Shown in pieces: positions 1 to 64,000 of a DNA stretch of 64,000 nt. Position 1 is the stretch's first letter, and every line of letters begins with the position of its first letter. The notes beneath the pieces were generated by a model. It made no database searches. It saw nothing but the letters and a program-made list of their open reading frames with translations, and had not been told where the DNA came from. The stretch is from contig CAYZNK010000002.1 of NCBI GenBank assembly GCA_964479955.1, forward strand, positions 7,489 to 71,488, in the 5' to 3' direction. This DNA comes from an uncultured Candidatus Saccharibacteria bacterium. Its GTDB lineage: Bacteria; Patescibacteriota; Minisyncoccia; Minisyncoccales; Staskawiczbacteraceae. Made by a program: the position numbers and the translations under genes.

Positions 1-729
1 GTTTCTGTTATTCACGCTTCAAACGAAATTGGCACAATTCAAAAAATAGAAGAAATTGGAAAAATATGCAAAGATGCGGGAGTTTATTTTCATACTGATG
101 CAACACAGTCTTTTGGAAAAATACCCATTGATGTTAAAAAAATGAATATTGATTTGCTGACTGCCTCGTCCCACAAAATTTACGGGCCAAAGGGGGTTGG
201 AATGCTGTTTGTTAAAAAGGGAACAGTCATCCAGCCTATTTTGCACGGCGGAGGGCAGGAAGGGGGGTTAAGAGGGTCAACTGTCAATGTTGCAGGAATA
301 GTGGGGTTTGCCAAAGCAGCTGAGCTTTGTAGCAAAGAAATAAAATCAGAAAGCAAAAGGCTGAAAATTTTAAGAGATAAGTTAATAAAAGAAGTTTTAA
401 AAATAAAAAATTCAAGGCTGAACGGCCACCCAAAAAACAGGCTGGCAAATAATGCAAATTTTTCTTTTGACTTTGTTGAGGGAGAATCTTTGCTGATGCA
501 ACTGGATATGCAGGGTATAGCATGCTCTACAGGGTCTGCGTGTTCTTCTTTTAATCTTGAGCCAAGCCATGTTTTGCTGGCAACAGGATTAAGGCCGGAA
601 CAAGCCCATGGCTCTTTAAGGGTTTCTTTAGGCAGGTTTACAACAAAAAAAGAAATTGAAAAAATAATCAAAGTTTTGCCTGGAATAATTGAAAAAATAA
701 GGTCAATGTCGCCGTTTAAATGCCAATAA
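1..729 (+). CDS. iscS: cysteine desulfurase, NifS/IscS family (5' end outside window)
   Basis: Frame 1 is open from nt 1. Translation has HTDATQSFGK, SSHKIYGPKGVG (PLP-Lys motif) and CSTGSACSS (catalytic Cys loop). Confidence 0.9.
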   Translation, partial: VSVIHASNEIGTIQKIEEIGKICKDAGVYFHTDATQSFGKIPIDVKKMNIDLLTASSHKIYGPKGVGMLFVKKGTVIQPILHGGGQEGGLRGSTVNVAGIVGFAKAAELCSKEIKSESKRLKILRDKLIKEVLKIKNSRLNGHPKNRLANNANFSFDFVEGESLLMQLDMQGIACSTGSACSSFNLEPSHVLLATGLRPEQAHGSLRVSLGRFTTKKEIEKIIKVLPGIIEKIRSMSPFKCQ

Positions 730-739
730 TTTTAATAAT

Positions 740-1267
740 ATGCCAAAAAATAATATAAAAAACAAAAAATGCCCCAGGATTAATGCGTGTTCTGCTTTAT
801 ATACCCCAAAAGTTATGGAGGCTTTTAAAAATCCGCATAATTACGGAAAAATGGAAAATGCGGACGGAATTGGAAAAGTTGGGAATATTGTTTGCGGAGA
901 TGTGATGTGGCTTTATATAAAAGTTGCAGATTCAAAAAAGGGAAAAATAATAAAAGATATAAAATTTGAAACTTTTGGATGCGTTGCGGCAATTTCCACA
1001 AGCTCAATGATAACTGATTTGGCAAAGGGGAAAACAATATCAGAGGCGCTTAAAATAAAAAAAGACGATATTATCAAAAAACTGGGGGGGTTGCCGTCTG
1101 TAAAATACCATTGTTCTGTTTTAGCGGTTGATGCTTTGACTGAAGCGATTTATGATTATTTTTTAAAAAGCAAAAAAGATGCGCCAGAAGATTTGCAGAA
1201 AAAACACGAAAAAATTCAAAAAGAAAAGGAAATAATAGAAAAAAGATACAAAAACTGGTCAAAATAG
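740..1267 (+). CDS. iscU: Fe-S cluster scaffold protein, IscU/NifU N-terminal-domain type
   Basis: Three scaffold Cys contexts are present (VCGDVM, FGCVAAI, KYHCSVLA), and it lies directly after the desulfurase. Confidence 0.88.
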   Translation: MPKNNIKNKKCPRINACSALYTPKVMEAFKNPHNYGKMENADGIGKVGNIVCGDVMWLYIKVADSKKGKIIKDIKFETFGCVAAISTSSMITDLAKGKTISEALKIKKDDIIKKLGGLPSVKYHCSVLAVDALTEAIYDYFLKSKKDAPEDLQKKHEKIQKEKEIIEKRYKNWSK

Positions 1268-1268
1268 T

Positions 1269-1293
1269 CATTGGGGTGTCGGACCTCCCAATA
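1269..1293. repeat. REP hairpin (GGGG class, one stem mismatch)
   Basis: cattggggtgtcggacctcccaat shares the gtcggac core with the other REP copies. Confidence 0.8.
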
Positions 1294-1332
1294 TTTTGGT
1301 TTTTGTTCTTTTAAAATTAAAAATATTTGCAG

Positions 1333-1388
1333 ACGCGTTGTTTGGAGTGTACCCGGGTACATTCCAAGGTATGCTCTAAACAACGCGT
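1333..1388 (+). other. nested palindromes (possible operator or structured RNA) upstream of the cassette promoter
   Basis: ACGCGTTGTTT (1333-1343) pairs with AAACAACGCGT (1378-1388). This encloses the perfect 14-nt palindrome tgtacccgggtaca (1348-1361). Confidence 0.4.
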
Positions 1389-1408
1389 TGCAACGGAAGT
1401 TTGTGTTA

Positions 1409-1437
1409 TTGACAGAACAATGTTTATTTGTTAATAT
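1409..1437 (+). promoter_or_regulatory. sigma70-type promoter of cassette gene 1536-2177
   Basis: TTGACA, 17-nt spacer, TAATAT. Confidence 0.6.
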
Positions 1438-1535
1438 AAAAATACAAATTACGGCGCTGTGCCGCAATTTTTGTTTTTTAAGCAAGGGTTGTTGGGCTTT
1501 ATGCAAAACAGCTAAAACCAAAAGGAGAGTCCGTT

Positions 1536-2177
1536 TTGATGACAAAAACGAGAGTAAGAGTGAGAAGAACCGGTCAAGAGATTTTTGACAATGTTATTGA
1601 CTTTCTAAGGAAGTCGGTTTGCGAGACGGAGGATTCCCGTCTCTCGGTGAGATTGGCTGCAGCTATTGCCAGTTGCACAAAAGAGAAGAGAGATATCGAC
1701 TTGGCTATTTCTTTGGCTTCAGAACACGATAGTCGTAGTCTACGGGCTGAAATGATGGCAATTGTTGCTAAAACTTTGGCAGAGGGCCTTCATTTGGACG
1801 AGGCGCGTGGCATTGCTTACGATATGAAAGGGCTTGATAGATATTGGATAGCTGAAGCCTGGATCTGGATAGCAAGATTTTCTGGTCAAAAAGCAGATGA
1901 AGAAAAATCCAGAGAGGCAATATCGCACATCAACACGCCGGCTTTGAGAAATGAAGCAAGGGAAGATTTAAAACTCTTGCTTCGGCGCCACCAGCACACA
2001 GGCATCCAAAAAGACAAAAAGCATTTGTCTGACCTGCAGACTTTGCGGGTCGTTCTTTCTAAACTGAAAGTCATGGAGGAAGACAGCCATGTCATATCTA
2101 CTAAAGTCACTAGCGTTTATTTGCGCTTTATGGCAGACGGGATTATCGGCATGATTTTTGCCGATGCAATGAAATAG
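1536..2177 (+). CDS. hypothetical all-helical protein (higher-GC, SD-led cassette A)
   Basis: ORF is preceded by AGGAG at 1523-1527 (TTG 1536 / ATG 1539). It has its own promoter and terminator. I recognise no family. Confidence 0.7.
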   Translation: MMTKTRVRVRRTGQEIFDNVIDFLRKSVCETEDSRLSVRLAAAIASCTKEKRDIDLAISLASEHDSRSLRAEMMAIVAKTLAEGLHLDEARGIAYDMKGLDRYWIAEAWIWIARFSGQKADEEKSREAISHINTPALRNEAREDLKLLLRRHQHTGIQKDKKHLSDLQTLRVVLSKLKVMEEDSHVISTKVTSVYLRFMADGIIGMIFADAMK

Positions 2178-2209
2178 CACACCAGGCCCCTGAAAACGGG
2201 GCAAATCAT

Positions 2210-2246
2210 AGCCGGAGAGTTTAATCTTTTCGGCTTGTTTTTTTGA
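2210..2246 (+). terminator. rho-independent terminator
   Basis: agccg...cggct hairpin followed by tgttttttt. Confidence 0.7.
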
Positions 2247-2272
2247 ATTTTTAGGGGTAAATTAAATATTAA

Positions 2273-3355
2273 ATGGAAAAGAAAAATAAAAAAATAAAAG
2301 TAATTGTGGCAATGTCGGGCGGGGTTGACAGTTCGGTTTCGGCACTTTTATTAAAAGAAGCCGGTTTTTCTGTTACAGGGATTATGGGGAAATTTTGGCA
2401 AGAAAAGAATAATAAATTTAGCAAATCAGAGAAAATGGCAAAACAGGTTGCCAAAAAAATCGGTGTTCCGTTTTATACTGTTAACTTTGAAAAAGAATTT
2501 AAGGAAAAAGTTGTTGATTATTTTTTAAGCGATTACAGGCGGGGGAACACCCCAAATCCCTGCGTTGTATGCAACAAAGAAATAAAATTTGGATTGTTGC
2601 TTAAAAAAGCAATAGAAATGGGTGCTGATTTTTTGGCAACAGGACACTACTCCCGCCTGCAGCGGGAAATCCTAAATCCTAAATTCCAAACTCCAAGTAA
2701 ATACAGAATAAAATTATTTAAAGGAAAAGATAAGGCAAAAGACCAGTCGTATTTTTTGTGGCAGTTAAGTCAAAGCCAATTAAAAAATGTTTTGTTTCCT
2801 GTTGGAAATTATACAAAGCCGGAAGTCAGGAGTTTGGCAAAGAAATTTGATTTGCCCGTTGCAGAAACTCCGGAGTCCCAGGAGGTTTGTTTTGTTGATG
2901 GCCCAACAAGCAATTTTTTAAAAAAATATTTAAAAATAAAACCCGGAAAAATCGTTGACATTAAGGGAAACCTAATAGGACAACATAATGGGTTGTGGTT
3001 TTATACAATAGGGCAGAGAAGAGGTCTTGGCATACCGCAGGGGCCATGGTTTGTTGTTGAAAAAGATTTCAAAAAAAATACTTTAATTGTTTCCAAGAAT
3101 AAAAAAGACCTGCTAAAAAAAGAATTTATTGCCAAAAGCATTAACTGGATATCTCCGCAGAATTTGCCGATAAATGCCAAAGTGAAAATAAGGTATAAAA
3201 GCAACTTCGCAGAAGCTAAAATTTTAAAACACACAAAAAACAGCGTTAAAGTTATTTTTAAAACTCCGCAAAAAGCAATAACTCCGGGTCAATCGGCAGT
3301 TTTTTACAAAGGCAAAGAATTGTTGGGCGGAGGAGTTATCGTTGACAGCAAATAA
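2273..3355 (+). CDS. mnmA: tRNA-specific 2-thiouridylase MnmA
   Basis: PP-loop SGGVDSSV, NPCVVCN, DQSYFL and FYKG..LLGGG motifs; 360 aa. Confidence 0.93.
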   Translation: MEKKNKKIKVIVAMSGGVDSSVSALLLKEAGFSVTGIMGKFWQEKNNKFSKSEKMAKQVAKKIGVPFYTVNFEKEFKEKVVDYFLSDYRRGNTPNPCVVCNKEIKFGLLLKKAIEMGADFLATGHYSRLQREILNPKFQTPSKYRIKLFKGKDKAKDQSYFLWQLSQSQLKNVLFPVGNYTKPEVRSLAKKFDLPVAETPESQEVCFVDGPTSNFLKKYLKIKPGKIVDIKGNLIGQHNGLWFYTIGQRRGLGIPQGPWFVVEKDFKKNTLIVSKNKKDLLKKEFIAKSINWISPQNLPINAKVKIRYKSNFAEAKILKHTKNSVKVIFKTPQKAITPGQSAVFYKGKELLGGGVIVDSK

Positions 3356-3383
3356 TCTTTATGTTAGTTTAATTTATTGTTTT

Positions 3384-3412
3384 TTGAAAATCCAAAGTTT
3401 GCTCAAGATAAA
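3384..3412 (+). promoter_or_regulatory. candidate promoter of cassette B
   Basis: TTGAAA, 17-nt spacer, GATAAA. Confidence 0.45.
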
Positions 3413-3424
3413 TGGAGGTCAAAG

Positions 3425-3997
3425 ATGAAGGTTTTTACTACTGGCCAGGTCGCCAAGATTTGCAAAGTAGCTCCGATTACCGTGAGCAGGTGGTTTGACT
3501 CGGGGCGTCTGAAGGGATACCGTATCCCATACTCCCAGGACCGTCGTATTCCGCGAGAGTATTTGATCAAGTTTCTCAAGGAACAGGGAATGCCCTTGGG
3601 AGACCTTGAAGACGATGGGATGGCTAAAGTGCTCATCGTGGCCCAAGACAAAGTTCTTATTGAGAACCTGAAACGTAAGATGCCGGTAGAGCGGTCGTTC
3701 AGAGTCGCTGTTGCTTCGAGCGGTTTTGATGCTGGAATTCAGGCGGAAAGTTTTCACCCGGATTGCGTTATTGTTGACTTTTGCATTGGCAGAACCGAAG
3801 CTCTGCAGATTTGTCAAAACCTGCGAAAAAACAGCGAGTTTACCGAGGTGATCTTGATCGCCTTACTGCCCGATGACGGAGAAACAATAAGTTTTGGTTG
3901 CACAGCAGTCAGAGAGGCTTTCAGGATGCCATTAAACGTGGCGTTGTGTGCCCAACGGATTCGCACGCTTGTTGGAGCAAAAAAAGAACTGTTCTAA
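3425..3997 (+). CDS. DNA-binding protein: N-terminal excisionase/MerR-type HTH fused to a degenerate receiver (REC) domain (cassette B)
   Basis: GGAGG at 3414-3418 lies 6 nt before ATG 3425. TTGQVAKICKVAPITVSRWFDSGRL is the HTH. KVLIVAQD...DCVIVDFCIG...VILIALL...FRMPL is REC-like, with the Asp retained but the DD pair and Lys altered. Confidence 0.75.
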   Translation: MKVFTTGQVAKICKVAPITVSRWFDSGRLKGYRIPYSQDRRIPREYLIKFLKEQGMPLGDLEDDGMAKVLIVAQDKVLIENLKRKMPVERSFRVAVASSGFDAGIQAESFHPDCVIVDFCIGRTEALQICQNLRKNSEFTEVILIALLPDDGETISFGCTAVREAFRMPLNVALCAQRIRTLVGAKKELF

Positions 3998-4030
3998 AAT
4001 CCTAATATCGGGGAATTGGTAGAGGATAAT

Positions 4031-4059
4031 GGGGGTTTAAAATTTACCCCCTTTTTTTT
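4031..4059 (+). terminator. rho-independent terminator
   Basis: ggggg-tttaaaattta-ccccc followed by T8. Confidence 0.8.
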
Positions 4060-4091
4060 GCAATAAATATAATTTTTGGTAAAATAATATT

Positions 4092-4292
4092 ATGAAAATT
4101 ACAGCAAAAACAACATTGGCAAAAATTTTGGAAACAAAAGGAGCCAATAAAATTTTAAAAAAATACGGAGTGCCGTGCTTGTCGTGTCCCATGGCGGCTT
4201 TTGAATTGGAAAAATTGCAAATAGGCCAGGTGTGCAAAATGTATGGCCTGCAAGAAAAAGAAATTTTAAAAGAACTCAATCTCCTAAAATAA
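4092..4292 (+). CDS. small DUF1858-type (redox-disulfide) domain protein
   Basis: 66 aa with a GVPCLSCPMA motif typical of the hybrid-cluster-protein-associated redox disulfide domain. Composition is host-like. Confidence 0.7.
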   Translation: MKITAKTTLAKILETKGANKILKKYGVPCLSCPMAAFELEKLQIGQVCKMYGLQEKEILKELNLLK

Positions 4293-4301
4293 CCCCAGAT
4301 A

Positions 4302-4330
4302 GTCATTGCGGTTCCTGACACCCCAATGAC
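4302..4330. repeat. REP hairpin, chimeric arms (GCGG left / GGGG right)
   Basis: gtcattgcggttcctgacaccccaatgac. Confidence 0.7.
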
Positions 4331-4337
4331 TAATGTA

Positions 4338-4367
4338 ATAAAAAACCGGAACGTATATATGCTCCGG
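4338..4367 (-). terminator. rho-independent terminator of the GNAT gene
   Basis: Minus strand reads ccggagcatatatacgttccgg followed by ttttttatt. Confidence 0.7.
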
Positions 4368-4408
4368 TATTGGGGTTGGTGTCATCTTTGCTGGGATTAG
4401 ATTGAGGA

Positions 4409-4900
4409 CTAATTAATTGTATATCCCATATAGCACACAGGACACGCAGAACCAGGCGTTTTTTTACCAGGCGGATTGTCTGGTTGGTCAAGAAATACGG
4501 AGATATTAACGCAACTGTTTCTTTCTAAGAAGGGCACAGCACTGTCGTTTGTTTCTCGGACCAAAAATAGAATACCCTTTTTCTCGTTGGGTAATAATCT
4601 TGCAAGAATTTTTTCAAACATCTGCGTGCCAACGCCACGGCGTCGCATCTCAGGGGCAGTGGCGAAGTTTAATACGTTAATACGATTCTTGTATAGATCG
4701 TAAATCACGAAACCGATAACCCGGCCGTCGTACTCGGCAATTATACCAAAGCAGTTGCGTTGGCGAAGACAATGGATAAAGTCGTCTTCTGACCAAGGAA
4801 ATTCAAAGCTAGCGGCTTCAATTGCCAGAACTTCTTGCAAGTCACACCGCATTATCCAGCGAATAGTAGTTTTCAACAAACATTCTTGATCAACTGACAT
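4409..4900 (-). CDS. GNAT family N-acetyltransferase, RimI-like (cassette C)
   Basis: AAGGA at 4912-4908 lies 7 nt before ATG 4900. LAIEAASFEFPWSEDDF...RRRGVGTQMFEKILARL is the acetyl-CoA-binding motif. The track start at 4954 is rejected. Confidence 0.82.
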   Translation of the reverse strand: MSVDQECLLKTTIRWIMRCDLQEVLAIEAASFEFPWSEDDFIHCLRQRNCFGIIAEYDGRVIGFVIYDLYKNRINVLNFATAPEMRRRGVGTQMFEKILARLLPNEKKGILFLVRETNDSAVPFLERNSCVNISVFLDQPDNPPGKKTPGSACPVCYMGYTIN

Positions 4901-5052
4901 GATGTTTTCCTTATTTTCAAAGAGCCGACCGTAAAGAACAAAAACTATATTCAAGATAATTCCAAAAATAATTCTGTGTCAAGAGATGTTGATTCAAAAA
5001 ATAAATGTGGTAAAATAATAATTAGATAGTCCGCCAATCGGCGGAAAAAATT

Positions 5053-5493
5053 ATGCGAAAAAATAAAAAAATAATTTTGTTCGTTGCAATTTTAATTGTA
5101 ATTTTTGTTATTGCCATTATGGTTTTTGGCTGGCAGAAAAACGGTAACGAAAATCCGCAGGTAATAAACAATGGCACTGAAGGGATAATTTTGTTTTACG
5201 GACAGGAATGCCCGCATTGCAAGGATTTGGAAGAATGGATAAAAAACAATAAAATAAAAGAAAAAATAAGTTTTACTGAGCTTGAAGTTTATCATAACGA
5301 GGAAAACCAAAACTTGATTATGGAAAAAGCGCGCATTTGTGATTTAGATGAAAGCAGTATCGGAGTCCCATTTTTATGGACAGGAGAAACATGTTTGATA
5401 GGAGGGGAGCCCATTCAGCAATTTTTTCAAAACAATATAAGAAGCCAAGAAAACGCAAGTGAAAATTTACAGATAAATGAGGCCAATCAATAA
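5053..5493 (+). CDS. membrane-anchored thioredoxin-fold protein (CPHC)
   Basis: N-terminal TM helix followed by ILFYGQECPHCKDLEEWI. Confidence 0.75.
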   Translation: MRKNKKIILFVAILIVIFVIAIMVFGWQKNGNENPQVINNGTEGIILFYGQECPHCKDLEEWIKNNKIKEKISFTELEVYHNEENQNLIMEKARICDLDESSIGVPFLWTGETCLIGGEPIQQFFQNNIRSQENASENLQINEANQ

Positions 5494-5992
5494 AAAAACT
5501 TTAATACTATTTTTATCGCTATTTTCTATTTTTGCTTTTGAGGTAAAAGCAGTTTGTCCTGTTTGCGTTGTGGCTGTAGGTTCGGGGGTTGGATTGTGCA
5601 GATGGTTGGGAATTGACGACGCAATAACCGGCCTTTGGATTGGCGGATTAACGGTTGCTGTTATAATGTGGTTTTTAGACTGGTTGGCAAAAAGAAATAT
5701 AAATTTTAAATTCAAAGATATTTTAGTTTGGATTTCTTTTTATGTTTTTGTTCTTTTGCCGCTTTATTCTTTTAACATAATAGGGCATCCTTTTAATAAG
5801 GTTTGGGGAATAGACAAGCTTTTGTTTGGAATAGTTTTGGGAAGCTTTGTGTTCTTATTTTCAACATTTTTAAACGGTTTTTTAAAGAGAAAAAATAACG
5901 GAAAAGTTTTTTTCCCCTATCAAAAAGTGGTTGTTCCGGTTTTATTGCTTTTGCTTTTAAGTCTTGTTTTTTATATCATTGAAATATGTTAA
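5477..5992 (+). CDS. polytopic membrane protein with an N-terminal CPVC motif
   Basis: Signal/TM region followed by AVCPVCVVAVG and about 5 hydrophobic segments. It overlaps the upstream gene by 17 nt. Confidence 0.65.
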   Translation: MRPINKKTLILFLSLFSIFAFEVKAVCPVCVVAVGSGVGLCRWLGIDDAITGLWIGGLTVAVIMWFLDWLAKRNINFKFKDILVWISFYVFVLLPLYSFNIIGHPFNKVWGIDKLLFGIVLGSFVFLFSTFLNGFLKRKNNGKVFFPYQKVVVPVLLLLLLSLVFYIIEIC

Positions 5993-6007
5993 TCAAAAAT
6001 AAATATT

Positions 6008-6538
6008 ATGGAGGTTACAAAAGAAAAGATAGATGAGTTTATAAAAAAAGTAAATTCAAGCAAGGATAATCAGATGGATTTGTCTTCTGACGAAGATTTG
6101 TCTGTTGCAATAATGAATTTAATTTCTATTGAAGAACATTTCTTTTTTACGGGGGCAAAACTCCAAAAACCAGAATATTTTGATTTGCTTAATACTGCAA
6201 GGGAAATGAGAAAAGACCTTTTAAAAAGGATTATCAAAGACCCGGAAGGGGAAGTTTGGTGTATTTCAAAGCATTTGCTTGCAGCTTCAATGAGGCTTGT
6301 AGAAGTTGGCACTAAGGCCCAGGGTCAGCATAAAACGCAAGATGCAGCCGAAATGTTTAAAAAGGCATATGAACTTTACAGTTTATTTTGGGGGATTAAT
6401 CTGAATTTAGTTGGCATTGGGGAGGTAAAAAAAATTGACGAAAATCAGGTTAATAAAAAAGACGAAGACAAAAAAAACGGAATATTGGCAAAGCTTGGGC
6501 AAATGGTACAAAAAGTAATAGATTGCTGTAAAGAATAG
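6008..6538 (+). CDS. hypothetical protein
   Basis: 176-aa ORF with host-like composition. No family recognised. Confidence 0.6.
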   Translation: MEVTKEKIDEFIKKVNSSKDNQMDLSSDEDLSVAIMNLISIEEHFFFTGAKLQKPEYFDLLNTAREMRKDLLKRIIKDPEGEVWCISKHLLAASMRLVEVGTKAQGQHKTQDAAEMFKKAYELYSLFWGINLNLVGIGEVKKIDENQVNKKDEDKKNGILAKLGQMVQKVIDCCKE

Positions 6539-6574
6539 TACGCTGATTTGATTTTAATTTGAGCATTAAAAAAG

Positions 6575-6617
6575 AATTACTGAATTAGTTCAGTAATTAA
6601 TTCAGTAATTTTTTTGC
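6575..6617 (+). terminator. terminator with alternative hairpins
   Basis: aattactgaa-ttag-ttcagtaatt, then aattcagtaat followed by T7. Confidence 0.65.
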
Positions 6618-6646
6618 GTTATTTTAAAATTAAAATTTTTAGTATA

Positions 6647-6707
6647 AGCGGATATCCTTCGTTTTATAAAAACTCAGGATAAATTTATTCGCTTCACTCA
6701 TAAATTT
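6647..6707 (+). promoter_or_regulatory. start-codon-abutting conserved hairpin element, copy a
   Basis: agcggat[ATCCT tcg..ctc AGGAT]aaatttattcgcttcactcataaattt is directly followed by ATG 6708. Confidence 0.45.
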
Positions 6708-7496
6708 ATGTTTGGATTGAACAAAACAACTCCAAGATTCTGCGACCTAAGGGGAAAAGTTGCAATAATAACCGGAGCTAAACAAGGAATGGGCAAGACT
6801 CACGCTTTGCTTTTGGCAAAAGCCGGGGCAAAAGTTGTTGTTTCAGATATTTCAAAAGAAGAATGCCAGCTTGTTGTTGACGAAATTAAAAAACAAAAGG
6901 GAGAAGCAATTGCTGTAAAGTGTGATATAAGCAACAAGGCAGATGTTGACAATATGATTAAGGAAACCCTGGAAAAGTTTAAAAAAATTGATATCTTGGT
7001 AAACAATGCCGGGATTTTTCCGTTCAAGCCGTTTTTAGAACTGTCAGAAAAAGATTTTATGAAAGTGATTGATATTAATTTAAAGGGATATTTTTTGTGC
7101 TCCCAAGCAGCTGCCAAAGAAATGGCAAAACAAAAATCTGGCGCGATTGTGAATATTTCTTCAATCGCAATGGGACAGGTTGGAATGGGGTTTGCCGGAT
7201 TGACTCATTATTGCGCCTCTAAGGGCGGAGTTGTTGGAATGGCAGAGGCTATGGCCCTGGAATTGGCTCCTCTTGGAATAAGGATAAATACAATAGCTCC
7301 AGGAGCTATTGAAACACCGGGAGCTACGGGTGGGGCTGACAAAAAAGGAGATGAATCGATGGTTTCAGTTGTGCCCATGAAACGATGGGGAAAGCCGGAG
7401 GAAATTTCAAATGCAGTTTTGTTTTTGGCTTCCGATGAATCATCTTATATGACAGGCTCTGTAATGGTTGTTGACGGAGGGTGGACAGCAACTTAG
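6708..7496 (+). CDS. short-chain dehydrogenase/reductase (FabG-like)
   Basis: TGAKQGMGK Rossmann motif, NNAG, catalytic YCASKGG. Confidence 0.88.
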   Translation: MFGLNKTTPRFCDLRGKVAIITGAKQGMGKTHALLLAKAGAKVVVSDISKEECQLVVDEIKKQKGEAIAVKCDISNKADVDNMIKETLEKFKKIDILVNNAGIFPFKPFLELSEKDFMKVIDINLKGYFLCSQAAAKEMAKQKSGAIVNISSIAMGQVGMGFAGLTHYCASKGGVVGMAEAMALELAPLGIRINTIAPGAIETPGATGGADKKGDESMVSVVPMKRWGKPEEISNAVLFLASDESSYMTGSVMVVDGGWTAT

Positions 7497-7676
7497 GGAA
7501 ATTTATTCGTAAATTCCCTTGACAGGTCAGTTGGTTACGAATAAAATAGGTTAATAACTAAAATTAAATAAAATTTTTGGCACAACTGAATTCTGCCAAA
7601 TTAAAAAATTGAAATTGTAAAATTAAAACACGAAACATTTTGTATCTGTTTTAAATTTCATTTCATAAAAAATATA

Positions 7677-7838
7677 ATGCCAGAGGCATATTGCGTAAAG
7701 TGTAAAGCAAAAAGGGAAATGAACGACCCAAAAGAAGTCACAATGAATGGCAAAGGAGGAAAAAAGAGAGCTGCAATGACAGGTATCTGCCCGGTTTGCG
7801 GAACAAAAATGTTTAAGATTATGGGCCTGAAGAAATAA
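7677..7838 (+). CDS. 53-aa zinc-ribbon protein (DUF5679-like), below the ORF-track cutoff
   Basis: ATG 7677 to TAA 7836-7838. Translation is MPEAYCVKCKAKREMNDPKEVTMNGKGGKKRAAMTGICPVCGTKMFKIMGLKK. Confidence 0.65.
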   Translation: MPEAYCVKCKAKREMNDPKEVTMNGKGGKKRAAMTGICPVCGTKMFKIMGLKK

Positions 7839-7839
7839 T

Positions 7840-8004
7840 ATCAGCCCTACTGTAAATTAAATTTTTGGTCTGCAAAATCAGAAAAGCTCCTCGTCTTATC
7901 TATTTTATTGATAAAACTCGTCGCTTTTCTGATTTTTCGCCGCAAATCTTTAATTTTCGCAACGGGCAATATTATTTTTCAGTCCCTGGGCCTGAAGAAA
8001 TAAT
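7840..8004. mobile_element. MITE-like long imperfect palindrome with a 17-bp flanking direct repeat
   Basis: gggcctgaagaaataat occurs at 7823-7839 and at 7988-8004. Between them are ~60-nt inverted arms sharing aataatat..aaattaaa..tttg..aaaatcagaaaagc. Confidence 0.6.
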
Positions 8005-8018
8005 CGTTTAATCTTCAA

Positions 8019-8055
8019 AACTAAAATCCGGCTTTCATAGCCGGGTTTTAGTTTG
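8019..8055 (+). terminator. rho-independent terminator
   Basis: aactaaaatccggct-ttcat-agccgggttttagtt followed by tg. Confidence 0.65.
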
Positions 8056-8067
8056 TATAATTAAAAA

Positions 8068-8967
8068 ATGAAAAGAAAATATATTTTTCTGTTTTTAGGA
8101 TTTTTATTTGTGATAAATATTTTTTGTTGGAAAGAAGTTTTTGTTTTAGCCCAAAGTAATAATTTGGAGATTTATTTTTTAAATGTGGGGCAAGGAGACT
8201 CTGCTTTTATTAAAACTCCGGAAAATCATCAAATCATAATTGACGGAGGTCCGACCTCCGTAGCCCTGGAGAAGATAGCAAAAATAATTCCATTTTGGGA
8301 TAAAACAATAGACTTGGTTATTTTAACCCACCCTGAAAAAGACCATATGCAGGGGCTGATGGATATTTTAAAAAGATACAAAGCAGACCATATTTTGGTT
8401 TCAGGGGTTTTAAAAGATTCGGAAGATTATAAAGAGTGGCAAAAAATTTTGCAAAACCAGAAAAACAGGGGAGCAGATGTTATATCAGTAAGGGCAGGAG
8501 ACAGAGCTGTTTTGGGAGACGCTTTAATAAAAATTTTGTATCCTTTGCAGGACTTTTCTGAAGTTAAAACAAATAAAAGCACCAATGAATCCTGTGTAGT
8601 TTCTGACCTGGTTTTTGGCACAAACTCATTTTTGTTTGCCGGAGACATCTCTGCAAAAAACGAAGCAGAAATTATTGCGGCCCCAAGAACCGCAATAACT
8701 GCTGATGTTTTAAAAATTGCGCACCACGGGTCAAAATATTCCACTTCCGAAGAATTTTTAAAGAACGTCGGGCCTGAATTTGCCATAATATCTGTTGGAA
8801 AAAATTCCTACGGCCATCCAACCCAGGAAACTTTGCAAAAATTGGAAAAATTTGGTATACAAGTATTAAGAACAGACACAGACGGCGATATAAAATTTGT
8901 GTCTGACGGTACAAATATTATTGTTAATCCCAAATCCCCAAACCCCAATGCCCAATCCGCTGACTGA
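8068..8967 (+). CDS. ComEC/Rec2-related metallo-beta-lactamase-fold protein (MBL domain only, N-terminal anchor)
   Basis: YFLNVGQGDSAFI, LTHPEKDHMQG and KIAHHGSKYS motifs, with an N-terminal hydrophobic helix. Confidence 0.8.
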   Translation: MKRKYIFLFLGFLFVINIFCWKEVFVLAQSNNLEIYFLNVGQGDSAFIKTPENHQIIIDGGPTSVALEKIAKIIPFWDKTIDLVILTHPEKDHMQGLMDILKRYKADHILVSGVLKDSEDYKEWQKILQNQKNRGADVISVRAGDRAVLGDALIKILYPLQDFSEVKTNKSTNESCVVSDLVFGTNSFLFAGDISAKNEAEIIAAPRTAITADVLKIAHHGSKYSTSEEFLKNVGPEFAIISVGKNSYGHPTQETLQKLEKFGIQVLRTDTDGDIKFVSDGTNIIVNPKSPNPNAQSAD

Positions 8968-9003
8968 CGGATATTTGAGATTTGGTATTTGGATTTTGGG
9001 ATT
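8926..9003. repeat. CCCAA-rich imperfect inverted repeat (IVS-like stem without cargo)
   Basis: aatcccaaatccccaaaccccaatgcccaatccg / loop ctgactga / cggatatttgagatttggtatttggattttgggatt. It shares caatgcccaa with the repeats around 17155-17535. Confidence 0.6.
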
Positions 9004-9010
9004 TTAAATT

Positions 9011-10099
9011 ATGAAGGATATAGAGTTTCCGGTTTTCAAAACAAAAATGCCGGAGTATAAAAAATTTGATTTAACAGACCCTGTCCAGAGGCAGGAGTAT
9101 TTTGAATATAAGGCAGGAGGCGAAATAAAAAGATTAAAAGAATATTTGGAAAAGAATACCTTTATTGTTTATCTGCTTGGCAAGAAAAGCTCTGGCAAGG
9201 GGACTTATGCAAAAATGTTTAAGGAGATTATAGCGCCTGATAAAATTGAGCATTTTTCAATAGGTGATATGATAAGGTCTTTTGATGAAGTTCTTAAAGA
9301 CCCTGTTAAAAAAGAAGAACTGATTGGGTTTTTGCAAAAAAAATACAGGGGCCCTATGCCTTTGCAAGATATTATAAAATCAATGGAAGAAAGGTCAACA
9401 AAAGTTCTTTTGCCCTCTGAATTGATTTTGGCATTGACAGAAAGAGAGATTTCAAAACTTGGCAAAAAGGCTATTTTTATTGACGGATTTCCAAGGGATA
9501 TGGACCAGGTTTCTTATTCTTTGTTTTTTAAGAGTCTTATTGATTACAGGGAAGACCCGGACATTTTTGTTATGATTGATGTCCCAACAAATGTCATTGA
9601 CCAAAGGGTAAAATCAAGGGTTATTTGTCCTATCTGTAATACATCAAGAAGCCTGAAGCTTTTACCGACAAAAAATGTTGAATATGATTTGGTAGATAAA
9701 AAATTTCATTTAATATGCGATAATTCAGCTTGTCCTTCTTTGCAATCAGGCAAAGGAGCAAGAATGATAACAAAAGAAGGAGATGAGTCGGGAATTGACC
9801 CAATAAGGCCAAGACTAGAAAAAGATGAAGTTTTGATGGGACAAATTTACAAAATGCACGGAATTAAGAAAGTGTTTTTAAGAAATTCAATTCCCGTAAG
9901 TCAAGTTAAAGAATATACGGATGATTATGAAATTACGCCAGAATTTTCTTATTTATGGGATGAAGAATCTAAAAAAGTTATAACATCAGAAAAACCATGG
10001 GAAGTCAAAGATGATGAAGGGGTTGATTGTAATAGCTTAATGCCGCCACCTGTTGTTGTGTCTTTGATAAAGCAATTAGTGAATGCTCTTGGCATATAA
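9011..10099 (+). CDS. adenylate-kinase-like NMP kinase paralogue with extended C-terminus
   Basis: P-loop GKKSSGKGT, FIDGFPRD, Cys-containing LID-like CPICN...C..SAC; 362 aa. The canonical adk is at 41789. Confidence 0.7.
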   Translation: MKDIEFPVFKTKMPEYKKFDLTDPVQRQEYFEYKAGGEIKRLKEYLEKNTFIVYLLGKKSSGKGTYAKMFKEIIAPDKIEHFSIGDMIRSFDEVLKDPVKKEELIGFLQKKYRGPMPLQDIIKSMEERSTKVLLPSELILALTEREISKLGKKAIFIDGFPRDMDQVSYSLFFKSLIDYREDPDIFVMIDVPTNVIDQRVKSRVICPICNTSRSLKLLPTKNVEYDLVDKKFHLICDNSACPSLQSGKGARMITKEGDESGIDPIRPRLEKDEVLMGQIYKMHGIKKVFLRNSIPVSQVKEYTDDYEITPEFSYLWDEESKKVITSEKPWEVKDDEGVDCNSLMPPPVVVSLIKQLVNALGI

Positions 10100-10103
10100 A
10101 AAG

Positions 10104-10130
10104 TTTGTGGGGTGTCGGAGACCCCACAAA
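10104..10130. repeat. REP hairpin
   Basis: tttgtggggtgtcggagaccccacaaa. Confidence 0.8.
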
Positions 10131-10260
10131 ATCTTGACCTGGTTTTAAAAAGATATAAAATAAAGATAGCTCTGATATTTTAAATTAGATTCTATACGAA
10201 CTTTTTTTATGGGAGTTTGATATTTTTTAAGGCCGTGGCCTTAAAATGAGAACACCCACC

Positions 10261-10423
10261 AGACCTGCTGTTTAATAATTTTTCGTAACGAAAATTGAAA
10301 GATTTGAAGCGAAAATTATAAAAAATGAGGAGGTTTATATATAATATAAGCCGACGAATTTTTGATAATTTGTAGCCAAATATTTCAATTTGCAGTAGAA
10401 AGAAATTATTAAACAGCAGGTCT
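10261..10423. mobile_element. MITE-like long palindrome, same family as 7840-8004
   Basis: Perfect 21-nt terminal inverted repeat agacctgctgtttaataattt / aaattattaaacagcaggtct. The inner arms share aaattgaaaKatttg..aaattaTNaaaaat. Confidence 0.6.
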
Positions 10424-10569
10424 AATAATTTTGCTAGAAATCTAAAAAAATATTAGGGCAACAAAAAACAATTCGTTTAAGGCGAGTTGTTTTTTTGTTT
10501 TTAACTTTGCTTCCATGTTAAAATAAATAAAATAAGCGTGATTTTCATAATTAATACAACTAACCAGAG

Positions 10570-10595
10570 TTTGTGGGGTGTCCGGCACCCCACAA
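10570..10595. repeat. REP hairpin
   Basis: tttgtggggtgtccggcaccccacaa, immediately upstream of the RAYT gene. Confidence 0.8.
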
Positions 10596-10617
10596 CTAAA
10601 TAGTTTATTTTATAAAA

Positions 10618-11415
10618 ATGAAAATAAAACAGACACAATTAGTTAACAATGAAGTTTATCACATCATCTTAAGGGCAGTTGGCGATAGCTCTGTTTTTAA
10701 CGATCAGAATGACTATTATCGTGGTATTTTTTCCATCTACGAATTCAATAATTCGAAACCAACAGAAATATGGCTGAGGCGAATACAACGTAAAAAAGAG
10801 AAACTCCTTGAAAAACAGGAAGCATTGGGGTGTCCAGCATTGGGGTGTCCGACACCCCAACATTGTGCGACAAAAATAGTCATTGGGGTGTCGGACACCC
10901 CAATGACTAAAGAGGATGATAAGAGAGATAAATTTGTGGAGGTGTTGGCGTTTGCTTTTATGCCAAATCACATTCATTTGTTGCTTAAACAATTAAAAGA
11001 TTGTGGCATAAGTAAATTTATGCAAAAAGTTGGTGGAGGATATGCAAATTATTTTAATAAAAAATATAATCGCAAAGGGCATTTATTTAATAAGTTTAAA
11101 TCAGTTTATATCACTAATGATGACCAACTAAAAACAGTTTTTGCATATATTCACACAAATCCTTTATCTTTTGTGGAACCTAAATGGAAAGAAAATGGGA
11201 TTAAAGATGAAAATAAAGCAGTTAAATTTTTAGAAAAAGAATATAGGTGGTCAAGTCATTTTGATTATCTTGGCAAGAAAAATTTTCCGTCTGTGACCAA
11301 CAGAGATTTCCTTTCAGAAATAATGGGAGGAGAACAAGGATGCAGAGAAGCAATTAGGGATTGGATAAAATATAAAAAAGACATTAATAATTTTGGTGAT
11401 ATTATTTTAGAATAA
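10618..11415 (+). CDS. REP-associated tyrosine transposase (RAYT; IS200/IS605 TnpA-like Y1 HUH enzyme)
   Basis: YHIILRAV, HUH motif MPNHIHLLL and catalytic Tyr context AYIHTNP. REP hairpins flank it on both sides. Confidence 0.85.
   Translation: MKIKQTQLVNNEVYHIILRAVGDSSVFNDQNDYYRGIFSIYEFNNSKPTEIWLRRIQRKKEKLLEKQEALGCPALGCPTPQHCATKIVIGVSDTPMTKEDDKRDKFVEVLAFAFMPNHIHLLLKQLKDCGISKFMQKVGGGYANYFNKKYNRKGHLFNKFKSVYITNDDQLKTVFAYIHTNPLSFVEPKWKENGIKDENKAVKFLEKEYRWSSHFDYLGKKNFPSVTNRDFLSEIMGGEQGCREAIRDWIKYKKDINNFGDIILE
10823..10907. repeat. REPIN (inverted REP pair plus a partial third copy) embedded in-frame in the RAYT ORF
   Basis: cattggggtgtccag + cattggggtgtccgacaccccaa + cattgtgcgacaaaaatagt + cattggggtgtcggacaccccaatgac. 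It translates as ALGCPALGCPTPQHCATKIVIGVSDTPMT. Confidence 0.8.
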
Positions 11416-11422
11416 TTTAGCG

Positions 11423-11479
11423 GTCATTTTGCGGTCTCCGACACCGCAAGAATCTTGCGGTGTCGGAGACCGCAATGAC
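11423..11479. repeat. REPIN (inverted REP pair, GCGG class)
   Basis: ttgcggtctccgacaccgcaa-gaatc-ttgcggtgtcggagaccgcaa, flanked by gtcatt/aatgac. Confidence 0.8.
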
Positions 11480-11566
11480 TATTTGAAAGGGAAGTTATTC
11501 ACAGTGTTGACATCAAGAATTTATGATAAAATAAATAAAAATAGAAGTAGAAATTTAAAATTCTTA

Positions 11567-14500
11567 ATGCGATTAATGAGGGGAAATACCGCAAGAAAAA
11601 AAAGAGGAAAGAATTTTTCAAAACAAAAGTTCATTTTTTTGTTAAAATTTTTATTTCCTAAGAATATATTTTTATCACTGCTATCGGGGTTGGTCTGGGC
11701 CGGTTTGTTTTCTGTTGTTATCTATACTTTTGCAACTCCTCCCACAAGCCCCTATACATTGGGTGAAACTTTAAATCCATCTTGCGCTCCCGGATCAACA
11801 AATTGTACCGTCACCGAGCTTGCGGCTTATTCTTTTGGTTCTAATAATTTTTCAGGCACCGGAAATTTTGTAACAACAGGATCGGGATCATTTGGAAGTT
11901 TGGTTTTAACAACGTCAGCCTTGGAGGTTGGTTACGGAGGAACGGGCGTTGCGTCAATTGCGGCAGGTTCTGTTTTGGCGGCAAACACAGCCAATACGCT
12001 AACTGCAATAAATTCAACATCCGGAACCATGTATTTGAAGAATGTTGACGGAACAATCAGTTGGGGGGAAGTTTCATTAGGCTCTTATGTGCCGTACACT
12101 GGAGCAACATCAGATGTAAATTTGGGAGTAAATAATATTATTTCTTCAAAGTTAATTGGAGGTTCTGAAACTACTTCTGACCTTTCTCTTCAAACAACCT
12201 CAGGAATTGGAGCGACTGGAGCTGATATGCATTTTCTTGTTGGAAACAATGGTGGAACGGAAGCGATGACAATATTAAATTCTGGAGCAATAGGAATTGG
12301 AACAACCACACCACAAGTAAGCTTGCACAATAACGGTGACTTTATTACAAAGGGTCCATGGGCAGATGTCCGAGCTTATGGAGCAACCGGAGATGGAGTA
12401 ACCGATGATACTACGGCTGTTCAAGCTGCGTTGACCGCTTCACTAAATGTATATTTTCCCGCTGGAACATATTTGGTTTCAAATCTTACTGCCCAAACAG
12501 GTCAGCGTATTTTTGGAGATGGTACTCAGTCATCAATACGTTTTAAGGATGGGTCAACTGGATATCTGTTTGAATTATCTACTAAAGTGGTTCAATTTTC
12601 TAATCTTGACATAGACGGAGGAAGCAACACAGATAAATCTGCCACCGAATCAGCTGGAACACGCAGTGGTATTCACATGTCTTCAAACAATACTGGAAGC
12701 TCTATTCAAAACGTAGCCATTCACGGATTTGATAATATTGGTCTTGCATTTAATGGACTTGCTTCTCAGCCGGGATATGTAAACCCACCGGTAACAACAG
12801 GTGTAAGCGTTTATTATAATTACGTGGGTATAGATACTGGCGTAGGCGAAACTAATGGTGCTGAATATATGAGAATGTCTGATATTAATTCTTTTGGAAA
12901 TAGATATGGAATAATAATAAATTCTGGCAATATGACTTTTGCTGATTGTCATATCGATGGTAATGGTTATGGTGTTACCATTACAGACGCTTTTAACAAT
13001 GCTCATGGAACCATAGTTGGCAGTACTATAAACCACAATTTGTTATACGGTTTTTATATTGATGGAGCAAGTAATGGTTTTTCTATTACCGGTAACCAAA
13101 ATTATTACAGCAATGTTTATGTTAAAGATTCAACAGGAATTAATTTTAGAGGAAATACTTTTGGATCTTCAACTTTTACTTTTAGTGGAGGTGGTGTTAA
13201 TATGCTTGAAGGAAATTATTTTGTTTCTACACCATCTTTTTCAAGAACAAACGACAATTTTATAATTTCAGATAATTATACGGGCTCAAGTCCAACGTCT
13301 GTTAGCTCTGGTTTACAAATATATTCCGGACTTGGTTCAGTAAAAGCTTCGGCATTATCAACCTATGCTGCGCCAGTAAATATTGTTACGCCTAATCCAT
13401 TTAGTGGTACATCTACAGCTAATTCGGTTCCAAGTTTAGCAAGCAACGTTGCTATTACCACAAGTGATGCTTGGGGCAAAGATATTGGTGGTGTTTTAGG
13501 ATTGGGCGGGCAATATAATACAGCAGTAACATATCCACAGGTTATTTTTGGAGCATTAAGAGGAGGTAAAAGTACTGTTACAGATGGCGATATGGCCGGT
13601 TATTTAGGAATTTATACAAATAGCGGATCTGCTCTTTCTGAAGTAGCTAGATTTGATAACAATGGTTATCTTGGCATTGGCGTGGAAGCCCCATCGCAAG
13701 AGCTGGATGTTGTTGGCGATATTGAGCTTGAAGACACAACCTCAGATGACACCGGCGTTATCTACAAAGGAGCAAACAGGTTTTTACATAACTTCCATCA
13801 CCCGACTGGAAGCACTGCTGTGCCTACGGGTCAGAATACCTTTGTAGGCGAAGGAGCTGGAAATTTTACAATGGGAAGTACGGCAACAGAGACTTATCAC
13901 GGAAGTTATAATACTGGTGTAGGTTATCAAGCATTACAAGCCAATACCACAGGATTCTACAACACAGCGAATGGTGTGTCTGCCCTCTACTCCAATACCA
14001 CAGGAAGTTACAACGTTGCGAATGGCTCTAATGCCCTCCGCATGAACACCACAGGAAGTTACAACACAGCGAATGGTGTGTCTGCCCTCTCCTCCAATAC
14101 CACAGGAAGCTACAACACAGCGAATGGTGTGTCTGCCCTCTCCTCCAATACCACAGGAAGCTACAACACAGCGAATGGTGTGTCTGCCCTCCGCTTAAAC
14201 ACCACAGGAAACTCCAACACAGCGAATGGTATGAATGCCCTTTTTTCCAACAAAACAGGCTCTAATGGTGTGGCTATTGGGACTGAATCACAATACTATG
14301 CTAATGACACCTTAACCCCGTGGACAAACTACAACACCTCAGTTGGGTATCAGGCTTTAAGGGGTTCTACCACCGCCGCCGACAACACCGGCAACTACAA
14401 CACAGCGTTGGGATATCAGTCTCTGCTTAACATTACAACAGGAAGCCATAATACAGCAGTAGGGTATATGGCAGGATACTACATTGCAGGCGGAGCAGTA

Positions 14501-17131
14501 AATAACACAATATCTGACTACTCAGTGTACCTTGGAAACTCAACTAAAGCCTCTGCTGACAATGCCCAGAACGAGATTGTGATTGGATATGACGCAACAG
14601 GTCTTGGCAGTAACTCCGTTGTTTTGGGAAATTCAAGTATTACCACAACAGTCCTGCGTGGAGCTGTTGGTATTGGCGTGGAAGCCCCATCGCAAGAGCT
14701 GGATGTTGTTGGCGATATTGAGCTTGAAGACACAACCTCAGATGACACCGGCGTTATCTACAAAGGAGCAAACAGGTTTTTACATAACTTCCATCACCCG
14801 ACTGGAAGCACTGCTGTGCCTACGGGTCAGAATACCTTTGTAGGCGAAGGAGCTGGAAATTTTACAATGGGAAGTACGGCAACAGAGACTTATCACGGAA
14901 GTTATAATACTGGTGTAGGTTATCAAGCATTACAAGCCAATACCACAGGATTCTACAACACAGCGAATGGTGTGTCTGCCCTCTACTCCAATACCACAGG
15001 AAGTTACAACGTTGCGAATGGCTCTAATGCCCTCCGCATGAACACCACAGGAAGTTACAACACAGCGAATGGTGTGTCTGCCCTTTTTTCCAACAAAACA
15101 GGTTCTAATGGTGTAGCTATTGGTTATGATTCTCAGAGATATGCCAACGACACCGCAGTGGCTTGGGCAAACTACAACACCTCAGTTGGGTATCAGGCTT
15201 TAAGGGGTTCTACCACAGCGGCAAACAATACGGGGAATGAAAATAGTGTATTTGGATACCAAACACTTTACGCTAATACTTCGGGTCAAAAAAATTCTGC
15301 GATTGGAACTTGGTCTTTATATTCCAACACTACAGGAAGCTACAATACAGGAATTGGATGGGGAACTCTTTATAACAATACCACGGGTAATTCTAATATT
15401 GCACTTGGATATGAAGCGGGAAGATATATTGCTGATGGTTCAACATCTAATACTACATCTGATTACAGTATATATATTGGTAGAGGCGTAAAAGCCTCTG
15501 CTGACGATGCCCAGAACGAGATTGTGATTGGATATAATACGACAGGACAGGGAAATAATACAATCACATTCGGCAATACCTCAATGGTTGGGGCTTACTT
15601 CTTGGCAGACGATTATAAAACCTACTGGGGAGCAGGAAAAAATGCTTCAATCAACTATGATGGAGATAATATGTATTTTAATAGTCAGGAAGTTGGAGTT
15701 GGCAGTTTTATTTTTTCAGGAGGCAATGTTGGCATTGGAACAGTAACCACTCCAACTAACGCAAAATTAGTTGTAAACGGAGGCATAGCTGTTGGTGCTG
15801 ATGCATTAAATAATACAATCAGCACAGGTTCTTTGGGAGACGGAACTACCACTTTATATGTAGGCACATATACGGTAGATACCACGGCTCCTTCAGATAT
15901 AATTACAAAAGAAGAAATAGTTTCAACAAGTTATGGATTGGAAGATTTATTAAAACTGTCTGTTAAAAATTACAAATATAAAAGACAATATGTTAATGAA
16001 GGCGCGGTTCAAGAGGAACACACAGGTTTGATTGCCCAGGATGTTGAACAGATTTATCCTGAGGCTGTTATATACAGGTCGGATGGGCTTAAGGCTATTA
16101 ACTATACAAAAATGATTCCGCTGATTATCAGTTCTATACAGGAACTTTCTGCGGGAAAAACTTTGTCAGATAATGGAACTTGGGGTGAAGGCACAGTTTT
16201 TGGTTTGGAAGATTCTTCTTTTACGGCTCAGCTAAAGCTGGCTTTTACCAGCCTTGGAATCTATATTGAAAAAGGAGTGGCTACTTTTGAGGAAGTCATT
16301 GCGCAAAAAGCAACCATAAAAACAGCAAAGGTTGAAGGTCTTGAAATGGTTGATAAGACAACCGGCGAAATTTGGTGCACGCAGATTAGCAACGGCGAAT
16401 GGACAAAAACAAAAGGAGAATGTAATCCTTCCGTTGTGACTCAGGAAACTTCAACAGAAAGTTCTACACAAATAGAGACTGCGCTTGAAATTCAAACAAC
16501 AACGCAAAATGAAGTATCTTCAGAAGAAATCGTAGAAGAAGTCAAAGAAAAAGTTAAAGAAGAGGTTAAAGAAGAAGTGAGTCAGCAGGTTGCAGAAAAA
16601 ATTAAAGACCAAGTGGTCCAGGAGGTTACAGAACAAGTGACAGAACAGATAACAGAGGCAGTTCAACAGGTTACAGAACAAAGCAACGAAGCAAAACATT
16701 CGGCTAACGAAGCGCAACAGTCTGCAAAAGAGTCTCAAAAACATGCCGAACAAGCCCAGCAGGCTGTAGAAAAATCAACAAAACAGCAGGTAGAGGAAAT
16801 AGAACAAGAAGAAGCAGTAGAACCTGTTGAGGCTGTTGAAACCGTTGAAACCCTTGAAGTTGAATCAGCTGAGGAACCAACTGTTGAACAGCCCCAAGAA
16901 GAACAGCAGTCATCAGTTGGAGATTTAATACAAGAAACAACAGCGGGGTTGTTTAGCGGAGTTATGAATTTCATAAAATGGCTGTTTGGTTCTGCGGCCC
17001 AGACGGTTTCAAAGGCCGTCCCCGCGGATGTTATGCAGTCAACAGCCAGTTTATCATCAAGCGTTTCAGATAATTTTATACAGGGGATTAAACAGATAAT
17101 AAATGATGTTAAGAATATTTTGAAATTCTAA
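11567..17131 (+). CDS. giant membrane-anchored surface fibre protein: beta-helix (pectate-lyase-like), repeated fibre modules, peptidase-S74 intramolecular-chaperone domain and a Glu/Gln-rich tail
   Basis: ATG 11567 is chosen because upstream codons read through the REPIN. TM helix LSLLSGLVWAGLFSVVIY. DVRAYGATGDGVTDDTTAVQAAL..YFPAGTYLV. Recurrent G.GIG...P...L.V.G motifs. SDIITKEEI...GLIAQDVEQIYPEAV...INYTKMIPLIISSIQEL. Confidence 0.8.
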   Translation: MRLMRGNTARKKRGKNFSKQKFIFLLKFLFPKNIFLSLLSGLVWAGLFSVVIYTFATPPTSPYTLGETLNPSCAPGSTNCTVTELAAYSFGSNNFSGTGNFVTTGSGSFGSLVLTTSALEVGYGGTGVASIAAGSVLAANTANTLTAINSTSGTMYLKNVDGTISWGEVSLGSYVPYTGATSDVNLGVNNIISSKLIGGSETTSDLSLQTTSGIGATGADMHFLVGNNGGTEAMTILNSGAIGIGTTTPQVSLHNNGDFITKGPWADVRAYGATGDGVTDDTTAVQAALTASLNVYFPAGTYLVSNLTAQTGQRIFGDGTQSSIRFKDGSTGYLFELSTKVVQFSNLDIDGGSNTDKSATESAGTRSGIHMSSNNTGSSIQNVAIHGFDNIGLAFNGLASQPGYVNPPVTTGVSVYYNYVGIDTGVGETNGAEYMRMSDINSFGNRYGIIINSGNMTFADCHIDGNGYGVTITDAFNNAHGTIVGSTINHNLLYGFYIDGASNGFSITGNQNYYSNVYVKDSTGINFRGNTFGSSTFTFSGGGVNMLEGNYFVSTPSFSRTNDNFIISDNYTGSSPTSVSSGLQIYSGLGSVKASALSTYAAPVNIVTPNPFSGTSTANSVPSLASNVAITTSDAWGKDIGGVLGLGGQYNTAVTYPQVIFGALRGGKSTVTDGDMAGYLGIYTNSGSALSEVARFDNNGYLGIGVEAPSQELDVVGDIELEDTTSDDTGVIYKGANRFLHNFHHPTGSTAVPTGQNTFVGEGAGNFTMGSTATETYHGSYNTGVGYQALQANTTGFYNTANGVSALYSNTTGSYNVANGSNALRMNTTGSYNTANGVSALSSNTTGSYNTANGVSALSSNTTGSYNTANGVSALRLNTTGNSNTANGMNALFSNKTGSNGVAIGTESQYYANDTLTPWTNYNTSVGYQALRGSTTAADNTGNYNTALGYQSLLNITTGSHNTAVGYMAGYYIAGGAVNNTISDYSVYLGNSTKASADNAQNEIVIGYDATGLGSNSVVLGNSSITTTVLRGAVGIGVEAPSQELDVVGDIELEDTTSDDTGVIYKGANRFLHNFHHPTGSTAVPTGQNTFVGEGAGNFTMGSTATETYHGSYNTGVGYQALQANTTGFYNTANGVSALYSNTTGSYNVANGSNALRMNTTGSYNTANGVSALFSNKTGSNGVAIGYDSQRYANDTAVAWANYNTSVGYQALRGSTTAANNTGNENSVFGYQTLYANTSGQKNSAIGTWSLYSNTTGSYNTGIGWGTLYNNTTGNSNIALGYEAGRYIADGSTSNTTSDYSIYIGRGVKASADDAQNEIVIGYNTTGQGNNTITFGNTSMVGAYFLADDYKTYWGAGKNASINYDGDNMYFNSQEVGVGSFIFSGGNVGIGTVTTPTNAKLVVNGGIAVGADALNNTISTGSLGDGTTTLYVGTYTVDTTAPSDIITKEEIVSTSYGLEDLLKLSVKNYKYKRQYVNEGAVQEEHTGLIAQDVEQIYPEAVIYRSDGLKAINYTKMIPLIISSIQELSAGKTLSDNGTWGEGTVFGLEDSSFTAQLKLAFTSLGIYIEKGVATFEEVIAQKATIKTAKVEGLEMVDKTTGEIWCTQISNGEWTKTKGECNPSVVTQETSTESSTQIETALEIQTTTQNEVSSEEIVEEVKEKVKEEVKEEVSQQVAEKIKDQVVQEVTEQVTEQITEAVQQVTEQSNEAKHSANEAQQSAKESQKHAEQAQQAVEKSTKQQVEEIEQEEAVEPVEAVETVETLEVESAEEPTVEQPQEEQQSSVGDLIQETTAGLFSGVMNFIKWLFGSAAQTVSKAVPADVMQSTASLSSSVSDNFIQGIKQIINDVKNILKF
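13676..14088 (+). repeat. 413-bp segment, copy 1 of a perfect in-frame duplication
   Basis: By eye it is identical base for base to 14672-15084 (offset 996 bp = 332 codons). Confidence 0.85.
13955..14260 (+). repeat. six tandem 51-bp (17-aa) repeats, (S/F)YNTANGVSALxSNTTG
   Basis: Units read off the sequence; the central units are near-identical at nucleotide level. The second module (14951-15103) has only three units. Confidence 0.8.
14672..15084 (+). repeat. 413-bp segment, copy 2 of the perfect in-frame duplication
   Basis: Identical to 13676-14088. Confidence 0.85.
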
Positions 17132-17135
17132 TTTC

Positions 17136-17177
17136 TAAAAAATCCCAAAACCCAATGACCAATGCCCAACAAAATCC
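17136..17177. repeat. left inverted repeat bracketing the four-helix-bundle gene
   Basis: ccaatgcccaacaaaatcc (17159-17177) is the perfect reverse complement of 17559-17577. The outer CCCAA-rich part matches imperfectly. Confidence 0.75.
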
Positions 17178-17535
17178 TAAAATAGAAAACCCTAAAAAGT
17201 ATGATTTAGTTGAGAGAACGACAAAATTTAGCAAGGATATTATAGATTTTTTAAAAAAAGTTCCAGAAAATTCAATAACTAAACCGATAATAAATCAATT
17301 AATAAGGTCTGGAACAAGCATAGGGGCTAATTATTGCGAAGCAGATGAAGCAAATTCTAAAAAGGATTTTATTAATAAAGTTTGTATTTCTAAAAAAGAA
17401 ACAAAAGAAACTAAATATTGGTTGGAATTACTTGCTTATACGCTACCAGAGTTAAAAGATAAATCCAGAACTTTATGGAAAGAAGCTCAAGAGTTTAATC
17501 TTATATTTGCATCTATAATTAAAAAATGTAAATAA
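17155..17535 (+). CDS. four-helix-bundle protein (23S rRNA intervening-sequence protein family)
   Basis: QLIRSGTSIGANYCEA...KDF..K..I..KE..ET.YWLELL signature of the family. The start codon lies inside the left inverted repeat. Confidence 0.85.
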   Translation: MTNAQQNPKIENPKKYDLVERTTKFSKDIIDFLKKVPENSITKPIINQLIRSGTSIGANYCEADEANSKKDFINKVCISKKETKETKYWLELLAYTLPELKDKSRTLWKEAQEFNLIFASIIKKCK

Positions 17536-17558
17536 AACGTTTTGGGATTTAAGAGATT

Positions 17559-17600
17559 GGGATTTTGTTGGGCATTGGATTTTGGAATTTGGATTTTTAA
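17559..17600. repeat. right inverted repeat bracketing the four-helix-bundle gene
   Basis: ggattttgttgggcattgg followed by attttggaatttggattttt. Confidence 0.75.
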
Positions 17601-17622
17601 ATTTTAATTTTTGAATTTTATA

Positions 17623-20019
17623 ATGAGTTTTAGTCATAAAAAATTTTTGTTTACTCTTTGCCCTGTTTTTTTGGGATTATTTTTTTGCTGTGCGTCTTGC
17701 GCTTTGGCAAACGGAACCATTGATTCTACTGAAAAATATGCTTGGTCAGAAAATATGGGATGGATTGTTTTTTCAACAGATGGGGCGGGAAGCGTAAGCA
17801 TTTCTGATTCTGAATTAACCGGATATGCCTGGTCTGACAATTACGGATGGATAAATTTGGCGCCTGCGGGTTCGGGGGTAAAAAATACAACTGACGGAGT
17901 TTTATCGGGATACGCATGGGGGGAAAATACCGGCTGGATAAATTTTAGCGGAGTGACAATAAATTCTTCGGGATATTTTACAGGAGCTGCAACAGGAACT
18001 ATTTGCGGGGATATTAGTTTTGACTGCAGTAATTGCAAGGTTAAAACTGATTGGACTCCTTCTTCGGGGACAGTAGAGTCAACGCCATCGGGGAGTGTTG
18101 GCGGGGGAAGCTCGGAAATCTCCATCGGTTTTTTAATAAATAATGGAGCTGATGCAACAAATAGCCAGAATGTGGTTTTAAATTTTCCGGCAATGCTTAG
18201 TATCTCAGAGGTATCTGTTTCAAACTATGAAAACTTTGACAATGCGAAGGTTGAAGAGTTCCAGAAAACAAAAAATTGGGTTTTATTGCCCGGAGACGGA
18301 GAAAAAACAGTTTATGTCAAATTTTTTACCAAATACGGAAATCCTTATTATATCTCGCAGGACAGCATTGTGCTGGATACGGTTGGGCCGGAATTGTCAA
18401 TAACAAAAATCAAAGAAAGTTATAACATATCAGAGAGCGTTATAATAGGGGGGACAACTGAGCCAGAAAGCAGAATTGATTTGCTAATTGATAATGTTTA
18501 CTATACGCAGTTTTCAGCTGACAAATTAGGCAGTTGGCTGGTAAATTTAGGAGAATATGATATGGGGAGTCATAACTTAAAACTTGCGGCAAAGGATTTG
18601 GCAGGAAATTTTGGGAAAACGGTGGATGTTGATTTTTCAGTGAAACAGCCAGAGATCACAGAAGGAGAACCGCAGAAAGGAATCTCTGAAACAATGACTG
18701 AAACCTTGTTGCCATTTTTGGGAGTTATAAGAGACAGATTAAATGTATTGTTTCCCAATATAATAAAGCCAAAAGAAGTTGAGCCCACAGAGGTTGTTGT
18801 TGTTCCTAAGGTTGCGCCTTTAAGCTTTAGCGCTAAATGGAATCTTTTGCCAGAAAAAGAGATAAGGGAGTTTGTACTGTCTCCTTTGCCTGAAGACATA
18901 CGAATTATTGCAAAAAAATTTCCCGAATTAAGCGACACGCTTTCTAATGTTGGGATTGAAAAAATTACTGATGTTTCAAAATTAAAATTAGTTTCTTTTA
19001 AACTGCCCAGCATTACACAGACAGCAAATTTTTTGGAAGGAGATTTGGAGACAAAAGAACTATCTTCAACTGTTGGAATCCCTATAGCTTCCCTTACAAG
19101 CTATGCCAAAAGCCAAATTCCTTCTGAAATTATCTTTTCAAAGACGGGCGGGGGAAAAATTGATTTTAATACCCAGCTTTCAATTAATGATGCTGGAAAA
19201 ACCGAACAAAGAATTTCCACGCTTACAAGAAATATTGTTCAGTTTATAGTTAAGGTTGATAATCCCGTCAAAGCAATTAAGGGATATCTTGTTTTTAAGT
19301 CCAGGCAATATAAAAAAATATCTTCAGGAGTGTCTTTAAACAGCCTGACAGCATCTTTAATGTTTGATAATCCAGATTTTACAGAGCCAACGGAAAAAGA
19401 AATAATAGATACAAATGAGTCCGAAACAAAGCTTGTTTTACAGGAATTTGATTTTATTGACACAGGTGACGGAGTTTATACAGCCGATGTAGAAATGCCT
19501 GTTGTTAAAGGAGAATATGAAGTTATGGCAATTATAAATTATAAAAATGAGGCCCTTGGAATAAAACAGTTAAATCTGATAACGGTTGTTGACCCCGAGG
19601 GATATGTTTATGAGAAGTCAGGAGATAAAGAGACGCGCATTTCGGGAGCCATAGTTTCGCTTTATTGGCTTAATCCGTCAACAAAACAATACGAGCTTTG
19701 GCCCGGAGAAAATTTTCAGCAGGAAAACCCGCAAGTAACTGACGTCACGGGGAATTATTCATTTTTAGTTCCAAACGGGTTTTATTATATTAAAGTTTCA
19801 GCTCCAGGATATCTAATATATGATGGAAAGCCGCTTGAAGTCAAAGAGGGTTCCGGGGTGCATATAAATATTGAATTGAAGACAAAATATTGGTGGCTCA
19901 GTGCTATTGACTGGAAGACTGTTTTGCTGATAATAGCCGTTGCGATGGTCTTGTACAATTTTTATCGCGACAGGGCAAGAGACTTATCTTTTAAAAATCA
20001 GGTTGGAAGCAAAATGTAA
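17623..20019 (+). CDS. large secreted surface protein with GYAW(S/G)(E/D)N.GWI repeats, Ig-like region, CarboxypepD_reg-like domain and C-terminal TM anchor
   Basis: Signal peptide; three repeats (KYAWSENMGWIVF, GYAWSDNYGWINL, GYAWGENTGWINF); GAIVSLYW...TDVTGNYSFLVPNGFYYIKVSAPGY; C-terminal VLLIIAVAMVLY. Confidence 0.75.
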   Translation: MSFSHKKFLFTLCPVFLGLFFCCASCALANGTIDSTEKYAWSENMGWIVFSTDGAGSVSISDSELTGYAWSDNYGWINLAPAGSGVKNTTDGVLSGYAWGENTGWINFSGVTINSSGYFTGAATGTICGDISFDCSNCKVKTDWTPSSGTVESTPSGSVGGGSSEISIGFLINNGADATNSQNVVLNFPAMLSISEVSVSNYENFDNAKVEEFQKTKNWVLLPGDGEKTVYVKFFTKYGNPYYISQDSIVLDTVGPELSITKIKESYNISESVIIGGTTEPESRIDLLIDNVYYTQFSADKLGSWLVNLGEYDMGSHNLKLAAKDLAGNFGKTVDVDFSVKQPEITEGEPQKGISETMTETLLPFLGVIRDRLNVLFPNIIKPKEVEPTEVVVVPKVAPLSFSAKWNLLPEKEIREFVLSPLPEDIRIIAKKFPELSDTLSNVGIEKITDVSKLKLVSFKLPSITQTANFLEGDLETKELSSTVGIPIASLTSYAKSQIPSEIIFSKTGGGKIDFNTQLSINDAGKTEQRISTLTRNIVQFIVKVDNPVKAIKGYLVFKSRQYKKISSGVSLNSLTASLMFDNPDFTEPTEKEIIDTNESETKLVLQEFDFIDTGDGVYTADVEMPVVKGEYEVMAIINYKNEALGIKQLNLITVVDPEGYVYEKSGDKETRISGAIVSLYWLNPSTKQYELWPGENFQQENPQVTDVTGNYSFLVPNGFYYIKVSAPGYLIYDGKPLEVKEGSGVHINIELKTKYWWLSAIDWKTVLLIIAVAMVLYNFYRDRARDLSFKNQVGSKM

Positions 20020-20050
20020 AATTTCTTGTTAATTAAAAAAAACAAAAAAG

Positions 20051-20440
20051 ATGATAATAAACTTAAAAGAAATATATTTAAGCCGTAAAAAAATAATATT
20101 GTTTTTATTGTTGGTTTTTGCGCTGTTTGGAATTATTCTTCTTGCAATAAAATGTTGCTCCCTTAAATCAAGGGTTGATGCTTTAGAGTTTGAAAACAGC
20201 AATCAGAAAATAAACAGGGATGTTGTAGTATTTCTGAAACTTTTTATTGAAAAAATTCTGCAAGGAGAAGAAGAGGTTTCTTTTGAGGACAGGTTAAAGC
20301 TTGAAAATTCGGTAAGAGACCTGAAAGACAAAGAAGTCTTATCTTTATGGGAGAATTTTACACAAGCTAAGACCTCGGAAGAAGCCCAGTTTTCTCTTAA
20401 AAATTTGTTGCGGGCATTGGTTGATAAAATAGTTTATTGA
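20051..20440 (+). CDS. small N-terminally anchored protein, paralogue of 23258-23620
   Basis: FIEKILQGEEEVSFEDRLKLENSV...SEEAQ...LLRALVDKIVY aligns with the 23258 product. Confidence 0.65.
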   Translation: MIINLKEIYLSRKKIILFLLLVFALFGIILLAIKCCSLKSRVDALEFENSNQKINRDVVVFLKLFIEKILQGEEEVSFEDRLKLENSVRDLKDKEVLSLWENFTQAKTSEEAQFSLKNLLRALVDKIVY

Positions 20441-20510
20441 TTTTCACTAGATTTTTAAGAAATAAATTTATATAATAAAATAACAAAAAATTAAAATAAA
20501 TTTAAAAATT

Positions 20511-22697
20511 ATGGCAGAAAATTCTCTTGGAATTAAAATATGCAACCAGGTGATGAGATATAGTATTTTTGTTTTGATATCTTTGACACCCTTGTTCTTT
20601 TTTCCGTTTACGTCGGATGTTTTGGATTTTAATAAACAGACGCTGGCGCTTTTTCTGTCATTTATTGCCCTCTTTGCCTGGATGATAAAGGCTATGATTT
20701 CTGGTAAGCTTGAAATAAATTTAAGTAAAGTTCATATATTCTCAGGATTGCTGTTTTTGGCTTATCTGTTATCAACTATTTTTTCAATTAACAGATATGG
20801 CAGTTTTTGGGGCTCTTCTCAATCCGGAGCAAATTCTTTTATCACGGTTTTATCGCTGTTCATAGTATATTTTTTAATAAGCAATGCTTTTTCAAGAAAA
20901 GATATTTTCTCTTCAGCTGTTATTTTATTGGTCTCTGTCGCAGTTTCTCAAATTATTGGGATATTCCAGTTGTTCGGGTTATTTATAATCCCTTTTGATT
21001 TTGCAAAAACGGTTTCGTTTAACACGTTGGGAAGCGTAGGCGCCTTGGGGTTTTTATCTTCTATTTTGTTGCCGCTTGTAATTATATTATTTATTTTTTC
21101 TAAGAAGTGGCTTAAAGTTTTTTTGGGATTTCAACTTTTTCTTTCAATTCTGCTGTTTTACATGTTAAATTATCCGTCTGTTTGGTGGACAACAATAGCG
21201 GGTTCTGCCCTCATTATGTCTTTTATGACGCTAAAGAGAAACATGTTTGATGTCCGATGGATATCTTTGCCCGTATTCTTTTTGGCAGTTTCTTTATTTT
21301 TTGTAGTTTTAAATCCTCAAATGGGAATTGCCCGCCAAACAAGCGAAATTTTTCTATCACAGGGAACAACCTTAGATATAGCGACAAAATCTCTTAAGGA
21401 AAATCCTGTTTTCGGTTCTGGGCTTGGAACATTTAGTTATAATTTTTCCAAATTTAAAGACGTTGAATTTAATAAGAGCTCTTTATGGAATTTTACGTTC
21501 AATAAGGGTTCATCTGAATTCTTAAGTGGCTTGGCAACAACAGGAGTAGTGGGAGCCTTGGCATTTTTAGCTTTTTTGATTTTTGTGATTTTTTGTTCAG
21601 TTAGATTTTTTATATCTGAAAAACTTACAAAAATTTCAATAGAAACAGAGGATGAAAATTACTTGAACAAGGCTTTGGTGATGGGCTTTGGGATAAGTTT
21701 TATTGTTGAATGCATAGTTTACTTTTTATATAATACAAACACTGTTCTGAGCTTTGTTTTCTTTTTTCTGGCTTCGGGGCTGGCGTATCTAACCGCAAGG
21801 GAAATAAAGACACACACACTGAATCAGTCTTCGTTGTTGACGCTTGTTGTGACTTTTATATTCACACTTGCTTTTATATTTGGGTTGGGAATCCTTATTT
21901 TAGATGGGCAAAGGTATATAGCTGAAATAAAATATTATAATAGTTTGGTTGCTTTTAACAAGGATGACTTGGAGAGTGGAATTAAAAGCCTGGAATCTGC
22001 GGCAAGTCTTAATCCATCTTCTGATTTATATTTTAGGCAGCTTTCGCAGGCATACCTTTTAAATCTCCGGAAAAAAACAGAAAATGTAAATGCAGATGAA
22101 CTGACCGATGAACAAAAGGATGAAATTCAGACGCTTTTGGCAAATTCAATAAATGCAGGCAAGATTGCCACGGATTTAAATAAAAAAAGCGCTGTTAACT
22201 GGTCTTCAAGGGGATATGTTTATCAAAATTTATTTGGATTTTTGACTGATGCCGGTACATGGGCTATAAATTCTTATGAAGAGGCATTGAAATTGGACCC
22301 AAACAGCCCCTATCTGTACGCACAAGAAGGATATGTAAACTTAATGTCTGCTTCGGGATTGGGACAAGACAACGCATCTAAAAAAACAGAATTGCTATCC
22401 GCCGCAAAAGAGAAGTTGGAAAAATCAATTGAATTGAATCCGGGTTATTCCGATGCCTTTTACTATCTGGGGTTGGTTTACAATTCAATGGGCAACAAAG
22501 CAAAGGCAATAGAGCAATTTGAAAAAATTAAAGAATTGGACCCAAATAATAAAGATATCCAGAAAATAATTGACGACTTAAAGGCTGGAAAAATAACAAC
22601 AGAATCTTTTACAGAGCAAAATCCGCCCAAAGACAATACTCCTGAAGCCAGCCTTAAAAATCCTCCAGAGGGAACAGAAGAAACGGAGTCTGAATAG
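20511..22697 (+). CDS. O-antigen ligase-like (Wzy_C) polytopic membrane protein with C-terminal TPR repeats
   Basis: At least 10 hydrophobic segments, GSGLGTFSYNF loop motif, C-terminal TPR-like AFYYLGLVYNSMGNKAKAIEQFEKIKELDPNN. Confidence 0.75.
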   Translation: MAENSLGIKICNQVMRYSIFVLISLTPLFFFPFTSDVLDFNKQTLALFLSFIALFAWMIKAMISGKLEINLSKVHIFSGLLFLAYLLSTIFSINRYGSFWGSSQSGANSFITVLSLFIVYFLISNAFSRKDIFSSAVILLVSVAVSQIIGIFQLFGLFIIPFDFAKTVSFNTLGSVGALGFLSSILLPLVIILFIFSKKWLKVFLGFQLFLSILLFYMLNYPSVWWTTIAGSALIMSFMTLKRNMFDVRWISLPVFFLAVSLFFVVLNPQMGIARQTSEIFLSQGTTLDIATKSLKENPVFGSGLGTFSYNFSKFKDVEFNKSSLWNFTFNKGSSEFLSGLATTGVVGALAFLAFLIFVIFCSVRFFISEKLTKISIETEDENYLNKALVMGFGISFIVECIVYFLYNTNTVLSFVFFFLASGLAYLTAREIKTHTLNQSSLLTLVVTFIFTLAFIFGLGILILDGQRYIAEIKYYNSLVAFNKDDLESGIKSLESAASLNPSSDLYFRQLSQAYLLNLRKKTENVNADELTDEQKDEIQTLLANSINAGKIATDLNKKSAVNWSSRGYVYQNLFGFLTDAGTWAINSYEEALKLDPNSPYLYAQEGYVNLMSASGLGQDNASKKTELLSAAKEKLEKSIELNPGYSDAFYYLGLVYNSMGNKAKAIEQFEKIKELDPNNKDIQKIIDDLKAGKITTESFTEQNPPKDNTPEASLKNPPEGTEETESE

Positions 22698-22734
22698 GAA
22701 AATATTAGTTTGTGATAAAATCCAAATAATTAAT

Positions 22735-23256
22735 ATGGATAACCTTTTAAGGGCATTTATTATTTTTTCCGTTGCGTTTTTTGTGGTTTTGGTTGGTTTT
22801 TATGCAATAAAAATTGATGTCCTAAAAGATGATTTTCCAGTAAAAATAGAAATAAGCGAACCTGATAAAGTTTATAGACCAACAGAGGAAGTTGTGGTAA
22901 CAGGCAAGGCAAACCCGGAGTGTGAAATTTTTTTGTCTTGGTCTGGAAAGGTAGGCTTGGTTGAGTCTGACAAAAACGGAAATTGGGCTGCAAACTTAGG
23001 CACAATGCCGGAGGGAAAATACGGATTCCAGGCAATTTCCAATGGGCCTCATGACAGCCAAAGCATTTCATCTGTTCAGATTATTATAAGCGATAGCGCA
23101 GAATATCATAAAGAAAATATTTTTTCTGCAAATGGCATTAAGAATTTATTGGCATCTTTTTATTCCGGAATAAAAAACATTCCCAATAATTTGACTTCTG
23201 TTTCGCGGTCAGCGCCTCTTATTTTAAAAAACGATTGGAACTTAATTAAATTTTAA
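22735..23256 (+). CDS. membrane-anchored Ig-like-domain protein
   Basis: N-terminal TM, then VVVTGKANPECEIFLSW...DKNGNWAANLGTMPEGKYGFQA. Confidence 0.6.
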   Translation: MDNLLRAFIIFSVAFFVVLVGFYAIKIDVLKDDFPVKIEISEPDKVYRPTEEVVVTGKANPECEIFLSWSGKVGLVESDKNGNWAANLGTMPEGKYGFQAISNGPHDSQSISSVQIIISDSAEYHKENIFSANGIKNLLASFYSGIKNIPNNLTSVSRSAPLILKNDWNLIKF

Positions 23257-23257
23257 T

Positions 23258-23620
23258 ATGAAAAAAATAACAGCGCTTTATATTGCAATTGTTTTGATTT
23301 TTATTGCAAGCTTGGTTTGCAATGTCTATTTTTATTCAGAATACAGGTCTGCTAAAAAACGATATGACGATTTTTCAAAAATAAAAGAGTTTAATGAAAA
23401 AGTTATTTTTTTCAATAAAATTTTTGTTGAAAAAGTTTTGATAAAAAGCGAGCAGGTTTCTTATGAAGACAGGATAAAATTAGAAAATGCTGTTATTGCC
23501 ACAGAAGATGATGAGCTGATAAACCAATGGCATTCTTTTTTAAACTCAAAAACAGAAGCCGAAGCTCAAGAACAAACAAAGCGGCTTCTTTTCCTGTTTG
23601 CCACAAAAATTATTTACTAA
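23258..23620 (+). CDS. small N-terminally anchored protein, paralogue of 20051-20440
   Basis: FVEKVLIKSEQVSYEDRIKLENAV...EAEAQEQTKRLLFLFATKIIY. Confidence 0.65.
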   Translation: MKKITALYIAIVLIFIASLVCNVYFYSEYRSAKKRYDDFSKIKEFNEKVIFFNKIFVEKVLIKSEQVSYEDRIKLENAVIATEDDELINQWHSFLNSKTEAEAQEQTKRLLFLFATKIIY

Positions 23621-23638
23621 TTTAATCTCAACAGTCAG

Positions 23639-23664
23639 CTTGTGGGGTGTCCGACACCCCAATA
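23639..23664. repeat. REP hairpin
   Basis: cttgtggggtgtccgacaccccaata. Confidence 0.8.
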
Positions 23665-23671
23665 ATGCAAC

Positions 23672-23697
23672 AAAAAATCCCGTATAACGGGATTTTT
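23672..23697. terminator. bidirectional terminator hairpin
   Basis: aaaaaatcccg-tataa-cgggatttttt. Confidence 0.7.
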
Positions 23698-23706
23698 TGT
23701 TTGCAT

Positions 23707-23777
23707 TCGGGCTGCTGGGAGTTGCACCCAGGTCTTACGCACCCCATGCGCAAATACTGCTGCTGTACTACAGCCCG
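23707..23777 (-). tRNA. candidate tRNA-Pro (anticodon GGG) with non-canonical D and T loops
   Basis: Hand fold of the minus strand. Acceptor CGGGCTG/CAGCCCG. D stem GTAC/GTAT. Anticodon stem TGCGC/GCGTA with loop AUGGGGU. T stem CTGGG/CCCAG. C1-G72 and A73 fit tRNA-Pro. However the D loop AGCAGCA lacks GG and the T loop is TGCAACT. No encoded CCA. Confidence 0.55.
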
Positions 23778-23820
23778 CCTACGCTTGCTGGCTTCGGCGG
23801 GCAAGCCCGCCTACGCTTGA
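23772..23820. repeat. 16-nt direct repeat overlapping the tRNA 5' end, with a GC hairpin between the copies
   Basis: agcccgcctacgcttg occurs at 23772-23787 and 23805-23820. gcccgcc...ggcgggc stem. Confidence 0.65.
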
Positions 23821-23845
23821 GAGCTATCGGAGATCTGTAAAATTT

Positions 23846-24034
23846 TTAAACTCTAGACATTTTCTTAATGCATTTTGCGCAAGCCAAAACTCTTTTTCCG
23901 TTTGGCAGTCTTGCCCATTGCAAATTAGGTTTTTGCCTTCTTTTGGAAGTTGGGTTGTATTTACCCCTAAGCTTTACGAGAGTATTTACCACAGCTGATC
24001 TTTTTTGGCAAATTGAACAAATTTTTTCTGACAT
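23846..24034 (-). CDS. rpmB: 50S ribosomal protein L28
   Basis: MSEKICSICQKRSAVVNTLVKLRGKYNPTSKRRQKPNLQ. Confidence 0.9.
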   Translation of the reverse strand: MSEKICSICQKRSAVVNTLVKLRGKYNPTSKRRQKPNLQWARLPNGKRVLACAKCIKKMSRV

Positions 24035-24130
24035 TTTATTTTAATTTTAGTCTTGTTGTTAATAGTTTTTATTATATACTATTTCCAAAAAAATTCAAGT
24101 ATGATATATTAAAGATAAATATATAATAGT

Positions 24131-24766
24131 ATGTTTACCTCAACCGCCATTACAATTTTTTCTTTGATTGTGCTTTTGTTTTCCGTAATTATCCATGAAT
24201 TAGCCCACGGATATGTTGCTTATTCTTTGGGAGACCCAACAGCAAAATATGCAGGCAGGCTTACCCTAAACCCTTTAAAGCATCTTGACGCATTTGGCTC
24301 TGTGATTTTGCCGCTTATGCTTTTAATCGCCAGCGCGGGGCAGGGGCCTATTTTTGGCTGGGCAAAGCCGGTTCCTATTAATCCCTATAACTTCAAAGAC
24401 CAAAAATGGGGAGCATTAAAGGTTGCAATTTCCGGGCCTGCGACAAATTTTGCCATTGCTGTAATTTTTGGATTGCTTATAAGATTTTTAAATATGCCTT
24501 TGTCTGTTCCGTTTATACAGCTTTTAAGCATTATTGTAATTTATAACTTTTTGTGGGGAATTTTTAATTTGATTCCAATACCTCCCCTGGACGGCTCATG
24601 GATATTGTTCAGGTTTTTTCCGCCAGGGTTTGAGAAAATAAGGATGTTTCTGGAGCAGTATGGGCTCTTTATTTTAATTTTCTTTATATTTTTTAACGGC
24701 CTTTCATGGCTGAATTCATTATCAACCGCATTGTATATGCTGGTCACAGGCGCGCAGTTTTTCTAA
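24131..24766 (+). CDS. site-2 protease family (peptidase M50) membrane metalloprotease
   Basis: HELAHG zinc motif and a polytopic membrane profile. Confidence 0.85.
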   Translation: MFTSTAITIFSLIVLLFSVIIHELAHGYVAYSLGDPTAKYAGRLTLNPLKHLDAFGSVILPLMLLIASAGQGPIFGWAKPVPINPYNFKDQKWGALKVAISGPATNFAIAVIFGLLIRFLNMPLSVPFIQLLSIIVIYNFLWGIFNLIPIPPLDGSWILFRFFPPGFEKIRMFLEQYGLFILIFFIFFNGLSWLNSLSTALYMLVTGAQFF

Positions 24767-24789
24767 ATTGGATAATTTTATAATTTATC

Positions 24790-24818
24790 TTGACTCCATC
24801 TTGATTATTTGCTAATAT
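24790..24818 (+). promoter_or_regulatory. candidate str-operon promoter
   Basis: TTGACT, 17-nt spacer, TAATAT, followed by the palindrome aagcgcttaagcgctt. Confidence 0.5.
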
Positions 24819-24880
24819 AATATTTATAAAAAGCGCTTAAGCGCTTGTTTTAAAACAAAAAATTAAAAACAAAAACAAAA

Positions 24881-25291
24881 GTGCCAACAATTCATCAACT
24901 AATCAAAAAAAACAGAAAGAATAAGAAGGGGGTTAAAAAAACCGTTGCTTTGCAGCGCGGTTTTAATGTTTTAAAAAACAGGCCAACACGATATTTTTCT
25001 CCTTTTAAAAGGGGGGTATGCATAAAAGTTTTTACTCAAACTCCAAAAAAACCAAACTCAGCTTTAAGAAAAGTTGCCAGAGTTAAATTGTCAAACGGAA
25101 TGGAAGTTACAGCCTATATTCCAGGAGAGGGGCACAATTTGCAAGAGCACTCGGTTGTGTTAATAAGAGGCGGAAGAGTTAAAGATTTACCAGGAGTAAG
25201 GTATCATGTTGTAAGGGGGGTTTTAGATACGGGCGGAGTTGAAAACAGAAAGCAGGAAAGGTCTAAATATGGAACAAAAAAACCTAAATAG
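24881..25291 (+). CDS. rpsL: 30S ribosomal protein S12
   Basis: GTG start; PTIHQLIKK...[10 protein letters not shown]...[14 protein letters not shown]. Confidence 0.96.
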
Positions 25292-25303
25292 AATTTATTT
25301 TAC

Positions 25304-25768
25304 ATGAGAAGAGCATATAAAAAACACAAAATAGCGCCAGACAGGATTTACAATGACGTATCCATTTCCCAACTTATAAACAAAATAATGGAAGACGGTA
25401 AAAAGGCAACAGCCCAAAAAATTGTTTATGGATCTTTTGATATTATAAAAGAAAAAACAAAAAAAGAGCCGTTTGAAATTTTCAAGCAGGCAATTGAAAA
25501 TGTTTCTCCGCTTTTGGAAGTAAAGCCAAAAAGAATTGGGGGAGCCACTTATCAAGTGCCAATGGAAGTAAGAGGAGAAAGAAAAATAGCGTTGTCTTTT
25601 AAATGGATAATTGATTCAGCCAGGTCAAAAAAAGGAAAATCAATGGCTGAAAAATTAGCTGAAGAGTTAATTTTGGCGTCAAAAAACGAGGGAAACGCAA
25701 TAAAAAAGAAACAGGATACTCACAGAATGGCAGAAGCAAACAAAGCTTTTGCGCACTTTGCCAGATAA
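25304..25768 (+). CDS. rpsG: 30S ribosomal protein S7
   Basis: Canonical S7 sequence ([11 protein letters not shown]...[14 protein letters not shown]). Confidence 0.96.
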
Positions 25769-25812
25769 TTTTTGCTACTAAATTTGCTCAGTAGCAAATT
25801 TAGTAGCAAAAA
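25769..25812. repeat. long perfect hairpin between rpsG and the antisense gene
   Basis: ttgctactaaatttgct-cagt-agcaaatttagtagcaa forms a 17-bp perfect stem, extendable by flanking T/A runs. Confidence 0.7.
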
Positions 25813-25849
25813 ACCCCGCGGATGAACCGAAGGGTATGTTGAGATTTTC

Positions 25850-26098
25850 TTAAACAGGTTCTTCTTTACAGGGAAGTTTTTCAAGTATTTCACGGGTATT
25901 AGGCATCAGTCTTCTGATGTCAAATTCTGTCTCATTTTCTCTTAAAAAATAAAGGATTGTTACCTCAATATTAGCTGAGGCGACCATTAGCGCTAAGCAA
26001 TCTTTAGAAATTCCGGTGAAAGCGTTAATGCTTGCAACATTTTCTGTGATAAGCCGCTGAATTTCACAGAATTTTTGGAAAAGAACAGAAAGTTTCAT
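25850..26098 (-). CDS. hypothetical 82-aa protein antisense to the str operon (cassette D)
   Basis: AAGGA at 26110-26106 lies 7 nt before ATG 26098. Upstream TTGACT..TATAAT-like boxes. The track start 26173 is rejected. Confidence 0.55.
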   Translation of the reverse strand: MKLSVLFQKFCEIQRLITENVASINAFTGISKDCLALMVASANIEVTILYFLRENETEFDIRRLMPNTREILEKLPCKEEPV

Positions 26099-26238
26099 AC
26101 AACGTTCCTTTATAATAGAAGGTTGGTTGTCATCAGAATTGATAATATTATAAAACAAAATAAAAATAGTCAAGTCAATTTAAATATTTAATCATTTTAA
26201 ATTATTTTAAAATTTAACATTAAAAATTAAAAATTAAA

Positions 26239-26294
26239 CAGAGGTAACCCTTCGTTCGACTCGGGGTAAATTTATTCGCCTCGCTCATAAATTT
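26239..26294 (+). promoter_or_regulatory. start-codon-abutting conserved hairpin element, copy b
   Basis: cagaggta[ACCC ttcgttcgactc GGGT]aaatttattcgcctcgctcataaattt is directly followed by ATG 26295. Confidence 0.45.
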
Positions 26295-28370
26295 ATGGCC
26301 AGACAACATCCATTAGATAAATTAAGAAATATTGGAATTATTGCGCACATTGATGCTGGGAAAACAACATTTTCTGAGCGCCTTTTGTTTTATACCGGAG
26401 TTTCCCATAAAATAGGAGAAGTACACGAGGGAGAGGCAGTTATGGATTGGATGGTGCAGGAAAGGGAAAGGGGAATTACAATTACTTCGGCGGCCACAAC
26501 AATGTACTGGAAAGACTACCAGATAAACCTTATTGACACTCCTGGCCACATTGACTTTACAGCAGAAGTGCAGAGGTCTTTGAGGGTTTTGGACGGAGCT
26601 GTTGTTGTGTTTGACGGAGTTGCAGGAGTAGAGTCCCAATCAGAAACAGTGTGGAGGCAGGCAGACAAATACTCTGTGCCAAGAATGTGCTTTATAAATA
26701 AGTTGGACAGAATGGGAGCATCTTTTGAAAAAAGTTTTCAGTCAATATTAAACAAACTTACAACAAACGCAGTTGCAATTTCAATTCCAATGGGGGTTGA
26801 AGAAAAGATGTCAGGCGTTATTGATTTGCTGAAAATGAAGGCATTGTACTTTGAAGGCGAAAAGGGAACTGAAGTTATAGAAAAAGAAATTCCGGAAGAA
26901 TGGAAGGCAGAAGCCGAAGAATGGCACAAAAAAGCCATTGAAAGAATTGCAGGAGAAGATGACGGGCTGACAGAAAAATTTTTGGAAGGAAAAGAAATTT
27001 CTTTGGAAGAATTGAAAAAAGCTTTAAGAAAAGCGGTTTTAGATTACAAGCTGGTGCCTGTTTTATGCGGAACTGCCTTAAAAAACAAGGGAGTTCAGCC
27101 TGTTTTGGATGCAGTTGTTGATTATATGCCCTCTCCTTTAAATCTGCCCCCTGAAAAGGGAACAGACCCAAAAACAGGGGCTGTTATTGAAAGAAAAGCG
27201 GACGACAGTGAGCCGTTTTCGGCTTTGGTTTTCAAAGTTGCCACAGACCCTTTTGTTGGAACTTTGACTTATTTTAGGATTTATTCAGGAAAGCTTGAAA
27301 AAGGCTCTTATGTTTTAAACGCCAACACAGGAGAACAGGAAAGAATTGCCAGAATTTTAAGGATGCATGCTGACGAAAGAAAAGAGCTTGATGTTTTGTA
27401 TGCGGGAGAAATTGGGGCAACGGTTGGATTAAAAGCAACAAGCACGGGGCATACTTTGTGCGCAAAGGAAGCTCCGATTATCTTGGAAAAAATTGTGTTT
27501 CCTGAGCCTGTTATTGGAATCCGTGTTGAGCCAAAGACAAAAGCCGACCAGGAAAAGCTTATTATGTCTATCAGAAAACTTACTGAAGAAGACCCAACGT
27601 TTAGGATTAAAGAGGATTTGGAAACCGGTGAAACAATTATTTCTGGAATGGGAGAATTGCATTTGGATATTATTGCAGACAGATTGAGAAGGGAGTTTCA
27701 CGTTGAAGCCAATTACGGCAAGCCTCAAGTAGCTTATAGAGAGACAATTACCGCAGAGGGGCAGGGCGAAGAAAAATATGTAAGGCAGTCGGGAGGAAAA
27801 GGACAATACGGACATGTGCTGTTAAAAGTTGCTCCAAAAGAAAGGGGAGCAGGATTTGAATTCGTTGACGAAATTAAGGGAGGAGTTATTCCAAAAGAAT
27901 TTATCAAACCCATTGAAAAGGGAGTACAGGAGGCAATGGACAAGGGAATTGTTGCGGGATATCCTATGGTTGATGTTCAGGTCACACTATATGACGGAAG
28001 TTATCACGAAGTTGACTCTTCTGAGTTTGCCTTTAAAATTGCGGGTTCAATGGCATTTCAGCATGCCGCTAGAAATTCAAAGCCGGTTATTTTGGAGCCA
28101 ATTATGAAAGTGGAAATTGTTACCCCTGAAAACTTTTTTGGGCAGGTTATTTCCGATGTTTCTTCAAGAAGAGGAAAAATAGAGGAAACTTCAGAAAGAG
28201 TTGGAATGAAAGTTATTGACGCAATGATTCCTTTGTCAGAAACATTTGGATACGCAACATCTTTAAGGTCTTTGACCGAAGGCAGGGCGTCATTTACAAT
28301 GGAATTTAACAAATATGAGCAGGTTCCAGGAAACGTTGCGCAGGAAATTATTGATGGCAAGAGAAAATAG
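26295..28370 (+). CDS. fusA: translation elongation factor G
   Basis: [27 protein letters not shown]; 691 aa. Confidence 0.97.
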
Positions 28371-28404
28371 AGATATTAGTATTTATAACTCTAAAAATAT
28401 AAAA

Positions 28405-28430
28405 AGTGATAGGACATCCTATCACTTTTT
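28405..28430 (+). terminator. rho-independent terminator after fusA
   Basis: agtgatagg-acat-cctatcact followed by tttt. Confidence 0.65.
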
Positions 28431-28456
28431 AGTTAGCAAGCTCCAACCTTGCAAGA

Positions 28457-28505
28457 ATTGGGGTGTCGGACACCCCAATATTGTGCGACAAAAATAGCCA
28501 TTGTA
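28457..28505. repeat. REP hairpin plus the REPIN linker sequence (half REPIN)
   Basis: aattggggtgtcggacaccccaatattgtgcgacaaaaatagccattg. The linker is the same as in 10861-10885. Confidence 0.8.
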
Positions 28506-28557
28506 ATAAAAAAGCGCCTTGTCCTAACAAAGACTTGGCGCGCCTCGAGTTCGCTAG

Positions 28558-28607
28558 TTTGCGAGGTCGGACCTCGCAAGGTTTTTGCGAGGTCGGACCT
28601 CGCAAAA
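28558..28607. repeat. two direct REP hairpins (GCGAG class)
   Basis: ttgcgaggtcggacctcgcaa occurs twice, separated by ggttt. Confidence 0.8.
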
Positions 28608-28611
28608 CTTT

Positions 28612-29010
28612 TTAGTATTCTGCACAGCTGCCGGAAGATTCTTCAGTGGAAGGATTTTTGACTGCGGGAAATTCGCAGGTATCCTCAATATTGTCTTGTT
28701 TAGGTTCTTTTTCTTGAGGGTCTCCGATACCCGCAAGTTCAAGCCCAAATCTTTTTAAGAATTTCTTGGCTCGTTCCACCGCTGGATCCCAATGGATACG
28801 ATTTGAATGTCCCTTGATTAATCCACGAATAATTCCTGCGAATTCTTCGTGTTTTTCGTTAGCGCGGCGTTTAAAATACGCCCGCCGGGACAAAGGAAGC
28901 GCTACAACACTTGTAAGTTCCCAGCCTTGTTCGGCGAGTTGGCCAATAATGATTTGTTCATCGGATGCGTCTCCGCATAGGTCGTAGACACAAAATTTCC
29001 ACTTTTTCAT
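28612..29010 (-). CDS. hypothetical protein with N-terminal DUF4177-like domain, antisense between fusA and tuf (cassette E)
   Basis: AGGAG at 29021-29017 lies 6 nt before ATG 29010. MKKWKFCVYDL...QLAEQGWELTSVVAL...AYFKR resembles DUF4177. The track start 29196 is rejected. Confidence 0.65.
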   Translation of the reverse strand: MKKWKFCVYDLCGDASDEQIIIGQLAEQGWELTSVVALPLSRRAYFKRRANEKHEEFAGIIRGLIKGHSNRIHWDPAVERAKKFLKRFGLELAGIGDPQEKEPKQDNIEDTCEFPAVKNPSTEESSGSCAEY

Positions 29011-29119
29011 CACATTCTCCTTTGCGTAAGCGAATATGGAAAGAACTAATAAAATAATATCAAAAATAAGAAATTTGTCAAAGATTTTGGATTGTTTTTT
29101 GAAAATATAAAACACCCTC

Positions 29120-29148
29120 TTGACTATTAAAAAAAAATAGAATAATAT
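29120..29148 (+). promoter_or_regulatory. candidate dedicated tuf promoter
   Basis: TTGACT, 17-nt spacer, TAATAT. The leader contains gtacaaat...atttgtac and gcgcc...ggcgc hairpins. Confidence 0.5.
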
Positions 29149-29257
29149 AAAATTATTAAAAGGCAGTACAAATGCCAAGAGGTTATTTGTACACAAATAA
29201 AATAAAAAAGTAATTAAATTTTTGCGCCTGGCAAATGGCGCGAGAAAAAAATAATCA

Positions 29258-30454
29258 ATGGCAACAGAAAAATTTGAGAGGTCAAAACCTCACGTAAATA
29301 TTGGTACTATTGGTCACGTTGACCATGGAAAAACCACATTGTCAGCTGCAATTATGAAAGCTTCAAAATTGCGCGGATTTAAAGCATCTGAAAAAGATGT
29401 TGACCAGATTGACGCATCTCCGGAAGAAAAAGCAAGAGGAGTGACAATTTCCATTACTCACTTGGAATGCGAAACTCCAAAAAGGCACTATGCAGTTATT
29501 GACTGCCCAGGACACGCTGACTATATTAAAAACATGATTACGGGAGCCGCTCAAATGGACGGAGGAATTTTGCTTGTATCAGCTCCAGACGGTCCTATGC
29601 CTCAGACAAGAGAGCATATTTTGCTTGCCCACCAGGTTGGATTGCCGTCATTGGTTGTGTTTATGAACAAGTGCGATATGGTTGATGACCCTGAAATTTT
29701 GGATTTGGTTGAATCAGAAATTAGGGAATTATTGAAAAAGAACAAATATCCTGGAGATGAAATACCTATTATAAGGGGTTCAGCCACAAAAGCATTGGCC
29801 GCAACATCTGTTGATGATGCCGCTATAAAGCCAATTATTGAATTATTGGATGCCTGCGATAATTATATTCCAGAACCAAAAAGAGAATTAGACAAGCCTT
29901 TTGCAATGGCAGTAGAAGATGTATTCTCAATTGAAGGAAGGGGAACAGTTGCAACAGGAAGAATTGAAAGGGGAATTATTAAGCCAAATGATGAAATTGA
30001 AATAATTGGTATTAGGCCAACACAAAAAACAGTAGTTGTTTCAGTGGAAATGTTCCAAAAATCTTTAGACGAAGGAAGAGCCGGAGATAATGTTGGGCTT
30101 TTGTTGAGAGGATTAAAGAAAGAAGATATTGAGAGAGGACAAGTTTTATGCAAACCAGGCTCAATTACCCCTCACACAGAGTTTGAATGCGAAGTGTATG
30201 TATTGTCAAAAGACGAAGGAGGAAGGCACACTCCGTTTTTCTCGGGATACAAGCCTCAGCTTTATATCAGAACATCCGATATTACAGGCGACGTAACACT
30301 ACCTCAGGGAACTGAAATGGTTATGCCTGGAGACACTGCAAATTTAACTGTTAAATTGATAGCACCTGTTGCATTAGAAGAAAAACAAGGCTTTGCTATA
30401 AGAGAAGGAGGAAAAACTGTTGGCGCCGGAATTGTAACAAAGATAATAAAATAA
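29258..30454 (+). CDS. tuf: translation elongation factor Tu
   Basis: [21 protein letters not shown]; 398 aa. Confidence 0.98.
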
Positions 30455-30457
30455 GAC

Positions 30458-30847
30458 ATGCCAGCAAAGAAATCAACAACTCCAAAAGCAAAATCCTCAA
30501 CAGCCGTTAAGGCGGTAAAACAGGAAAAGCAAATCAAGGAAGGCTTGGCAAAGCTCCGCATAAAATTGCGGGCTTACGACCATAAAATAATTGATAATTC
30601 CTGCCGCCAAATTGTTGATATTGCAAACAGGTACGGAGCTGAAATAATAGGCCCGGTTCCTTTGCCAACAGAGATTCTGAAATACACCGTAAACAGGTCT
30701 TCTTTTGTCCATAAAAATGCAAGGGAGCAGTTTGAGATGAGAGTGCACAAAAGGGTTATTGATATCTTAAATCCTGACCAGGAAATCATAGAAGCATTAA
30801 GAGAGATGAATTTGCCTTCAGGTGTGGATATAACAGTAAAGATTTAA
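30458..30847 (+). CDS. rpsJ: 30S ribosomal protein S10 with ~27-aa Lys/Ala-rich N-terminal extension
   Basis: LRIKLRAYDHKIID...SSFVHKNAREQFEMRVHKRVIDI. Confidence 0.95.
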   Translation: MPAKKSTTPKAKSSTAVKAVKQEKQIKEGLAKLRIKLRAYDHKIIDNSCRQIVDIANRYGAEIIGPVPLPTEILKYTVNRSSFVHKNAREQFEMRVHKRVIDILNPDQEIIEALREMNLPSGVDITVKI

Positions 30848-30850
30848 AAC

Positions 30851-31111
30851 ATGTTCTATGTCTATGTTTTGAAAAGTCGAAAAGACGGCAAACATTACAT
30901 AGGATTTAGTACAGACTTAAAGAATAGATTTAAAGACCACTGTGAGGGTAAGGTCAGAGCTACATCGTATAGAAGACCATTAGAACTTATTTATTACGAA
31001 GCCTATAAAGAGAGAAACATAGCCCAGAAAAGAGAGAGGCAATTAAAAGGTGGAAAAGCACACATTATACTTATAAAAAGATTAAAGGAAGGAGTTGAGT
31101 CTTCACCTTAA
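30851..31111 (+). CDS. stand-alone GIY-YIG nuclease-domain protein
   Basis: FYVYVLKSRKDGKHYIGFSTDLKNRFKDH...RERQLKG. It starts 3 nt after the rpsJ stop. Confidence 0.85.
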   Translation: MFYVYVLKSRKDGKHYIGFSTDLKNRFKDHCEGKVRATSYRRPLELIYYEAYKERNIAQKRERQLKGGKAHIILIKRLKEGVESSP

Positions 31112-31120
31112 GGTGAAGAC

Positions 31121-31149
31121 TTGACATTACGGTAAAAATTTAATAGTAT
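31121..31149 (+). promoter_or_regulatory. candidate promoter for rplC and downstream genes
   Basis: TTGACA, 17-nt spacer, TAGTAT, directly after the hairpin agtcttcacc-ttaa-ggtgaagact. Confidence 0.55.
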
Positions 31150-31232
31150 AACTACATTAGACAATAGTTAACTTCTCCGAAAAATGGCTTTGCCATCTCG
31201 GGGTCAACAACATTGCCAATATGCTTGAAATG

Positions 31233-31254
31233 CTGGGCAATCTGCCCAGTTTTT
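31233..31254 (+). terminator. leader terminator/attenuator hairpin upstream of rplC
   Basis: CTGGGCA-atc-TGCCCAG followed by ttttt. An alternative pairing, attgccaa...tgggcaat, is possible. Confidence 0.5.
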
Positions 31255-31284
31255 CGTTAAGATTCAAAATCAATAAATTTAAAC

Positions 31285-31875
31285 ATGAAATTTATATTAG
31301 GTCACAAGATAGGAATGTCTCAGATGTTTGATAAAAACGGAAAGTTAAATCCGGTGACTTTAATTACAGCAGGGCCGTGCTATGTTTTGCAGAAAAAAAC
31401 AAAAGAAAAAGACGGATATGAGGCAACACAAATAGGATTTGAAAAAATTGAAAAGAAAAACAAAATCAAAAAAACAATGAAAGGAAAGGAGTTTAAATTT
31501 GTTAGGGAAGAAAGAGGCGCAGACGAAAAAAGTACAGGAGATGAGATAAATATTTCTTTGTTTCAGGAGGGTGATACCATAAAGGTTGCAGGGTTTTCAA
31601 AAGGAAAAGGGTTTCAGGGGGCTGTAAAAAGGCATGGGTTTCACGGAAGAAGAGCAACCCACGGAGCAAAACACGAACAAAGGACAATCGGTTCTGTTGG
31701 AACAAGGTTTCCTCAACACGTTATGAAGGGTAGAAAAATGCCAGGCCGCATGGGAAATGAGAGGGTGACAGTTAAAAATTTGAAAATATTAAAAGTTGAT
31801 TTGGAAAATAATTTGTTAGTTATAAAAGGAGCAGTGCCCGGAAAGAACGGAGCTCTTTTGGAAATCAGAGGATAA
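31285..31875 (+). CDS. rplC: 50S ribosomal protein L3
   Basis: Canonical L3 (GKGFQGAVKRHGF.G...HG). Confidence 0.96.
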   Translation: MKFILGHKIGMSQMFDKNGKLNPVTLITAGPCYVLQKKTKEKDGYEATQIGFEKIEKKNKIKKTMKGKEFKFVREERGADEKSTGDEINISLFQEGDTIKVAGFSKGKGFQGAVKRHGFHGRRATHGAKHEQRTIGSVGTRFPQHVMKGRKMPGRMGNERVTVKNLKILKVDLENNLLVIKGAVPGKNGALLEIRG

Positions 31876-31887
31876 TTTCACAGTTTT

Positions 31888-32517
31888 ATGAAAACAGATG
31901 TTTACAATCAAGAAGGCAAAATAGTCGGAAGCGCAAATTTGCCAAAAGAAATATTTGAAGTAAGTTTCAATGCTGATTTGGTGCATCAGGTTTTGGTTTC
32001 AATGAACTCAAACAAAAGACAGAATTCTGCACATACAAAAAATAGAGGAGAGGTGCGCGGGGGAGGAAAAAAGCCATGGAGGCAGAAAGGAACAGGACGA
32101 GCAAGGCACGGGTCTTCAAGGTCTCCTATATGGAGAGGCGGAGGAATTACCTTCGGTCCCAGAAATGAAAAAAATTATGTCAAGGATATCCCTAAAAAGA
32201 TGAGGAGAAAGGCCTTGTTTATGCTTCTTTCAGAAAAATTAAAGTCAAACCAATTGGTTGTCTTGGATGGAATTGAACCAAAATCAGGAAAAACAAAGGA
32301 AATGGCAGAGATGTTGAAAAAATTGCCATGCAAGGGCCAAAATACATTAATTGCCTTGCCAAATTATGATAAAAAAATTGTTTTGTCTGCAAGGAATATT
32401 AAGAAAACATCAATTGAAGAGACAAGAAATTTGAATGTCCTAAACCTGTTAGATTATAAGTATTTATTATTGACAAAAGACGGAATTAAAACAATAGAAA
32501 ATACATTTTTGAAATAA
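31888..32517 (+). CDS. rplD: 50S ribosomal protein L4
   Basis: GGGKKPWRQKGTGRARHGS.RSPIWRGGG. Confidence 0.96.
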   Translation: MKTDVYNQEGKIVGSANLPKEIFEVSFNADLVHQVLVSMNSNKRQNSAHTKNRGEVRGGGKKPWRQKGTGRARHGSSRSPIWRGGGITFGPRNEKNYVKDIPKKMRRKALFMLLSEKLKSNQLVVLDGIEPKSGKTKEMAEMLKKLPCKGQNTLIALPNYDKKIVLSARNIKKTSIEETRNLNVLNLLDYKYLLLTKDGIKTIENTFLK

Positions 32518-32540
32518 TTAGAAATTAGAAATTCGTTATT

Positions 32541-32996
32541 ATGGCTTTATTAGACTTTTTAAAAAATAAAAATAATACCCAAAATGCAGACAAAGCAAAA
32601 AAAGGCGTCAAAAAGGCAGAACAAAAGCCCGAGAAAGTTTTGGCTGAATCTGATTCCAAAAAAGTGGAAAAAACAAAAGTTAGCCAGCCTATTGCCAAAC
32701 AAAAACCGAAAAAAACAGGAAGTTTTTCTTATGAAGCTGTTAAAAAGCCGCACATTTCAGAAAAAGCTACATATTTATCAGAAAAAAATCAATATGTATT
32801 TCAAGTTTCACCTGGATTTAATAAAACAGAAATTAAAAAATCTATAGAGGGGATTTACGGAGTAGATGTGTTATCGGCGAATATAGTGAAAATTCCGGCA
32901 AAGAAAAGGAGAATTGGCAGGACGGAAGGTTTTAAAAGAGGATATTCAAAAATAATAGTTAAAATAAAAGAAGGCCAGAAAATTGAAATTTTATAA
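32541..32996 (+). CDS. rplW: 50S ribosomal protein L23 with ~60-aa Lys-rich N-terminal extension
   Basis: C-terminal ~90 aa is canonical L23 (KPHISEKAT...YVFQV...NKTEIKK). Confidence 0.92.
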   Translation: MALLDFLKNKNNTQNADKAKKGVKKAEQKPEKVLAESDSKKVEKTKVSQPIAKQKPKKTGSFSYEAVKKPHISEKATYLSEKNQYVFQVSPGFNKTEIKKSIEGIYGVDVLSANIVKIPAKKRRIGRTEGFKRGYSKIIVKIKEGQKIEIL

Positions 32997-33023
32997 AATT
33001 TTTAAAATAAGAGATTCAAAATA

Positions 33024-33860
33024 ATGAAACTGTATAAACCAACAACTCCATCAAGAAGGAAGATGTCAGGAATAGATTTCTCTTTGCTTTCCAAGAAAAA
33101 GCCCGAGAAAAGCCTTTTGAAATACGTGAAAAGATGCGTTGGTAGGTCAAAATCAACAGGGAGAATTACAACAAGGCACAAAGGCGGGGGAGTTAAAAAG
33201 TTTTATAGGATCATTGAATTTTCACAAACAAAGATTAATATCCCAGCAAAAGTGATTGCTTTGGAGTACGACCCAAACAGGACTGCTTTTATTGCGCTTA
33301 TAGAATACCAAGAAAACAAAGAGAAACAATATATTATAGCTCCGCAAGGATTAAAAGTGGGAAACGATGTTATTTTTTCTGAAAATGAAAAAATTTTGTT
33401 GAATCCGGGGAACAGAACATTGTTGAAAAACATCCCAATTGGAACAGCTGTTTATAATATTGAATTGGAGCCAGGGAAAGGAGGAAAGATTGTCAGGTCA
33501 GCAGGAAGTTCGGCGCAGGTTTTGGCTCATGACGGAGATTATGTTAACTTAAAAATGCCTTCAACAGAAGTAAGAAAATTTAGTGGAAATTGTTTTGCTT
33601 CAATTGGAATGGTTTCAAATCCGGAAAACAGATTTTACAGGGTTGGAAAAGCGGGTAAAAACAGGCACAAAGGAATAAGGCCGACAGTAAGAGGTTCTGC
33701 AATGAATCCTGTTGACCATCCGCATGGAGGAGGAGAAGGAAGACAGCCAATTGGATTAAAACATCCTAAGACTCCGTGGGGAAGGCCGGCATTGGGGGTA
33801 AAAACAAGAAATAAGAAAAAGTGGTCAAATAAATTGATAATTCAAAGACGCAAAAAATAA
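33024..33860 (+). CDS. rplB: 50S ribosomal protein L2
   Basis: GRITTRHKGGG...VRGSAMNPVDHPHGGGEG. Confidence 0.97.
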   Translation: MKLYKPTTPSRRKMSGIDFSLLSKKKPEKSLLKYVKRCVGRSKSTGRITTRHKGGGVKKFYRIIEFSQTKINIPAKVIALEYDPNRTAFIALIEYQENKEKQYIIAPQGLKVGNDVIFSENEKILLNPGNRTLLKNIPIGTAVYNIELEPGKGGKIVRSAGSSAQVLAHDGDYVNLKMPSTEVRKFSGNCFASIGMVSNPENRFYRVGKAGKNRHKGIRPTVRGSAMNPVDHPHGGGEGRQPIGLKHPKTPWGRPALGVKTRNKKKWSNKLIIQRRKK

Positions 33861-33904
33861 TCGAGCAAAGCGAGAAATATTATTCACTTCGTTCATAAAT
33901 TATC

Positions 33905-34237
33905 ATGGCAAGAAGTTTAAAAAAAGGTCCGTATATTGACGAAAAATTATTGAAAAAAGTATTGGGCCTGAGAAAAGACGAAAAAAAGATTATAAAGACA
34001 TGGGCAAGGCATTCTTCTATCTCTCCGGAAATGATTGGCTGTACTTTTGGCGTACATAATGGAAAGGAATTTGTTCCGGTTTATGTTTCAGAGGATATGG
34101 TGGGCCATAAATTAGGAGAATTTGCCGCAACAACTAGATTTTTGAGGCATGGAGGAAAAATACAAAAAGCCATAGAAGCCGGAGAGGAACAAAAACAGGC
34201 AGTTAAAATAGAGCAGTCATCTGTTGCCAAGAAATAA
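33905..34237 (+). CDS. rpsS: 30S ribosomal protein S19
   Basis: [11 protein letters not shown]...[12 protein letters not shown]...[12 protein letters not shown]. Confidence 0.96.
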
Positions 34238-34274
34238 TTATGAAAAAGGTTTTTAGACTTTTAAATATAAAAAA

Positions 34275-34754
34275 ATGGAAATAAAGGTAAAATTAAACAA
34301 TTTAAGGACAGCACCAAGAAAGACCAGACTGGTTGTTGATTTGGTAAGAGGAAAAAAGTTGGCAGAAGCTCAGAGCATTCTTTCTTTTACCGTGAATAAA
34401 ACAGCGAGAAATGTTTTAAAACTTTTGAATTCAGCCGTAGCTTCAGCAACAAATGATTTTCACATGGATCAGTCAACCCTTTTTGTATCTAAAATAACTG
34501 TTGATGAAGGACCAAAATTAAAAAGGTGGCACCCTATGTCTAGGGGAAGGGCTTATCCTATTATAAAAAGGACTTCTCATGTATGCCTTGTATTAAGTGA
34601 CGGAAAGAATGAAGTATCAGAGGAAAAAACAGAAAAGCATGCAAATAAAAAAACAGAGATTAAAAAAATACAGCAAGAAAAACCAAAAGCAAAAAAGACA
34701 ACAAAGGCCGTAAAGGACGCAAAAACCAAGAGAAAACAGACTAAAAATAAATAG
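34275..34754 (+). CDS. rplV: 50S ribosomal protein L22 with Lys-rich C-terminal extension
   Basis: RTAPRKTRLVVDLVRGK...EGP.LKRW.PMSRGRAYPI.KRTSH. Confidence 0.95.
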   Translation: MEIKVKLNNLRTAPRKTRLVVDLVRGKKLAEAQSILSFTVNKTARNVLKLLNSAVASATNDFHMDQSTLFVSKITVDEGPKLKRWHPMSRGRAYPIIKRTSHVCLVLSDGKNEVSEEKTEKHANKKTEIKKIQQEKPKAKKTTKAVKDAKTKRKQTKNK

Positions 34755-34762
34755 TTAAAAGT

Positions 34763-35416
34763 ATGGCTCATAAAGTTCACCCAAAATCATATAGAATAAA
34801 AGGAACGGAAGACTGGAATATCCGCGGATTTTATGGTAAAAAAATGCCTCGATATCTTCAGGAGGATATTTTGGTAAAAGATTTTTTAAGGGGAAAATTA
34901 TCTGATGCTTCTGTTGCCAATATACAAATAGAACATTCTGAAAATAAAATAAACATTATAATTGAAACCGCAAGGCCGGGATTGATAATAGGAAGAGGAG
35001 GAAACGGTATAGAATTATTAAAAACCGAAATTGAAAAAAAGATAAGAAAAAAATTAAAAACAGGAGAATTAAGAGAAATAAAATTAGAAATTAAGGAAGT
35101 GAAGAACCCATGGGTTTCATCTGCATTGATTGCACAGATAATAGCCCAGCAGATAGAAAAAAGAATGCCCTTCAGACAAGTTTTGAAAAAATCAATCGAA
35201 AAGGCAATGTCAAGCAGAGAAGCGCTTGGAATAAGGATAGAAGTTTCAGGAAGATTGAACGGAATTGAAATCGCAAGAAGGGAATGGCTGTCTCAGGGAA
35301 AGATGCCAAGAAACACAATAAGAGCTGATATTGATTATGCCCAAAGCGAGGCTCATTGTACATATGGTAAAATTGGAATAAAGGTCTGGATATATAAAGG
35401 CGAAAAATTTGAATAA
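34763..35416 (+). CDS. rpsC: 30S ribosomal protein S3
   Basis: HKVHP...RPGLIIGRGG (KH domain). Confidence 0.96.
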   Translation: MAHKVHPKSYRIKGTEDWNIRGFYGKKMPRYLQEDILVKDFLRGKLSDASVANIQIEHSENKINIIIETARPGLIIGRGGNGIELLKTEIEKKIRKKLKTGELREIKLEIKEVKNPWVSSALIAQIIAQQIEKRMPFRQVLKKSIEKAMSSREALGIRIEVSGRLNGIEIARREWLSQGKMPRNTIRADIDYAQSEAHCTYGKIGIKVWIYKGEKFE

Positions 35417-35446
35417 AAAAGAATATAGATTTTAAACTCAAAAATT

Positions 35447-35866
35447 ATGGCTATTTTAATGCCCAAAAAAGTAAAACACAGAAAATGGCACAGAGGAAAG
35501 TCTAAAGGAATTGAAACAAGAGCAACAGAAATTAATTTTGGCAGTTTTGGGTTAAAATCATTGGACACCAAATGGATTACAGCAAGGCAGTTGGAAGCGT
35601 CAAGGAGGTATATAATAAGATATCTTAAAAAGGGAGGGAAGCTTTGGGTAAGAGTTTTTCCAGATAAGCCGGTTACTTTCAAGGGGTCAGAGGTTGGAAT
35701 GGGAGGAGGAAAAGGAGGTGTTGATCACTATGTTTTTCCGATAAGGCCAGGAAGGATGATATTTGAACTGGACGGATTAAAGGAAGAGATAGCCAAGGAA
35801 GCGCTTGAAGGAGCAGCAATGAAGCTTCCTATAAAAACAAAATTTGTCAAAAAAGAATCGCAATAA
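35447..35866 (+). CDS. rplP: 50S ribosomal protein L16
   Basis: MPKKVKHRK.HRG...ARQLEA.RR...MGGGKG. Confidence 0.96.
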   Translation: MAILMPKKVKHRKWHRGKSKGIETRATEINFGSFGLKSLDTKWITARQLEASRRYIIRYLKKGGKLWVRVFPDKPVTFKGSEVGMGGGKGGVDHYVFPIRPGRMIFELDGLKEEIAKEALEGAAMKLPIKTKFVKKESQ

Positions 35867-35881
35867 ACAATAACCTTGATT

Positions 35882-36082
35882 ATGAAAGCTAAAGAATTAT
35901 TTAAAAAAGACAAAAAAGAATTGGAAAAATTGGTTCAAGAGCACAGAAAAAAGCTGAGCGACCTTAGGTTTAACTTTTCATCCAATAAGCTTAAAAATAC
36001 AAAGGAAATAAATAATCATAAAAAAGATATTGCAAGAATATTGACTGTGAAAAAAGAACTGGAAAGCAAGACAAAGCAATAA
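35882..36082 (+). CDS. rpmC: 50S ribosomal protein L29
   Basis: MKAKELFKKDKKELEKLVQEHRKKLSDLRF. ATG 35882 is preferred to TTG 35876. Confidence 0.9.
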   Translation: MKAKELFKKDKKELEKLVQEHRKKLSDLRFNFSSNKLKNTKEINNHKKDIARILTVKKELESKTKQ

Positions 36083-36111
36083 AACATATTTAATTTTTAA
36101 ATTTTAAAATT

Positions 36112-36345
36112 ATGCCAAAAAGAAAATTAAAAGGAACAGTGGTTTCAGATAAAATGCAAAAAACTATTGTGGTTCAGGTGGAAAGCATAAAAGAGCACCC
36201 AAAATACAAAAGAAGATTTAAAATGCACAAAAAATACAAGGCGCATGACGAGAATAGAGAGTATCATATTGGAGATAAGGTTGTAATAGAAGAAATGGCC
36301 CCTGTTTCAAAAGATAAAAAATGGAAGGCAATCGGGCGAATATAA
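36112..36345 (+). CDS. rpsQ: 30S ribosomal protein S17
   Basis: KLKGTVVSDKMQKTIVV.VE....HPKYKR....KKYKAHDE. Confidence 0.95.
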   Translation: MPKRKLKGTVVSDKMQKTIVVQVESIKEHPKYKRRFKMHKKYKAHDENREYHIGDKVVIEEMAPVSKDKKWKAIGRI

Positions 36346-36368
36346 TTTATTCCGTTTATAAAATTATC

Positions 36369-36737
36369 ATGATTCAAACACGTTCAATGTTAAAAGTCGC
36401 AGACAATTCCGGCGCAAAGATAATCCAGGTTATCAATATTCCGGGAGGAACAAGAAGAAGATATGCTCAGTTAGGAGACGTTATTGTTGCTGCGGTTAAG
36501 AAAGCAGAACCAAGAAAATTAGTTAAAAAACACGACAAAGTAAAAGCGGTTATCATAAGGCAAAGGAAAGAATATAAAAGAACGGACGGCTCTTACATAA
36601 GGTTTGACGATAATGCGGCCGTAATATTGGGAGACGGAAAGATGCCAAAAGGAAGCAGGGTCTTGGGGCCTGCGCCAAAAGAGCTGAAAGAAAAAGGTTT
36701 TGACAAGATAGCAATGATGGCTTCGGAGCTTCTTTAA
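36369..36737 (+). CDS. rplN: 50S ribosomal protein L14
   Basis: MIQTRSMLKVADNSGAK. The track start 36321 would overlap rpsQ and is rejected. Confidence 0.96.
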   Translation: MIQTRSMLKVADNSGAKIIQVINIPGGTRRRYAQLGDVIVAAVKKAEPRKLVKKHDKVKAVIIRQRKEYKRTDGSYIRFDDNAAVILGDGKMPKGSRVLGPAPKELKEKGFDKIAMMASELL

Positions 36738-36792
36738 TAATCGGTATAAGTATAAAATTGAAACAAAATAGAAATACAATATATTAAGAATT

Positions 36793-37125
36793 ATGAAAGT
36801 AAAAAAAGGCGATACAATTTTGGTAATATCCGGAAAGGACAAAGGAAAAACAGCAAAGGTAGTAAAAGCATTTCCCAAAGAAAGCCAGATTTTAGTTGAA
36901 AATGTAAATTTAAAGAAAAAACATATAAGGCCCAAAAAAGAAGGAGAAAAAGGCCAGGTAGTCCAACTTCCAGCTCCAATTGATGTTTCTAACGCCAAAA
37001 TTATTTGTCCAAAATGCGGAAAAGCCACAAGGATAGGATATAAGATAGAAAAGCCGTCAAAAGACAAAACAGCCGTAAAATTCCAAAAAGAAAGAATTTG
37101 CAAAAAATGCAAAAGCAAGATTTAA
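36793..37125 (+). CDS. rplX: 50S ribosomal protein L24 (with CPKC...CKKC zinc-ribbon-like C-terminus)
   Basis: MKVKKGDTILVISGKDKGKTAKV. Confidence 0.93.
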   Translation: MKVKKGDTILVISGKDKGKTAKVVKAFPKESQILVENVNLKKKHIRPKKEGEKGQVVQLPAPIDVSNAKIICPKCGKATRIGYKIEKPSKDKTAVKFQKERICKKCKSKI

Positions 37126-37166
37126 CAGATTTTTAGATTGAAGCTTAAAGTTTTAAATAAAAATAA

Positions 37167-37721
37167 ATGAATTTAAAAGAAAAATACAAAAAAGAAATAA
37201 TCCCAGAACTCCAGAAAAAATTTGGATATAAGAATAAAATGGCCGTCCCGGCTATTAAAAAAGTTGTTGTAAACAGCTGTTTTGGCAAAAGCGTTATTGG
37301 AAAAACGGGGTCGGAAAGAGAAAAGATTCAAAATCTTATAATGCAGGATTTAGCTTTAATTACAGGGCAAAAACCCATTTTAATCAAGTCAAAAAAATCA
37401 ATAGCAGGTTTTAAGTTAAGAGAGAATTTGGAAATTGCGGCGAAAACAACATTGAGAAAACAAAAAATGTGGGATTTTATAGAAAGAACAATTTCCCTGA
37501 CTTTGCCAAGGTCAAGAGATTTTAAGGGAATAAATCAAAAATCGGTTGATAAAAATGGAAATTTAAACATAGGATTTAAGGAGCATATCATGTTCCCTGA
37601 AATTTTTACTGAAAAAGAAAAAACAATCTTCGGTTTGGAAATTACATTTAGCACAAATGCAAAAAGCAGGGAAGAAGGAATGGAATTATACAAATTATTG
37701 GGATTTCCCATAAAAGAATAA
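37167..37721 (+). CDS. rplE: 50S ribosomal protein L5
   Basis: Canonical L5 in the spc-operon position. Confidence 0.95.
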
Positions 37722-37725
37722 TAAT

Positions 37726-37911
37726 ATGGCAAAAATATCACAAATAGCAAAATCAAACAAAAAACCCAAGTTTTCTTCAAGGGCCGTAAATAGGTGTTTT
37801 AAGTGCGGAAGAAGGCATGGTTTTATGAGAAAATTTGGACTTTGCAGGATATGTTTTAGAGAATTATCAAACAAAGGGGAAATCCCGGGAATTAAAAAAT
37901 CATCTTGGTAA
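37726..37911 (+). CDS. rpsN: 30S ribosomal protein S14, zinc-binding type Z
   Basis: 61 aa; [23 protein letters not shown]. Confidence 0.95.
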
Positions 37912-37972
37912 AATAATTTATAGATAAAATCGAAATATAATTGTCCCGCTTACAGGGATTTATGTAAAAAAT

Positions 37973-38362
37973 ATGATTGACCCAATTACGGAAATGTTAA
38001 ATCAAATAAGGAATGCGCAAGCTGTCAAAAAGACAGAAGTTTTGGTTCCTTTTTCAAAAATTAAAAATGAGATTGCAATGATTTTTTTGAAAGAAGGATT
38101 TGCAGAGGATGTAAAAAAGTCCGTGAAAGCAGGGCAGAAGGCTCTGAAAATTGTCTTAAAGTATGACAATGGGGAGCCTGTGATTTCGGGGATAAAAAGG
38201 ATTTCAAAGCAGGGCCAAAGAATTTATGAAAAGTCAACTGAAATTAAAAAAGTGCACGGCGGATACGGCATATCAATAATTTCAACACCAAAAGGGTTAA
38301 TGACAAATAAAGATGCGAGAAAGCAAAAATTGGGAGGAGAGGTCATCTGCCAAGTTTGGTAA
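37973..38362 (+). CDS. rpsH: 30S ribosomal protein S8
   Basis: DPITEMLNQIRNA; C-terminal GGEVICQVW. Confidence 0.95.
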   Translation: MIDPITEMLNQIRNAQAVKKTEVLVPFSKIKNEIAMIFLKEGFAEDVKKSVKAGQKALKIVLKYDNGEPVISGIKRISKQGQRIYEKSTEIKKVHGGYGISIISTPKGLMTNKDARKQKLGGEVICQVW

Positions 38363-38397
38363 TAAATATTTCAGCTTATTTTTAAGTTTATAAAATT

Positions 38398-38943
38398 ATG
38401 TCACGAATAGGAAAAAAACCAATTATAATAACAGAAGGGGTTAAAATTGATATTTCTGAAACTGAGGTTAAAGTTGCAGGTCCCAAGGGAGAGTTAAGGC
38501 AAGCAATGCACCCTGAAATTAAAGTTGAACTTTCAGAGGGAAAAGTTTTTGTTTCTCCCAAATCAAAGCTGTCAAAAAAGGGCCGGGGATTGTGGGGGCT
38601 TTATAGAGTTTTGATATCAAATATGATTGAAGGAGTAAGCAAGGGATTTGAGAAAAAGCTTGAAATTGAAGGAGTTGGATTTAAGGCGGCTGTTGCAGCA
38701 GACAAATTAGTTTTAAATCTTGGTTTTGTAAATCCTGTTGAAATTAAAAAGCCCGAAGGGATCACCTTTACAGTTGAAAAAAATTTAATAACAGTTTCGG
38801 GGATTGACAAGCAACTTGTCGGAGAAACTGCGGCAATTATCAGAAAACAAAAGAAAGCAGAACCATATAAGGGGAAAGGAATTAAATACCAGGGAGAAAA
38901 AATAAGAAGGAAAGAAGGTAAAAAGGTTGTTTCTTCAAAATAG
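38398..38943 (+). CDS. rplF: 50S ribosomal protein L6
   Basis: MSRIGKKPI...EPYKGKGIKY.GE. Confidence 0.95.
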   Translation: MSRIGKKPIIITEGVKIDISETEVKVAGPKGELRQAMHPEIKVELSEGKVFVSPKSKLSKKGRGLWGLYRVLISNMIEGVSKGFEKKLEIEGVGFKAAVAADKLVLNLGFVNPVEIKKPEGITFTVEKNLITVSGIDKQLVGETAAIIRKQKKAEPYKGKGIKYQGEKIRRKEGKKVVSSK

Positions 38944-39015
38944 ACGTCACTTATAAATTATATAATTAATCATTTAGTCAAAATAATATTTTTTGACCTC
39001 GCTCATAATTATAAA

Positions 39016-39366
39016 ATGTCAGTAAAAAAAATAAAAAAAGAAAGGAGGCATCTGAAAATCAGGGCAAAGATCAGCGGAACAGGAAAAAGGCCAAGGCTTT
39101 GTGTTTTTAGGTCTATAAACCATATTTATGCTCAGCTGATAAACGATGAAAATGGAAAGGTTTTGGTTTCTGTTTCAGACAAGGATATTTCAGGAAAAAA
39201 GAAAATAACAAAAACAGAATCTGCAAAGGAAGTAGGAAAAATTTTAGCTAAAAAGGCAATTGATAGCAAAATAACAGAAGTTGTTTTTGATAGAGGGGGG
39301 TTAATTTTTTTCGGAAGAGTAAAATCTTTGGCTGAGGGAGCAAGGGAAGGAGGACTGAAATTCTAA
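39016..39366 (+). CDS. rplR: 50S ribosomal protein L18
   Basis: [17 protein letters not shown]...FDRGG...[15 protein letters not shown]. Confidence 0.95.
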
Positions 39367-39399
39367 TTTTCAATTATCAATTTTCAATTTTTAAAAATT

Positions 39400-39957
39400 A
39401 TGGAAGACGTAAAAACAACGGAAAAAATAGAAACAGATAAAAAGCCAGAACCATTTAAACAAGTTCGCAGGGCTGGTTTTGGAAGGGCTGGTTTTGGAAG
39501 GGCTGTTGCAAAAGATGAGTTTGAGTCAAAGCTTTTAGATTTGGCAAGGGTTACCAGGGTTACGGGCGGAGGAAAAAGATTAAGATTTAGGGCAGTTATA
39601 ATAGCCGGAAATAAAAAGGGGAAAATTGGAATAGGAATAGACAAGGGTAGGGACGTTTCCCAGGCCGTTGAAAAAGCAACCAGAAATGCCAAAAAGAATT
39701 TAATGGAAGTTATAATCACAGACGGAACAATACCTCATGAAGTGATAGCAAAGGCAGGACCTGCTGTTGTTATGCTAAAGCCCCAGAAAACAGGCAGAGG
39801 TTTAGTTGCAGGAGGAGTTGTAAGAGCAATTTGCGAATTGGCTGGAATCAAAAACATATCTTCTAAAATTCTTTCAGGGTCAAAGAATAAATTAAACAAT
39901 GCCAGAGCAACAATGGAAGCATTAAAAAAACTTAAAAATATAAAAAATAAAAAATAA
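39400..39957 (+). CDS. rpsE: 30S ribosomal protein S5 with N-terminal extension containing a tandem RAGFG repeat
   Basis: V.RVTRVTGGGKRLRFRA...GIG.GK..DV..A..KA. The 15-nt unit agggctggttttgga occurs twice at 39469-39498. Confidence 0.95.
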   Translation: MEDVKTTEKIETDKKPEPFKQVRRAGFGRAGFGRAVAKDEFESKLLDLARVTRVTGGGKRLRFRAVIIAGNKKGKIGIGIDKGRDVSQAVEKATRNAKKNLMEVIITDGTIPHEVIAKAGPAVVMLKPQKTGRGLVAGGVVRAICELAGIKNISSKILSGSKNKLNNARATMEALKKLKNIKNKK

Positions 39958-39990
39958 GTTTTATTTTTAAGTTTTTATATTTTAAAAATT

Positions 39991-40422
39991 ATGCAATTAC
40001 ACGAATTAAAGCCAACACATAAAAATAAATCCAAGAAAAGAGTGGGAAGAGGAGGAAAGAAAGGCACATATTCAGGTAAAGGATTAAAGGGTCAGAGTTC
40101 AAGGGCAGGAAGAAAGATGGTTCCGATAATAAGGGAAATAATAAAGAGGTATCCAAAGCTTAAAGGATACAGGAGATTTGTTTTTGAAAATAAAACAGCT
40201 ATAATTAATTTAGATACAATAGAAAAGAATTTTAAGGACGGAGATTCAGTAAATCCAAAAATTTTGATTGAAAAGGGAATTATAAGTTTAATGAAAGGAA
40301 AGATTCCTAAAGTTAAGATACTGGGAGATGGGAAAATTTCAAAAAAAATAACTGTTGAAAAATGCAATCTTTCAGATTCTGCGAAAGAGTCGATTAAAAA
40401 AGCCGGAGGATCAATAAAATAA
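39991..40422 (+). CDS. rplO: 50S ribosomal protein L15
   Basis: MQLHELKP...RVGRGGKKGTYSGKG.KGQ. It follows rpsE directly, with no L30 gene between them. Confidence 0.95.
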   Translation: MQLHELKPTHKNKSKKRVGRGGKKGTYSGKGLKGQSSRAGRKMVPIIREIIKRYPKLKGYRRFVFENKTAIINLDTIEKNFKDGDSVNPKILIEKGIISLMKGKIPKVKILGDGKISKKITVEKCNLSDSAKESIKKAGGSIK

Positions 40423-40505
40423 GCGAGACGTCCTTCGCTTTATATAATGAATTATTATATATCAATATAAAGCTCAGGATGATTTATTCGCTAAGCTCAT
40501 AAATC
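40422..40505 (+). promoter_or_regulatory. start-codon-abutting conserved hairpin element, copy c (expanded loop)
   Basis: agcgagacg[TCCT tcgctttatata...tatataaagctc AGGA]tgatttattcgctaagctcataaatc is directly followed by ATG 40506. Confidence 0.45.
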
Positions 40506-41783
40506 ATGTGGTACGAAAAAATAACTTTTCTCTTCAAAGATAAAGACCTAAGAAAAAAATTTCTTTTTGTAATTTTTTTGTTTGTTGTTTTCAGAATAGC
40601 CGCAAATATCCCAATCCCGGGCATTGGAACGGAAAATTTGAAGAAAATGTTTGACCAAAATCAGGCGTTTGGATTAATGAATATATTTACGGGAGGGGCT
40701 ATGAGTAACTTTTCAATTGCTCTTTTGGGGCTTGGTCCTTATATCACGGCAACCATTATTCTGCAACTGCTTACAATGATTTTTCCTGCGTTAGAAAGAA
40801 TGTACAAGGAAGAAGGAGAAGCGGGTAGGCAAAAATTCAACCAATACTCAAGACTGTTTGCAATTCCCCTTGCTGCCTTCGAGGCTTACGGAATGCTGGC
40901 TGTTTTTCAGAATCAGGGAATGATTACGGGATTATCCCTGCCGGTTTTAATAAGCTCTATTATAACAATTACAGCCGGTTCAATGTTCTTGATGTGGATT
41001 GGAGAAATTATTTCAGAGCAGGGAATGGGCAATGGAATATCCCTTTTAATTTTTGCCGGAATAGTTGCCACTTTGCCTATAAATATTTTCCAGACTTTTG
41101 TGGTATGGGATGTGTCAAAAATTCCTTCTTATATTTTGTTTGCGGTTTTGTCTGTTGTAATAATAGCAAGCGTTGTCATAATCACAGAAGCCCGCAGAAA
41201 CATACCTGTTTCTTATGCAAAAAGAGTAAGGGGGGCAAAGATGTACGGTGGAGTTTCAACATATTTGCCATTAAGCGTTAATCCGGCTGGAGTTATCCCT
41301 ATTATCTTTGCAATGTCCATACTTTTATTTCCTTCAATGATAGCTACTTATCTGGGAACATACCCGGGAGTTGTGGGGGCTGTTGCAACAAGCATTGGAT
41401 TACTTTTTAATAATGCCTGGGTTCATGGAATTTTATATTTTTTATTGGTAATTCTTTTTACATATTTTTACACAGCAGTAACATTTGACCCGAAAGCAAT
41501 TGCTGAAAATTTACAAAAGATGGGAGGGTTTATTCCAGGAGTAAGGCCGGGAAATTCAACTTCTACTTTCATGAGCCATATTTTAAACAGGGTTTTGTTC
41601 ACAGGAGCCATGTTTTTGGGCCTCATAGCAGTTCTTCCATCAATTGTTTCCGGAATTACAGGAGTTTCTGGGTTCTCATTTCTGGTTGGAGGAACATCTT
41701 TGTTAATCGTTGTCAGTGTCGTTTTAGAAACAGTAAGGCAGATAAATTCCCAGCTTCAAATGCGGGAATACGACGCCTTTTAA
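40506..41783 (+). CDS. secY: preprotein translocase subunit SecY
   Basis: 10-TM profile and canonical position after rplO. Confidence 0.96.
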   Translation: MWYEKITFLFKDKDLRKKFLFVIFLFVVFRIAANIPIPGIGTENLKKMFDQNQAFGLMNIFTGGAMSNFSIALLGLGPYITATIILQLLTMIFPALERMYKEEGEAGRQKFNQYSRLFAIPLAAFEAYGMLAVFQNQGMITGLSLPVLISSIITITAGSMFLMWIGEIISEQGMGNGISLLIFAGIVATLPINIFQTFVVWDVSKIPSYILFAVLSVVIIASVVIITEARRNIPVSYAKRVRGAKMYGGVSTYLPLSVNPAGVIPIIFAMSILLFPSMIATYLGTYPGVVGAVATSIGLLFNNAWVHGILYFLLVILFTYFYTAVTFDPKAIAENLQKMGGFIPGVRPGNSTSTFMSHILNRVLFTGAMFLGLIAVLPSIVSGITGVSGFSFLVGGTSLLIVVSVVLETVRQINSQLQMREYDAF

Positions 41784-41788
41784 AAAAA

Positions 41789-42499
41789 ATGGATAAACAC
41801 GTTGTAATAATATTTGGCCCTCCCGGGGCAGGAAAAGGAACTCAGTCAGAGCTTTTATCTTCAAAAACAGGCGCTTATTTGTTTGAAACAAGCAGAATTT
41901 TGGAAAGAGAATTTGAAAAAGCGGAGAATCTTCCTGAAGATTCAAAAGAAAGATATATTGAATTTGACGGCCAAAAATTTGACATTCTGCACGAATACAA
42001 AATTTGGAAGCAAGGAATATTATGCGACCCTCCGTTTGTGACATACTTGGTTATTGAAGAAATTAAAAAACTTTTTGAGGAAGGAAAAAGTTTAATTTTG
42101 GCGGGTTCCCCAAGGACTCTTTACGAGGGAGAAAAAATAATGCCATTGATAGAGGAACTGTACGGGAAAGAAAACATAAAAACACTTTTAATTGATATTA
42201 GTCCGGAAGTTACAACATGGAGAAATACCCACAGGAGAATTTGCAAACTGGTAAGGCATTCAATCTTATTTACAAAAGAAACAGAACCTTTAACTATTTG
42301 CCCCTTGGACGGTTCTGAGCTTGTTAAAAGGGAGGGCTTGGATGACCCAGAATCAATAAAAGTAAGGCTTACGCAGTATAAAGAAAGGACTTTCCCAATA
42401 TTTGATTTTTTTGAGAAAAAAGGATTCAAAATCAAAAAAGTAAATGGAGAGCAGGATGTTTCTGATGTATATGACGATATTTTAAAAGAAATCAAATGA
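41789..42499 (+). CDS. adk: adenylate kinase
   Basis: GPPGAGKGTQ P-loop; canonical position after secY. Confidence 0.88.
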   Translation: MDKHVVIIFGPPGAGKGTQSELLSSKTGAYLFETSRILEREFEKAENLPEDSKERYIEFDGQKFDILHEYKIWKQGILCDPPFVTYLVIEEIKKLFEEGKSLILAGSPRTLYEGEKIMPLIEELYGKENIKTLLIDISPEVTTWRNTHRRICKLVRHSILFTKETEPLTICPLDGSELVKREGLDDPESIKVRLTQYKERTFPIFDFFEKKGFKIKKVNGEQDVSDVYDDILKEIK

Positions 42500-43242
42500 T
42501 TACGATAAAAACCCCGGAAGAAATAAAAATAATGCAGGAATCAGGAAAAATCCTGGCAAATGTCCTGCAAAAGCTGGAGAAAATGGTAAAGCCGGGAATT
42601 ACTACGATTGAATTAGACAGGGCCGCAGAGGCCCTGATTTTGTCTTTTGGTGCAAGGCCTGCTTTTAAAAATTATAATAAATTCCCCTATTCTTTATGCG
42701 CTTCTGTAAATGAAGATGTTGTGCATGGATATCCATCCGATTATAAATTAAAAGACGGAGATGTTGTTGGTTTGGACCTTGGGGTTGTTTACAAGGGATA
42801 TTATTCTGATATGGCCTCAACAATTGCTGTTGGCAAAGTTTCTTTTGAAGCAAAAAGATTAATTGCAGACACTAAAAAATCTTTGATGGTTGGCATAAAA
42901 AAAGCAAAAATTGGAAACACAATAGGGGATATTGGAAATGCAATTCAGAAGTATGTTGAGCCTAAAGGGTATGGAATTATAAAGGATTTGTGCGGACACG
43001 GAATAGGCAAAGACTTGCATGAAGACCCTCAAATTCCAAATTATGGCCAAAAAGGAGAAGGAGAGATGCTTGTTGAAGGAATGGTTATTTGCATTGAACC
43101 CATGCTTTCAATGGGAGACTGGAGGCTAAAACGCTCCAAAGACGGCTATGGCTATGCAACAAGAGACGGTTCGCTTTCAGCCCATTTTGAGCATACAATT
43201 GCCGTTACAAAGTCCGGCCCTAAAATTCTTACTAAAAATTAA
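42496..43242 (+). CDS. map: type I methionine aminopeptidase
   Basis: Metal ligands in the contexts GLDLGV..GYYSDM, GHGIG, ICIEP, HFEHT. Confidence 0.95.
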   Translation: MITIKTPEEIKIMQESGKILANVLQKLEKMVKPGITTIELDRAAEALILSFGARPAFKNYNKFPYSLCASVNEDVVHGYPSDYKLKDGDVVGLDLGVVYKGYYSDMASTIAVGKVSFEAKRLIADTKKSLMVGIKKAKIGNTIGDIGNAIQKYVEPKGYGIIKDLCGHGIGKDLHEDPQIPNYGQKGEGEMLVEGMVICIEPMLSMGDWRLKRSKDGYGYATRDGSLSAHFEHTIAVTKSGPKILTKN

Positions 43243-43276
43243 AATCCTTGCAGATGTTCAGCAAGGATTTTTTTAT
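43243..43276 (+). terminator. rho-independent terminator after map
   Basis: aatccttgc-agatgttca-gcaaggatt followed by tttttat. Confidence 0.75.
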
Positions 43277-43323
43277 TTCTGCTGATGTGTTAGTATCATA
43301 TAATATAATATAATAATCAAAAT

Positions 43324-44028
43324 ATGAAAAATTTAATTGTTGCAAACTGGAAGATGAACCCTTCTGAAAAAAAACAAGCAGAAGAAATTTTTAATAAAAT
43401 AAAATCCGGAATAGGGAGCTTAAAATCAGAAGTTGTAGTTTGCCCACCGTTTGTTTATTTGCCGTTATTGAATGGCATAACTCTTGGAGCTCAGAATATT
43501 TTTTATAGAGAGGGGAATGCTTTTACAAGCGGAATATCCGGAGAAATGCTAAAAGATTTAGGGGTTGAATATGTGATAATAGGACATTCAGAAAGCAGAA
43601 AATATTTGAAAGAAACAGACGAGGTTATTAATATAAAAATAAAAGAGGCGATAAAATTTGGATTTAAAATTATTTTTTGCATTGGGGAAACGGCAGAAGA
43701 AAAGGACGGCGACAAGAAAAATGAGGTTTTAGAAAGGCAGATAAAAACAGGGTTGCAGGGCGTTGAAAACTTGGATGATATAAATATTGCTTATGAGCCG
43801 GTTTGGGCAATTGGCACGGGAAATAATTGCTCTGCAGAAGAGACAAAACAAACAATTGAATTTATAAGAGGTTTTGTTGGGGCAAACACAAGAGTGCTTT
43901 ACGGAGGAAGCGTGAAAAGCGAAAACTCCGGAGACTACATTAAGAAAGCGGGTTCCGACGGCTTGCTGGTTGGAGGAGCGTCTTTGAACTCTGAAGAATT
44001 TATTAAAATTGTAAAATCAGCTGAATAA
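43324..44028 (+). CDS. tpiA: triosephosphate isomerase
   Basis: ANWKMN, IGHSESR, AYEPVWAIGTG, GGASL. Confidence 0.95.
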   Translation: MKNLIVANWKMNPSEKKQAEEIFNKIKSGIGSLKSEVVVCPPFVYLPLLNGITLGAQNIFYREGNAFTSGISGEMLKDLGVEYVIIGHSESRKYLKETDEVINIKIKEAIKFGFKIIFCIGETAEEKDGDKKNEVLERQIKTGLQGVENLDDINIAYEPVWAIGTGNNCSAEETKQTIEFIRGFVGANTRVLYGGSVKSENSGDYIKKAGSDGLLVGGASLNSEEFIKIVKSAE

Positions 44029-44040
44029 ATAATTCTTAAA

Positions 44041-44068
44041 AAGCGTCCTTAGCCAAAGGCGCTTTTTA
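44041..44068 (+). terminator. terminator after tpiA
   Basis: aagcgtcctt-agcc-aaaggcgct followed by ttttatt. Confidence 0.6.
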
Positions 44069-44079
44069 TTCAGATTGTC

Positions 44080-44108
44080 TTGACATTAGTTTATATAAAT
44101 GGTATAAT
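44080..44108 (+). promoter_or_regulatory. consensus sigma70 promoter of cassette F
   Basis: TTGACA, exactly 17 nt, TATAAT. Confidence 0.7.
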
Positions 44109-44156
44109 AAATAATAGGCACAAAACAACGGTCCGCTTACAAAAGGAGGAATAGCG

Positions 44157-44543
44157 ATGAACCGTCAAAGCAGGGGTTTGTTGGATTTGGTGGATGTCCT
44201 TGTTACAAGACGAGCCGGTCTTCAGCAATCGCTGGCAGGAGAGTTGCGTTTTCTTAGGTCGGTTCCTCAAGAAAACATCCTTAACCTTCCGGACTCTGCA
44301 TTGAGTTCGGAAGGTTTGGAGGTTGCTTCCCGCCTTGCCGAAGAGAAGAGCAACGAGCTTCTCCTTATTGAGGAAGCCTTAGGGCGGGTTGAAAACGGTC
44401 TTCACGGTGTTTGTGAAAGATGTGGAAAGAGAATCCCGCAGGCTCGAATGGAAGCTGTACCCCACGCAACCCGTTGCGTAAAATGCCAGCGGGTTTACGA
44501 AATTGAGTGCGCTGTTGATGAAAAGGACTTAGTTGAAGCCTGA
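44157..44543 (+). CDS. DksA/TraR-family C4 zinc-finger protein (cassette F)
   Basis: AGGAGG at 44144-44149 lies 7 nt before the ATG. C-terminal CERCGKRIPQARMEAVPHATRCVKCQ preceded by a coiled-coil region. Confidence 0.82.
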   Translation: MNRQSRGLLDLVDVLVTRRAGLQQSLAGELRFLRSVPQENILNLPDSALSSEGLEVASRLAEEKSNELLLIEEALGRVENGLHGVCERCGKRIPQARMEAVPHATRCVKCQRVYEIECAVDEKDLVEA

Positions 44544-44573
44544 TACTTCAACAGTGGCGCCCAGTCAAGATAT

Positions 44574-44611
44574 GCCCTTCAGACAGAGAGTTTGAAGGGC
44601 TTTTTATTTTT
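44574..44611 (+). terminator. rho-independent terminator
   Basis: gcccttc-agacagagagttt-gaagggc followed by tttttattttt. Confidence 0.8.
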
Positions 44612-44666
44612 GTAAAAAAACATAAAACATTGCCATGAATATTTTTTTGTTGTAAAATAATAAAAT

Positions 44667-46439
44667 ATGAAGTCCTCCGAATTAAGAGAAAAATATCTTG
44701 AATTTTTTAAATCCAAGGGGCATAAAATAATTCCCTCTGCTTCTTTGATTCCTGAAAATGACCCTACGGTTTTATTCACAACAGCCGGAATGCATCCCCT
44801 GGTGCCTTATTTGTTGGGCCAAAAACATCCAGAGGGTACAAGGTTGGTTAATGCGCAAAAATGCATAAGAACCGGAGATATTGACGACGTTGGGGATGAT
44901 ACTCATCTTACATTTTTTGAAATGCTTGGAAATTGGTCTTTGGGGGATTACTGGAAAGATGAGGCAATAAAATGGTCTTTTGAATTTTTAACAAAAGAGC
45001 TTAAAATTCCCTTAGAAAGGCTGGCTGTAACTTGTTTTGCAGGAGACAAAGATGCTCCAAAAGATGAAGAATCTGCAAAAATTTGGGAAAGCCTTGGAAT
45101 AAAAAAGGAAAGGATCGCTTTTCTTCCAAAAGAAGACAACTGGTGGGGGCCTGCTGGAAAAACTGGGCCATGCGGACCGGATACGGAAATGTTTTATTGG
45201 AAAGACAATACTGATAAAGCTCCTAAAAAATTTGACCCAAAAGATAAAAACTGGGTTGAGATATGGAACGATGTTTTTATGCAGTATATAAAAGATGAAA
45301 ATGGAAATTTTAATCCCGCCCTACAAAAAAATGTTGATACGGGAATGGGTTTAGAAAGGACAATAGCTGTTTTGAATGGAAAAGAAAATGTTTACGAAAC
45401 AGATTTATTTTTGCCGATTATAAAAAAAATTGAAGAACTAAGCGGTAAAAAATATGAAGATAATAAGAAAGCATTTAGAATAATAGCTGATCATATAAAG
45501 AGTATTTCATTTCTAATTTCTGAAGGAATTGTTCCGTCCAATAAAGCAGGTGAAAGAGGTTCTGTGTTATTCAACTTGATAAGGGATTCTTATAAAGTCG
45601 GCTTAGAGTTAGGTTTAAAACCTGAAAAAGATTTTGATGATTTGACAGAGATTGTAAAAGATATCTATAAAAATACAGGCTATTTGGATGCTAAATTAGA
45701 ATCAAGAGATGTAAAAAAATATGTAATTAAAGAAGAGCAAAGAATTGAAAAAATTATGGAAACTGGAATTAGTGATACATCAACTGCTATGTCCGAATCA
45801 GATTACGATCCTTATACTTGGTATTCTACATCTGGAGTACCATATCCTATACTTGAAGAAGAATGGAGAAAGAGGCACGGGGACACAGAAGGATTTAGAT
45901 TGAGATTTGAAGAGGGAAAAAGACGACATCAAGAGTTGAGTAGGACGGCGAGCGCTGGAATGTTTAAGGGGGGATTGGCTGATAATAGCGAGGAAACCAC
46001 GAAACTGCATACGGCCGCCCATTTAATGTTAGCCGGGCTTAGAAAGGTTTTGGGTGACGACGTTTTTCAGAAGGGGAGCAATATTACTGCCGAAAGATTA
46101 AGGTTTGACTTTTCACATAAAGAAAAAATGACCAGTGAACAAATAGAAGATGTAGAAAATTTTGTAAATGATATAATAAAAAAAGACCTACCTGTTTTAA
46201 TCGAACAAATGCCTATTGAAAAAGCAAAGGAAACCGGAGCTATGGGTATTTTTGAATCAAAATACGGCCAAATGGTAAAAATTTATACAATAAAAGACAA
46301 AGAAAATATTGTCAGCAGGGAAATTTGCGGAGGGCCGCATGTTGAACATACAGGAGTTTTGGGACATTTTAAAATACAAAAAGAAGAAAGTTCTTCTTCT
46401 GGAGTAAGAAGAATCAAAGCAGTACTTGAAAATTTTTAA
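44667..46439 (+). CDS. alaS: alanyl-tRNA synthetase, short form (catalytic and editing domains, no C-Ala domain)
   Basis: REKYLEFFKSKGH..IPSASL...FTTAGM at the N-terminus. HTAAHLM and CGGPHV editing-domain motifs. 590 aa. Confidence 0.88.
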   Translation: MKSSELREKYLEFFKSKGHKIIPSASLIPENDPTVLFTTAGMHPLVPYLLGQKHPEGTRLVNAQKCIRTGDIDDVGDDTHLTFFEMLGNWSLGDYWKDEAIKWSFEFLTKELKIPLERLAVTCFAGDKDAPKDEESAKIWESLGIKKERIAFLPKEDNWWGPAGKTGPCGPDTEMFYWKDNTDKAPKKFDPKDKNWVEIWNDVFMQYIKDENGNFNPALQKNVDTGMGLERTIAVLNGKENVYETDLFLPIIKKIEELSGKKYEDNKKAFRIIADHIKSISFLISEGIVPSNKAGERGSVLFNLIRDSYKVGLELGLKPEKDFDDLTEIVKDIYKNTGYLDAKLESRDVKKYVIKEEQRIEKIMETGISDTSTAMSESDYDPYTWYSTSGVPYPILEEEWRKRHGDTEGFRLRFEEGKRRHQELSRTASAGMFKGGLADNSEETTKLHTAAHLMLAGLRKVLGDDVFQKGSNITAERLRFDFSHKEKMTSEQIEDVENFVNDIIKKDLPVLIEQMPIEKAKETGAMGIFESKYGQMVKIYTIKDKENIVSREICGGPHVEHTGVLGHFKIQKEESSSSGVRRIKAVLENF

Positions 46440-46480
46440 TTTCAAACTTTAAATCAATTTTAAATTTTAAATTATTTCAC

Positions 46481-47764
46481 ATGCCAAAAAAAATTTACGA
46501 TATAAAATCGCCCAAAACCGCTGCTAAAGCAGAAAAGGAAATAAAGGAGTTTTTGAGCCAAGATCCAAAACCAATAAAAAGAAGCAGTCTAAAGAAAAAA
46601 GAAAAACAATCTTCGCGTAAAATTTGGATAATTGCGATTATTCTTATTTTGTTTGCAATAGGGGGATATTTGTATTTTAAATTGCAAAAAGTAAATATAG
46701 AAATTTGGCCAAAACTTGAAAACTTAAGTTATGAGCAGACAGTTACTGCCAGCCAGTCTTTTGAAATTGTGGATTTGTCTGAAAACCTTATTCCTGCCAA
46801 ATATATTGAAGTTGAAAAAACCGGAAACAAGGATTTTGACGCAACTGGAAACGCTTCAGACGAAGGAAAAGCAACAGGAACAATAACCGTCTATAACAAA
46901 TATAGTCCGGCAACATCAATAACCTTAAAGCAGGGAACCCATTTTTTATCTGATTCTGGAAAATACTTTAAGACATTGGAAAGGATTGTAATTCCGGCTG
47001 CAAAAACAAGCGGCGGAAAAGTTACACCGGGTTCAATTGAGGCAAAAGTTGAAGCCGTAGAAGGAGGAGATGGATATAATATAGGGCCAGCCAATTTTTC
47101 AGTCCCAAAGCTATCTGGAAGCTCTTATTATTACAGCATTTACGGAATATCAAAAGACGCAATGGCCGGAGGATTCTCCGGGAGTGTTAAAAAGATTACA
47201 GAAAGCGATATATCCGAAGCTAAGTCAGAACTTATAAAAATCGTCTCTGCGGAATCTTTTGAAAGCATAAAAAGCCAGTTGGATGAAGATTATATCTTGT
47301 TAGACAATGCAGTTTTCTATGAAACATTAAGCTCTGGAACTGATGCAAAATCAGGCGAGATAAAAGAGCAGTTTAATTATCAAGCGACCGTTAAAACAAA
47401 GGCTCTGGCATTTAAAAAGTCGGACCTTGATAAGTTTGCAAAGAATTATATTGTTTCAGAAATGTCAGAAAACTATGCGGTTTTTGAGCCAAGCATTAAA
47501 TCGGAATATACTTTAAAATCAATAGATATTGAAGAATCAGAGGCTGTTCTTGAAATCAAATTTTCAGCGGATGTTTACAGAAACATAAATAAGAATCTCC
47601 TGTCCTTGCTATTGACCGGAAAAAATAAAAATCAAATAAACGAAACTATAAACAATAATTTAACGGATTCAGTATCAAAGGTTGAAATAAAATTTTTCCC
47701 GTTTTGGATAACAAAATCCCCTAAAAACCAAAAGTCGGTTGAAATTGAGCTGAATTTCCAATAA
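46481..47764 (+). CDS. hypothetical N-terminally anchored extracytoplasmic protein
   Basis: Lys-rich N-terminus, TM helix IWIIAIILILFAIGGYLYF, beta-rich remainder (ATGTITVYN...). Only a weak impression of baseplate-J-like proteins. Confidence 0.55.
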   Translation: MPKKIYDIKSPKTAAKAEKEIKEFLSQDPKPIKRSSLKKKEKQSSRKIWIIAIILILFAIGGYLYFKLQKVNIEIWPKLENLSYEQTVTASQSFEIVDLSENLIPAKYIEVEKTGNKDFDATGNASDEGKATGTITVYNKYSPATSITLKQGTHFLSDSGKYFKTLERIVIPAAKTSGGKVTPGSIEAKVEAVEGGDGYNIGPANFSVPKLSGSSYYYSIYGISKDAMAGGFSGSVKKITESDISEAKSELIKIVSAESFESIKSQLDEDYILLDNAVFYETLSSGTDAKSGEIKEQFNYQATVKTKALAFKKSDLDKFAKNYIVSEMSENYAVFEPSIKSEYTLKSIDIEESEAVLEIKFSADVYRNINKNLLSLLLTGKNKNQINETINNNLTDSVSKVEIKFFPFWITKSPKNQKSVEIELNFQ

Positions 47765-47863
47765 AAAAGCATGGCGCCGACAAAACCCGCAAATAATTGG
47801 GTGGGGACTTGATTTTTATTTTCTAATTTGTTATTATAAAAAGGTATTAGAAATTGACCAATA

Positions 47864-48094
47864 ATGGATCAAAACGGAAAAAATTCCAAAAATATCAAAA
47901 AAGAAGGGAGGGTTACAGAGGCTTTACCAAATGCTTTTTTTAGGGTATTATTAGAAGATGGAAACGAAATATTGGGGTTTCTTTCAGGAAAGATGAGAAT
48001 GCACAGAATCACAATTTTACCGGGGGACAGGGTTTCAGTTGAGATGACGCCATATGATGATAAAAAAGGAAGAATAGTTTATCGTTTGAAATAA
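47864..48094 (+). CDS. infA: translation initiation factor IF-1
   Basis: [19 protein letters not shown]...[29 protein letters not shown]. Confidence 0.96.
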
Positions 48095-48115
48095 AAACAG
48101 ATATTGGTTATTTTA

Positions 48116-48162
48116 CCCCGCCCTTTGCGCTAATTAACAAAAAGTTAGCTTAAAGGGCGGGG
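48116..48162 (+). other. GC-rich nested hairpin between infA and rpmJ
   Basis: ccccgcccttt...aaagggcgggg forms an 11-bp stem enclosing gctaa...ttagc. It is followed by ttctcatataattt. Confidence 0.5.
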
Positions 48163-48191
48163 TTCTCATATAATTTATAGATTGCAAAATA

Positions 48192-48308
48192 ATGAAGACC
48201 AGATCGTCAATTAAAAAAATGTGTGATAGTTGTAAAATCATCAAAAGAGAGGGTCGTATTTATGTTATATGTAAAAAAAATCCAAAGCACAAACAACGCC
48301 AGGGATAA
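48192..48308 (+). CDS. rpmJ: 50S ribosomal protein L36 (below the ORF-track cutoff)
   Basis: [38 protein letters not shown]. Confidence 0.93.
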
Positions 48309-48340
48309 TAAACTAATTTAAAATTTAAAAATTTTTAGTT

Positions 48341-48730
48341 ATGCCAAGAATAGCGGGGGTCAATATACCCGAAAACAAAAGAATAGAAATAGCTTTGACT
48401 TATATATATGGAATAGGCAGGCCTTTGAGTAAAAAAATTCTGGATGATGTAAAAATAAACGCAGATAAAAAATCTTCTGATTTGTCTTCAGAAGAAATAA
48501 ACACCCTTAAAGAATACATAGAAAAGAGATATAAAATAGAAGGGGATTTGAGAAGACAGATAATGGTGAATGTTAAGAGATTAAAAGATATCGGCACATG
48601 GAGAGGCCATAGGCACTCAAGAGGTTTGCCTGTTAGGGGACAAAGGACAAAAACCAACAACAGAACTGTTAGGGGAAATGTAAGGAAGACAATGGGTTCA
48701 GGGCGCAAACCGCCGGCAATGCCAACATAG
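48341..48730 (+). CDS. rpsM: 30S ribosomal protein S13
   Basis: [24 protein letters not shown]. Confidence 0.96.
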
Positions 48731-48755
48731 AATGCAACTTATTAACAAATAAAAA

Positions 48756-49211
48756 ATGGGAAAAAAACATATAATAGAAACAAATCAAGAAGAGTTAATA
48801 AAAGAGGGTGAAAAAGTCCAGGCAGCAGTGTCAAAAGAAGCTAAAATAAACCCAACTGTTGCCAGGGTAAAAGATGGAAAGATTTATGTATCGTCTTCTT
48901 ATAATAATACACTGTTAACTCTTACTAATCAGAGAGGACAGGTTTTAGCATGGAAGTCAGCGGGTTCTGTTGGTTTTAAAGGCGCTAAAAAGGCAACCTC
49001 TTTTGCCGCATCCAGAGTTGCCGAAACTATTGCAAATGTTTGCAAAAAAATGGGAATTGAAAAAATAGAAGTTTTGATAAAGGGCATCGGAGCAGGCAGA
49101 GAATCAGCTGTAAGGACATTAGTTTCTCAGGGAATAAATATTTCTTCAATCAGGGATATAACTCCAATTCCCCACAACGGATGCAAACCTAAAAAAATAA
49201 GAAGGGTCTAA
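48756..49211 (+). CDS. rpsK: 30S ribosomal protein S11 (N-terminal extension)
   Basis: SSYNNTLLTLT...G.V.AW.SAG..GFKG.KK.T.FAA. Confidence 0.95.
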   Translation: MGKKHIIETNQEELIKEGEKVQAAVSKEAKINPTVARVKDGKIYVSSSYNNTLLTLTNQRGQVLAWKSAGSVGFKGAKKATSFAASRVAETIANVCKKMGIEKIEVLIKGIGAGRESAVRTLVSQGINISSIRDITPIPHNGCKPKKIRRV

Positions 49212-49232
49212 AATAAGCCCGAAATAAATTTT

Positions 49233-49862
49233 ATGAAATACGATCAATGTAAAACTTGCAGAAGATTAGGACAAAAACTCTTTTTAAAAGGGGATCGTTG
49301 TTTTTCGCAGAAATGTGCAATGTTAAAAAGAGCATATGCACCAGGTTTGCAGAAAAAGAGAAAGGGCGGGAGCGCTTCGGCTTATAAAAAATCATTGGAA
49401 GAAAAGCAATCTCTAAAGAAGTGGTATGGGGTTTCAGAAAGACAGTTTAAAAAATATGTTTTGGAAACTTTGTCCAAAATGGGAAAAGTTGAAAATGTTT
49501 CAAACGAACTTATCAAAAAACTGGAGCAGAGGTTGGATAATGTAATTTTTAGGCTGGGATTTGCAAAATCAAGGGCGCATGCGAGGCAAACAGTTTGTCA
49601 CAGTCATTTCTTAGTTAACGGAAAAGCTATCAATATCGCATCTTATCAAGTAAAGAAAAACGATGTTATTACAATAAAGCCAACCAAAAAAAATAAGGGA
49701 GTATTTAAAGATTTAGCAGAGGATTTAAAGAAAAAAGAAGTGCCCGCATGGCTTGTGTTAAATAAGGAAAAATTAGAAGGAAAAATATCCGGAGAGCCAA
49801 ACATAGATGAGGTAAAGCCTCCGGCAGAGATTTCAACAATTTTCGAATTTTATTCACGTTAA
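49233..49862 (+). CDS. rpsD: 30S ribosomal protein S4
   Basis: CKTCRRLG.KLFLKGDRC; S4 RNA-binding domain LDNVIFRLGFA.SR..ARQ.V.H.H..VNG. Confidence 0.95.
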   Translation: MKYDQCKTCRRLGQKLFLKGDRCFSQKCAMLKRAYAPGLQKKRKGGSASAYKKSLEEKQSLKKWYGVSERQFKKYVLETLSKMGKVENVSNELIKKLEQRLDNVIFRLGFAKSRAHARQTVCHSHFLVNGKAINIASYQVKKNDVITIKPTKKNKGVFKDLAEDLKKKEVPAWLVLNKEKLEGKISGEPNIDEVKPPAEISTIFEFYSR

Positions 49863-49880
49863 TTTTAATCAATTTAATTT

Positions 49881-49951
49881 TAGATTTTTGGGATGCAAGG
49901 CGATAGCCCTTCGACTACGCTCAGGGCTGATATCTGCAGACTAAAAATCTA
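49881..49951 (+). promoter_or_regulatory. multi-stem structured element upstream of rpoA (related inner hairpin)
   Basis: Outer stem tagattttt / aaaaatcta. Inner hairpin AGCCCT-tcgactacgctc-AGGGCT has the same TCG...CTC loop ends as copies a-c. Confidence 0.4.
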
Positions 49952-49957
49952 CAAAAA

Positions 49958-50929
49958 ATGATTTCACTTCCATTACCGCCAAAAGTAATTCAAAAGAAGA
50001 AAAATCAGGCAGTATTTGAAATAGAAGGATTGTATCCCGGATACGGAGTTACAATAGGAAACGCCTTAAGAAGGGTGCTGCTTTCATCTCTGCAGGGAGC
50101 CGCAGTTACTGAAGTTAAAATAAAGGGTGTTCCTCACGAATTTTCAACTATGCCGGGCATTTTGGAAGATGGGATAATGATTCTTTTGAATATTAAAAAT
50201 TTAAGATTTAAAATTTTTGAAGGAGATTCCCATAAGGTGGAATTAAAGGTGAAAGGAGACAAGGTTATAACAGGGGGAGACTTAAAGGTCCCTTCCCAGT
50301 TAAAAATTGTCAATCCTGAATCACACATTGCAACAATAACCGACAAGAACACTGAGTTTGAAATGGAACTTTTGGTTGAAAAAGGAATAGGATATGAGCC
50401 AAAAGATAGGAGAAAGAATTCGGGTACAGCCAAAAAGTCTGAGATAGGATCTATTGCATTGGATGCAATATTTTCTCCCATAAGAAATGTAAATTTTCAA
50501 ATTGAAAATATGCGCGTAGGCGACAGGACTGATTTTGATAAGTTGAATTTGGAAATAGAAACAGATGGAACAATCGCTCCCGAAGAAGCTTTTTTTGAGG
50601 CCTGTGATATTTTATTAAAGCATTTCAATATCATTTTTTCTGGAAATCCTGAAGGAAAGGATTCTAATAAAGGAAATAATGACAGTAAAAAAGACGAGTC
50701 TGAAAAAGAGGTTAGTGCTGATGCCGACCCGCTGAAAACTTCTGTTGAGGATATGAAATTAACCGGCAGAACGCTCAATGCCCTGTTAAAGAATAATATA
50801 AAAAACATTGGACAAATCATCAAAAAATCAGAAAATGATTTGCTTGAATTAGATGGAATGGGAGAAAAAGCCATTTCTGAAATTAAGAGAAAAATTAAAA
50901 AAATCGGGTTAAATTTGAAACAAGATTAG
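49958..50929 (+). CDS. rpoA: DNA-directed RNA polymerase alpha subunit
   Basis: N-terminal domain GYG.T.GNALRRVLLSS..GAA; C-terminal domain with L..R..N.L....I..I..L. Confidence 0.95.
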   Translation: MISLPLPPKVIQKKKNQAVFEIEGLYPGYGVTIGNALRRVLLSSLQGAAVTEVKIKGVPHEFSTMPGILEDGIMILLNIKNLRFKIFEGDSHKVELKVKGDKVITGGDLKVPSQLKIVNPESHIATITDKNTEFEMELLVEKGIGYEPKDRRKNSGTAKKSEIGSIALDAIFSPIRNVNFQIENMRVGDRTDFDKLNLEIETDGTIAPEEAFFEACDILLKHFNIIFSGNPEGKDSNKGNNDSKKDESEKEVSADADPLKTSVEDMKLTGRTLNALLKNNIKNIGQIIKKSENDLLELDGMGEKAISEIKRKIKKIGLNLKQD

Positions 50930-50958
50930 AAACATCAACGAATATAGAAAACAGAAAC

Positions 50959-51309
50959 ATGAGAAATTTAAACAAAGGAAAACAGCTTTCATTGAAAAAG
51001 GGGCCAAGAACAGCGTTGTTAAAAACATTGGTCAATAGTTTTTTTCTGCATGAAAAAATTAAGACAACTGAAACAAAGGCAAAAGCTATAAAGCCAATAA
51101 TTGAAAAAATGATAACAAGGGCCAAGAATCCAAGCGTGGCAAACCGCAGGATTTTATCAAAATACGCCACTAAAATAATAACAAAAAAGATAGTTGACCA
51201 GATTGCCCCTATTTATAAAGAAAAATCAGGAGGATACACAAGGATAATAAAATTGGGGCAAAGAAGTTCTGATGGTGCAAAAATAGCAATAATAGAATTA
51301 GTCAAATAA
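50959..51309 (+). CDS. rplQ: 50S ribosomal protein L17
   Basis: R.LVNSFFLHEKIKTTE.KAK; GGYTRI.KLG.R..D. Confidence 0.94.
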   Translation: MRNLNKGKQLSLKKGPRTALLKTLVNSFFLHEKIKTTETKAKAIKPIIEKMITRAKNPSVANRRILSKYATKIITKKIVDQIAPIYKEKSGGYTRIIKLGQRSSDGAKIAIIELVK

Positions 51310-51320
51310 AGTCCCGAATT

Positions 51321-51680
51321 ATGGAAACAATACAAAGAAAAAAAATAGAAATAGATGCGTCTGGCAAAAGCCTTGGAAGACTTGCGGTGCAAGTAGCTGT
51401 TTTACTCAGAGGAAAGAATAAGCCTAATTTTGTTGCCTATATAGATATGGGAGATTTTGTTGTTGTTAAAAATATTGAAAAAATGAAGTTTACTGGTAAC
51501 AAACTGGAAGACAAAAATTATTTTAGATTTACGGGGTATTTGGGAAATATGAAGGAAACTACATTAAAAGAATTTTTAGCAAAAAAAGGCCCTAAAGAGG
51601 TTCTAAGAACAGCTGTAATGGGAATGCTTACAAAAAATAAGTTAAGAAATTTGCAGATTAAAAGACTTAAATTTGAATAA
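51321..51680 (+). CDS. rplM: 50S ribosomal protein L13
   Basis: IDASGKSLGRLA..VA.LLRGK.KP. Confidence 0.94.
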   Translation: METIQRKKIEIDASGKSLGRLAVQVAVLLRGKNKPNFVAYIDMGDFVVVKNIEKMKFTGNKLEDKNYFRFTGYLGNMKETTLKEFLAKKGPKEVLRTAVMGMLTKNKLRNLQIKRLKFE

Positions 51681-51684
51681 AAAT

Positions 51685-52254
51685 ATGGCAGAGAAAAAGA
51701 CAACTAAAAAAACAGCTAAAAAAGCCAAGGAAGAAATTGAGGTTTTAGAAGAAGCTCCGAAAGAGGAAACTTCAAAAATAGAAAATATTTCAGGCGACGA
51801 AATGGCGGAAGAAGATATTTCAAAAGAAATTGCACAGGCTATCAAAGAGAATACCGGAAAGCCCGACCGCTATTTTGAAGCAATTGGCAGAAGGAAAACA
51901 GCTGTTGCCAGGGTTCGCCTTTTCACAAGAGGGGAGAAAGAATTTATTATAAACAATAAACAATATAAAAAATATTTTGTTTCAGTTGAGGACCAGGAAA
52001 TGGCGGTTTCGTCAATGAAAAAAATGAATTGTTTGGATAAGTTCAGGGTAACTGTTATTGTAAGAGGAGGGGGGCATAGGGCACAGGCAGAAGCGATAAG
52101 ACACGGAACCGCAAGAGTGCTTGTTGATTTCAATGCAAACTTTAGAAAGAGGCTTAGGAAAGCAGAATACCTTACAAGAGACCCGAGGATGAGAGAAAGA
52201 AAGAAATTCGGATTAAAGAGGGCAAGAAAATCCCCGCAGTGGTCAAAGAGGTAG
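51685..52254 (+). CDS. rpsI: 30S ribosomal protein S9 with ~60-aa acidic/Lys-rich N-terminal extension
   Basis: GRRKTAVARVRL...GGG...QAEAIRHG.AR....RD.R..ERKK.G..KARK.PQ.SKR. Confidence 0.94.
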   Translation: MAEKKTTKKTAKKAKEEIEVLEEAPKEETSKIENISGDEMAEEDISKEIAQAIKENTGKPDRYFEAIGRRKTAVARVRLFTRGEKEFIINNKQYKKYFVSVEDQEMAVSSMKKMNCLDKFRVTVIVRGGGHRAQAEAIRHGTARVLVDFNANFRKRLRKAEYLTRDPRMRERKKFGLKRARKSPQWSKR

Positions 52255-52257
52255 TAT

Positions 52258-52297
52258 AAAACTAAATTAAAGCCGCCGAAAGGCGGCTTTTAGTTTT
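52258..52297 (+). terminator. rho-independent terminator ending the ribosomal superoperon
   Basis: aaaactaaattaaagccgcc-gaaa-ggcggcttttagtttt. Confidence 0.8.
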
Positions 52298-52304
52298 GAT
52301 TTAC

Positions 52305-52333
52305 TTGATATTCGGGAGCAGATACAATATAAT
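52305..52333 (+). promoter_or_regulatory. candidate promoter of the nuclease gene
   Basis: TTGATA, 17-nt spacer, TATAAT. Confidence 0.55.
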
Positions 52334-52339
52334 AATTTT

Positions 52340-53008
52340 ATGTTGAAAGAACTAATTGATAAATTTTATCTTGAAAACCAAAAAAATAAAGAGCAGACAA
52401 GGTTTTATATAACGGACGCCGGCAAATGTTCAAGGGCTGTTTTTTTTAAATTCAAAAATGCGCCCAAAGAGCCCACCCATCCAAGAATTATGCGTATTTT
52501 TGAGCATGGAGAGAACATCCACAGGTCAATTTTTAATGTTTTGTACAGGTTAAAAATTGGAGTCACCACTGAAATCCCCATACCTTCTCAGGAAATAGTT
52601 TCGGGAAGAGCTGACGCAATTTTATGCATGGATAATGAAAACTATGTTTTGGATATTAAAAGCATAAATAGTATGATTTTCAGGAATTTAGCTTCCCCAA
52701 AGGAAGAAAATATATACCAAATACAGCTTTACATGCATTTTTTTGGGATTAAAAAGGGGATACTGCTTTATGTCGACAAGGACCAGCAGGAATTAAAAGA
52801 GTTTTTTCTCAATTATGACGAAAAATTATGCAACGAACTTATGGGTAAATTCCATGCGCTAAAGAGCCAGATTGAATCTGATATTTTACCTGAGAGGCTG
52901 GGGGACTACCCAAAAAATTGGCAGTGTAATTATTGTGTATTTAAGGAAATTTGCAAGTCGGCAAACGCGGCAGATTTTAAAATAGAAAATAAAGCACAGT
53001 TAGTGTAG
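52340..53008 (+). CDS. PD-(D/E)XK nuclease, Cas4/RecB-like, with 4-Cys cluster (orphan)
   Basis: GKCSRAV...GRADAIL...VLDIKS...YQIQLYMH...WQCNYCVFKEIC (C..CX2CX5C). Confidence 0.8.
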   Translation: MLKELIDKFYLENQKNKEQTRFYITDAGKCSRAVFFKFKNAPKEPTHPRIMRIFEHGENIHRSIFNVLYRLKIGVTTEIPIPSQEIVSGRADAILCMDNENYVLDIKSINSMIFRNLASPKEENIYQIQLYMHFFGIKKGILLYVDKDQQELKEFFLNYDEKLCNELMGKFHALKSQIESDILPERLGDYPKNWQCNYCVFKEICKSANAADFKIENKAQLV

Positions 53009-53011
53009 CTT

Positions 53012-53047
53012 GAAAAAAACGCCGATGTTTTTTCGGCGTTTTTTTTA
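53012..53047. terminator. bidirectional terminator between convergent genes
   Basis: aaaaaaacgccga-tgtttttt-cggcgtttttttt. Confidence 0.8.
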
Positions 53048-53060
53048 TTTTCTTTTTATC

Positions 53061-54458
53061 TTATTGGGCAAGCCTTTCAGAATAATATAAGGTTCCGCCA
53101 TTTAAAACATAGACCTTGCCGTCTTCTGTATTAAAAAATATTTGTGGATTTCTGCTGTCTGCAGAGGGTTCAAAATTAAGAGGGAGCTGAACCTGGTTAA
53201 TGTTTCCCCTGTAATCTATTTCAGAAACTATTATTTTATTTCCTGATTGAAAAACTATATAGTCATTATTAAGCCAATAGCAGTCTGTAATGGTTTCCGG
53301 GTAGTTTGAAGAAAATATTTTTACATTGTTTTCACTGTCAGATACTTTTTTCCCCGCTTTGTCTATAAATGTATAAAGGTATATGCCGGAATTGTTGTAA
53401 TAAACCATATTTTTGTTATCTGGAGAGCGTAGGAGGTCGCAGTTATCTATTGCAACACCAAAGTCTTTAAATTTCATTGTTTCGGAATCATATTCATACA
53501 GAGCTGTGCTTGCCATTAAAAATATTTTTTCTCCCGCAACTTTAATATCGCAGTTTTGGGTGATTGGAAATGAATTTTCTTCTGAAATAAGCGTTTCCAT
53601 TGTCTTGCCTGAAATATCAGACCTGCTTAATATTCCTTCTGTAGAAAGCCAGAGGATGCTGTTGTTTTCAATTTTATAAGACACTAAATTTTTAATTAAA
53701 ATTTCAGCTTTGTCATTTTCGGCCAGGTAGAGAGAGTTGTTCTTTATATAAAAAATTTGTTTTGAATTTTGAGGGTTAAAAGAAATTCCCGAACAATATG
53801 AATTTAAAAAAGAAACGGGAGCTGTTGCCTGGATTTCCTTTGAAAAATCAAGAAGATAGTAGAAAGTACCACTTGAATTTTGCGTTTTTACTATGGCTTT
53901 GTCTGAATTTTCGGACCATATTAAATCAGTGACAGCTGTGTTTTTAAGCGCTAAACTGTATGTTTTTTTATTATTTAAAGAATTTATTTTGAAATATTCA
54001 AAATCAAGCGATTTTGTATTTGACAGCTCGGCTAATATGTATTTTTTATCCGCAGAAAAGAAAAATTGCTCAACATCCCGGGAAATAATATACATGCCGA
54101 TATTTTTTTTGAATAAAACTATATTTTCAAGTTTTGTGACTTCTTTTTCTTTTACTTCAATTGTTTTCTGGTAATCAAAATACCCATCCTTTTTTATAAG
54201 AATGGAATGCTCTTTAGGAATTAAATCCAAAACAAATACGGAATCTGAAAACATTTTTGGTTTTTCTGGCATTTTTGAGTCAATAATAACCTCTGAGGCT
54301 TGCGGAGATGTTCTTATGTAAATCCCTCCCGTTGCTATTATTTCCATTTTTTCAAAGTCAATTTTATATCCCATTGAATATAGTACTATCCATGGAGAGA
54401 GAACCAAAAACAGGGTGATGCACAATCCTAAAACTATAATTCTTGTTCTTTTTTTCAT
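53061..54458 (-). CDS. membrane-anchored PEGA-domain protein with beta-propeller-like C-terminal region
   Basis: N-terminal TM. IRTSPQASEVIIDS...HSILIKKDGYFDYQKTIEVKEKE (PEGA-like), followed by repetitive beta-strand sequence. Confidence 0.7.
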   Translation of the reverse strand: MKKRTRIIVLGLCITLFLVLSPWIVLYSMGYKIDFEKMEIIATGGIYIRTSPQASEVIIDSKMPEKPKMFSDSVFVLDLIPKEHSILIKKDGYFDYQKTIEVKEKEVTKLENIVLFKKNIGMYIISRDVEQFFFSADKKYILAELSNTKSLDFEYFKINSLNNKKTYSLALKNTAVTDLIWSENSDKAIVKTQNSSGTFYYLLDFSKEIQATAPVSFLNSYCSGISFNPQNSKQIFYIKNNSLYLAENDKAEILIKNLVSYKIENNSILWLSTEGILSRSDISGKTMETLISEENSFPITQNCDIKVAGEKIFLMASTALYEYDSETMKFKDFGVAIDNCDLLRSPDNKNMVYYNNSGIYLYTFIDKAGKKVSDSENNVKIFSSNYPETITDCYWLNNDYIVFQSGNKIIVSEIDYRGNINQVQLPLNFEPSADSRNPQIFFNTEDGKVYVLNGGTLYYSERLAQ

Positions 54459-54726
54459 TTTTATATTTTAATTTAATATATCTTGCCTGAATATAGATGG
54501 TTTTTACTCATAGGCCGCATACGGCTATGGATTTTCGTTCGCAAGTTCCTATATTTTAAATTTTACCACAAAAATTTATTTTTTGAATATTGACATATTA
54601 TTTTACCGTGTTATCAAGTCATTGAATAATCAAATTTTTGCAAAAAATTTAAACCTTGCCAAGTTCATTTTTTTAGATTAAAATAAAAATGCCGATACTT
54701 ATTATAATACGTATTGCGCTCATAAA

Positions 54727-55980
54727 ATGGATAAATTTATAATCAACGGAAAAAAGATTCTAAACGGAGAAATTGAAGTAAGGGGTTCAAAAAATTCAGC
54801 AGGTCCTGCCTTGATGGCAGCTTTGCTATCCAAAGAAGAATGCATTATAGGTAATGTTCCTTTTATTGAAGACATTGCAAACATTTTAGATGTTTTTGAA
54901 AGCATGGGAGTGAAGGTAGAAAGAATGGAAAATAATGAAGTAAAGATAAACGCCAGTGTCATTGACCCTGCAAAAATGGATTTAGAAAAGGCTTCAAAAA
55001 CCAGAATTTCAGTTTTGTTTTTTGGCCCGCTTTTGGCAAGAGTCAAAAAATTTAAAATTTCTCCGCCGGGAGGTGACAGGATTGGCTTAAGGCCCATTTC
55101 GGTGCAGTTGAGAGCGCTGGAAAAGATTGGAGCCAAAATCGTCCAAAAGGAAAATTTATATGATGTAGACTGCAAATCTCTGCAGGGAGCTGAAATTGTC
55201 CTTGGAGAATTTTCTGTCACATCAACCGAAACTGTCATGCTGGCTGCTGTTTTAGCAAACGGAAAAACGGTAATAAAGGGAGCTGCCGCCGAGCCCCATG
55301 TTCAGGATTTGGGCCAAATGCTTTTAAAAATGGGCGCAAAAATAGAAGGGCTTGGAACCCATACAATAACAATAATTGGCGTCAAAGAACTGCGCGGATG
55401 CGAACATAAAGTAATATCAGATCCGCTGGAGGCCGGAACATTTATTGTTTTGGGGGCGTTAGGGGGAGGAAAATTAAAAGTTAAGAATGTAAACCCCGAA
55501 CACTTAGATTTGTTTTTGGCAAAACTTGAGGAAATGAATGTTAATTTTGAAAAAGCTGATGATTGTGTTATAGTTTCATATTCGCCAGATTTAAAGCCGG
55601 TAAAAGTTCAGGCGCTTCCTTATCCTGGATTTCCAACTGATTTGTTGCCGATAATAATGCCGCTTTTGTTAAAGGCTAATGGAAAAAGCCTGGTGCATGA
55701 CCCCTTGTATGAAAACAGATTTAATTACGTTCAGCAATTAAGAAAAATGGAGGCTGATATTGAAATAGTTGACCCGCACAGGGCGTTTGTTTTTGGTCCG
55801 TCCAAACTTGTTGGCGCAAAAATTGATTCATGGGATATAAGGGCGGGGGCATGTTTGGTTATAGCCGCTTTATCAGCAGAAGGGCAGACAGTTATTGAAA
55901 ACGCTTTTCAGATTGACAGAGGATATGAAAAGATAGAAGAAAGACTGCAGAAAATAGGAGCAGATATAAAGCGAATTTAA
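54727..55980 (+). CDS. murA: UDP-N-acetylglucosamine 1-carboxyvinyltransferase (Asp at the catalytic Cys position)
   Basis: 417 aa. GSKNSAGPALMAALL. PPGGDRIGLRPI aligns to the E. coli PGGCAIGARPVD loop. Confidence 0.94.
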   Translation: MDKFIINGKKILNGEIEVRGSKNSAGPALMAALLSKEECIIGNVPFIEDIANILDVFESMGVKVERMENNEVKINASVIDPAKMDLEKASKTRISVLFFGPLLARVKKFKISPPGGDRIGLRPISVQLRALEKIGAKIVQKENLYDVDCKSLQGAEIVLGEFSVTSTETVMLAAVLANGKTVIKGAAAEPHVQDLGQMLLKMGAKIEGLGTHTITIIGVKELRGCEHKVISDPLEAGTFIVLGALGGGKLKVKNVNPEHLDLFLAKLEEMNVNFEKADDCVIVSYSPDLKPVKVQALPYPGFPTDLLPIIMPLLLKANGKSLVHDPLYENRFNYVQQLRKMEADIEIVDPHRAFVFGPSKLVGAKIDSWDIRAGACLVIAALSAEGQTVIENAFQIDRGYEKIEERLQKIGADIKRI

Positions 55981-55997
55981 AATTCAAGATTTTTATT

Positions 55998-57005
55998 ATG
56001 CTTCACAATAAAATCGCAATTGATTTAGGAACATGCAATTCTCTTGTTTATGTAAGGGGCAAGGGCGTTGTTTTATATGAGCCTTCGGTTGTGGCAGTTT
56101 CTTTGTCAGAAAACAGAATTTTGGCAGTTGGGGAAGAAGCAAAAGAAATGATTGGCAGAACCCCTGCCGACATCAAGGTTTACAGGCCCCTTAAGGACGG
56201 GGTGATTGCTGATTATAAGGTTACGCAGGCAATGATGCGTTATTTTATGGCTAAGACATCAAGCGGGTTCAAACCTTTTAAGCCCGAGCTTGTAATATCG
56301 GTTCCTGCCGGAATAACAAGCACTGAAAAAAGAGCTGTAATAGAAGCCGCAATGTCAGCTGGAGCAAAAATAGCCTATGTTGCAAAAGAGCCTATTTTGG
56401 CTGCGATTGGGGCGGGTATACCAATTAACTCGTGTTCAGGGCACATGATTATCAATATAGGAGGAGGAACATCCGAAGTTGCTGTCATATCTTTGGGGGG
56501 GATAGTGGCTGCGCATTCAGCCAGGGTTGCAGGAGATAAGATTGACCTGGCAATCGCAGAGTATATAAAGAAAAAATACAATTTAGCTATTGGAACCCAA
56601 TCTGCAGAAGAAATAAAAATAAAAGTCGGTACAGCCTTGCCTCAGAAAGAATTGAAGTTTTTGGAAATACAGGGAAGGGATTTGATTTTGGGTTTGCCCA
56701 GAAACATCAAAATATCCAATAACGACGTATGTGAAGCAATATCGGATGTTTTGGCTGAAATTATCCAGGCGGTAAAATTTGTTTTATCTGAAACCCCTCC
56801 GGAACTTTCGGCTGATATAATGAATAAGGGTATAATAATGGCTGGCGGTGGGTCGTTATTGCCAAAAATAAACGAACTTGTTGCACAAAGCACCGGTGTG
56901 CCGTGTTTTATTGCAGAAGAGCCTTTATTTTGCGTTGTCAAAGGAACCGGAACTGTTTTAGAGCATTTGGATGATTACAAAAAAGTTGTAATGTCAAAAA
57001 AATAA
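55998..57005 (+). CDS. mreB: rod-shape-determining actin homologue MreB (copy 1)
   Basis: IAIDLGTCNSLVY...GGGTSEVAVISLGG...GGGSLL. Confidence 0.94.
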   Translation: MLHNKIAIDLGTCNSLVYVRGKGVVLYEPSVVAVSLSENRILAVGEEAKEMIGRTPADIKVYRPLKDGVIADYKVTQAMMRYFMAKTSSGFKPFKPELVISVPAGITSTEKRAVIEAAMSAGAKIAYVAKEPILAAIGAGIPINSCSGHMIINIGGGTSEVAVISLGGIVAAHSARVAGDKIDLAIAEYIKKKYNLAIGTQSAEEIKIKVGTALPQKELKFLEIQGRDLILGLPRNIKISNNDVCEAISDVLAEIIQAVKFVLSETPPELSADIMNKGIIMAGGGSLLPKINELVAQSTGVPCFIAEEPLFCVVKGTGTVLEHLDDYKKVVMSKK

Positions 57006-57035
57006 AAAATAATATATTATTGTTGTTAAATCGCA

Positions 57036-57875
57036 ATGCCTGATTTAAATGAAAAACAGTGGGATTTTTTGAAAAACAGATATGAGTCCGGGCAATTAGC
57101 TCATGCATATTTGTTTTCAGGGCAAGGGGGCATAGGAAAAAAAGAAACGGCAAAAAAATTTTTAAAATATGTCAATTGTCTGTCTCTGAAAAAGCCTTGC
57201 GGAAACTGTATAAATTGCCAGATGATTGAAAAAGAAAATTTTCCGGATTTAATGACAATAAAGTCGGAGGAATCAGGAGAGATACAAATTGCCAAAATCC
57301 GCGAAGTCCAGAATTTTTTAAATTATAAATCTTATTACGGACACTTAAAGGCAGTTATTGCGGAAGATTCAGAAAAAATGAATCAGGAGGCGCAAAGCTG
57401 TTTTTTAAAAACCCTTGAAGAGCCAAAAGGAAAAACGATTATTTTTCTAATCTCTTCAAAGCCGGAAATATTATTGGAGACAATAAGGTCAAGATGCCAG
57501 CAGATAAAATTTTTTGGCAGGAAGATGCAAGACAAGGGAAGCGAAACGCAGGAAAAAGAGATTTTAAAAGGGATTTTAGCGGTGTCGGGCAAGGATTTTT
57601 CGGAAAAATTCAAATACGCAAAATCTTTGGATTTTGAAAAACAGAAATTAAGCGACATATTGGAGGTTTTTGAAAAATATTTAAGGTATTTGCTGCTCAA
57701 GAAGACTGGCGTAGAAGAAAAAAGCTATTTTTCTGACGTATCGTCTTGTATGGAAAAGTATCCAATTTCAAAGCTTCAGAATGTAATAAACATAACAGAA
57801 GATATAAGCAGCAAATTGTTTTTTACAAATGTCAGCCAAAAATTGGCATTGGAAACATTATTGCTGGAAATTTAA
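57036..57875 (+). CDS. holB: DNA polymerase III delta-prime subunit
   Basis: AHAYLFSGQGGIGKK, Zn module C.NC.NCQ, SRCQ. Confidence 0.85.
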   Translation: MPDLNEKQWDFLKNRYESGQLAHAYLFSGQGGIGKKETAKKFLKYVNCLSLKKPCGNCINCQMIEKENFPDLMTIKSEESGEIQIAKIREVQNFLNYKSYYGHLKAVIAEDSEKMNQEAQSCFLKTLEEPKGKTIIFLISSKPEILLETIRSRCQQIKFFGRKMQDKGSETQEKEILKGILAVSGKDFSEKFKYAKSLDFEKQKLSDILEVFEKYLRYLLLKKTGVEEKSYFSDVSSCMEKYPISKLQNVINITEDISSKLFFTNVSQKLALETLLLEI

Positions 57876-57894
57876 TTAAAAATAAAGTCATTTT

Positions 57895-58449
57895 ATGAGT
57901 TACAAAGATTTTATAGAAAAGGCAAAACCGGAATTTGAAAAATCTTTCAAATTTTTGGAAGGAGAAATGGCAAAAATAAGGACATCAAGGGCTTCTCCTG
58001 CCTTGATTGAAGATATAGAGGTCAACGCATTTGGCTCAAAGTTTGCATTAAAACAGCTGGGGTCAATTTCAACGCCTCAGACAAATCAGATTTTAATACA
58101 ACCCTGGGATGCTTCTTACATTGAGCCGATAGAAAAGGCAATTTCGCAGTCAGGGCTTGGCATGTCGGCAGTTGTGGACAAAAATATAATAAGGCTTAGT
58201 CTGCCCTTGCTTACAGAAGAGTACAGACACCAATTAAGTAAGACCTTGAATGAAAAAGCAGAACAGGCAAAGCAGACAATGCGAAGGGCAAGAGAAGACT
58301 GCTGGAATAAGATTCAGGCTGCTCAAAAGGCAAAAGAAATTTCAGAAGACGATAAATTCCGCGGAAAAGACGAATTGCAAAAAGTTGTTGACGAATATAA
58401 CGAAAAAATAAAAAACCTGTTGGAAAAGAAAAAACAGGAAATCGTGTAG
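57895..58449 (+). CDS. frr: ribosome recycling factor
   Basis: 184 aa; RTSRASPALIEDI.V...G; coiled C-terminal part. Confidence 0.94.
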   Translation: MSYKDFIEKAKPEFEKSFKFLEGEMAKIRTSRASPALIEDIEVNAFGSKFALKQLGSISTPQTNQILIQPWDASYIEPIEKAISQSGLGMSAVVDKNIIRLSLPLLTEEYRHQLSKTLNEKAEQAKQTMRRAREDCWNKIQAAQKAKEISEDDKFRGKDELQKVVDEYNEKIKNLLEKKKQEIV

Positions 58450-58490
58450 CGAAAAACGAATTTCTAATTTATAATTTATAATTCTATTTT

Positions 58491-59621
58491 ATGATTTCAA
58501 ACATCTTACTCCTAATATTAGCTTTTCTTAGCCTTATTGTCTTAATGATAATCCATGAATTCGGGCATTTTATAATAGCAAAAAAATTTGGGGTAAGAGT
58601 TGATGAATTTGGAATCGGATATCCTCCAAGAATATTTGGAAAAAAAATAGGCGAGACAATTTATTCTGTAAATTGGATTCCTCTTGGCGCATTTGTCAGG
58701 ATTTTTGGGGAAGAGGGAGGCATTGACGACTACAGAAGTTTTACGGGATTAAAAATTTGGAAAAGGGCGCTAATAATAGTGGGAGGGGTGGCGGCTTTTT
58801 GGTTGGCCTCAATACTTATTTTTTCTGTTGTGTTTGCAATTGGGACAGATTTGCCAATAGGCGACAATGATGTTGTCGGTCTTGAAAACCCAAAAGTGAT
58901 AGTTGCTGAAGTTGTTTCAGGTTCTCCTGCAAAGGAAGCGGGGTTAAAGACAGGAGATATTATTTTAAATATAAAAGCAGGTCAGATTGATGAAAAAGTA
59001 GAAAAAATCAGCCAGTTTAAGGAAATCACATCCGGCCATAAGGGGGAAGAAATAACTTTAGGAATTGAGAGACAGGGGCAAGAAATGAATGTTTTACTTA
59101 CACCAAGAAGCGATTTTCCTGAAGGCCAGGGACCTGTTGGAATTGGCCTGCAAAGAATAGCAACGCTGATACAGAAATATCCATGGTATTTGGCTCCGAT
59201 AAAAGGGGCAGCTTACACTTGGCAGACAACTGTTTTGGCTTTGCAGGGATTGTATTCAATATTTGCAGGATTATTCACGGGTCAAGGTGCTCCTCAAGGA
59301 GCTGAATTTGCTGGGCCTTTGGGAATTACAATTTTTTTGGCAAATGCGGCAAGCTATGGCGCTGGTTTCTTTTTGTATTTTATAGGGTCAATATCAATAT
59401 TTATTGCAATATTTAATTTGTTTCCCATTCCGGCCCTAGACGGAGGAAAGTTGATATTTTTAATCATTGAAAAAATAAAAGGTAGGCCGGTTTCAGTAAA
59501 AGTTGAACAGGCAATCACAATGTTTTTTTTCATTTTGCTGATTTCTTTGTCAATATTCATAACAATAAAGTTTGACGTTCCAAGGTTTGCAGATTACTTA
59601 AAGTCATCTCTGCAACAGTAA
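58491..59621 (+). CDS. rseP: RseP-type site-2 protease (M50) with PDZ domain
   Basis: HEFGHF zinc motif, PDZ-like SGSPAKEAGLKTGDIIL, C-terminal NL.PIPALDGG. Confidence 0.9.
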   Translation: MISNILLLILAFLSLIVLMIIHEFGHFIIAKKFGVRVDEFGIGYPPRIFGKKIGETIYSVNWIPLGAFVRIFGEEGGIDDYRSFTGLKIWKRALIIVGGVAAFWLASILIFSVVFAIGTDLPIGDNDVVGLENPKVIVAEVVSGSPAKEAGLKTGDIILNIKAGQIDEKVEKISQFKEITSGHKGEEITLGIERQGQEMNVLLTPRSDFPEGQGPVGIGLQRIATLIQKYPWYLAPIKGAAYTWQTTVLALQGLYSIFAGLFTGQGAPQGAEFAGPLGITIFLANAASYGAGFFLYFIGSISIFIAIFNLFPIPALDGGKLIFLIIEKIKGRPVSVKVEQAITMFFFILLISLSIFITIKFDVPRFADYLKSSLQQ

Positions 59622-59674
59622 AAATTATTTTAATTAATTAGGCTAAATAATTTTGCAAAGGCAAAATTAAAAAT

Positions 59675-60913
59675 ATGCTTCAATCGCAATTATTTTACAA
59701 AACAACAAAAGAAAAAACCCAGGACGCAGAGTCTGTTTCTGCTGATTTGCTGCAAAGGGCAGGGTATATTGACCAGGTTATGTCGGGAGTTTATACTTTT
59801 TTGCCTATGGGTCTAAAAGTAATGCAGAAGATTGAAAACATTGTCAGAAGAAACATGGAAAAAGCCGGCGGCCAGGAAATCTTGATGCCTGTTTTGCAGC
59901 CAAAAGAAAACTGGCAGAAAACCGGCAGATGGCAAAACTTTGATGTTTTATTCAGGCTGAAAGGGTCGGGGGATAAGGAATATGCTTTGGGTCCCACGCA
60001 TGAAGAAATTGTGTCTCCTTTAGCAAAAAAAAATATTTTTTCATACAAAGATTTGCCTTTTGCCCTTTTTCAAATCCAAACAAAATTCAGAGATGAATTA
60101 AGGCCAAAAGCGGGGTTATTGAGAACAAGGGAGTTTTTAATGAAAGACCTTTATTCTTTCCATGAGAGCCAGGAAGATTTGGATAAGTATTATAGCAAAA
60201 TGGTAAAAGCTTACTTTGATGTTTACAGGGAAATAGGGATTAAAGACAAAACCTATCTTACCTTTGCATCAGGGGGAACTTTTTCAAAATATTCCCATGA
60301 ATTTCAAATGGAGTCTGATGCCGGAGAAGATGTAATATATGTGTGCAAAAAATGCAAAACAGCAATAAATAAGGAAATAAAAGCGGAAAATGCGGTTTGT
60401 CCGGAATGCTCCAGCGACGACTTTGAAGAAAAAAAAGCGATTGAAGTGGGAAACATATTTAAATTGGGAACAAAATATTCTTTGCCTTTTGACCTTAAAT
60501 TTCACGATAAATACGGTGCCGAAAAGCCGGTTATAATGGGATGTTACGGTATAGGAATTTCAAGAATATTAGGGGCAACGGTTGAGGCCAATAATGACGA
60601 GAAGGGGATTGTCTGGCCAAAAAACATAGCGCCTTATTCAGCCCATATAATTGCGGTTGAGAATAATAAAAAAGTAGTATCAACTGCTGAAAAAATATAC
60701 ACAGGTTTACAAAAGAAAAATATTGATATATTATACGACGATAGGCAAGACAAATCGGTTGGAGAAAAATTTGCAGAAGCCGATTTAATAGGAATTCCTT
60801 TGAGGATTGTGGTGTCTGAAAAAACATTAAAAAGCAATTCTTTTGAAGTAAAAGAAAGGAACAAAAAAACAGTAAAATTAGTTAAACTAAAACAGATTGA
60901 AAAAATATTTTAA
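59675..60913 (+). CDS. proS: prolyl-tRNA synthetase, short form without INS editing domain, with a CxxC..CxxC insert
   Basis: LLQRAGYI.Q..SG.Y..LP.G, class II motifs, YVCKKCKTAINKE......CPEC; 412 aa. Confidence 0.9.
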   Translation: MLQSQLFYKTTKEKTQDAESVSADLLQRAGYIDQVMSGVYTFLPMGLKVMQKIENIVRRNMEKAGGQEILMPVLQPKENWQKTGRWQNFDVLFRLKGSGDKEYALGPTHEEIVSPLAKKNIFSYKDLPFALFQIQTKFRDELRPKAGLLRTREFLMKDLYSFHESQEDLDKYYSKMVKAYFDVYREIGIKDKTYLTFASGGTFSKYSHEFQMESDAGEDVIYVCKKCKTAINKEIKAENAVCPECSSDDFEEKKAIEVGNIFKLGTKYSLPFDLKFHDKYGAEKPVIMGCYGIGISRILGATVEANNDEKGIVWPKNIAPYSAHIIAVENNKKVVSTAEKIYTGLQKKNIDILYDDRQDKSVGEKFAEADLIGIPLRIVVSEKTLKSNSFEVKERNKKTVKLVKLKQIEKIF

Positions 60914-60915
60914 TT

Positions 60916-61989
60916 ATGCCCAGGAAAACACTAAATAAACTTTTTTCTTTTTTATCCATTGATATGGCCATTGACCTTGGGACGGCAAATTCTTTGGTTT
61001 ATGCAAAAGATAGAGGAATAATAATAAACGAACCTTCAGTTGTTGCGGTAAATAATAAAACAGGTCAGATTTTAGCAATAGGCGAGGAAGCAAAAAAAAT
61101 GGTTGGCAGGACACCTGCTTATATTTCAGCTGCAAGGCCATTGGTGAACGGAGTAATATCAAACTTTGAGGTGACAGAGCAGATGCTAAGGTATTTTATT
61201 GAAAAAGCATCATCGTCTTCAAAAAAAATATTTAGGGCGGCTATTTTCCCAAGAGTTATAATAGGCATACCTTGCGGAGTTACTGAAGTTGAAAGAAAGG
61301 CTGTCAGGGATGCGGCAAAAAATGCAGGAGCAAGAACGGTTTTTTTGATTGAGGAACCTTTAGCTTCTGCTATTGGAGCAAAACTTCCAATTCAAGAACC
61401 AGGAGGAAACTTTATTGTTGACATAGGGGGCGGGACAACAGAAGTAGCCGTCATTTCTTTGGGAGGGATTGTGACATCAAAAAGTTTAAGAGTTGCTGGT
61501 GATAAATTAAATGATGATATTATACAGTTTGCACAAAAAGAATATAAGCTTTTGATAGGCGAAAGAACAGCGGAGCTGATAAAAATAAATATTGGTTCGG
61601 CTTTGCCTACCAGAGAGAAAAAAGAGATGCCTATGCGCGGAAGAAACTTGGTCACAGGTCTTCCTGAAGAGGTAGTAGTATTTAACGATGACATACAAAG
61701 GGCATTGGACAGGTCAATAAAACAAATTATTTTAGCAATAAAAACAACCATTGAGGAAACTCCTCCGGAATTGCTTGCAGATGTTATGTCAAACGGAATT
61801 TATTTAGCTGGCGGTGGGTCTCTGCTTTCAGGATTAGATGCGCTTATTTCAAAGGAGACCAAGATGCCATGCAAGATTATTGATGACCCGCTTACCTCTG
61901 TTGTAAGGGGGGCCGGATTGGCTTTAGAAAACGCAAACACCCTTGCACAGATAGTTTCAAGAGAAGAAGATGAGTCATTTTCAGTTTGA
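60916..61989 (+). CDS. mreB: MreB paralogue (copy 2)
   Basis: LSIDMAIDLGTANSLVY...DIGGGTTEVAVISLGG...GGGSLL. Confidence 0.92.
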   Translation: MPRKTLNKLFSFLSIDMAIDLGTANSLVYAKDRGIIINEPSVVAVNNKTGQILAIGEEAKKMVGRTPAYISAARPLVNGVISNFEVTEQMLRYFIEKASSSSKKIFRAAIFPRVIIGIPCGVTEVERKAVRDAAKNAGARTVFLIEEPLASAIGAKLPIQEPGGNFIVDIGGGTTEVAVISLGGIVTSKSLRVAGDKLNDDIIQFAQKEYKLLIGERTAELIKINIGSALPTREKKEMPMRGRNLVTGLPEEVVVFNDDIQRALDRSIKQIILAIKTTIEETPPELLADVMSNGIYLAGGGSLLSGLDALISKETKMPCKIIDDPLTSVVRGAGLALENANTLAQIVSREEDESFSV

Positions 61990-62027
61990 TAAATTTTTTA
62001 ATATAATCGTTAATTAATTTTAAATAA

Positions 62028-62318
62028 ATGATATCCAAAGAAGAAGTAAAGCACATAGCAAAGCTTTCCAGGCTTGAGCTGACCGAGCAAGAAATAGAAA
62101 AAATGCAAGAAGATATGTCTGTTGTATTGGATTATTTTGAATTACTGAAAAAGGTTCCAAAATCCGCCGAGGATTCTAAGGATTTTGGCCAGAAATCAAT
62201 AGGCATAGAGGAAACAAGAGCAGATGAGGCGGTTTCAAGCTATAATATAAAAGATAAGTTGATAGCAAAGTATCCCGCAAAAAAGGATGATTACATAAAA
62301 GTAAAAACAATACTTTAA
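62028..62318 (+). CDS. gatC: Asp/Glu-tRNA amidotransferase subunit C
   Basis: 96 aa; V.HIAKLSRLELTEQE. Confidence 0.92.
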   Translation: MISKEEVKHIAKLSRLELTEQEIEKMQEDMSVVLDYFELLKKVPKSAEDSKDFGQKSIGIEETRADEAVSSYNIKDKLIAKYPAKKDDYIKVKTIL

Positions 62319-62327
62319 TCTCACAAA

Positions 62328-63767
62328 ATGGAATTAACTGACCTGACAATAAAGCAAGCGCACAAAGGATTGAAGAACAGAGAATTTTCTTCTGTTGATT
62401 TGACAAAAGCTTATTTGGAAAAAATTAAAAAATCAAATAAAGAAATAAACGCCTATTTGTCGGTTTATGAAAAAGAAGCGCTTTTGCAGGCAGAATCAGC
62501 CGACCAAAAAATTGTTTCAGGAGATTTTGGAGAATTGACGGGAATTCCTTGCGCAATTAAGGATGCCATAATGGTTGATGGCCAAAAATGCACTGCTGCT
62601 TCAAAAATTTTGGAAGATTATATTGCCCCATATGACGCAACTGTTATTAAAAAACTAAAGGAAAAGGGGGCTGTTATTTTGGGAAAAACAAATACGGATG
62701 AGTTTACAATGGGTTCGTCAACAGAAAATTCTGCCTTTGGCGCAACAAAAAATCCTCACGATATAACAAGAGTTGCGGGAGGAAGTTCGGGCGGGTCAGC
62801 TGCAGCTGTTGCAGGTAATATGGCTTCTTTTGCCTTGGGCTCTGATACCGGGGGCTCAATAAGGCAGCCTGCTTCCCTTTGCGGAGTTGTGGGATTATGC
62901 CCCACATACGGCGCTGTTTCCAGATACGGACTGATTGCGCACGCTTCATCGCTTGACCAGATTGGGCCGTTTTCAAAAAATGTTGAAGACGCAGAAGCCG
63001 TCTTTAAGGCAATTTCCGGAAAAGACAGCATGGACGCAACTTCGGCAAACTATCTGTATGAAAAAATTGAAAGTTTTGAAAAGCCCCTTACAATAGGAAT
63101 TCCCAAAGAATATTTTGCAGAGGGCATAGACCCAGAAGTTGAAAAAATAATCAAAAGCGCAATAAAAAAAGCGGAAGACTTGGGATTTAAAATCAAAGAA
63201 ATAAGCCTTCCTCTCACAGAATACGCGCTTGCCTGCTATTATATAATTGACCCTTCTGAAATATCTGCCAACCTGTCAAGGTTTGACGGCATAAGATACG
63301 GCCTGTCTTTGCAAAACGGAGACTTAAATGATGTTTATTTCAAAAGCAGGGGAAAGGGATTGGGTCAGGAAGTGAAAAGAAGGATTATGATAGGAACATA
63401 TTGTCTGTCTTCAGGATACTATGATGATTATTATAAAAAAGCCCAGGAAGTCAGAAGCCTTATACGCCAGGATTTTGCAAAAGCCTTTGAAAAAACAGAT
63501 TTGCTTTTTTGCCCCGTATCTCCTTTTCCCGCCTTTAAGATAGGAGAAAAAATGAATAATCCAATGTCAATGTATTTAGCTGATATTTATACTGTGCCGT
63601 TAAAGCTTGCAGGCTTGCCGGGTCTTTCTTTGCCAGCGGGAAAAATTAAAAATCCCTCAACAAGTTCAGATTCCGGCGGATTGCCAGTGGGTTTGCAGAT
63701 AATAGGGAATCATTTTCAAGAAAATAAAATTTTAAATGTGGCATTGCAAATGGAAAAAGTGTTATAA
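62328..63767 (+). CDS. gatA: Asp/Glu-tRNA amidotransferase subunit A
   Basis: Amidase signature [28 protein letters not shown]. Confidence 0.96.
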
Positions 63768-63802
63768 TAATAAAATACTTTTAACTATTTAAAATTTTAG
63801 CA

Positions 63803-64000
63803 ATGAATCTGGAAGAAATTTTTAATTTTTCCGAGATAAAAGAATTTATCTATTTTGTTTCCTCTCCCGAAATACAGGGGATTCTTCTGCCCGTGAAAGT
63901 AGTTTTTATTTTTTTCAGCTTGTTTTTTTTGGCGGCAGTGATTTACTTCATGTTTAATAGTACATGGATGAGATATAAATTTTTAGAAGATACTTTTGAA
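63803..64000 (+). CDS. hypothetical membrane protein, 3'-truncated by the window edge
   Basis: ATG 63803, open to the end of the window. Translation is MNLEEIFNFSEIKEFIYF...VVFIFFSLFFLAAVIYFMF. Confidence 0.45.
   Translation, partial: MNLEEIFNFSEIKEFIYFVSSPEIQGILLPVKVVFIFFSLFFLAAVIYFMFNSTWMRYKFLEDTFE

Follow-up and report, generated by a model that had tools for sequence, protein, structure and literature searches.

A two-hairpin element abutting the start codons of unrelated genes in Candidatus Staskawiczbacteria

Results

Three copies at start codons

The window, that is the whole 64-kb stretch of DNA analysed here, has a G+C content of 36% and lies on a contig of Candidatus Staskawiczbacteria (Parcubacteria, CPR); the closest named relatives of its SecY are Staskawiczbacteria MAGs. 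Three unrelated genes, an SDR gene, fusA and secY, are each preceded by an element of about 60-87 bases that ends exactly at the start codon. The 23-mer ATTTATTCGCNNNRCTCATAAAT has three exact matches (6683-6705, 26270-26292 and 40482-40504), all on the + strand and stopping 1-4 nt 5' of the ATG of the SDR gene (6708), fusA (26295) and secY (40506), against 0.03 expected in the window, and three were reached in none of 100 shuffles. An earlier note on this DNA had reported three strong copies ending at these ATGs, and the count bears it out. The motif CCTTCG-(5 to 35 nt)-CTCRGG stands 5' of all three copies and occurs alone before rpoA (49908-49925). A generic scan for the underlying unit (stem / TCG-insert-CTC / stem) found six on the + strand and one on the - strand, compared with 0.1 expected from shuffles.

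The copies are built from two hairpins, P1 and P2, and from a stretch 5' of P1 that can form a further helix, P0. P1 varies in length and sequence, and its base is CC-UUCG...CUC-RGG in most copies. P2 follows directly, with no linker, and has an AU-rich stem of 8-12 bp and an 11-nt loop, UCGC-NNN-RCUC; its 3' arm either stops 1-3 nt 5' of the ATG or takes in its A and U. The features are as follows.

6646..6710, + strand: copy a, SDR gene, 55.6 bits
6646-6654, + strand: copy a, P0 5' strand, AAGCGGATA
6653-6681, + strand: copy a, P1, TATCCT / TCG-11 nt-CTC / AGGATA
6679-6688, + strand: copy a, P2 5' arm, ATAAATTTAT
6689-6699, + strand: copy a, P2 loop, TCGCTTCACTC
6700-6709, + strand: copy a, P2 3' arm, ATAAATTTAT, overlapping the ATG at 6708-6710
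26241..26297, + strand: copy b, fusA, 56.9 bits, ATG at 26295-26297
26241-26245, + strand: copy b, P0, GAGGT, pairing with GCCTC at 26278-26282
26247-26267, + strand: copy b, P1, ACCC / TTCG-TTCGA-CTC / GGGGT
26267-26275, + strand: copy b, P2 5' arm
26276-26286, + strand: copy b, P2 loop, TCGCCTCGCTC
26287-26295, + strand: copy b, P2 3' arm
33871..33906, + strand: decayed P2-like sequence before rpsS, marginal (20.6 bits, E = 0.06)
40422..40508, + strand: copy c, secY, 48.4 bits, ATG at 40506-40508
40422-40427, + strand: copy c, P0, AGCGAG, pairing with TTCGCT at 40487-40492
40429-40481, + strand: copy c, P1, with a 35-nt AT-rich inner hairpin
40479-40487, + strand: copy c, P2 5' arm, ATGATTTAT
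40488-40498, + strand: copy c, P2 loop, TCGCTAAGCTC
40499-40507, + strand: copy c, P2 3' arm, ATAAATCAT
49905..49928, + strand: single P1-type unit before rpoA, AGCCCT-TCG-ACTACG-CTC-AGGGCT, not a full copy

Within the genome, the copies have P2 in common and unrelated P1 loops. Copy c occupies the entire rplO-secY spacer, from the final base of the rplO stop codon. The gaps upstream of the SDR gene and fusA are 169 and 526 nt, yet the copies there abut the ATG, so that the adjacency is not merely an effect of short spacers. The regions upstream of the window genes are A/T-rich and contain no Shine-Dalgarno (SD)-like sequence, as had been observed before. This fits the published loss of the anti-SD in part of Parcubacteria, where the motif is often missing in a subgroup (PMC9297842).

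Hairpin architecture, covariation and upstream pairing

One and the same unit (stem, TCG(C)-insert-(R)CTC, stem) underlies both hairpins; P2 has C-NNN-R as its insert, P1 a hairpin. Read from the opposite strand, this unit is YUGA-G[hairpin]C-GAA, a helix with tandem G.A pairs and a GCGAAGC-type minihairpin cap. Minihairpins of the d(GCGAAGC) type and tandem G.A pairs are exceptionally stable.

The covariation claimed earlier for the inner and the proximal stem was recovered in both. In a model-based alignment of P2, 4 of 9 pairs change on both sides and 95.8% of the cells are paired; these values were reached in 0 of 500 shuffles, and slid registers fall to 24-42% paired. Positions 7 and 8 of the P2 stem are paired in all 14 copies, as G-C, A-T or T-A; the search pattern did not fix these two positions, so that ascertainment does not enter here. 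The stems of P1 vary yet always pair (ATCCT/AGGAT, ACCC/GGGT and TCCT/AGGA), and in four further loci (L002, L006, L012 and L016) they are long and unrelated and still paired. The three strong copies and the covariation are statistically solid.

RNAfold often prefers to pair the bases immediately 5' of P1 with the 5' arm of P2 and the first half of its loop. A flank binds its own target more stably (-7.1 kcal/mol) than a non-cognate one (-5.6 kcal/mol; permutation p = 0.0003), and shuffled flanks give -4.1; for pairing with the loop nucleotides alone, the pseudoknot-compatible case, p = 0.017. The NNN of the loop tracks the flank, as in AAGCG/CGCUU of copy a, GAGGU/GCCUC of copy b, GCAAGG/CCUUGC of L037 and AGGC/GCCU of L016. 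The sequence AUUUAUUCGC has two pairing options, upstream (P0) or with the 3' arm (P2), and in the predicted folds this alternative has the layout of a switch or an H-type pseudoknot.

Degenerate copies and small open reading frames

Among the degenerate or partial copies that had been proposed in the window, three of four are not supported. The P2-like sequence before rpsS is a marginal match, and unrelated sequence stands in its place in the relative with 96% identical SecY (L142). The sites before rplR and murA have no covariance-model match (E <= 10), and the rplR match is not kept in L142. The core at 7499-7509 is not a copy of the element: AAATTTATTCG sits there in a different hairpin, which adjoins a TTGACA-17-TAAAAT promoter-like site in an arrangement common to the relative L150. 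Before rpoA, the related structure shares the unit and lacks the full element. The unit forms the tip of the larger rpsD-rpoA leader hairpin (about 49881-49951), a separate structure conserved in relatives, with the CCCTTCG..CTCAGGG apical unit found only in the window genome.

The earlier note had also read an open reading frame (ORF), MSEANKF..., on the opposite strand. A small peptide encoded there, or by a sense upstream ORF (MIYSLRS*), would agree with the antisense ATGAGYGARGCGAATAAA of most copies and the sense ATGATTTATTCGCTTCGCTCATAA of the shorter-stem subfamily. However, the antisense frame stops after 8 codons in copy c, its products range from 8 residues up, and a 1-nt stem indel between subfamilies shifts the frame past ANK; neither copy a, copy b nor the GTG/ATA variants have a start codon for the sense ORF. 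MSEANKF is not conserved beyond what the RNA structure requires, and the hairpin's conserved nucleotides fully explain the similarity. Peptide coding, sense or antisense, was rejected on these grounds (not conserved, frame shifting between copies) and is hardly credible.

Copies in other genomes

The exact P2 pattern was searched in the GTDB species set and gave 21 loci, 11 of which are on Staskawiczbacteria/Parcubacteria-type contigs. In all 11 CPR copies, the ATG of a long ORF follows the conserved core within 1-4 nt on the same strand. Behind them stand ribosomal and transcription genes (rpoC in two genomes, rplL, rplO, rpsR and rpmA) and genes for an RNase J-like metallo-beta-lactamase, a Mur ligase, LigT, a membrane protein and a secreted repeat protein; altered-stem copies are located before rpsH in L018 and before another gene in L037. 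Downstream of the element, expression-machinery genes (fusA, secY, rpoC twice, rplL, rplO, rpsH, rpsR and rpmA) are enriched. The P2 covariance model, run over 294 kb of CPR loci, retrieved the known copies and the L142 orthologue only, with rpsS marginal, and every match in CPR loci (18/18) was on the same strand as the gene that follows. A scan of related CPR genomes had been suggested as a check; the copies in other MAGs are all in sense orientation and at an ATG. The window has 3 copies in 64 kb, two other MAGs have 2-3 exact P2 matches each, and the P2 search of about 100 kb from relatives' loci found none.

With Rfam 15, the window gave no match at the gathering threshold, and only chance-level matches over copy c at E <= 10; the related loci searched gave no match at E <= 1. 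The element had been called undescribed, and as regards Rfam this is correct, no known RNA family matching it.

Gain and constraint at orthologous sites

Orthologous loci were retrieved via SecY, EF-G and SDR homologues. The rplO-secY spacer has 83 nt and the element both in the window and in L142, and consists of 15, 19 and 5 nt of plain A/T-rich sequence in relatives at 88, 85 and 84% SecY identity. The element upstream of fusA in the window has no counterpart in relatives with 86-91% identical EF-G, and neither relative with an SDR homologue (89% and 86%) has the one upstream of the SDR gene. Another Staskawiczbacteria genome (L018) has the element before rplO and rpsH, together with a different secY spacer. 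Because the element is absent from the relatives' orthologous secY, fusA and SDR sites, the copies are recent lineage-specific gains and not an ancestral leader of those genes. The description of the element as conserved thus holds among copies and fails at these sites. When filled (window, L142) and empty (L143-145) secY sites were compared, the spacer was wholly replaced, with no target duplication. Spacers of the window/L142 lineage are generally expanded and rich in hairpins.

Between the window and L142, 245 of 835 fourfold sites differ (29%; 21% at A/T sites and 52% at G/C sites), and the secY copy differs at 2 of its 83 positions. Since 25.6 substitutions would be expected there from the fourfold sites (Poisson P = 3e-9), the secY copy is under purifying selection, as constrained as other functional spacers and not more; several other alignable operon spacers are 93-97% identical between the two genomes. 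Through one of the two substitutions in the secY copy, a C-G pair in P1 becomes U.G on the sense strand.

The acting strand

The evidence for a sense or an antisense element is mixed. The fixed orientation, the contact with the AUG, the G.U pairs of P0 and the C-G to U.G change are on the sense side. However, P2 is predicted to be weak as a sense RNA (-2.5 to -7.5 kcal/mol), the conserved mismatches are destabilising U.C/C.U in sense and tandem sheared G.A in antisense, and the R of the loop forms C.A in sense (5 of 16 distinct sequences) and G.U in antisense. The total fold energy is -349 kcal/mol for antisense versus -284 kcal/mol for sense. Counts of G.U pairs were discarded as a strand test, being balanced (16 sense against 17 antisense). 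No sigma-70-like promoter was found within the element or immediately upstream of it, TTATTC and CATAAAT being wrongly spaced, and no antisense promoter-like site was found at it. The predicted accessibility of the start regions of the three genes is ordinary (ranks 19-35 of 61 genes), and strong thermodynamic sequestration of the start codon was therefore rejected.

The hairpin unit in other phyla and phages

Metagenome matches to the two-unit pattern are, among those listed, mostly on contigs of 55-70% G+C, with a consensus like gatcCCTTCGacaaGCTCAGGGCAGGCTCTTCGCTTCGCTCAGGATGACA. The high-GC repeats among the matches listed often form tandem arrays (L115, L060, L023 and L098) and also long inverted pairs (L125, L123 and L099), and a crude gene call on these listed matches gave no orientation preference relative to neighbouring genes. 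The exact AT-stem 23-mer is also present in DPANN and other archaeal MAGs, where two matches adjoin tRNA genes, in a plasmid-like contig between kfrA-like and Mob_Pre genes, and in 28 IMG/VR contigs. About 26 of the viral matches are one conserved intergenic hairpin of phages of 90-160 kb and 30% G+C, in which the G.A strand is in mRNA sense, opposite to the CPR arrangement. No transposase was found beside the non-CPR matches; their neighbours are helicase, AbiU2, KfrA/Mob, SmpB and other genes. No description of the TCGC-NNN-GCTC repeat family was found in Rfam or in the literature searched, which yielded primer matches and papers on other subjects only. The sharing of the unit may come from common descent, from a common enzyme or from convergence on a stable hairpin cap. 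That the unit is common to a very widespread repeat family could not be seen from the window alone.

Discussion

At somewhat less than even confidence, we tentatively read the element as an RNA structure close to the translation start that works as an operator or switch and is carried by a dispersed cassette derived from REPs. This reading is favoured because of the position rule, the purifying selection and the predicted P0/P2 alternative. The hairpins, their covariation, their position and orientation, their recent gain, the constraint and the P0 complementarity were observed directly, whereas we infer that the element acts at the RNA level, on initiation and perhaps with a trans-acting partner. 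The cassette would be copied into intergenic spacers of Staskawiczbacteria, always in sense orientation, and once gained by copying would be retained by purifying selection. Since the P2 3' arm ends at the downstream AUG, or overlaps it by two bases, the element would be transcribed as the final part of a leader or intercistronic spacer. Pairing of AUUUAUUCGC with the 3' arm (P2) would close on the AUG, pairing with the stretch 5' of P1 (P0) would leave the AUG region free, and in this way the element would set or regulate initiation of the downstream cistron without Shine-Dalgarno pairing. Against the operator or switch stand the predicted weakness of the sense P2 and the ordinary predicted start accessibility, mismatches that favour the antisense strand, and the fact that the same genes do without the element in close relatives and that the constraint is not special to it. 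Among the possibilities raised by the earlier note, a translation-initiation or processing signal and mobile hairpins linked to start codons remain in the lead, and an antisense ORF is no longer among them.

The main rival, which we regard as unlikely but serious, takes the element for a selfish DNA palindrome of REP or MITE type that does nothing for the host and is spread by recombination or by a single-strand-DNA transposase. Position and orientation would then come from the insertion mechanism and a tolerance filter, in that only the orientation giving the weak U.C hairpin in mRNA survives beside a start, and SD-less genes would tolerate insertion at -1. Such a palindrome agrees with the patchy occurrence at orthologous sites, even in relatives with 84-96% identical proteins, with the tandem and inverted arrays of the same unit in many high-GC contigs without orientation bias, with the more stable hairpin being on the antisense strand, and with the expanded, hairpin-rich spacers of the window/L142 lineage. 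In addition, RAYT-like Y1 transposase genes of the clade have REP hairpins with a GTAG tag at their flanks, and such REPs occur in the window as well. A selfish palindrome is at odds with the strong purifying selection along the whole length of the secY copy and with the low copy number. P2 is shared but P1 loops are unrelated, so that the copies are not recent transposition products, and a GTAG tag, terminal inverted repeats and a visible target-site duplication are all absent. The terminal inverted repeats and target-site duplication typical of a MITE are likewise not seen when the filled and empty secY sites are compared. A target as short as ATG cannot explain 18 copies at true start codons; because these copies are all in sense orientation and two of them lie in long gaps, neither a short insertion target nor short spacers alone suffice.

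An improbable alternative is punctuation of RNA processing or stability, in which cleavage or a transcript start near the element caps the downstream cistron with P1-P2 against a 5' exonuclease, or cleavage at the 3' foot of P2 yields a nearly leaderless mRNA from the AUG. In-operon copies are at plausible junctions of differential expression (rplO-secY, rpoB-rpoC and rplJ-rplL), the adjacent P1 and P2 could stack into one long helix, the foot of P2 is 0-3 nt from the AUG, and one copy precedes the gene for an RNase J-like metallo-beta-lactamase. Nevertheless, the distance from stem end to AUG ranges from a 2-nt overlap to a 3-nt gap, against a precise cleavage rule, a tRNA-like or RNase P/Z-type fold was not detected, and a pure stabiliser need not touch the start codon. 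Action at the DNA level or through an antisense transcript is more doubtful still. The functional form would be the antisense G.A-capped hairpin (YUGAG-hairpin-CGAA), for example as a protein-binding or recombination site, as a single-strand-DNA hairpin or as the 5' hairpin of a cis-antisense RNA over the start. The conserved mismatches and the C.A / G.U asymmetry point that way, as do the roughly 26 phage contigs that have the 23-mer with the G.A strand in mRNA sense, and the match between kfrA-like and Mob_Pre genes sits where an oriT or single-strand origin would be expected. On the other hand, no antisense promoter-like site was found, and the P0 G.U pairs and the window/L142 substitution speak for the sense strand; compensatory stem changes argue against a double-stranded operator read by sequence, and core ribosomal-protein genes are not cassettes.

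Several other candidates were rejected. The motif is on only a few genes and is not an alternative SD. On the antisense strand, YUGA-G[hairpin]C-GAA resembles a hammerhead ribozyme in that part only, with C3/G5 (P2) or N7-G8-A9 (P1) missing and no Rfam match, and a kink-turn, whose tandem G.A pairs are possible there, is missing its three-nucleotide bulge. P2 is AU-rich and followed by the ATG, unlike an intrinsic terminator, for which P1 of copy b alone weakly fits the scan. The copies lack the GTTRRRY / RYYYAAC boxes of integron attC sites and neighbour genes of the core ribosomal-protein operon, and the only tRNA that ARAGORN finds in the window is tRNA-Pro.

For the choice and regulation of start codons in CPR bacteria without SD pairing, the element gives a testable sequence. 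Its relevance is that of a structured module, under selection, on the starts of fusA, secY, rpoC and ribosomal-protein genes, moving over short evolutionary distances. A stronger form of the operator or switch, which seems rather unlikely, is a portable P0/P1/P2 module that spreads by copying between genes of SD-less CPR bacteria and forms a mobile post-transcriptional regulon. If true, it would rewire which expression-machinery genes answer to one trans-acting factor, and a regulon would have arisen from a REP-like hairpin unit common to bacteria, archaea and phages. The TCGC-NNN-GCTC unit is common to very abundant, apparently undescribed repeats of soil bacteria, DPANN archaea and large phages.

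These pan-phylum repeats have the identical unit (short stem, TCGC-NNN-RCTC, short stem) and the same two-unit arrangement, but they occur in arrays or inverted pairs, in high-GC genomes and in either orientation, and are not tied to starts. Translational operator hairpins that include the start codon are known from the MS2 replicase operator and from the autoregulatory structures of the alpha and spc operons. As in these, a hairpin or pseudoknot takes in or abuts the AUG before expression-machinery genes, and the element indeed combines a covarying stem and a conserved loop in a hairpin at the start codon; unlike them, it precedes many unrelated genes, is not kept at orthologous sites and has a hairpin predicted to be weak. 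Correia (NEMIS) and ERIC/IRU elements of Neisseria and enterobacteria have 100-150 bp, terminal inverted repeats, target duplications, high copy number and both orientations. They too are small non-autonomous palindromic repeats, co-transcribed and often near gene starts, where they alter mRNA processing or stability, whereas the element shows none of their size, inverted repeats, target duplications, copy number or two orientations.

REP/BIME sequences, reportedly linked to RAYT (Y1) transposases in E. coli and Pseudomonas, are likewise short imperfect extragenic palindromes in composites, with variable stems and a conserved hairpin signature, intercistronic in operons and lineage-specific, and the clade encodes RAYT-like proteins with flanking REPs. 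The copies of the element are all intergenic hairpins of this description. Nevertheless, their 5' flanks (..ATAAGCG.., ..AAAGG.. and ..CAGAGG..) have no GTAG or CGTC tag at the foot; the REPs flanking the relatives' RAYT genes carry GTAG and a ..GTCGGAC.. core, a different sequence family, and the PF01797 genes of the relatives L150 and L151 are flanked by a hairpin other than the element. In place of the high copy number, both orientations and inverted pairs of REPs, the element has three copies in 64 kb and one orientation in 18 of 18 matches, always at a start codon and under strong purifying selection. Taken together, the element is undescribed as such, although its general kind, small composite palindromic repeats co-transcribed with genes, is known. 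What distinguishes it is strict anchoring to the start codon in an SD-less organism, together with evidence of selection.

Hairpin units in phage contigs and in metagenome repeats

One conserved intergenic nested hairpin is present in about 26 large phage contigs from IMG/VR (90-160 kb, about 30% G+C; among L152-L179). It reads TTCG-TAATTTAT-TCGCTACGCTC-ATAAATTA-CTC, as at 5780-5850 of L155, and the genes on its two sides run in the same direction; the mRNA sense is that of the G.A strand, on which the conserved mismatches of the unit read as tandem G.A. Two matching contigs labelled as bacterial MAG contigs, L010 and L007, have the same sequence as the viral contig L164. In a plasmid-like contig (L013), a P2-type hairpin at 4482-4504 has a KfrA_N gene on one side and a gene for a Mob_Pre relaxase on the other; the loop of the hairpin reads AGCGTAGCGA on the opposite strand, and the hairpin could be an oriT or a single-strand origin.

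Among the listed metagenome loci that match the two-unit pattern (L022-L141), there is also a very abundant repeat family on high-GC contigs (for example L115, L060, L125 and L099), with ends of the form TGTCATCCTGAGCGAAGCGAAGGACC...GGTCCCTTCG...GCTCAGGATGACA. Its copies follow one another in tandem with a 24-29-nt period, and neither an Rfam family nor a paper was found for the repeat.

Spacers and a candidate rpoA leader in the ribosomal protein operons

A comparison of window 30500-50000 with the S10-spc-alpha loci of four relatives (L142-L145) showed that the spacers of this operon are far longer and rich in hairpins in the lineage of the window and L142, its relative with 96% SecY identity, where they span 33-137 nt, vs 1-33 nt in L143 and L145, a range that leaves out the rpsD-rpoA spacer. 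Some of them, rplB-rpsS included, are wholly different even between the window and L142.

The rpsD-rpoA spacer carries a conserved leader hairpin, UAGAUUUU-GGGAGCAGGGUGAUAG-[variable apical hairpin]-CUGAUAUCUGCA-AAAAUCUA, which is common to four genomes with SecY identities of 85-100%:

Window 49881-49951, rpsD-rpoA leader hairpin
L142, about 19165-19275, the same hairpin
L143 and L144, rpsD-rpoA spacers, the same hairpin

The sense strand folds far better than the antisense strand (-29 vs -21 kcal/mol). Rfam gave no match for this hairpin, which is a candidate for a ribosomal-protein leader or an rpoA leader.

The locus downstream of the SDR gene

Beyond the SDR gene, a conserved hairpin, GGGAAATTTATTCGTAAATTCCC, is followed by TTGACA-17 nt-TAAAAT (window 7497-7560; about 3287-3350 in the relative's locus L150), and the DUF5679 zinc-ribbon gene probably has its promoter in this region. 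An 11-mer near 7499, previously read as a copy of the start-codon element, is accounted for by this hairpin. Farther on, between the DUF5679 and metallo-beta-lactamase genes, relatives encode a PF01797 (Y1_Tnp) protein of 227-236 aa:

L150 3756-4466, Y1_Tnp gene
L151 4223-4906, Y1_Tnp gene

The corresponding site of the window (7838-8068) has no gene. In the stretch 7818-8003 there, a 17-nt direct repeat, GGGCCTGAAGAAATAAT, within which the small DUF5679 gene has its stop codon, bounds a palindrome of ~150 nt with arms at 7833-7903 and 7907-7977. The stretch 7818-8003 looks like an insertion with target duplication, where relatives have the Y1_Tnp gene.

A second hairpin repeat family and RAYT-like genes

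The window holds a second family of hairpin repeats, in which the ..GTCGGAC.. centre is conserved and the stems are variable (for example TTGGGGTGTCGGACACCCCAA and TTTGCGAGGTCGGACCTCGCAA). GTAG-tagged hairpins of the same kind stand on both sides of the RAYT-like Y1_Tnp genes of the relatives:

Window 1266-1293, 4299-4333, 10102-10129, 10568-10595, ..GTCGGAC.. repeats
Window 10836-10910, 11428-11482, 23637-23664, 28433-28609, ..GTCGGAC.. repeats
L151, around 4170-4200 and 4900-4935, GTAG-tagged hairpins
L150, around 3700 and 4470, GTAG-tagged hairpins

The window also has an ORF of 1900 aa (11429-17131), with arrays of 51-nt (17-aa) repeats at 13940-15357 and an internal duplication of 996 nt. 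The str operon has two unusually long gaps, rpsG-fusA (25769-26294, 526 nt), with an antisense ORF at 25850-26173, and fusA-tuf (28371-29257, 887 nt), with REP hairpins and an antisense ORF at 28612-29196; a Pfam search gave no hit for either ORF. In relatives, too, the fusA-tuf interval contains small genes, and these are variable. Given that the same kind of GTAG-tagged hairpin flanks the relatives' RAYT-like Y1_Tnp genes, the ..GTCGGAC.. family looks like the REP/RAYT system of this clade.

Follow-up and report, generated by a model that had tools for sequence, protein, structure and literature searches.

Why should a gene for a transposase-like enzyme carry, within its own reading frame, the palindromic repeat that the enzyme putatively mobilises? 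The question is raised by a locus in the window (the whole 64,000-nt stretch of Candidatus Saccharibacteria DNA that was analysed), where a RAYT-like gene is both flanked and interrupted by REP hairpins. A sequence-only reading had placed REPs upstream, downstream and, in frame, inside the open reading frame, and all these features are confirmed. Is the internal copy a recent accident, a tolerated passenger or a maintained element?

Palindromes in and around the gene

The features of the locus are listed here, with the strand where one was assigned.

10104-10130: solo REP palindrome of the GGGGTGTC type with a G.G mismatch, 5 nt past the stop of an ADK-like gene
10571-10595: upstream (UP) cognate REP hairpin, ending 22 nt 5' of the ATG
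10618-11415, plus strand: intact gene for a RAYT-like Y1 HUH enzyme, 265 aa (from ORF, Pfam and structure model)
10821-10835, plus strand: 15-nt tandem duplicate of the left half of IN1 (AGCATTGGGGTGTCC), in the window only
10840-10860, plus strand: IN1, internal REP at the family-canonical position and codon phase, its centre (10850) at codon position 2
10861-10882, plus strand: REPIN linker
10883-10905, plus strand: IN2, inverted second internal REP; the extended palindrome spans 10877-10909
11429-11475: downstream (DN) REP doublet of a sister variant (GCGGTCTC), a 47-nt perfect palindrome
23643-23661: dispersed cognate REP, extragenic
28457-28497: truncated REPIN, made up of a dispersed cognate REP with a copy of the 18-nt linker after it

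The core GGTGTCSGRSACC occurs at nine positions (17 strand-specific matches) in the 64-kb window, where 0.09 would be expected, and the 8-nt arm core of the upstream hairpin is identical to that of the internal REP. Further cognate copies in the window number three (10104, 23643 and 28457), and related REP variants are found at 8243, 28559/28583 and 28719. The REP feet, read directly from the sequences, are (A/T)TTG...CAA(T/A), and none of the sequences read has a 5' GTAG tetranucleotide at the feet.

The internal element is of the gene's own REP type and is read through in frame, as had been proposed; the window REP is free of stop codons in all three frames. IN1 encodes LGCPTPQ and IN2, in a different phase, GVSDTP, and the two are complementary at 23 of 23 positions. 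The internal segment had been described as a doublet plus a partial third copy. The doublet stands, but the supposed third copy is a local duplication: nucleotides 10821-10835 repeat 10836-10850 in tandem, and this 15-nt duplicate is absent from the related loci L080, L082 and L083. The linker was said to recur near 28481-28505, and the 18 nt of ATTGTGCGACAAAAATAG do occur exactly twice, at 10862-10879 and at 28480-28497 (0.01 expected). The inverted pair reported downstream is also present and begins 13 nt past the stop of the gene; it is, however, a sister variant with a GCGGTCTC stem and a C.C mismatch, not the GGGGTGTC type found internally and upstream. Doublets of this downstream type serve as the internal element in L001, L084 and L085. 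Elsewhere in the window, another REP-like palindrome is read in frame within the ORF 28612-29196 on the minus strand.

The enzyme

The ORF at 10618-11415 is a stop-free frame of 265 residues on the plus strand. The HUH motif PNHIHLLL occupies residues 116-123 (nt 10963-10986), with the codons of H118 and H120 at nt 10969-10977, and the catalytic Y177 (nt 11146-11148) lies within AYIHTNP. These two histidines and the tyrosine are invariant in the 118 sequences of the family alignment, and the window protein keeps 24 of 24 invariant and 58 of 58 near-invariant family positions. The Pfam model Y1_Tnp (PF01797) scores above its cut-off (44.1 bits against 23; E 2.7e-11), while the curated RAYT model NF047646 of NCBIfam (37.9 bits, cut-off 80) and the IS200 model NF033573 (18.7 bits, cut-off 55) fall below theirs. 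An AlphaFold2 model has a mean pLDDT of 86 (above 90 in the core), and its top match in the PDB is 4ER8 (probability 1.0, target-normalised TM-score 0.62), the E. coli RAYT-REP complex. The original assignment to a Y1 HUH, RAYT-like enzyme thus holds, with the Pfam score and the E. coli RAYT as closest fold, and the enzyme belongs to a divergent RAYT-like lineage.

Homologues are 221-301 aa long, most of them about 231-265 aa, and in the alignment this length variation lies chiefly in N-terminal extensions and in the internal-hairpin loop. Residues 75-97 of the AlphaFold2 model have a pLDDT below 50 and are flanked by a helix (51-69) and a strand (107-114). The segment with the internal hairpin, which had been suspected to fall in a surface loop, is accordingly predicted to be a disordered surface loop that joins the N-terminal strand-helix part to the HUH strand.

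The internal hairpin across relatives

Is the arrangement peculiar to the window? The sample comprised 128 distinct relatives from Patescibacteria assemblies (more than 100 genomes), 94 of them close (at least 45% identity) and 34 more distant, and an internal palindrome was scored at a minimum of 8 pairs. Such a palindrome is present in the same loop-coding segment in 65 of the 94 close relatives and in 12 of the 34 distant ones. The same-site arrangement is evidently not a one-off accident, since it is shared by most relatives from over 100 other Patescibacteria genomes. The hairpin is absent or decayed in roughly 20-30% of the close relatives and in most distant ones, and is therefore not essential; several relatives scored as having none nevertheless retain decayed remnants of the flanking REP or short stretches identical to it.

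In 67 of 77 loci (87%), the internal arm has at most one mismatch to a hairpin that flanks the same gene, compared with 5.5% for the flanks of other loci; the 77 loci have 57 distinct internal arm types, and by chance 0.0 internal-flank matches per locus would be expected. The internal hairpin is carried by 51 of 69 genome loci, its arm core matching the upstream hairpin in 37 and the downstream one in 38, and in 41 of the 51 its centre falls on codon position 2. In a structure scan, the gene's most stable 40-nt structure fell within the loop segment in 51 of the 69 genome loci; this segment reaches -15 kcal/mol or below in 34 of 69, other coding parts in 0 of 69 and 3 of 69. Many hairpin feet of the relatives read TTG...CAA and many centres TCCGA or TCGGA, with TCCGA favoured on the coding strand by 25 to 9.

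The loop peptide is variable and differently framed (GCPTP versus GVSDTP, AGSDP versus GLTP), and the anchor-to-anchor loop is 67 aa in the window, the longest of the set, and 35-60 aa in the other loci. Singlet, doublet and partial internal copies are all found, and the spacing of the hairpin to both protein anchors varies. In a few relatives, cognate hairpins also occur off-site, about 45 nt past the HUH anchor in L147 and L156 and at +324 nt in L150, and one clade has its internal hairpin in another codon phase. These off-site and deviant-phase cases point to repeated insertion.

Conservation among orthologues and paralogues

The RAYT-like gene lies downstream of an ADK-like gene in L080-L082, as in the window, and in these loci the ADK-like and MBL genes both keep their syntenic positions. 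The syntenic orthologues have a REP at the same site and open frames, at 71-80% protein identity over aligned residues. IN1 aligns at one site in all four orthologues (the window, L080, L082 and L083); IN2 is present also in L080 and lost from L082 and L083. In the sub-lineage of the window, the internal REP appears to have been extended to a REPIN-like inverted doublet, the 15-nt duplication being found in the window only.

Pairs of loci with an identity of 0.29-0.41 at 4-fold sites still retain the hairpin. It is identical at 23 of 23 positions in L030/L058, a shared A.C mismatch included, and at 32 of 33 in L046/L059; L001 and L084 have identical arms, and compensatory stem changes separate L088/L089, L020/L056 and L015/L016. 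In several genomes there are 2-3 divergent paralogues, some of them differing in their hairpins; those of JBBTQJ (L004/L005) and CAYIJU (L022/L055/L061) are each about 49-58% identical to the window protein. No near-identical second gene copy was seen in the fetched loci, and a search for uninterrupted or near-identical alleles found none, the best metagenome relative being 75% and the best genome relative 63% identical.

How might the internal hairpin be maintained?

On balance, we lean towards the view that the locus is a RAYT-like unit of three hairpins, in which an old internal hairpin is kept as nucleic acid and the enzyme would act on the copy within its own gene. The window gene would be an intact member of a large Patescibacteria clade of RAYT-like Y1 HUH enzymes, whose loci appear to share the layout REP-[N part]-REP-[C part]-REP, the outer two hairpins lying close to the start and stop codons. 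That the hairpin is kept as nucleic acid is suggested because it matches its own locus, has a mostly constant phase, shows identity or compensatory changes between loci whose synonymous sites are saturated and encodes a variable peptide predicted to be disordered. When the locus becomes single-stranded in replication or transcription, the enzyme may bind this hairpin like any cognate REP. Such binding could lead to negative feedback on enzyme expression, to in-place strand exchange or gene conversion, or to both; through exchange or conversion, the internal copy would stay in step with the REPs of the day and could serve as a protected source copy. A possible source role of the internal element is consistent with the exact copy of the 18-nt linker that adjoins the dispersed REP at 28457-28497.

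More tentatively, with somewhat less than even confidence, the internal REP can be viewed as a selected self-recognition site, one through which a domesticated HUH transposase limits its own expression and/or preserves a deletion-proof master REP that seeds and homogenises the REPINs of small, streamlined Patescibacteria genomes. If this is true, the site would physically tie the specificity of the enzyme to its substrate and explain RAYT-REP coevolution.

Several observations count against an enzyme that acts on its own gene. The internal hairpin is not essential, given the losses among relatives; there are in-gene off-site hairpins and a clade in another phase; the loop orientation relative to the flanking copies is inconstant, and G.T versus A.C mismatches are without strand bias. 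The E. coli enzyme needs a stem mismatch to bind REP (PMC3479197), but the internal copies of the window are perfect palindromes; the E. coli rule may not apply here.

Alternative explanations

Did the REPIN insertion destroy the enzyme, leaving an open frame by coincidence? A recent hit and a recent inactivation had both been entertained in the sequence-only reading, and the length of the window loop (67 aa against 35-60), together with its private 15-nt duplication, would suit such an event. A recent hit is not supported, however, as the orthologues and most of the family have a REP at that site; the frame is open across 265 aa, none of the catalytic residues or of the 24 invariant and 58 near-invariant family positions has been lost, the core pLDDT is above 90, and orthologues 71-80% identical, with same-site REPs, have frames that are likewise open. 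A recently inactivated RAYT is thus highly improbable, and scarcely any credence can be given either to an ancestral protein, in which the segment is a conserved peptide and the DNA palindrome incidental. It is true that a G-x-P-T-S/P-like string recurs in the protein alignment and that the native DGGPTS of the MBL gene is likewise a perfect 19-nt palindrome. But the peptide varies freely and in several reading frames, there are 57 arm types, each matching extragenic hairpins of its own locus, and the loop is predicted to be disordered. A peptide shared by homologues had been named as the sign of ancestral sequence; the peptide is not shared, whereas its position is occupied, in each case by the REP of the genome concerned. 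Because homologues differ in peptide and each has its own genome's REP there, the internal REP appears to be an old, maintained nucleic-acid element, neither an ancestral peptide nor a fresh insertion.

A serious rival to the self-acting enzyme is a passive, repeatedly renewed passenger, although we judge it rather unlikely: the enzyme would act preferentially near its own gene, REPs would be re-inserted repeatedly, and only in-frame, stop-free copies would survive in a permissive, disordered loop; these would have no function for the gene and would seem maintained only through their frequent replacement. This generalises the 'tolerated loop insertion' that was suggested at the start. It fits the insertions of L147, L156 and L150 in other loops, the clade in a different codon phase, the mixture of singlets, doublets and partial copies, the decayed relics and losses scattered over the tree, the varying spacing to both anchors, the palindrome read in frame in ORF 28612-29196(-), and the intragenic REPs and RPEs known elsewhere (PMC3733652). 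Yet a codon phase shared by 41 of 51 loci is unexpected if insertions are independent, and the window REP is stop-free in all three frames, its IN2 copy lying in another phase. Hairpins identical between pairs with saturated synonymous sites, shared mismatch included, also argue against a passenger, and in-frame deletion should purge palindromes from a length-tolerant loop, whereas about 70-80% of close relatives keep one. Could the element instead work in the mRNA, independently of the enzyme, as a stem-loop that holds back ribosomes or exonucleases or serves as the substrate of a double-strand RNase, keeping the enzyme low? The match to the flanking REPs would then merely reflect descent from one repeat family. 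The best 40-nt structures have a median of -14.6 kcal/mol across loci and reach -25 in the window, values that denote high stability; REPs alter mRNA stability and translation in other bacteria (PMC3733652), and the preference of the coding strand for TCCGA (25, against 9 for TCGGA) is in keeping with the idea. It nevertheless seems improbable, as it leaves unexplained why the sequence, beyond its pairing, tracks the REP of its own locus. Sense-strand mismatches compatible with G.U are not enriched (A.C/C.A 19, G.T/T.G 13); with G.T and A.C about equal in UP, IN and DN hairpins, stem mismatches are uninformative on strand or RNA. A terminator scan found no sense-strand T-run after the hairpins, IN2 and the linker being terminator-like on the antisense strand only, and no Rfam family reached its gathering score, the only matches being sub-threshold generic (miRNA-like) hairpins. 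The orientation of internal and flanking copies, read from the loop bases, is inconsistent across loci; only the asymmetric TCTCCGACA subclass is ordered UP+/IN+/mostly DN-, a small, closely related set too narrow to generalise.

Comparison with known systems

RAYT-REP(IN) systems, or REPtrons, reportedly include TnpA-REP/YafM of E. coli and the RAYTs of Pseudomonas, and are said to have been treated by Nunvar in 2010, Bertels and Rainey in 2011 and 2017 and Ton-Hoang in 2012. The window locus is like these in its Y1 HUH fold with one catalytic Tyr, its best structural match being 4ER8 (for the E. coli system, see Messing 2012, PMC3479197). Also similar are the cognate GC-rich palindromes that bracket the gene and are dispersed (here seen within the 64-kb window), a REP type specific to genome and paralogue, and a syntenic, probably vertically inherited locus. 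Unlike those systems, the window clade has a third cognate REP in frame, conserved in the clade; it is without the 5' GTAG tag, its protein exceeds theirs by about 100 aa and has a helical extension at the C terminus, and several of its genomes hold 2-3 divergent paralogues. The window protein also falls under the RAYT model cut-off (37.9 versus 80 bits).

TnpA of the IS200/IS605 elements (IS608, ISDra2, IS200) has the same fold (PDB match ranks 3-30), and there, too, the gene is bracketed by subterminal hairpins. Expression of IS200 is also under the control of hairpins close to its 5' end; to our knowledge, an internal hairpin has not been described for IS200/IS605 elements. The hairpins of the window clade differ in being near-identical palindromes, not distinct left and right ends, recent multi-copy transposition is unseen (the paralogues noted are about 49-58% identical to the window protein), and the protein is under the IS200 model cut-off (18.7 versus 55 bits).

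Rickettsia palindromic elements (RPEs) reportedly lie in coding genes, as Ogata is said to have described in 2000. Intragenic GTAG/CGTC REPs offer a second parallel (Di Nocera 2013, PMC3733652). As in these, the internal element is an in-frame, stop-free palindromic repeat that adds a short extra peptide at a loop or linker site. RPEs and intragenic REPs are considered neutral; their insertions are lineage-specific and lie scattered among host genes unrelated to them. In the window clade, by contrast, the host gene encodes the enzyme that putatively mobilises the repeat, more than 100 genomes share one site, and the sequence of the copy varies in step with that of the flanking REPs; nor, unlike RPEs, is it absent from orthologues, only the 15-nt duplicate being private to the window.

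Significance

Literature searches for a REP inside a RAYT gene, and for REP/RAYT in the candidate phyla radiation, returned nothing relevant. The clade-conserved third cognate REP in a RAYT frame thus appears to be new, no description having been found in the RAYT literature searched, and the findings extend REP/RAYT biology to Patescibacteria, for which a prior description was likewise not found. They bear on the role of RAYTs in vivo and on the long-term matching of RAYT and REP. With over 50 independent sequence variants of one arrangement, the clade amounts to a natural experiment. REPs are named extragenic, yet here it is the intragenic copy that is best conserved.

A minor observation concerns the neighbouring MBL gene, in which a perfect 19-nt palindrome (8243-8261) encodes DGGPTS. 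This palindrome was considered as an in-frame REP insertion and rejected; it codes for the native DGGPxS motif.

Hairpins and protein of the window gene

The gene under study is an uninterrupted frame of 265 amino acids (10618-11415, plus strand). The sequence-only reading had placed REP palindromes around and inside it, read through without a stop; this observation is confirmed.

REP palindromes and related repeats of the window gene (UP, upstream of the start; IN, inside the frame; DN, downstream of the stop)
10104-10130: REP palindrome, GC-rich
10571-10595: UP, REP palindrome, GC-rich; 3' end 22 nt before the ATG
10821-10835: exact tandem duplicate of 10836-10850
10840-10860: IN1, REP palindrome inside the ORF
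10883-10905: IN2, REP palindrome inside the ORF; extended palindrome 10877-10909
11429-11475: DN, perfect 47-nt palindrome of two inverted copies, 13 nt past the stop

Across the window the REP core motif is found at nine sites (17 matches when strands are counted separately), vs 0.09 expected. The linker joining IN1 to IN2 (18 nt) does recur, as an exact copy at 28480-28497 that adjoins another REP. The downstream pair is inverted as described, but its stem (GCGGTCTC, C.C mismatch) differs from the GGGGTGTC stem shared by the upstream and internal copies. The sequence left of IN2 (AAATAGTCATT) reappears, inverted, on the right side of the DN doublet (AATGACTATTT); these arms (10874-10903 and 11455-11484) span 30 nt and are 87% complementary, so the repeated unit is longer than the GC-rich stem. 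A third variant (TTGCGAGGTCGGACCTCGCAA) forms an inverted doublet at 28559-28607, which, with the GCGGTCTC variant at 11429-11475, suggests that other parts of the genome encode further RAYT paralogues, each with a REP type of its own.

Is the enzyme intact? Residues 104-180 alone match Pfam Y1_Tnp (PF01797; E 2.7e-11, 44.1 bits, cut-off 23). The closest NCBIfam model is the REP-associated tyrosine transposase (37.9 bits, under the cut-off of 80), and the IS200 model matches more weakly. The HUH histidines H118 and H120 and Y177 are present, and all invariant family positions are kept in an alignment of 118 homologues. An AlphaFold2 model from 118 homologues (mean pLDDT 86, pTM 0.80) has pLDDT below 50 for residues 75-97, the REP-encoded stretch, and mostly above 90 for the remaining core; the stretch lies between helix 51-69 and strand 107-114, shortly N-terminal of the HUH strand 118-125. 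Among solved structures its top match is 4ER8, in which the E. coli RAYT is bound to a REP hairpin (prob 1.0, target-normalised TM-score 0.62), followed by the ISDra2 and IS608 transposases. That the gene holds its own REPIN, in frame and in a loop, is borne out by the low-pLDDT stretch and the own-family palindromes. Recent inactivation, the other option raised, is contradicted by the open frame and the retained residues; the gene shows no visible sign of it.

A family trait

Database relatives of the window protein number 2437 at E <= 0.001 (221-301 aa, mostly about 231-265), and every taxon-bearing source name among them is Patescibacteria or Parcubacteria. In alignment, length varies mainly in N-terminal extensions and in a hypervariable stretch between RRxQRKKEK and RDKxVE, which is the insert site of the window gene. 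Loci were compared from genome assemblies (79) and metagenomes (80). At the DNA level, most relatives carry a GC-rich palindrome of genome-specific sequence in this stretch, and the same palindrome recurs upstream (ending about 3-70 nt before the start codon) and downstream (starting about 0-60 nt past the stop); by chance, 0.0 such matches would be expected per locus.

The loop segment is the most stable 40-nt structure of the gene in 51/69 loci and reaches -15 kcal/mol or lower in 34/69, vs 0/69 and 3/69 for other coding parts. Among 128 distinct proteins, 65 of the 94 at >=45% identity to the window protein and 12 of the 34 more distant ones had an internal palindrome with 8 or more pairs. 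Some cases scored as having none contain short exact copies of the flanking REP (L047, L067, L037) or decayed relics of it (L039, L023); the internal hairpin can thus decay. In 67/77 loci (87%) the 7-nt loop-adjacent arm agrees, with at most one mismatch, with a hairpin flanking the gene at the same locus, vs 5.5% for the flanks of other loci; the internal arms fall into 57 distinct types. By these structure, frequency and arm-match counts, the layout REP-N part-REP-C part-REP is a family trait.

One locus (L015, CAYNAT010000009.1) holds two paralogous RAYT-like genes ~5.5 kb apart (loop-coding segments about 611-745 and 6133-6249) that differ in internal hairpin type, CCCGAGGACGGGCCTCGGG and TGGGAGGCCCGGCTTCCCA. 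It might serve as a test of paralogue-specific hairpin recognition.

Age and constraint of the internal hairpin

Was the insertion recent, as first proposed? Syntenic relatives, a shared codon phase and hairpins unchanged at saturated divergence argue against it. Loci L080/L081 and L082 repeat the window's order of an MBL gene, an ADK-like gene and the RAYT-like gene. Because L080 shares IN2 with the window, and L082 keeps an apparent remnant of the linker and the IN2 3' end (the linker similarity is weak), the doublet is probably older than the divergence of these lineages, with later loss from L082 and L083. The hairpin centre falls on codon position 2 in 41/51 loci. All frames of the window REP are free of stops, and IN2 is translated in a different phase. 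For this REP type at least, the bias is thus not obviously a matter of avoiding stops, and descent from a common ancestor with change in place accounts for it more simply.

In some compared pairs, 4-fold sites are only 0.29-0.41 identical (roughly saturated), yet the internal hairpin is unchanged: 23/23 identical in L030/L058, A.C mismatch included, 32/33 in L046/L059, and identical arms in L001/L084. Compensatory stem changes separate the hairpins of L088/L089, L020/L056 and L015/L016. The loop peptide is not conserved and the frames differ (GCPTP vs GVSDTP; AGSDP vs GLTP), and the view of the segment as ancestral peptide is contradicted. These comparisons point to an old, maintained hairpin rather than a fresh hit, and to nucleic acid, not peptide, as the conserved entity. 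In a neighbour-joining tree, tips that lack the hairpin are scattered through main-group clades that otherwise carry it, a pattern that resembles loss.

Mechanism and rival explanations

The comparisons show that the hairpin is kept as one of the REP family of its locus, with constraint acting on the nucleotides, and that the protein loop holding it is dispensable. What reads it? The most plausible candidate is the enzyme: RAYTs bind REP hairpins in single-stranded DNA, cut them and can transfer strands. It would bind the hairpin in its own gene whenever the locus is single-stranded, and this could lead to negative feedback, in-place exchange or conversion, or both. Exchange in place would update the sequence while keeping position and phase. 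In L082 the internal stem differs, is 2 nt longer and matches its own DN, and UP is decayed, a pattern that fits such exchange. The exact copy of the linker (28480-28497) would fit an internal REPIN that may act as a source copy. The E. coli RAYT is auto-inhibited, "severely down-regulated" in its authors' words (PMC3479197).

The main rival is a functionless passenger, renewed repeatedly in a permissive loop. Several observations point that way. Many members of the distant group (30-40% identity) have two flanking hairpins only. A clade (L109-L119) carries the internal hairpin in a different codon phase, and cognate hairpins lie elsewhere in the gene in a sister pair (L147/L156, ~45 nt past the HUH anchor) and in L150 (at +324 nt); REPs have thus inserted into these genes on more than one occasion. 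The way the internal hairpin points relative to the flanks, read from loop bases, also varies across loci, with UP+/IN+/mostly DN- in a small TCTCCGACA subclass, and stem mismatch types gave no strand call. Against a passenger stand the hairpins unchanged at saturated 4-fold sites. An RNA-only role of the hairpin is less likely.

Relation to known systems

The window system works like RAYT/REP systems and shares their fold and flanking REPs, but the protein falls outside the curated RAYT sequence model and the GTAG tag is absent. The enzyme is classed here with a divergent RAYT-like lineage rather than as an equivalog of the curated RAYTs. Unrelated genes are known to carry in-frame REPs and RPEs, which are regarded as neutral (PMC3733652). 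The RAYT/HUH literature searched, partial in coverage and including PMC6006769, PMC5581495, PMC3733652 and PMC3479197, yielded neither a REP inside a RAYT gene nor a REP/RAYT study in the candidate phyla radiation. The finding exceeds the window: a conserved intragenic REP across a Patescibacteria RAYT clade.

Other features of the window

A degenerate REP-like palindrome (CTTGAGGGTCTCCGATACCCGCAAG, 28709-28740) lies within ORF 28612-29196 (minus strand) and is the window's second in-frame REP-like sequence; its translation, LAGIGDPQ, falls close to the C-terminus of the 194-aa product. The MBL-fold ORF 8068-8967 contains a perfect 19-nt REP-like palindrome (ACGGAGGTCCGACCTCCGT, 8243-8261) with the family's GTCCGAC centre, in the codon phase of the RAYT hairpins. 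A REP insertion was rejected here: the palindrome encodes a native DGGPTS motif, DGGPDS or DGGPNS in orthologues. It may have come about by chance or through conversion by a REP, or it may be a birthplace of REP-like sequences.

The 490-nt spacer 5' of the RAYT gene holds a perfect 21-nt inverted repeat (AGACCTGCTGTTTAATAATTT, 10261-10281/10403-10423, arms 121 nt apart), with a weaker one nested within it (10279-10306/10377-10404). Unrelated to the REPs, it may represent either a structured RNA or a small MITE-like element; weak sub-threshold Rfam matches to MCS4 lie nearby. Downstream, the mechanical ORF 11429-17131 (1900 aa) starts inside the DN REP doublet; the real start codon therefore probably lies further along. 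Its very large product has long internal duplications, with a ~150-aa segment repeated ~400 residues later.

Follow-up and report, generated by a model that had tools for sequence, protein, structure and literature searches.

The fibre gene and its genomic setting

The window analysed here, a stretch of 64 kb, consists of housekeeping DNA from a CPR genome of the Parcubacteria type. The EF-G encoded in it has its best genome match in Ca. Staskawiczbacteria (86%), followed by Parcubacteria and Paceibacterota. The window contains a long gene for a fibre protein, and several conserved neighbours of this gene are located directly downstream.

11567..17131, forward strand: fibre gene, 1,854 aa from ATG, by ORF translation
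17611..20019, forward strand: conserved neighbour, 802-aa surface protein with N-terminal signal/TM, GYAWSENxGWINF repeats, CarboxypepD_reg and C-terminal TM
20051..20440, forward strand: conserved neighbour, small single-TM protein with a paralogue at 23258-23620
20511..22697, forward strand: conserved neighbour, ~12-TM protein with a C-terminal TPR domain; its Wzy_C (O-antigen-ligase) match is weak and under the cut-off

The size of the fibre gene agrees with the ~1,850-aa ORF originally proposed at 11567-17131. A longer version of the ORF begins with a TTG at 11429 and also ends at 17131 (1,900 aa), and this version is the one deposited at NCBI (P0001). A perfect REP-like palindrome occupies positions 11431-11477 between the two start codons, and ATG 11567 is therefore the likelier start. 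No NCBIfam model fits the fibre protein.

The fibre locus is syntenic in three further genomes (L001, L003 and L094), with 50-92% protein identity across the position and its neighbours, and the synteny includes the 802-aa protein, the 12-TM/TPR protein and the small TM proteins. The flanking genes of L001 share 85-91% nucleotide identity with those of the window, and in L003 the start of the counterpart of the 802-aa protein overlaps the fibre stop. A distant relative from Nomurabacteria is located between tatD and rpsF-ssb-rpsR on an 800-kb scaffold, amid ribosomal and tRNA-synthetase genes. Genes for capsid, terminase, portal, tail tube, sheath, baseplate and integrase were not found in the 64-kb window, neither among the translated ORFs nor by PHROG scans, and the absence of phage genes from the window had been noted before. 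The EF-G match, the synteny in three genomes and this absence bear out the original view that the fibre gene is chromosomal, cellular and of CPR origin; it is not part of a prophage. The neighbours had also been described as surface or glycan genes. This holds for the downstream side with its surface and membrane proteins, but not for the upstream side, where a RAYT-like transposase, an adenylate-kinase-like gene and an MBL hydrolase are found.

An inverted-repeat-flanked four-helix-bundle gene, whose family includes the Avd proteins of DGRs, lies downstream, and REP palindromes also border the fibre gene. The possibility that the fibre gene is a DGR target was rejected, as the window holds no RT gene and no TR/VR pair with adenine-specific mismatches. 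The related locus L003 does have a DGR, and the diversified gene there is another gene in the same island, not the fibre gene. An Rfam scan of positions 9000-25000 returned only a tRNA-Pro, plus chance miRNA matches on REP hairpins.

Architecture of the fibre protein

From the N-terminus onwards, the protein comprises a hydrophobic segment, a PF12708 beta-helix, repeat modules A and B, an S74 domain and a tail of 329 aa, with four neck motifs interspersed.

11666..11731, forward strand: N-terminal hydrophobic segment (aa 34-55), preceded by a basic stretch; Kyte-Doolittle (KD) 2.31
11783..11806, forward strand: first Cys pair, C73...C80 (NPSCAPGSTNCTV), which recurs in relatives directly after the hydrophobic segment
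12108..13750, forward strand: segment with the beta-helix, 1.64 kb, where the syntenic orthologue L001/P0002 has ~0.2 kb
12284..12355, forward strand: neck motif 1 (GAIGIGTTTPQVSLHNNG), 5' junction of the beta-helix cassette
12359..13276, forward strand: right-handed parallel beta-helix of the pectate-lyase superfamily, PF12708 (aa 265-570), by Pfam, AF2, Foldseek and phmmer
13661..14656, forward strand: repeat module A (aa 699-1030), with neck, conserved HNFHHPTG segment, 17-aa NTTGxxNTANG repeats and 'ASADNAQNEIVIGY' end
13664..13735, forward strand: neck motif 2 (GYLGIGVEAPSQELDVVG), opening repeat module A
13676..14088, forward strand: 413-nt exact duplicate, identical base for base to 14672-15084, with a period of 996 nt
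14657..15652, forward strand: repeat module B (aa 1031-1362), a paralogue of module A with 66% aa identity to it
14660-14731, forward strand: neck motif 3, opening repeat module B
15722..15793, forward strand: neck motif 4 (GNVGIGTVTTPTNAKLVVNG), upstream of the S74 chaperone domain
15893..16171, forward strand: Peptidase_S74 intramolecular chaperone domain (aa 1443-1535), by Pfam, phmmer, AF2 and alignments
16154..16429, forward strand: post-chaperone module (aa 1530-1621), a helix and a 4-stranded beta-meander, with Cys1604 and Cys1619 invariant
16577..16807, forward strand: long E/Q/V-rich alpha-helix, coiled-coil-like (aa 1671-1747); AF2 pLDDT 72-94, weak Alanine_zipper match
16919..17128, forward strand: conserved C-terminal amphipathic segment (GDLIQETTAGLFSGVMNFIKWLF...), KD 1.10, 84% nucleotide identity to L001

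The hydrophobic segment ends with the residues ...IYTFA|TPP. A comparable segment was found at the N-terminus of every complete family member (KD 1.9-2.6), and throughout the family it closes with a conserved [AVT]-[FL]-A motif, after which T, V or L comes. Since this motif could be a signal-peptidase I site, the fibre N-terminus may be cleaved off, and aa 34-55 may act either as an anchor in the membrane or as a signal peptide that is cut away. Of the N-terminal TM anchor that had been predicted, the hydrophobic stretch is thus present, and its anchoring in the membrane is uncertain because of the possible cleavage site. The Pfam scan gave no match within aa 1-225. A virion-attachment domain was not found at the N-terminus, which is instead made of the basic stretch, the hydrophobic helix and the Cys loop. 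The whole protein has five Cys residues, four of which form two conserved pairs; together with the family-wide N-terminal segment, they favour a probable extracytoplasmic location.

The beta-helix matches PF12708 with an E-value of 1.7e-10 and 41.5 bits (cut-off 27) if aa 226-708 are scanned alone, and was missed by the Pfam scan of the entire protein. AF2 modelled a right-handed beta-helix with pLDDT >90 across aa 265-570, so that profile and fold agree on the beta-helix or pectate-lyase-like segment proposed earlier. Its Foldseek neighbours are the lyase RbmB, the epimerase AlgE4, CBA120 TSP2, phi29 gp12, many phage tailspikes labelled 'pectate lyase superfamily' and the adhesin PfbA, and thus cover lyases, hydrolases and epimerases as well as a non-enzymatic adhesin. 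At the DVRAYGATGDGVTDD motif, phmmer against PDB matched the GH55 structure 5m5z and phi29 gp12 (3gq7). As catalytic residues could not be assigned in the beta-helix, its function may be limited to glycan binding, and one of the similar folds is indeed that of an adhesin.

All four neck motifs ('GIG..P') of the original prediction were located, at aa 240, 700, 1032 and 1386. Modules A and B are 332 aa each, and the long NT(A/T)xG-type repeats seen before correspond to 17-aa (51-nt) NTTGxxNTANGxxAL repeats at 13941-14241 and 14937-15102. The shaft (aa 742-1340) shares 30-41% identity with phage tail fibres and tailspikes, and it also matches families of PHROG for tail spikes and virion structural proteins, which counts in favour of a phage ancestry of the shaft. 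The 413-nt duplicate may have arisen recently within the gene, by conversion or duplication, or may be an effect of the assembly, and because of this second possibility the arrangement with two modules is not entirely certain.

The S74 pattern had been expected to start from a Ser-Asp at 15893, and Ser1443 lies at exactly this position. PF13884 was found at aa 1443-1501 in the scan of the whole protein (E-value 1.8e-10, 41.4 bits) and with 44.6 bits in the scan of the C-terminal part, for a cut-off of 22 bits. The profile check suggested earlier for Pectate_lyase_3 and Peptidase_S74 therefore returned both families above their cut-offs. Ser1443 (15893-15895) and Lys1448 (15908-15910), in the sequence SDIITK, form a putative catalytic dyad and are invariant in two alignments of 20 and 14 sequences. 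Their S-x4-K spacing equals that of the catalytic dyads S911/K916 in endoNF and S587/K592 in MyRF (PMC8326128), and a cut is predicted just before Ser1443. The AF2 model of the region has a pLDDT of 73-94 and matches the MyRF ICA (7dc3) in Foldseek with an E-value of 1e-4, a probability of 1.0 and 25% identity, followed by the chaperones 3gud (probability 0.99) and 3gw6; as the AF2 models are monomers, this fold match applies to the single chain. The MyRF ICA was also the best match of the domain among solved structures in phmmer (E-value 0.0076). S74 domains normally sit at the very C-terminus. In the fibre protein 329 aa follow instead, close to the ~330 residues counted before, and for this reason the domain may behave differently.

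No Pfam family matches the post-chaperone module (aa 1530-1621). The E/Q/V-rich coiled-coil-like tract formerly placed at ~16500-16900 appears in AF2 as the long helix at 16577-16807; elsewhere in the tail, apart from this helix and the beta-meander, AF2 confidence is low. The C-terminal segment of the protein stays below TM level at its KD of 1.10, with N and K within. In two relatives, P0268 and P0026, the post-S74 tail ends in a true TM helix followed by basic residues (KD 2.7 and 2.0).

Relatives, cassette exchange and known systems

The length after S74 is 120-340 aa in CPR relatives versus 9-50 aa in phage and Bacteroidota-type proteins. The long tail had been called atypical, which is true in comparison with the latter but not with the CPR relatives, where such tails are usual. 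Homologues were collected by an exhaustive search of representatives, using a query without the low-complexity E/Q-rich tract. In a tally of the 149 top representatives, S74 was accompanied by the post-chaperone module in 66. The module was present in none of the nine related IMG/VR loci, whose proteins end 10-20 aa past S74. The post-chaperone module appears to be previously undescribed, and the extra tail is a conserved trait of a widespread CPR family.

The syntenic orthologue P0002 from L001 retains the N-terminus, S74 and tail at 84-86% nucleotide identity and is without the beta-helix cassette and one repeat module. The same beta-helix (59% aa identity), also bracketed by necks, is found in the otherwise unrelated protein P0140, in which the junction of neck 1 and helix recurs. 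P0260 is shorter than P0002 by 68 aa, or four 17-aa repeats. These comparisons indicate block-wise exchange of the central part of the gene between neck motifs, with both ends retained, as in phage receptor-binding proteins.

Phage tailspikes and fibres such as endoNF of phage K1F, the GA-1 neck appendage and SPO1-like tailspikes resemble the CPR fibre in the beta-helix, the fibre repeats and an S74 domain with Ser-x4-Lys, as well as in modular exchange at neck motifs and in the shaft sequence. The L-shaped tail fibre pb1 of T5 is a further phage fibre with a C-terminal intramolecular chaperone. However, the CPR fibre is encoded on a chromosome in housekeeping synteny, has a Sec-type hydrophobic N-terminus rather than a virion-binding domain, and carries 329 aa with a Cys-pair module past S74, where the proteins of the nine related IMG/VR loci soon stop. 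MyRF is alike in that its S74/ICA domain belongs to a cellular membrane-associated protein, is not C-terminal and has the same dyad spacing, and P0268 and P0026 further share with it the order of ICA, spacer and TM helix. It differs in releasing a DNA-binding trimer to the cytosol, whereas the N-terminal part of the CPR protein would be an extracellular fibre, and the latter shows no clear C-terminal TM helix. Adhesins of the YadA family of trimeric autotransporters would be alike in their working, as long trimeric fibres with short Asn/Thr/Gly-rich repeats, but trimerisation of the CPR fibre would come from S74. JGI labels some relatives of the fibre as trimeric autotransporter adhesins, and the relative P0389 has YadA_head repeats. 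A trimeric autotransporter was rejected for the fibre itself, in which Pfam (E<=1) detected neither a YadA anchor or beta-barrel nor YadA_head or stalk repeats; CPR cells are not known to possess an outer membrane. Direct homologues are present at NCBI under the automatic names 'tail fiber domain-containing protein' and 'putative T4-like proximal tail fiber', from Nomurabacteria, Paceibacterota and Bacteroidota MAGs. Our literature search, which most subscription journals lay outside and in which absence is not proof, found no paper on CPR S74 proteins, the tail module or the locus.

Proposed role of the fibre

We consider it fairly likely that the protein is a Sec-exported, S74-matured trimeric surface fibre on the phage tailspike/tail-fibre plan, which binds or cuts glycans, probably for attachment to a partner cell. 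Export, trimerisation, cleavage, anchoring and target are what we infer from its domains and their analogues. The N-terminal hydrophobic segment would direct the unfolded chain through Sec. Outside the cell, S74 and the coiled-coil-like tail may align three chains from the C-terminal end, by analogy with endosialidase and MyRF. After folding of the trimer, Ser1443/Lys1448 would cut before Ser1443 and free a 412-aa (45 kDa) fragment of chaperone and tail. The mature fibre of ~1,400 aa might be retained on the cell by the uncleaved N-terminal helix or, if a signal peptide is removed, conceivably by docking of the N-terminal Cys-loop module on a partner such as the 802-aa membrane protein. Its displayed parts would be the pectate-lyase-fold beta-helix, binding or cutting polysaccharide, followed by the two phage-fibre repeat modules. 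The fibre may therewith serve host attachment or glycan degradation. As block exchange is how phage receptor-binding proteins change their specificity, recognition of partner or host glycans and attachment would be the most likely role.

The possible signal-peptidase I site also allows a secreted product, a free depolymerase or bacteriocin-like fibre whose signal peptide is cut, whose C-terminal tail would act as a membrane hold during trimerisation, and whose trimer would be released by S74 cleavage in a MyRF-like manner. The TM helix and basic residues at the ends of P0268 and P0026, which are the arrangement of MyRF, and the MyRF ICA as best solved-structure match of S74 agree with such a product. 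We nevertheless regard it as unlikely, since the C-terminal segment of the fibre is just moderately hydrophobic, the N-terminal hydrophobic run of ~22 residues is of TM length, and both the adjacent conserved Cys-loop module and the conserved genes for membrane proteins nearby point to a fibre that is kept on the cell. Less probable still is a general adhesin, either a matrix- or sediment-binding fibre or a nutrient-scavenging polysaccharide depolymerase, with no link to a host cell. The beta-helix fold is common to lyases, hydrolases, epimerases and adhesins, and the data hold no tie between fibre and host; but the block replacement of specificity domains, the variation in repeat number and the DGR-diversified gene of L003 are suggestive of a better fit to a fast-changing biological target.

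A stranded tail-fibre gene of a prophage, tailocin or eCIS without a cellular role would account for building blocks that are every one of phage type, and for the RAYT-like transposase, the REP palindromes and the inverted-repeat-flanked four-helix-bundle gene at the borders. Yet the ORF is intact over its 1,854 aa, virion, sheath, tube, baseplate and integrase genes are absent from the 64 kb, the gene keeps its position and neighbours in three further genomes, export segments occur family-wide at the N-terminus, and the tail module is lacking in the nine related IMG/VR loci. A phage remnant is thus highly improbable and largely refuted, and an origin as prophage, tailocin or eCIS was rejected on the missing structural genes and the conserved synteny. 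For virus-detection pipelines, it follows that 'tail fibre' and S74 matches in CPR genomes do not mean a prophage.

Starting from the favoured cellular surface fibre, a further-reaching reading can be put forward tentatively, that the locus determines the host range of an episymbiotic CPR cell and is the cellular equivalent of a phage receptor-binding protein. The fibre would be exported, assembled outside by S74 without energy and re-tooled by neck-bounded cassettes, and the post-chaperone module and coiled-coil tail would form a device for assembly or tethering that is specific to CPR and that at least three types of C-terminal maturation module have in common. If this is true, the host specificity of uncultured CPR bacteria would be readable and testable from one gene.

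The S74 chaperone is familiar mainly from phage tailspikes and MyRF. The family described here indicates that CPR bacteria also employ it widely, in surface proteins of the cell, combined with a further conserved module outside Pfam. Little is known of how CPR/Patescibacteria, which are mostly uncultured, recognise and hold their hosts. The fibre, with a variable middle that resembles a specificity cassette, is a good candidate and a testable handle for how CPR cells may grip their hosts.

Start codon, domain map and fibre-like repeats

A single very long open frame in the ORF list of this region, 11429-17131 (+), encodes the fibre protein, which is deposited as a 1,900-aa product with a TTG start (P0001, on a 266,922-bp NCBI contig). 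Because the TTG-started frame runs across a perfect REP-like palindrome (11431-11477) and the A+T-rich stretch after it, ATG 11567 (1,854 aa) appears the likelier start. Residues are counted from this ATG.

Features of the fibre protein (+ strand, 11567-17131)
aa 1-33, basic stretch
aa 34-55, hydrophobic segment, the sole strongly hydrophobic one (Kyte-Doolittle, KD, 2.31)
C73/C80, Cys pair directly after the hydrophobic segment; five Cys in total
aa 240, 700, 1032 and 1386, four neck motifs, G-x-(I/V/L)-G-I-G-(T/V)..P...L
aa 265-570, right-handed beta-helix (PF12708, PDB sequence matches, AF2, Foldseek)
aa 699-1030 and 1031-1362, two paralogous 332-aa modules of 17-aa (51-nt) repeats, NTTGxxNTANGxxAL
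aa 1443-1501, Peptidase_S74 (Pfam, PDB sequence matches, AF2, Foldseek)

PF12708 gave no match when the whole protein was scanned against Pfam, and was found when aa 226-708 were scanned alone (E 1.7e-10, 41.5 bits, cut-off 27). The DVRAYGATGDGVTDD cap matches PDB 5m5z (GH55 glucanase) and 3gq7 (phi29 gp12) in sequence searches. An AF2 model of the helix, built with 29 homologues, has pLDDT above 90 throughout; Foldseek places it near the polysaccharide lyase RbmB, alginate epimerases AlgE4/6, the CBA120, Sf6 and phi29 tailspikes, the adhesin PfbA, and numerous 'pectate lyase superfamily' proteins of phages, some of them also with a chaperone domain. The repeat part is 30-41% identical to tail fibres or tailspikes of Pelagibacter, Prochlorococcus, Roseobacter and SPO1-like phages, with further matches to tail-spike and virion-structural families of PHROG. 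Over their first 413 nt the two modules agree at every base (13676-14088 and 14672-15084), while the remainder shows ~60-70% protein identity; such an exact duplication inside diverged paralogues was produced either by short-read assembly or by gene conversion in the recent past.

The S74 chaperone and its conserved tail

The S74 domain scores 41.4 bits in the whole fibre and 44.6 bits in the C-terminal part alone (Pfam cut-off 22), and weakly matches MyRF ICA (7dc3) and the S16 long tail fibre (6f45) by sequence. In an AF2 model of aa 1396-1854 the S74 part has pLDDT 73-94, and its best PDB neighbours, 7dc3 (prob 1.0), 3gud and 3gw6, are each intramolecular chaperones. The cutting residues are Ser911 and Lys916 in endosialidase and Ser587 and Lys592 in MyRF, and the C-terminal helices of the chaperone domain drive trimerisation (PMC8326128). 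The domain opens with SDIITK, placing Ser1443 at 15893, just where the original prediction had it, and Lys1448 after it. An alignment of 20 diverse relatives shows no change at either residue or at Gly1487 (GLIAQ motif), nor does one of 14 closer relatives. Ser1443/Lys1448 form a putative catalytic dyad, and a predicted cut before Ser1443 would free a chaperone-plus-tail fragment of 412 aa (45 kDa).

The tail beyond S74 had been called atypical. Relatives from the first search fall into two classes, with 9-50 aa after S74 in Bacteroidota- and phage-like proteins and 120-340 aa in proteins of Nomurabacteria, Paceibacterota and similar MAGs, so that a long tail is usual for the latter. Long tails share a module (aa 1530-1621 in the fibre) ending in '...IA.K.TIKTAK.E.LEMVD..TGE.YCT.I.NGEW.K.KGEC'; beyond it comes low-complexity sequence, either acidic or rich in Pro/Thr. 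No Pfam family matches this module in scans of the fibre regions. It is modelled by AF2 as a four-stranded beta-meander (pLDDT 75-86), with a 77-residue helix farther on (pLDDT 72-94), and its Cys1604 and Cys1619 are invariant among 14 closer relatives. An exhaustive HMMER search with aa 1436-1625 against 1.84 billion cluster representatives gave 8,807 matches at E<=1e-3 (296 at E<=1e-10); among 149 of the 150 best-ranked matches, 66 span S74 and module unbroken, 46 cover only the module and 37 only S74. We also scanned 2.9 million IMG/VR contigs with two patterns from the module, a search of limited sensitivity. Just nine loci were confirmed, all by S74 alone; the module is absent from all nine, whose ORFs end 10-20 codons past S74. 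Within that sensitivity, the long tail therefore marks cellular CPR versions.

In some proteins (P0317, P0340, P0389 and others) the Cys module is preceded, instead of S74, by two other conserved modules without Pfam family, 'GFQIPDxETxDPISGE..GDIVLGM' and 'IGIVS..PGF.L.G..GD.LTSS..PG.AMKAT', which could stand in for S74 as maturation or chaperone domains.

Synteny, block-wise variation and candidate mobile elements

The window encodes NifS/IscU, MnmA, S12, S7, EF-G, EF-Tu, a ribosomal protein operon, MurA, MreB, ProRS and GatA. Its EF-G shares 86% identity with the protein of a Candidatus Staskawiczbacteria MAG, against 60-77% with those of other Parcubacteria/Paceibacterota genomes. The 234-kb contig encoding the closest relative, P0002 (locus L001), is collinear with the window at 85-91% nt identity, sharing the order MnmA, SDR, MBL hydrolase, adenylate-kinase-like gene, RAYT-like transposase and fibre. 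P0002 (MFA5195513.1) is labelled 'Bacteroidales bacterium' MAG at NCBI, yet its contig follows the CPR window and is probably mis-binned. The neighbourhood persists at 50-70% protein identity in two more distant loci: ADK, 12-TM/TPR protein, fibre, CarboxypepD_reg protein in L003, where the fibre stop overlaps the next start, and ADK ... CarboxypepD_reg protein, small TM protein, fibre, TPR protein, small TM protein ... M50 protease, rpsL, rpsG in L094. On an 800-kb scaffold, a Nomurabacteria relative has tatD on one side and rpsF-ssb-rpsR on the other.

Genes that accompany the fibre in L094 and, in part, in L003
17611-20019, 802-aa surface protein; GYAWSENxGWINF repeats, TM helix at the C-terminus
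20051-20440 and 23258-23620, two paralogous small single-TM proteins
20511-22697, ~12-TM protein with TPR repeats; sub-threshold Wzy_C match, E 0.0024 (O-antigen ligase / O-oligosaccharyltransferase family)

This set may be a surface-assembly or glycosylation module.

Three parts are retained in the L001 fibre: the N-terminal 180 residues (84-86% nt), S74 with the tail module (86%) and the C-terminal 70 residues (84%). In place of the 1.64 kb of beta-helix sequence (12108-13750) it has ~0.2 kb, and it has one repeat module against two. A window-type helix (59% aa identity) lies likewise between neck motifs in P0140, a protein with a different N-terminus and no S74, and P0260 is 68 aa, or four 17-aa repeats, shorter than P0002. 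The neck motifs thus serve as the joints at which cassettes are swapped, in the manner of phage receptor-binding proteins.

A 70-nt inverted repeat flanks a four-helix-bundle gene (17155-17535; TIGR02436 / PF05635, '23S rRNA intervening sequence protein') that separates the fibre from its partner gene (whole element 17139-17598). L001 carries the element at the same site (arm 97-98% identical, flanks about 86%) and L003 lacks it; its appearance is that of a small mobile insertion. In L004, ssb and rpsR are split by a gene of similar kind. REP-like palindromes (TTGGGGTGTCSGACACCCCAA) are scattered at 10836-10885, 11431-11477, 23638-23687 and 28454-28503, adjoining a Y1 / REP-associated tyrosine transposase-like gene (10618-11415) with one copy within its frame; Rfam 'miRNA' matches at 10823-10925 and 11428-11475 were rejected as these hairpins. 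The L003 island holds a textbook diversity-generating retroelement (VR 17443-17578, TR 18172-18307, RT 18332-19441; 19/20 mismatches at template adenines), whose target, a 426-aa gene, lies downstream of the fibre orthologue, two genes away; no such element is present in the window. A stand-alone Cas4-like PD-(D/E)XK nuclease (PHROG 1706, E 1e-31) lies at 52340-53008, and neither cas1/cas2 nor a CRISPR array was recognised in the window's translated ORFs or by repeat searches.

Candidate roles of the fibre

The gene and its relatives are already public under automatic names ('tail fiber domain-containing protein', 'putative T4-like proximal tail fiber'), and S74 domains outside phages are known from MyRF and eCIS fibres. 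In full-text literature searches we found no account of S74 surface fibres in CPR bacteria, and no description of the post-chaperone module or the conserved fibre locus.

Despite its phage-type repeats, a stranded phage gene is a very improbable origin: nothing coding for a capsid, terminase, portal, tail, sheath or integrase occurs across the 64-kb window (translated ORFs, PHROG scans), and by its setting the gene is judged cellular, not prophage. All complete family members examined have a strongly hydrophobic N-terminal segment (KD 1.9-2.6), and the four conserved Cys, arranged as two pairs, are consistent with a location outside the cytoplasm. The predicted N-terminal TM anchor holds as a hydrophobic segment; its permanence is uncertain, since a conserved [AVT]-[FL]-A closes the segment (IYTFA, then TPP, in the fibre) and could be a signal-peptidase I site. 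Release of the mature trimer from the cell is considered unlikely. The fibre's conserved C-terminal segment is only moderately hydrophobic (KD 1.10), and two relatives finish in a true TM helix and basic residues, resembling the chaperone, spacer and membrane helix of MyRF. A role as general adhesin or depolymerase unconnected with any host, for which the helix has both lyase and adhesin neighbours, is given slightly less weight than release.

We consider a displayed attachment fibre the probable explanation. As known from endosialidase folding, an S74 chaperone requires no ATP; it is therefore suited to trimer assembly outside the cell. The chain would be exported via Sec; S74 and the helical tail would trimerise it, starting from the C-terminal end, and it would be cut at Ser1443. 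On the cell surface the fibre would present a phage-type shaft and a beta-helix that binds or cuts glycans, its most likely use being attachment to a partner cell.
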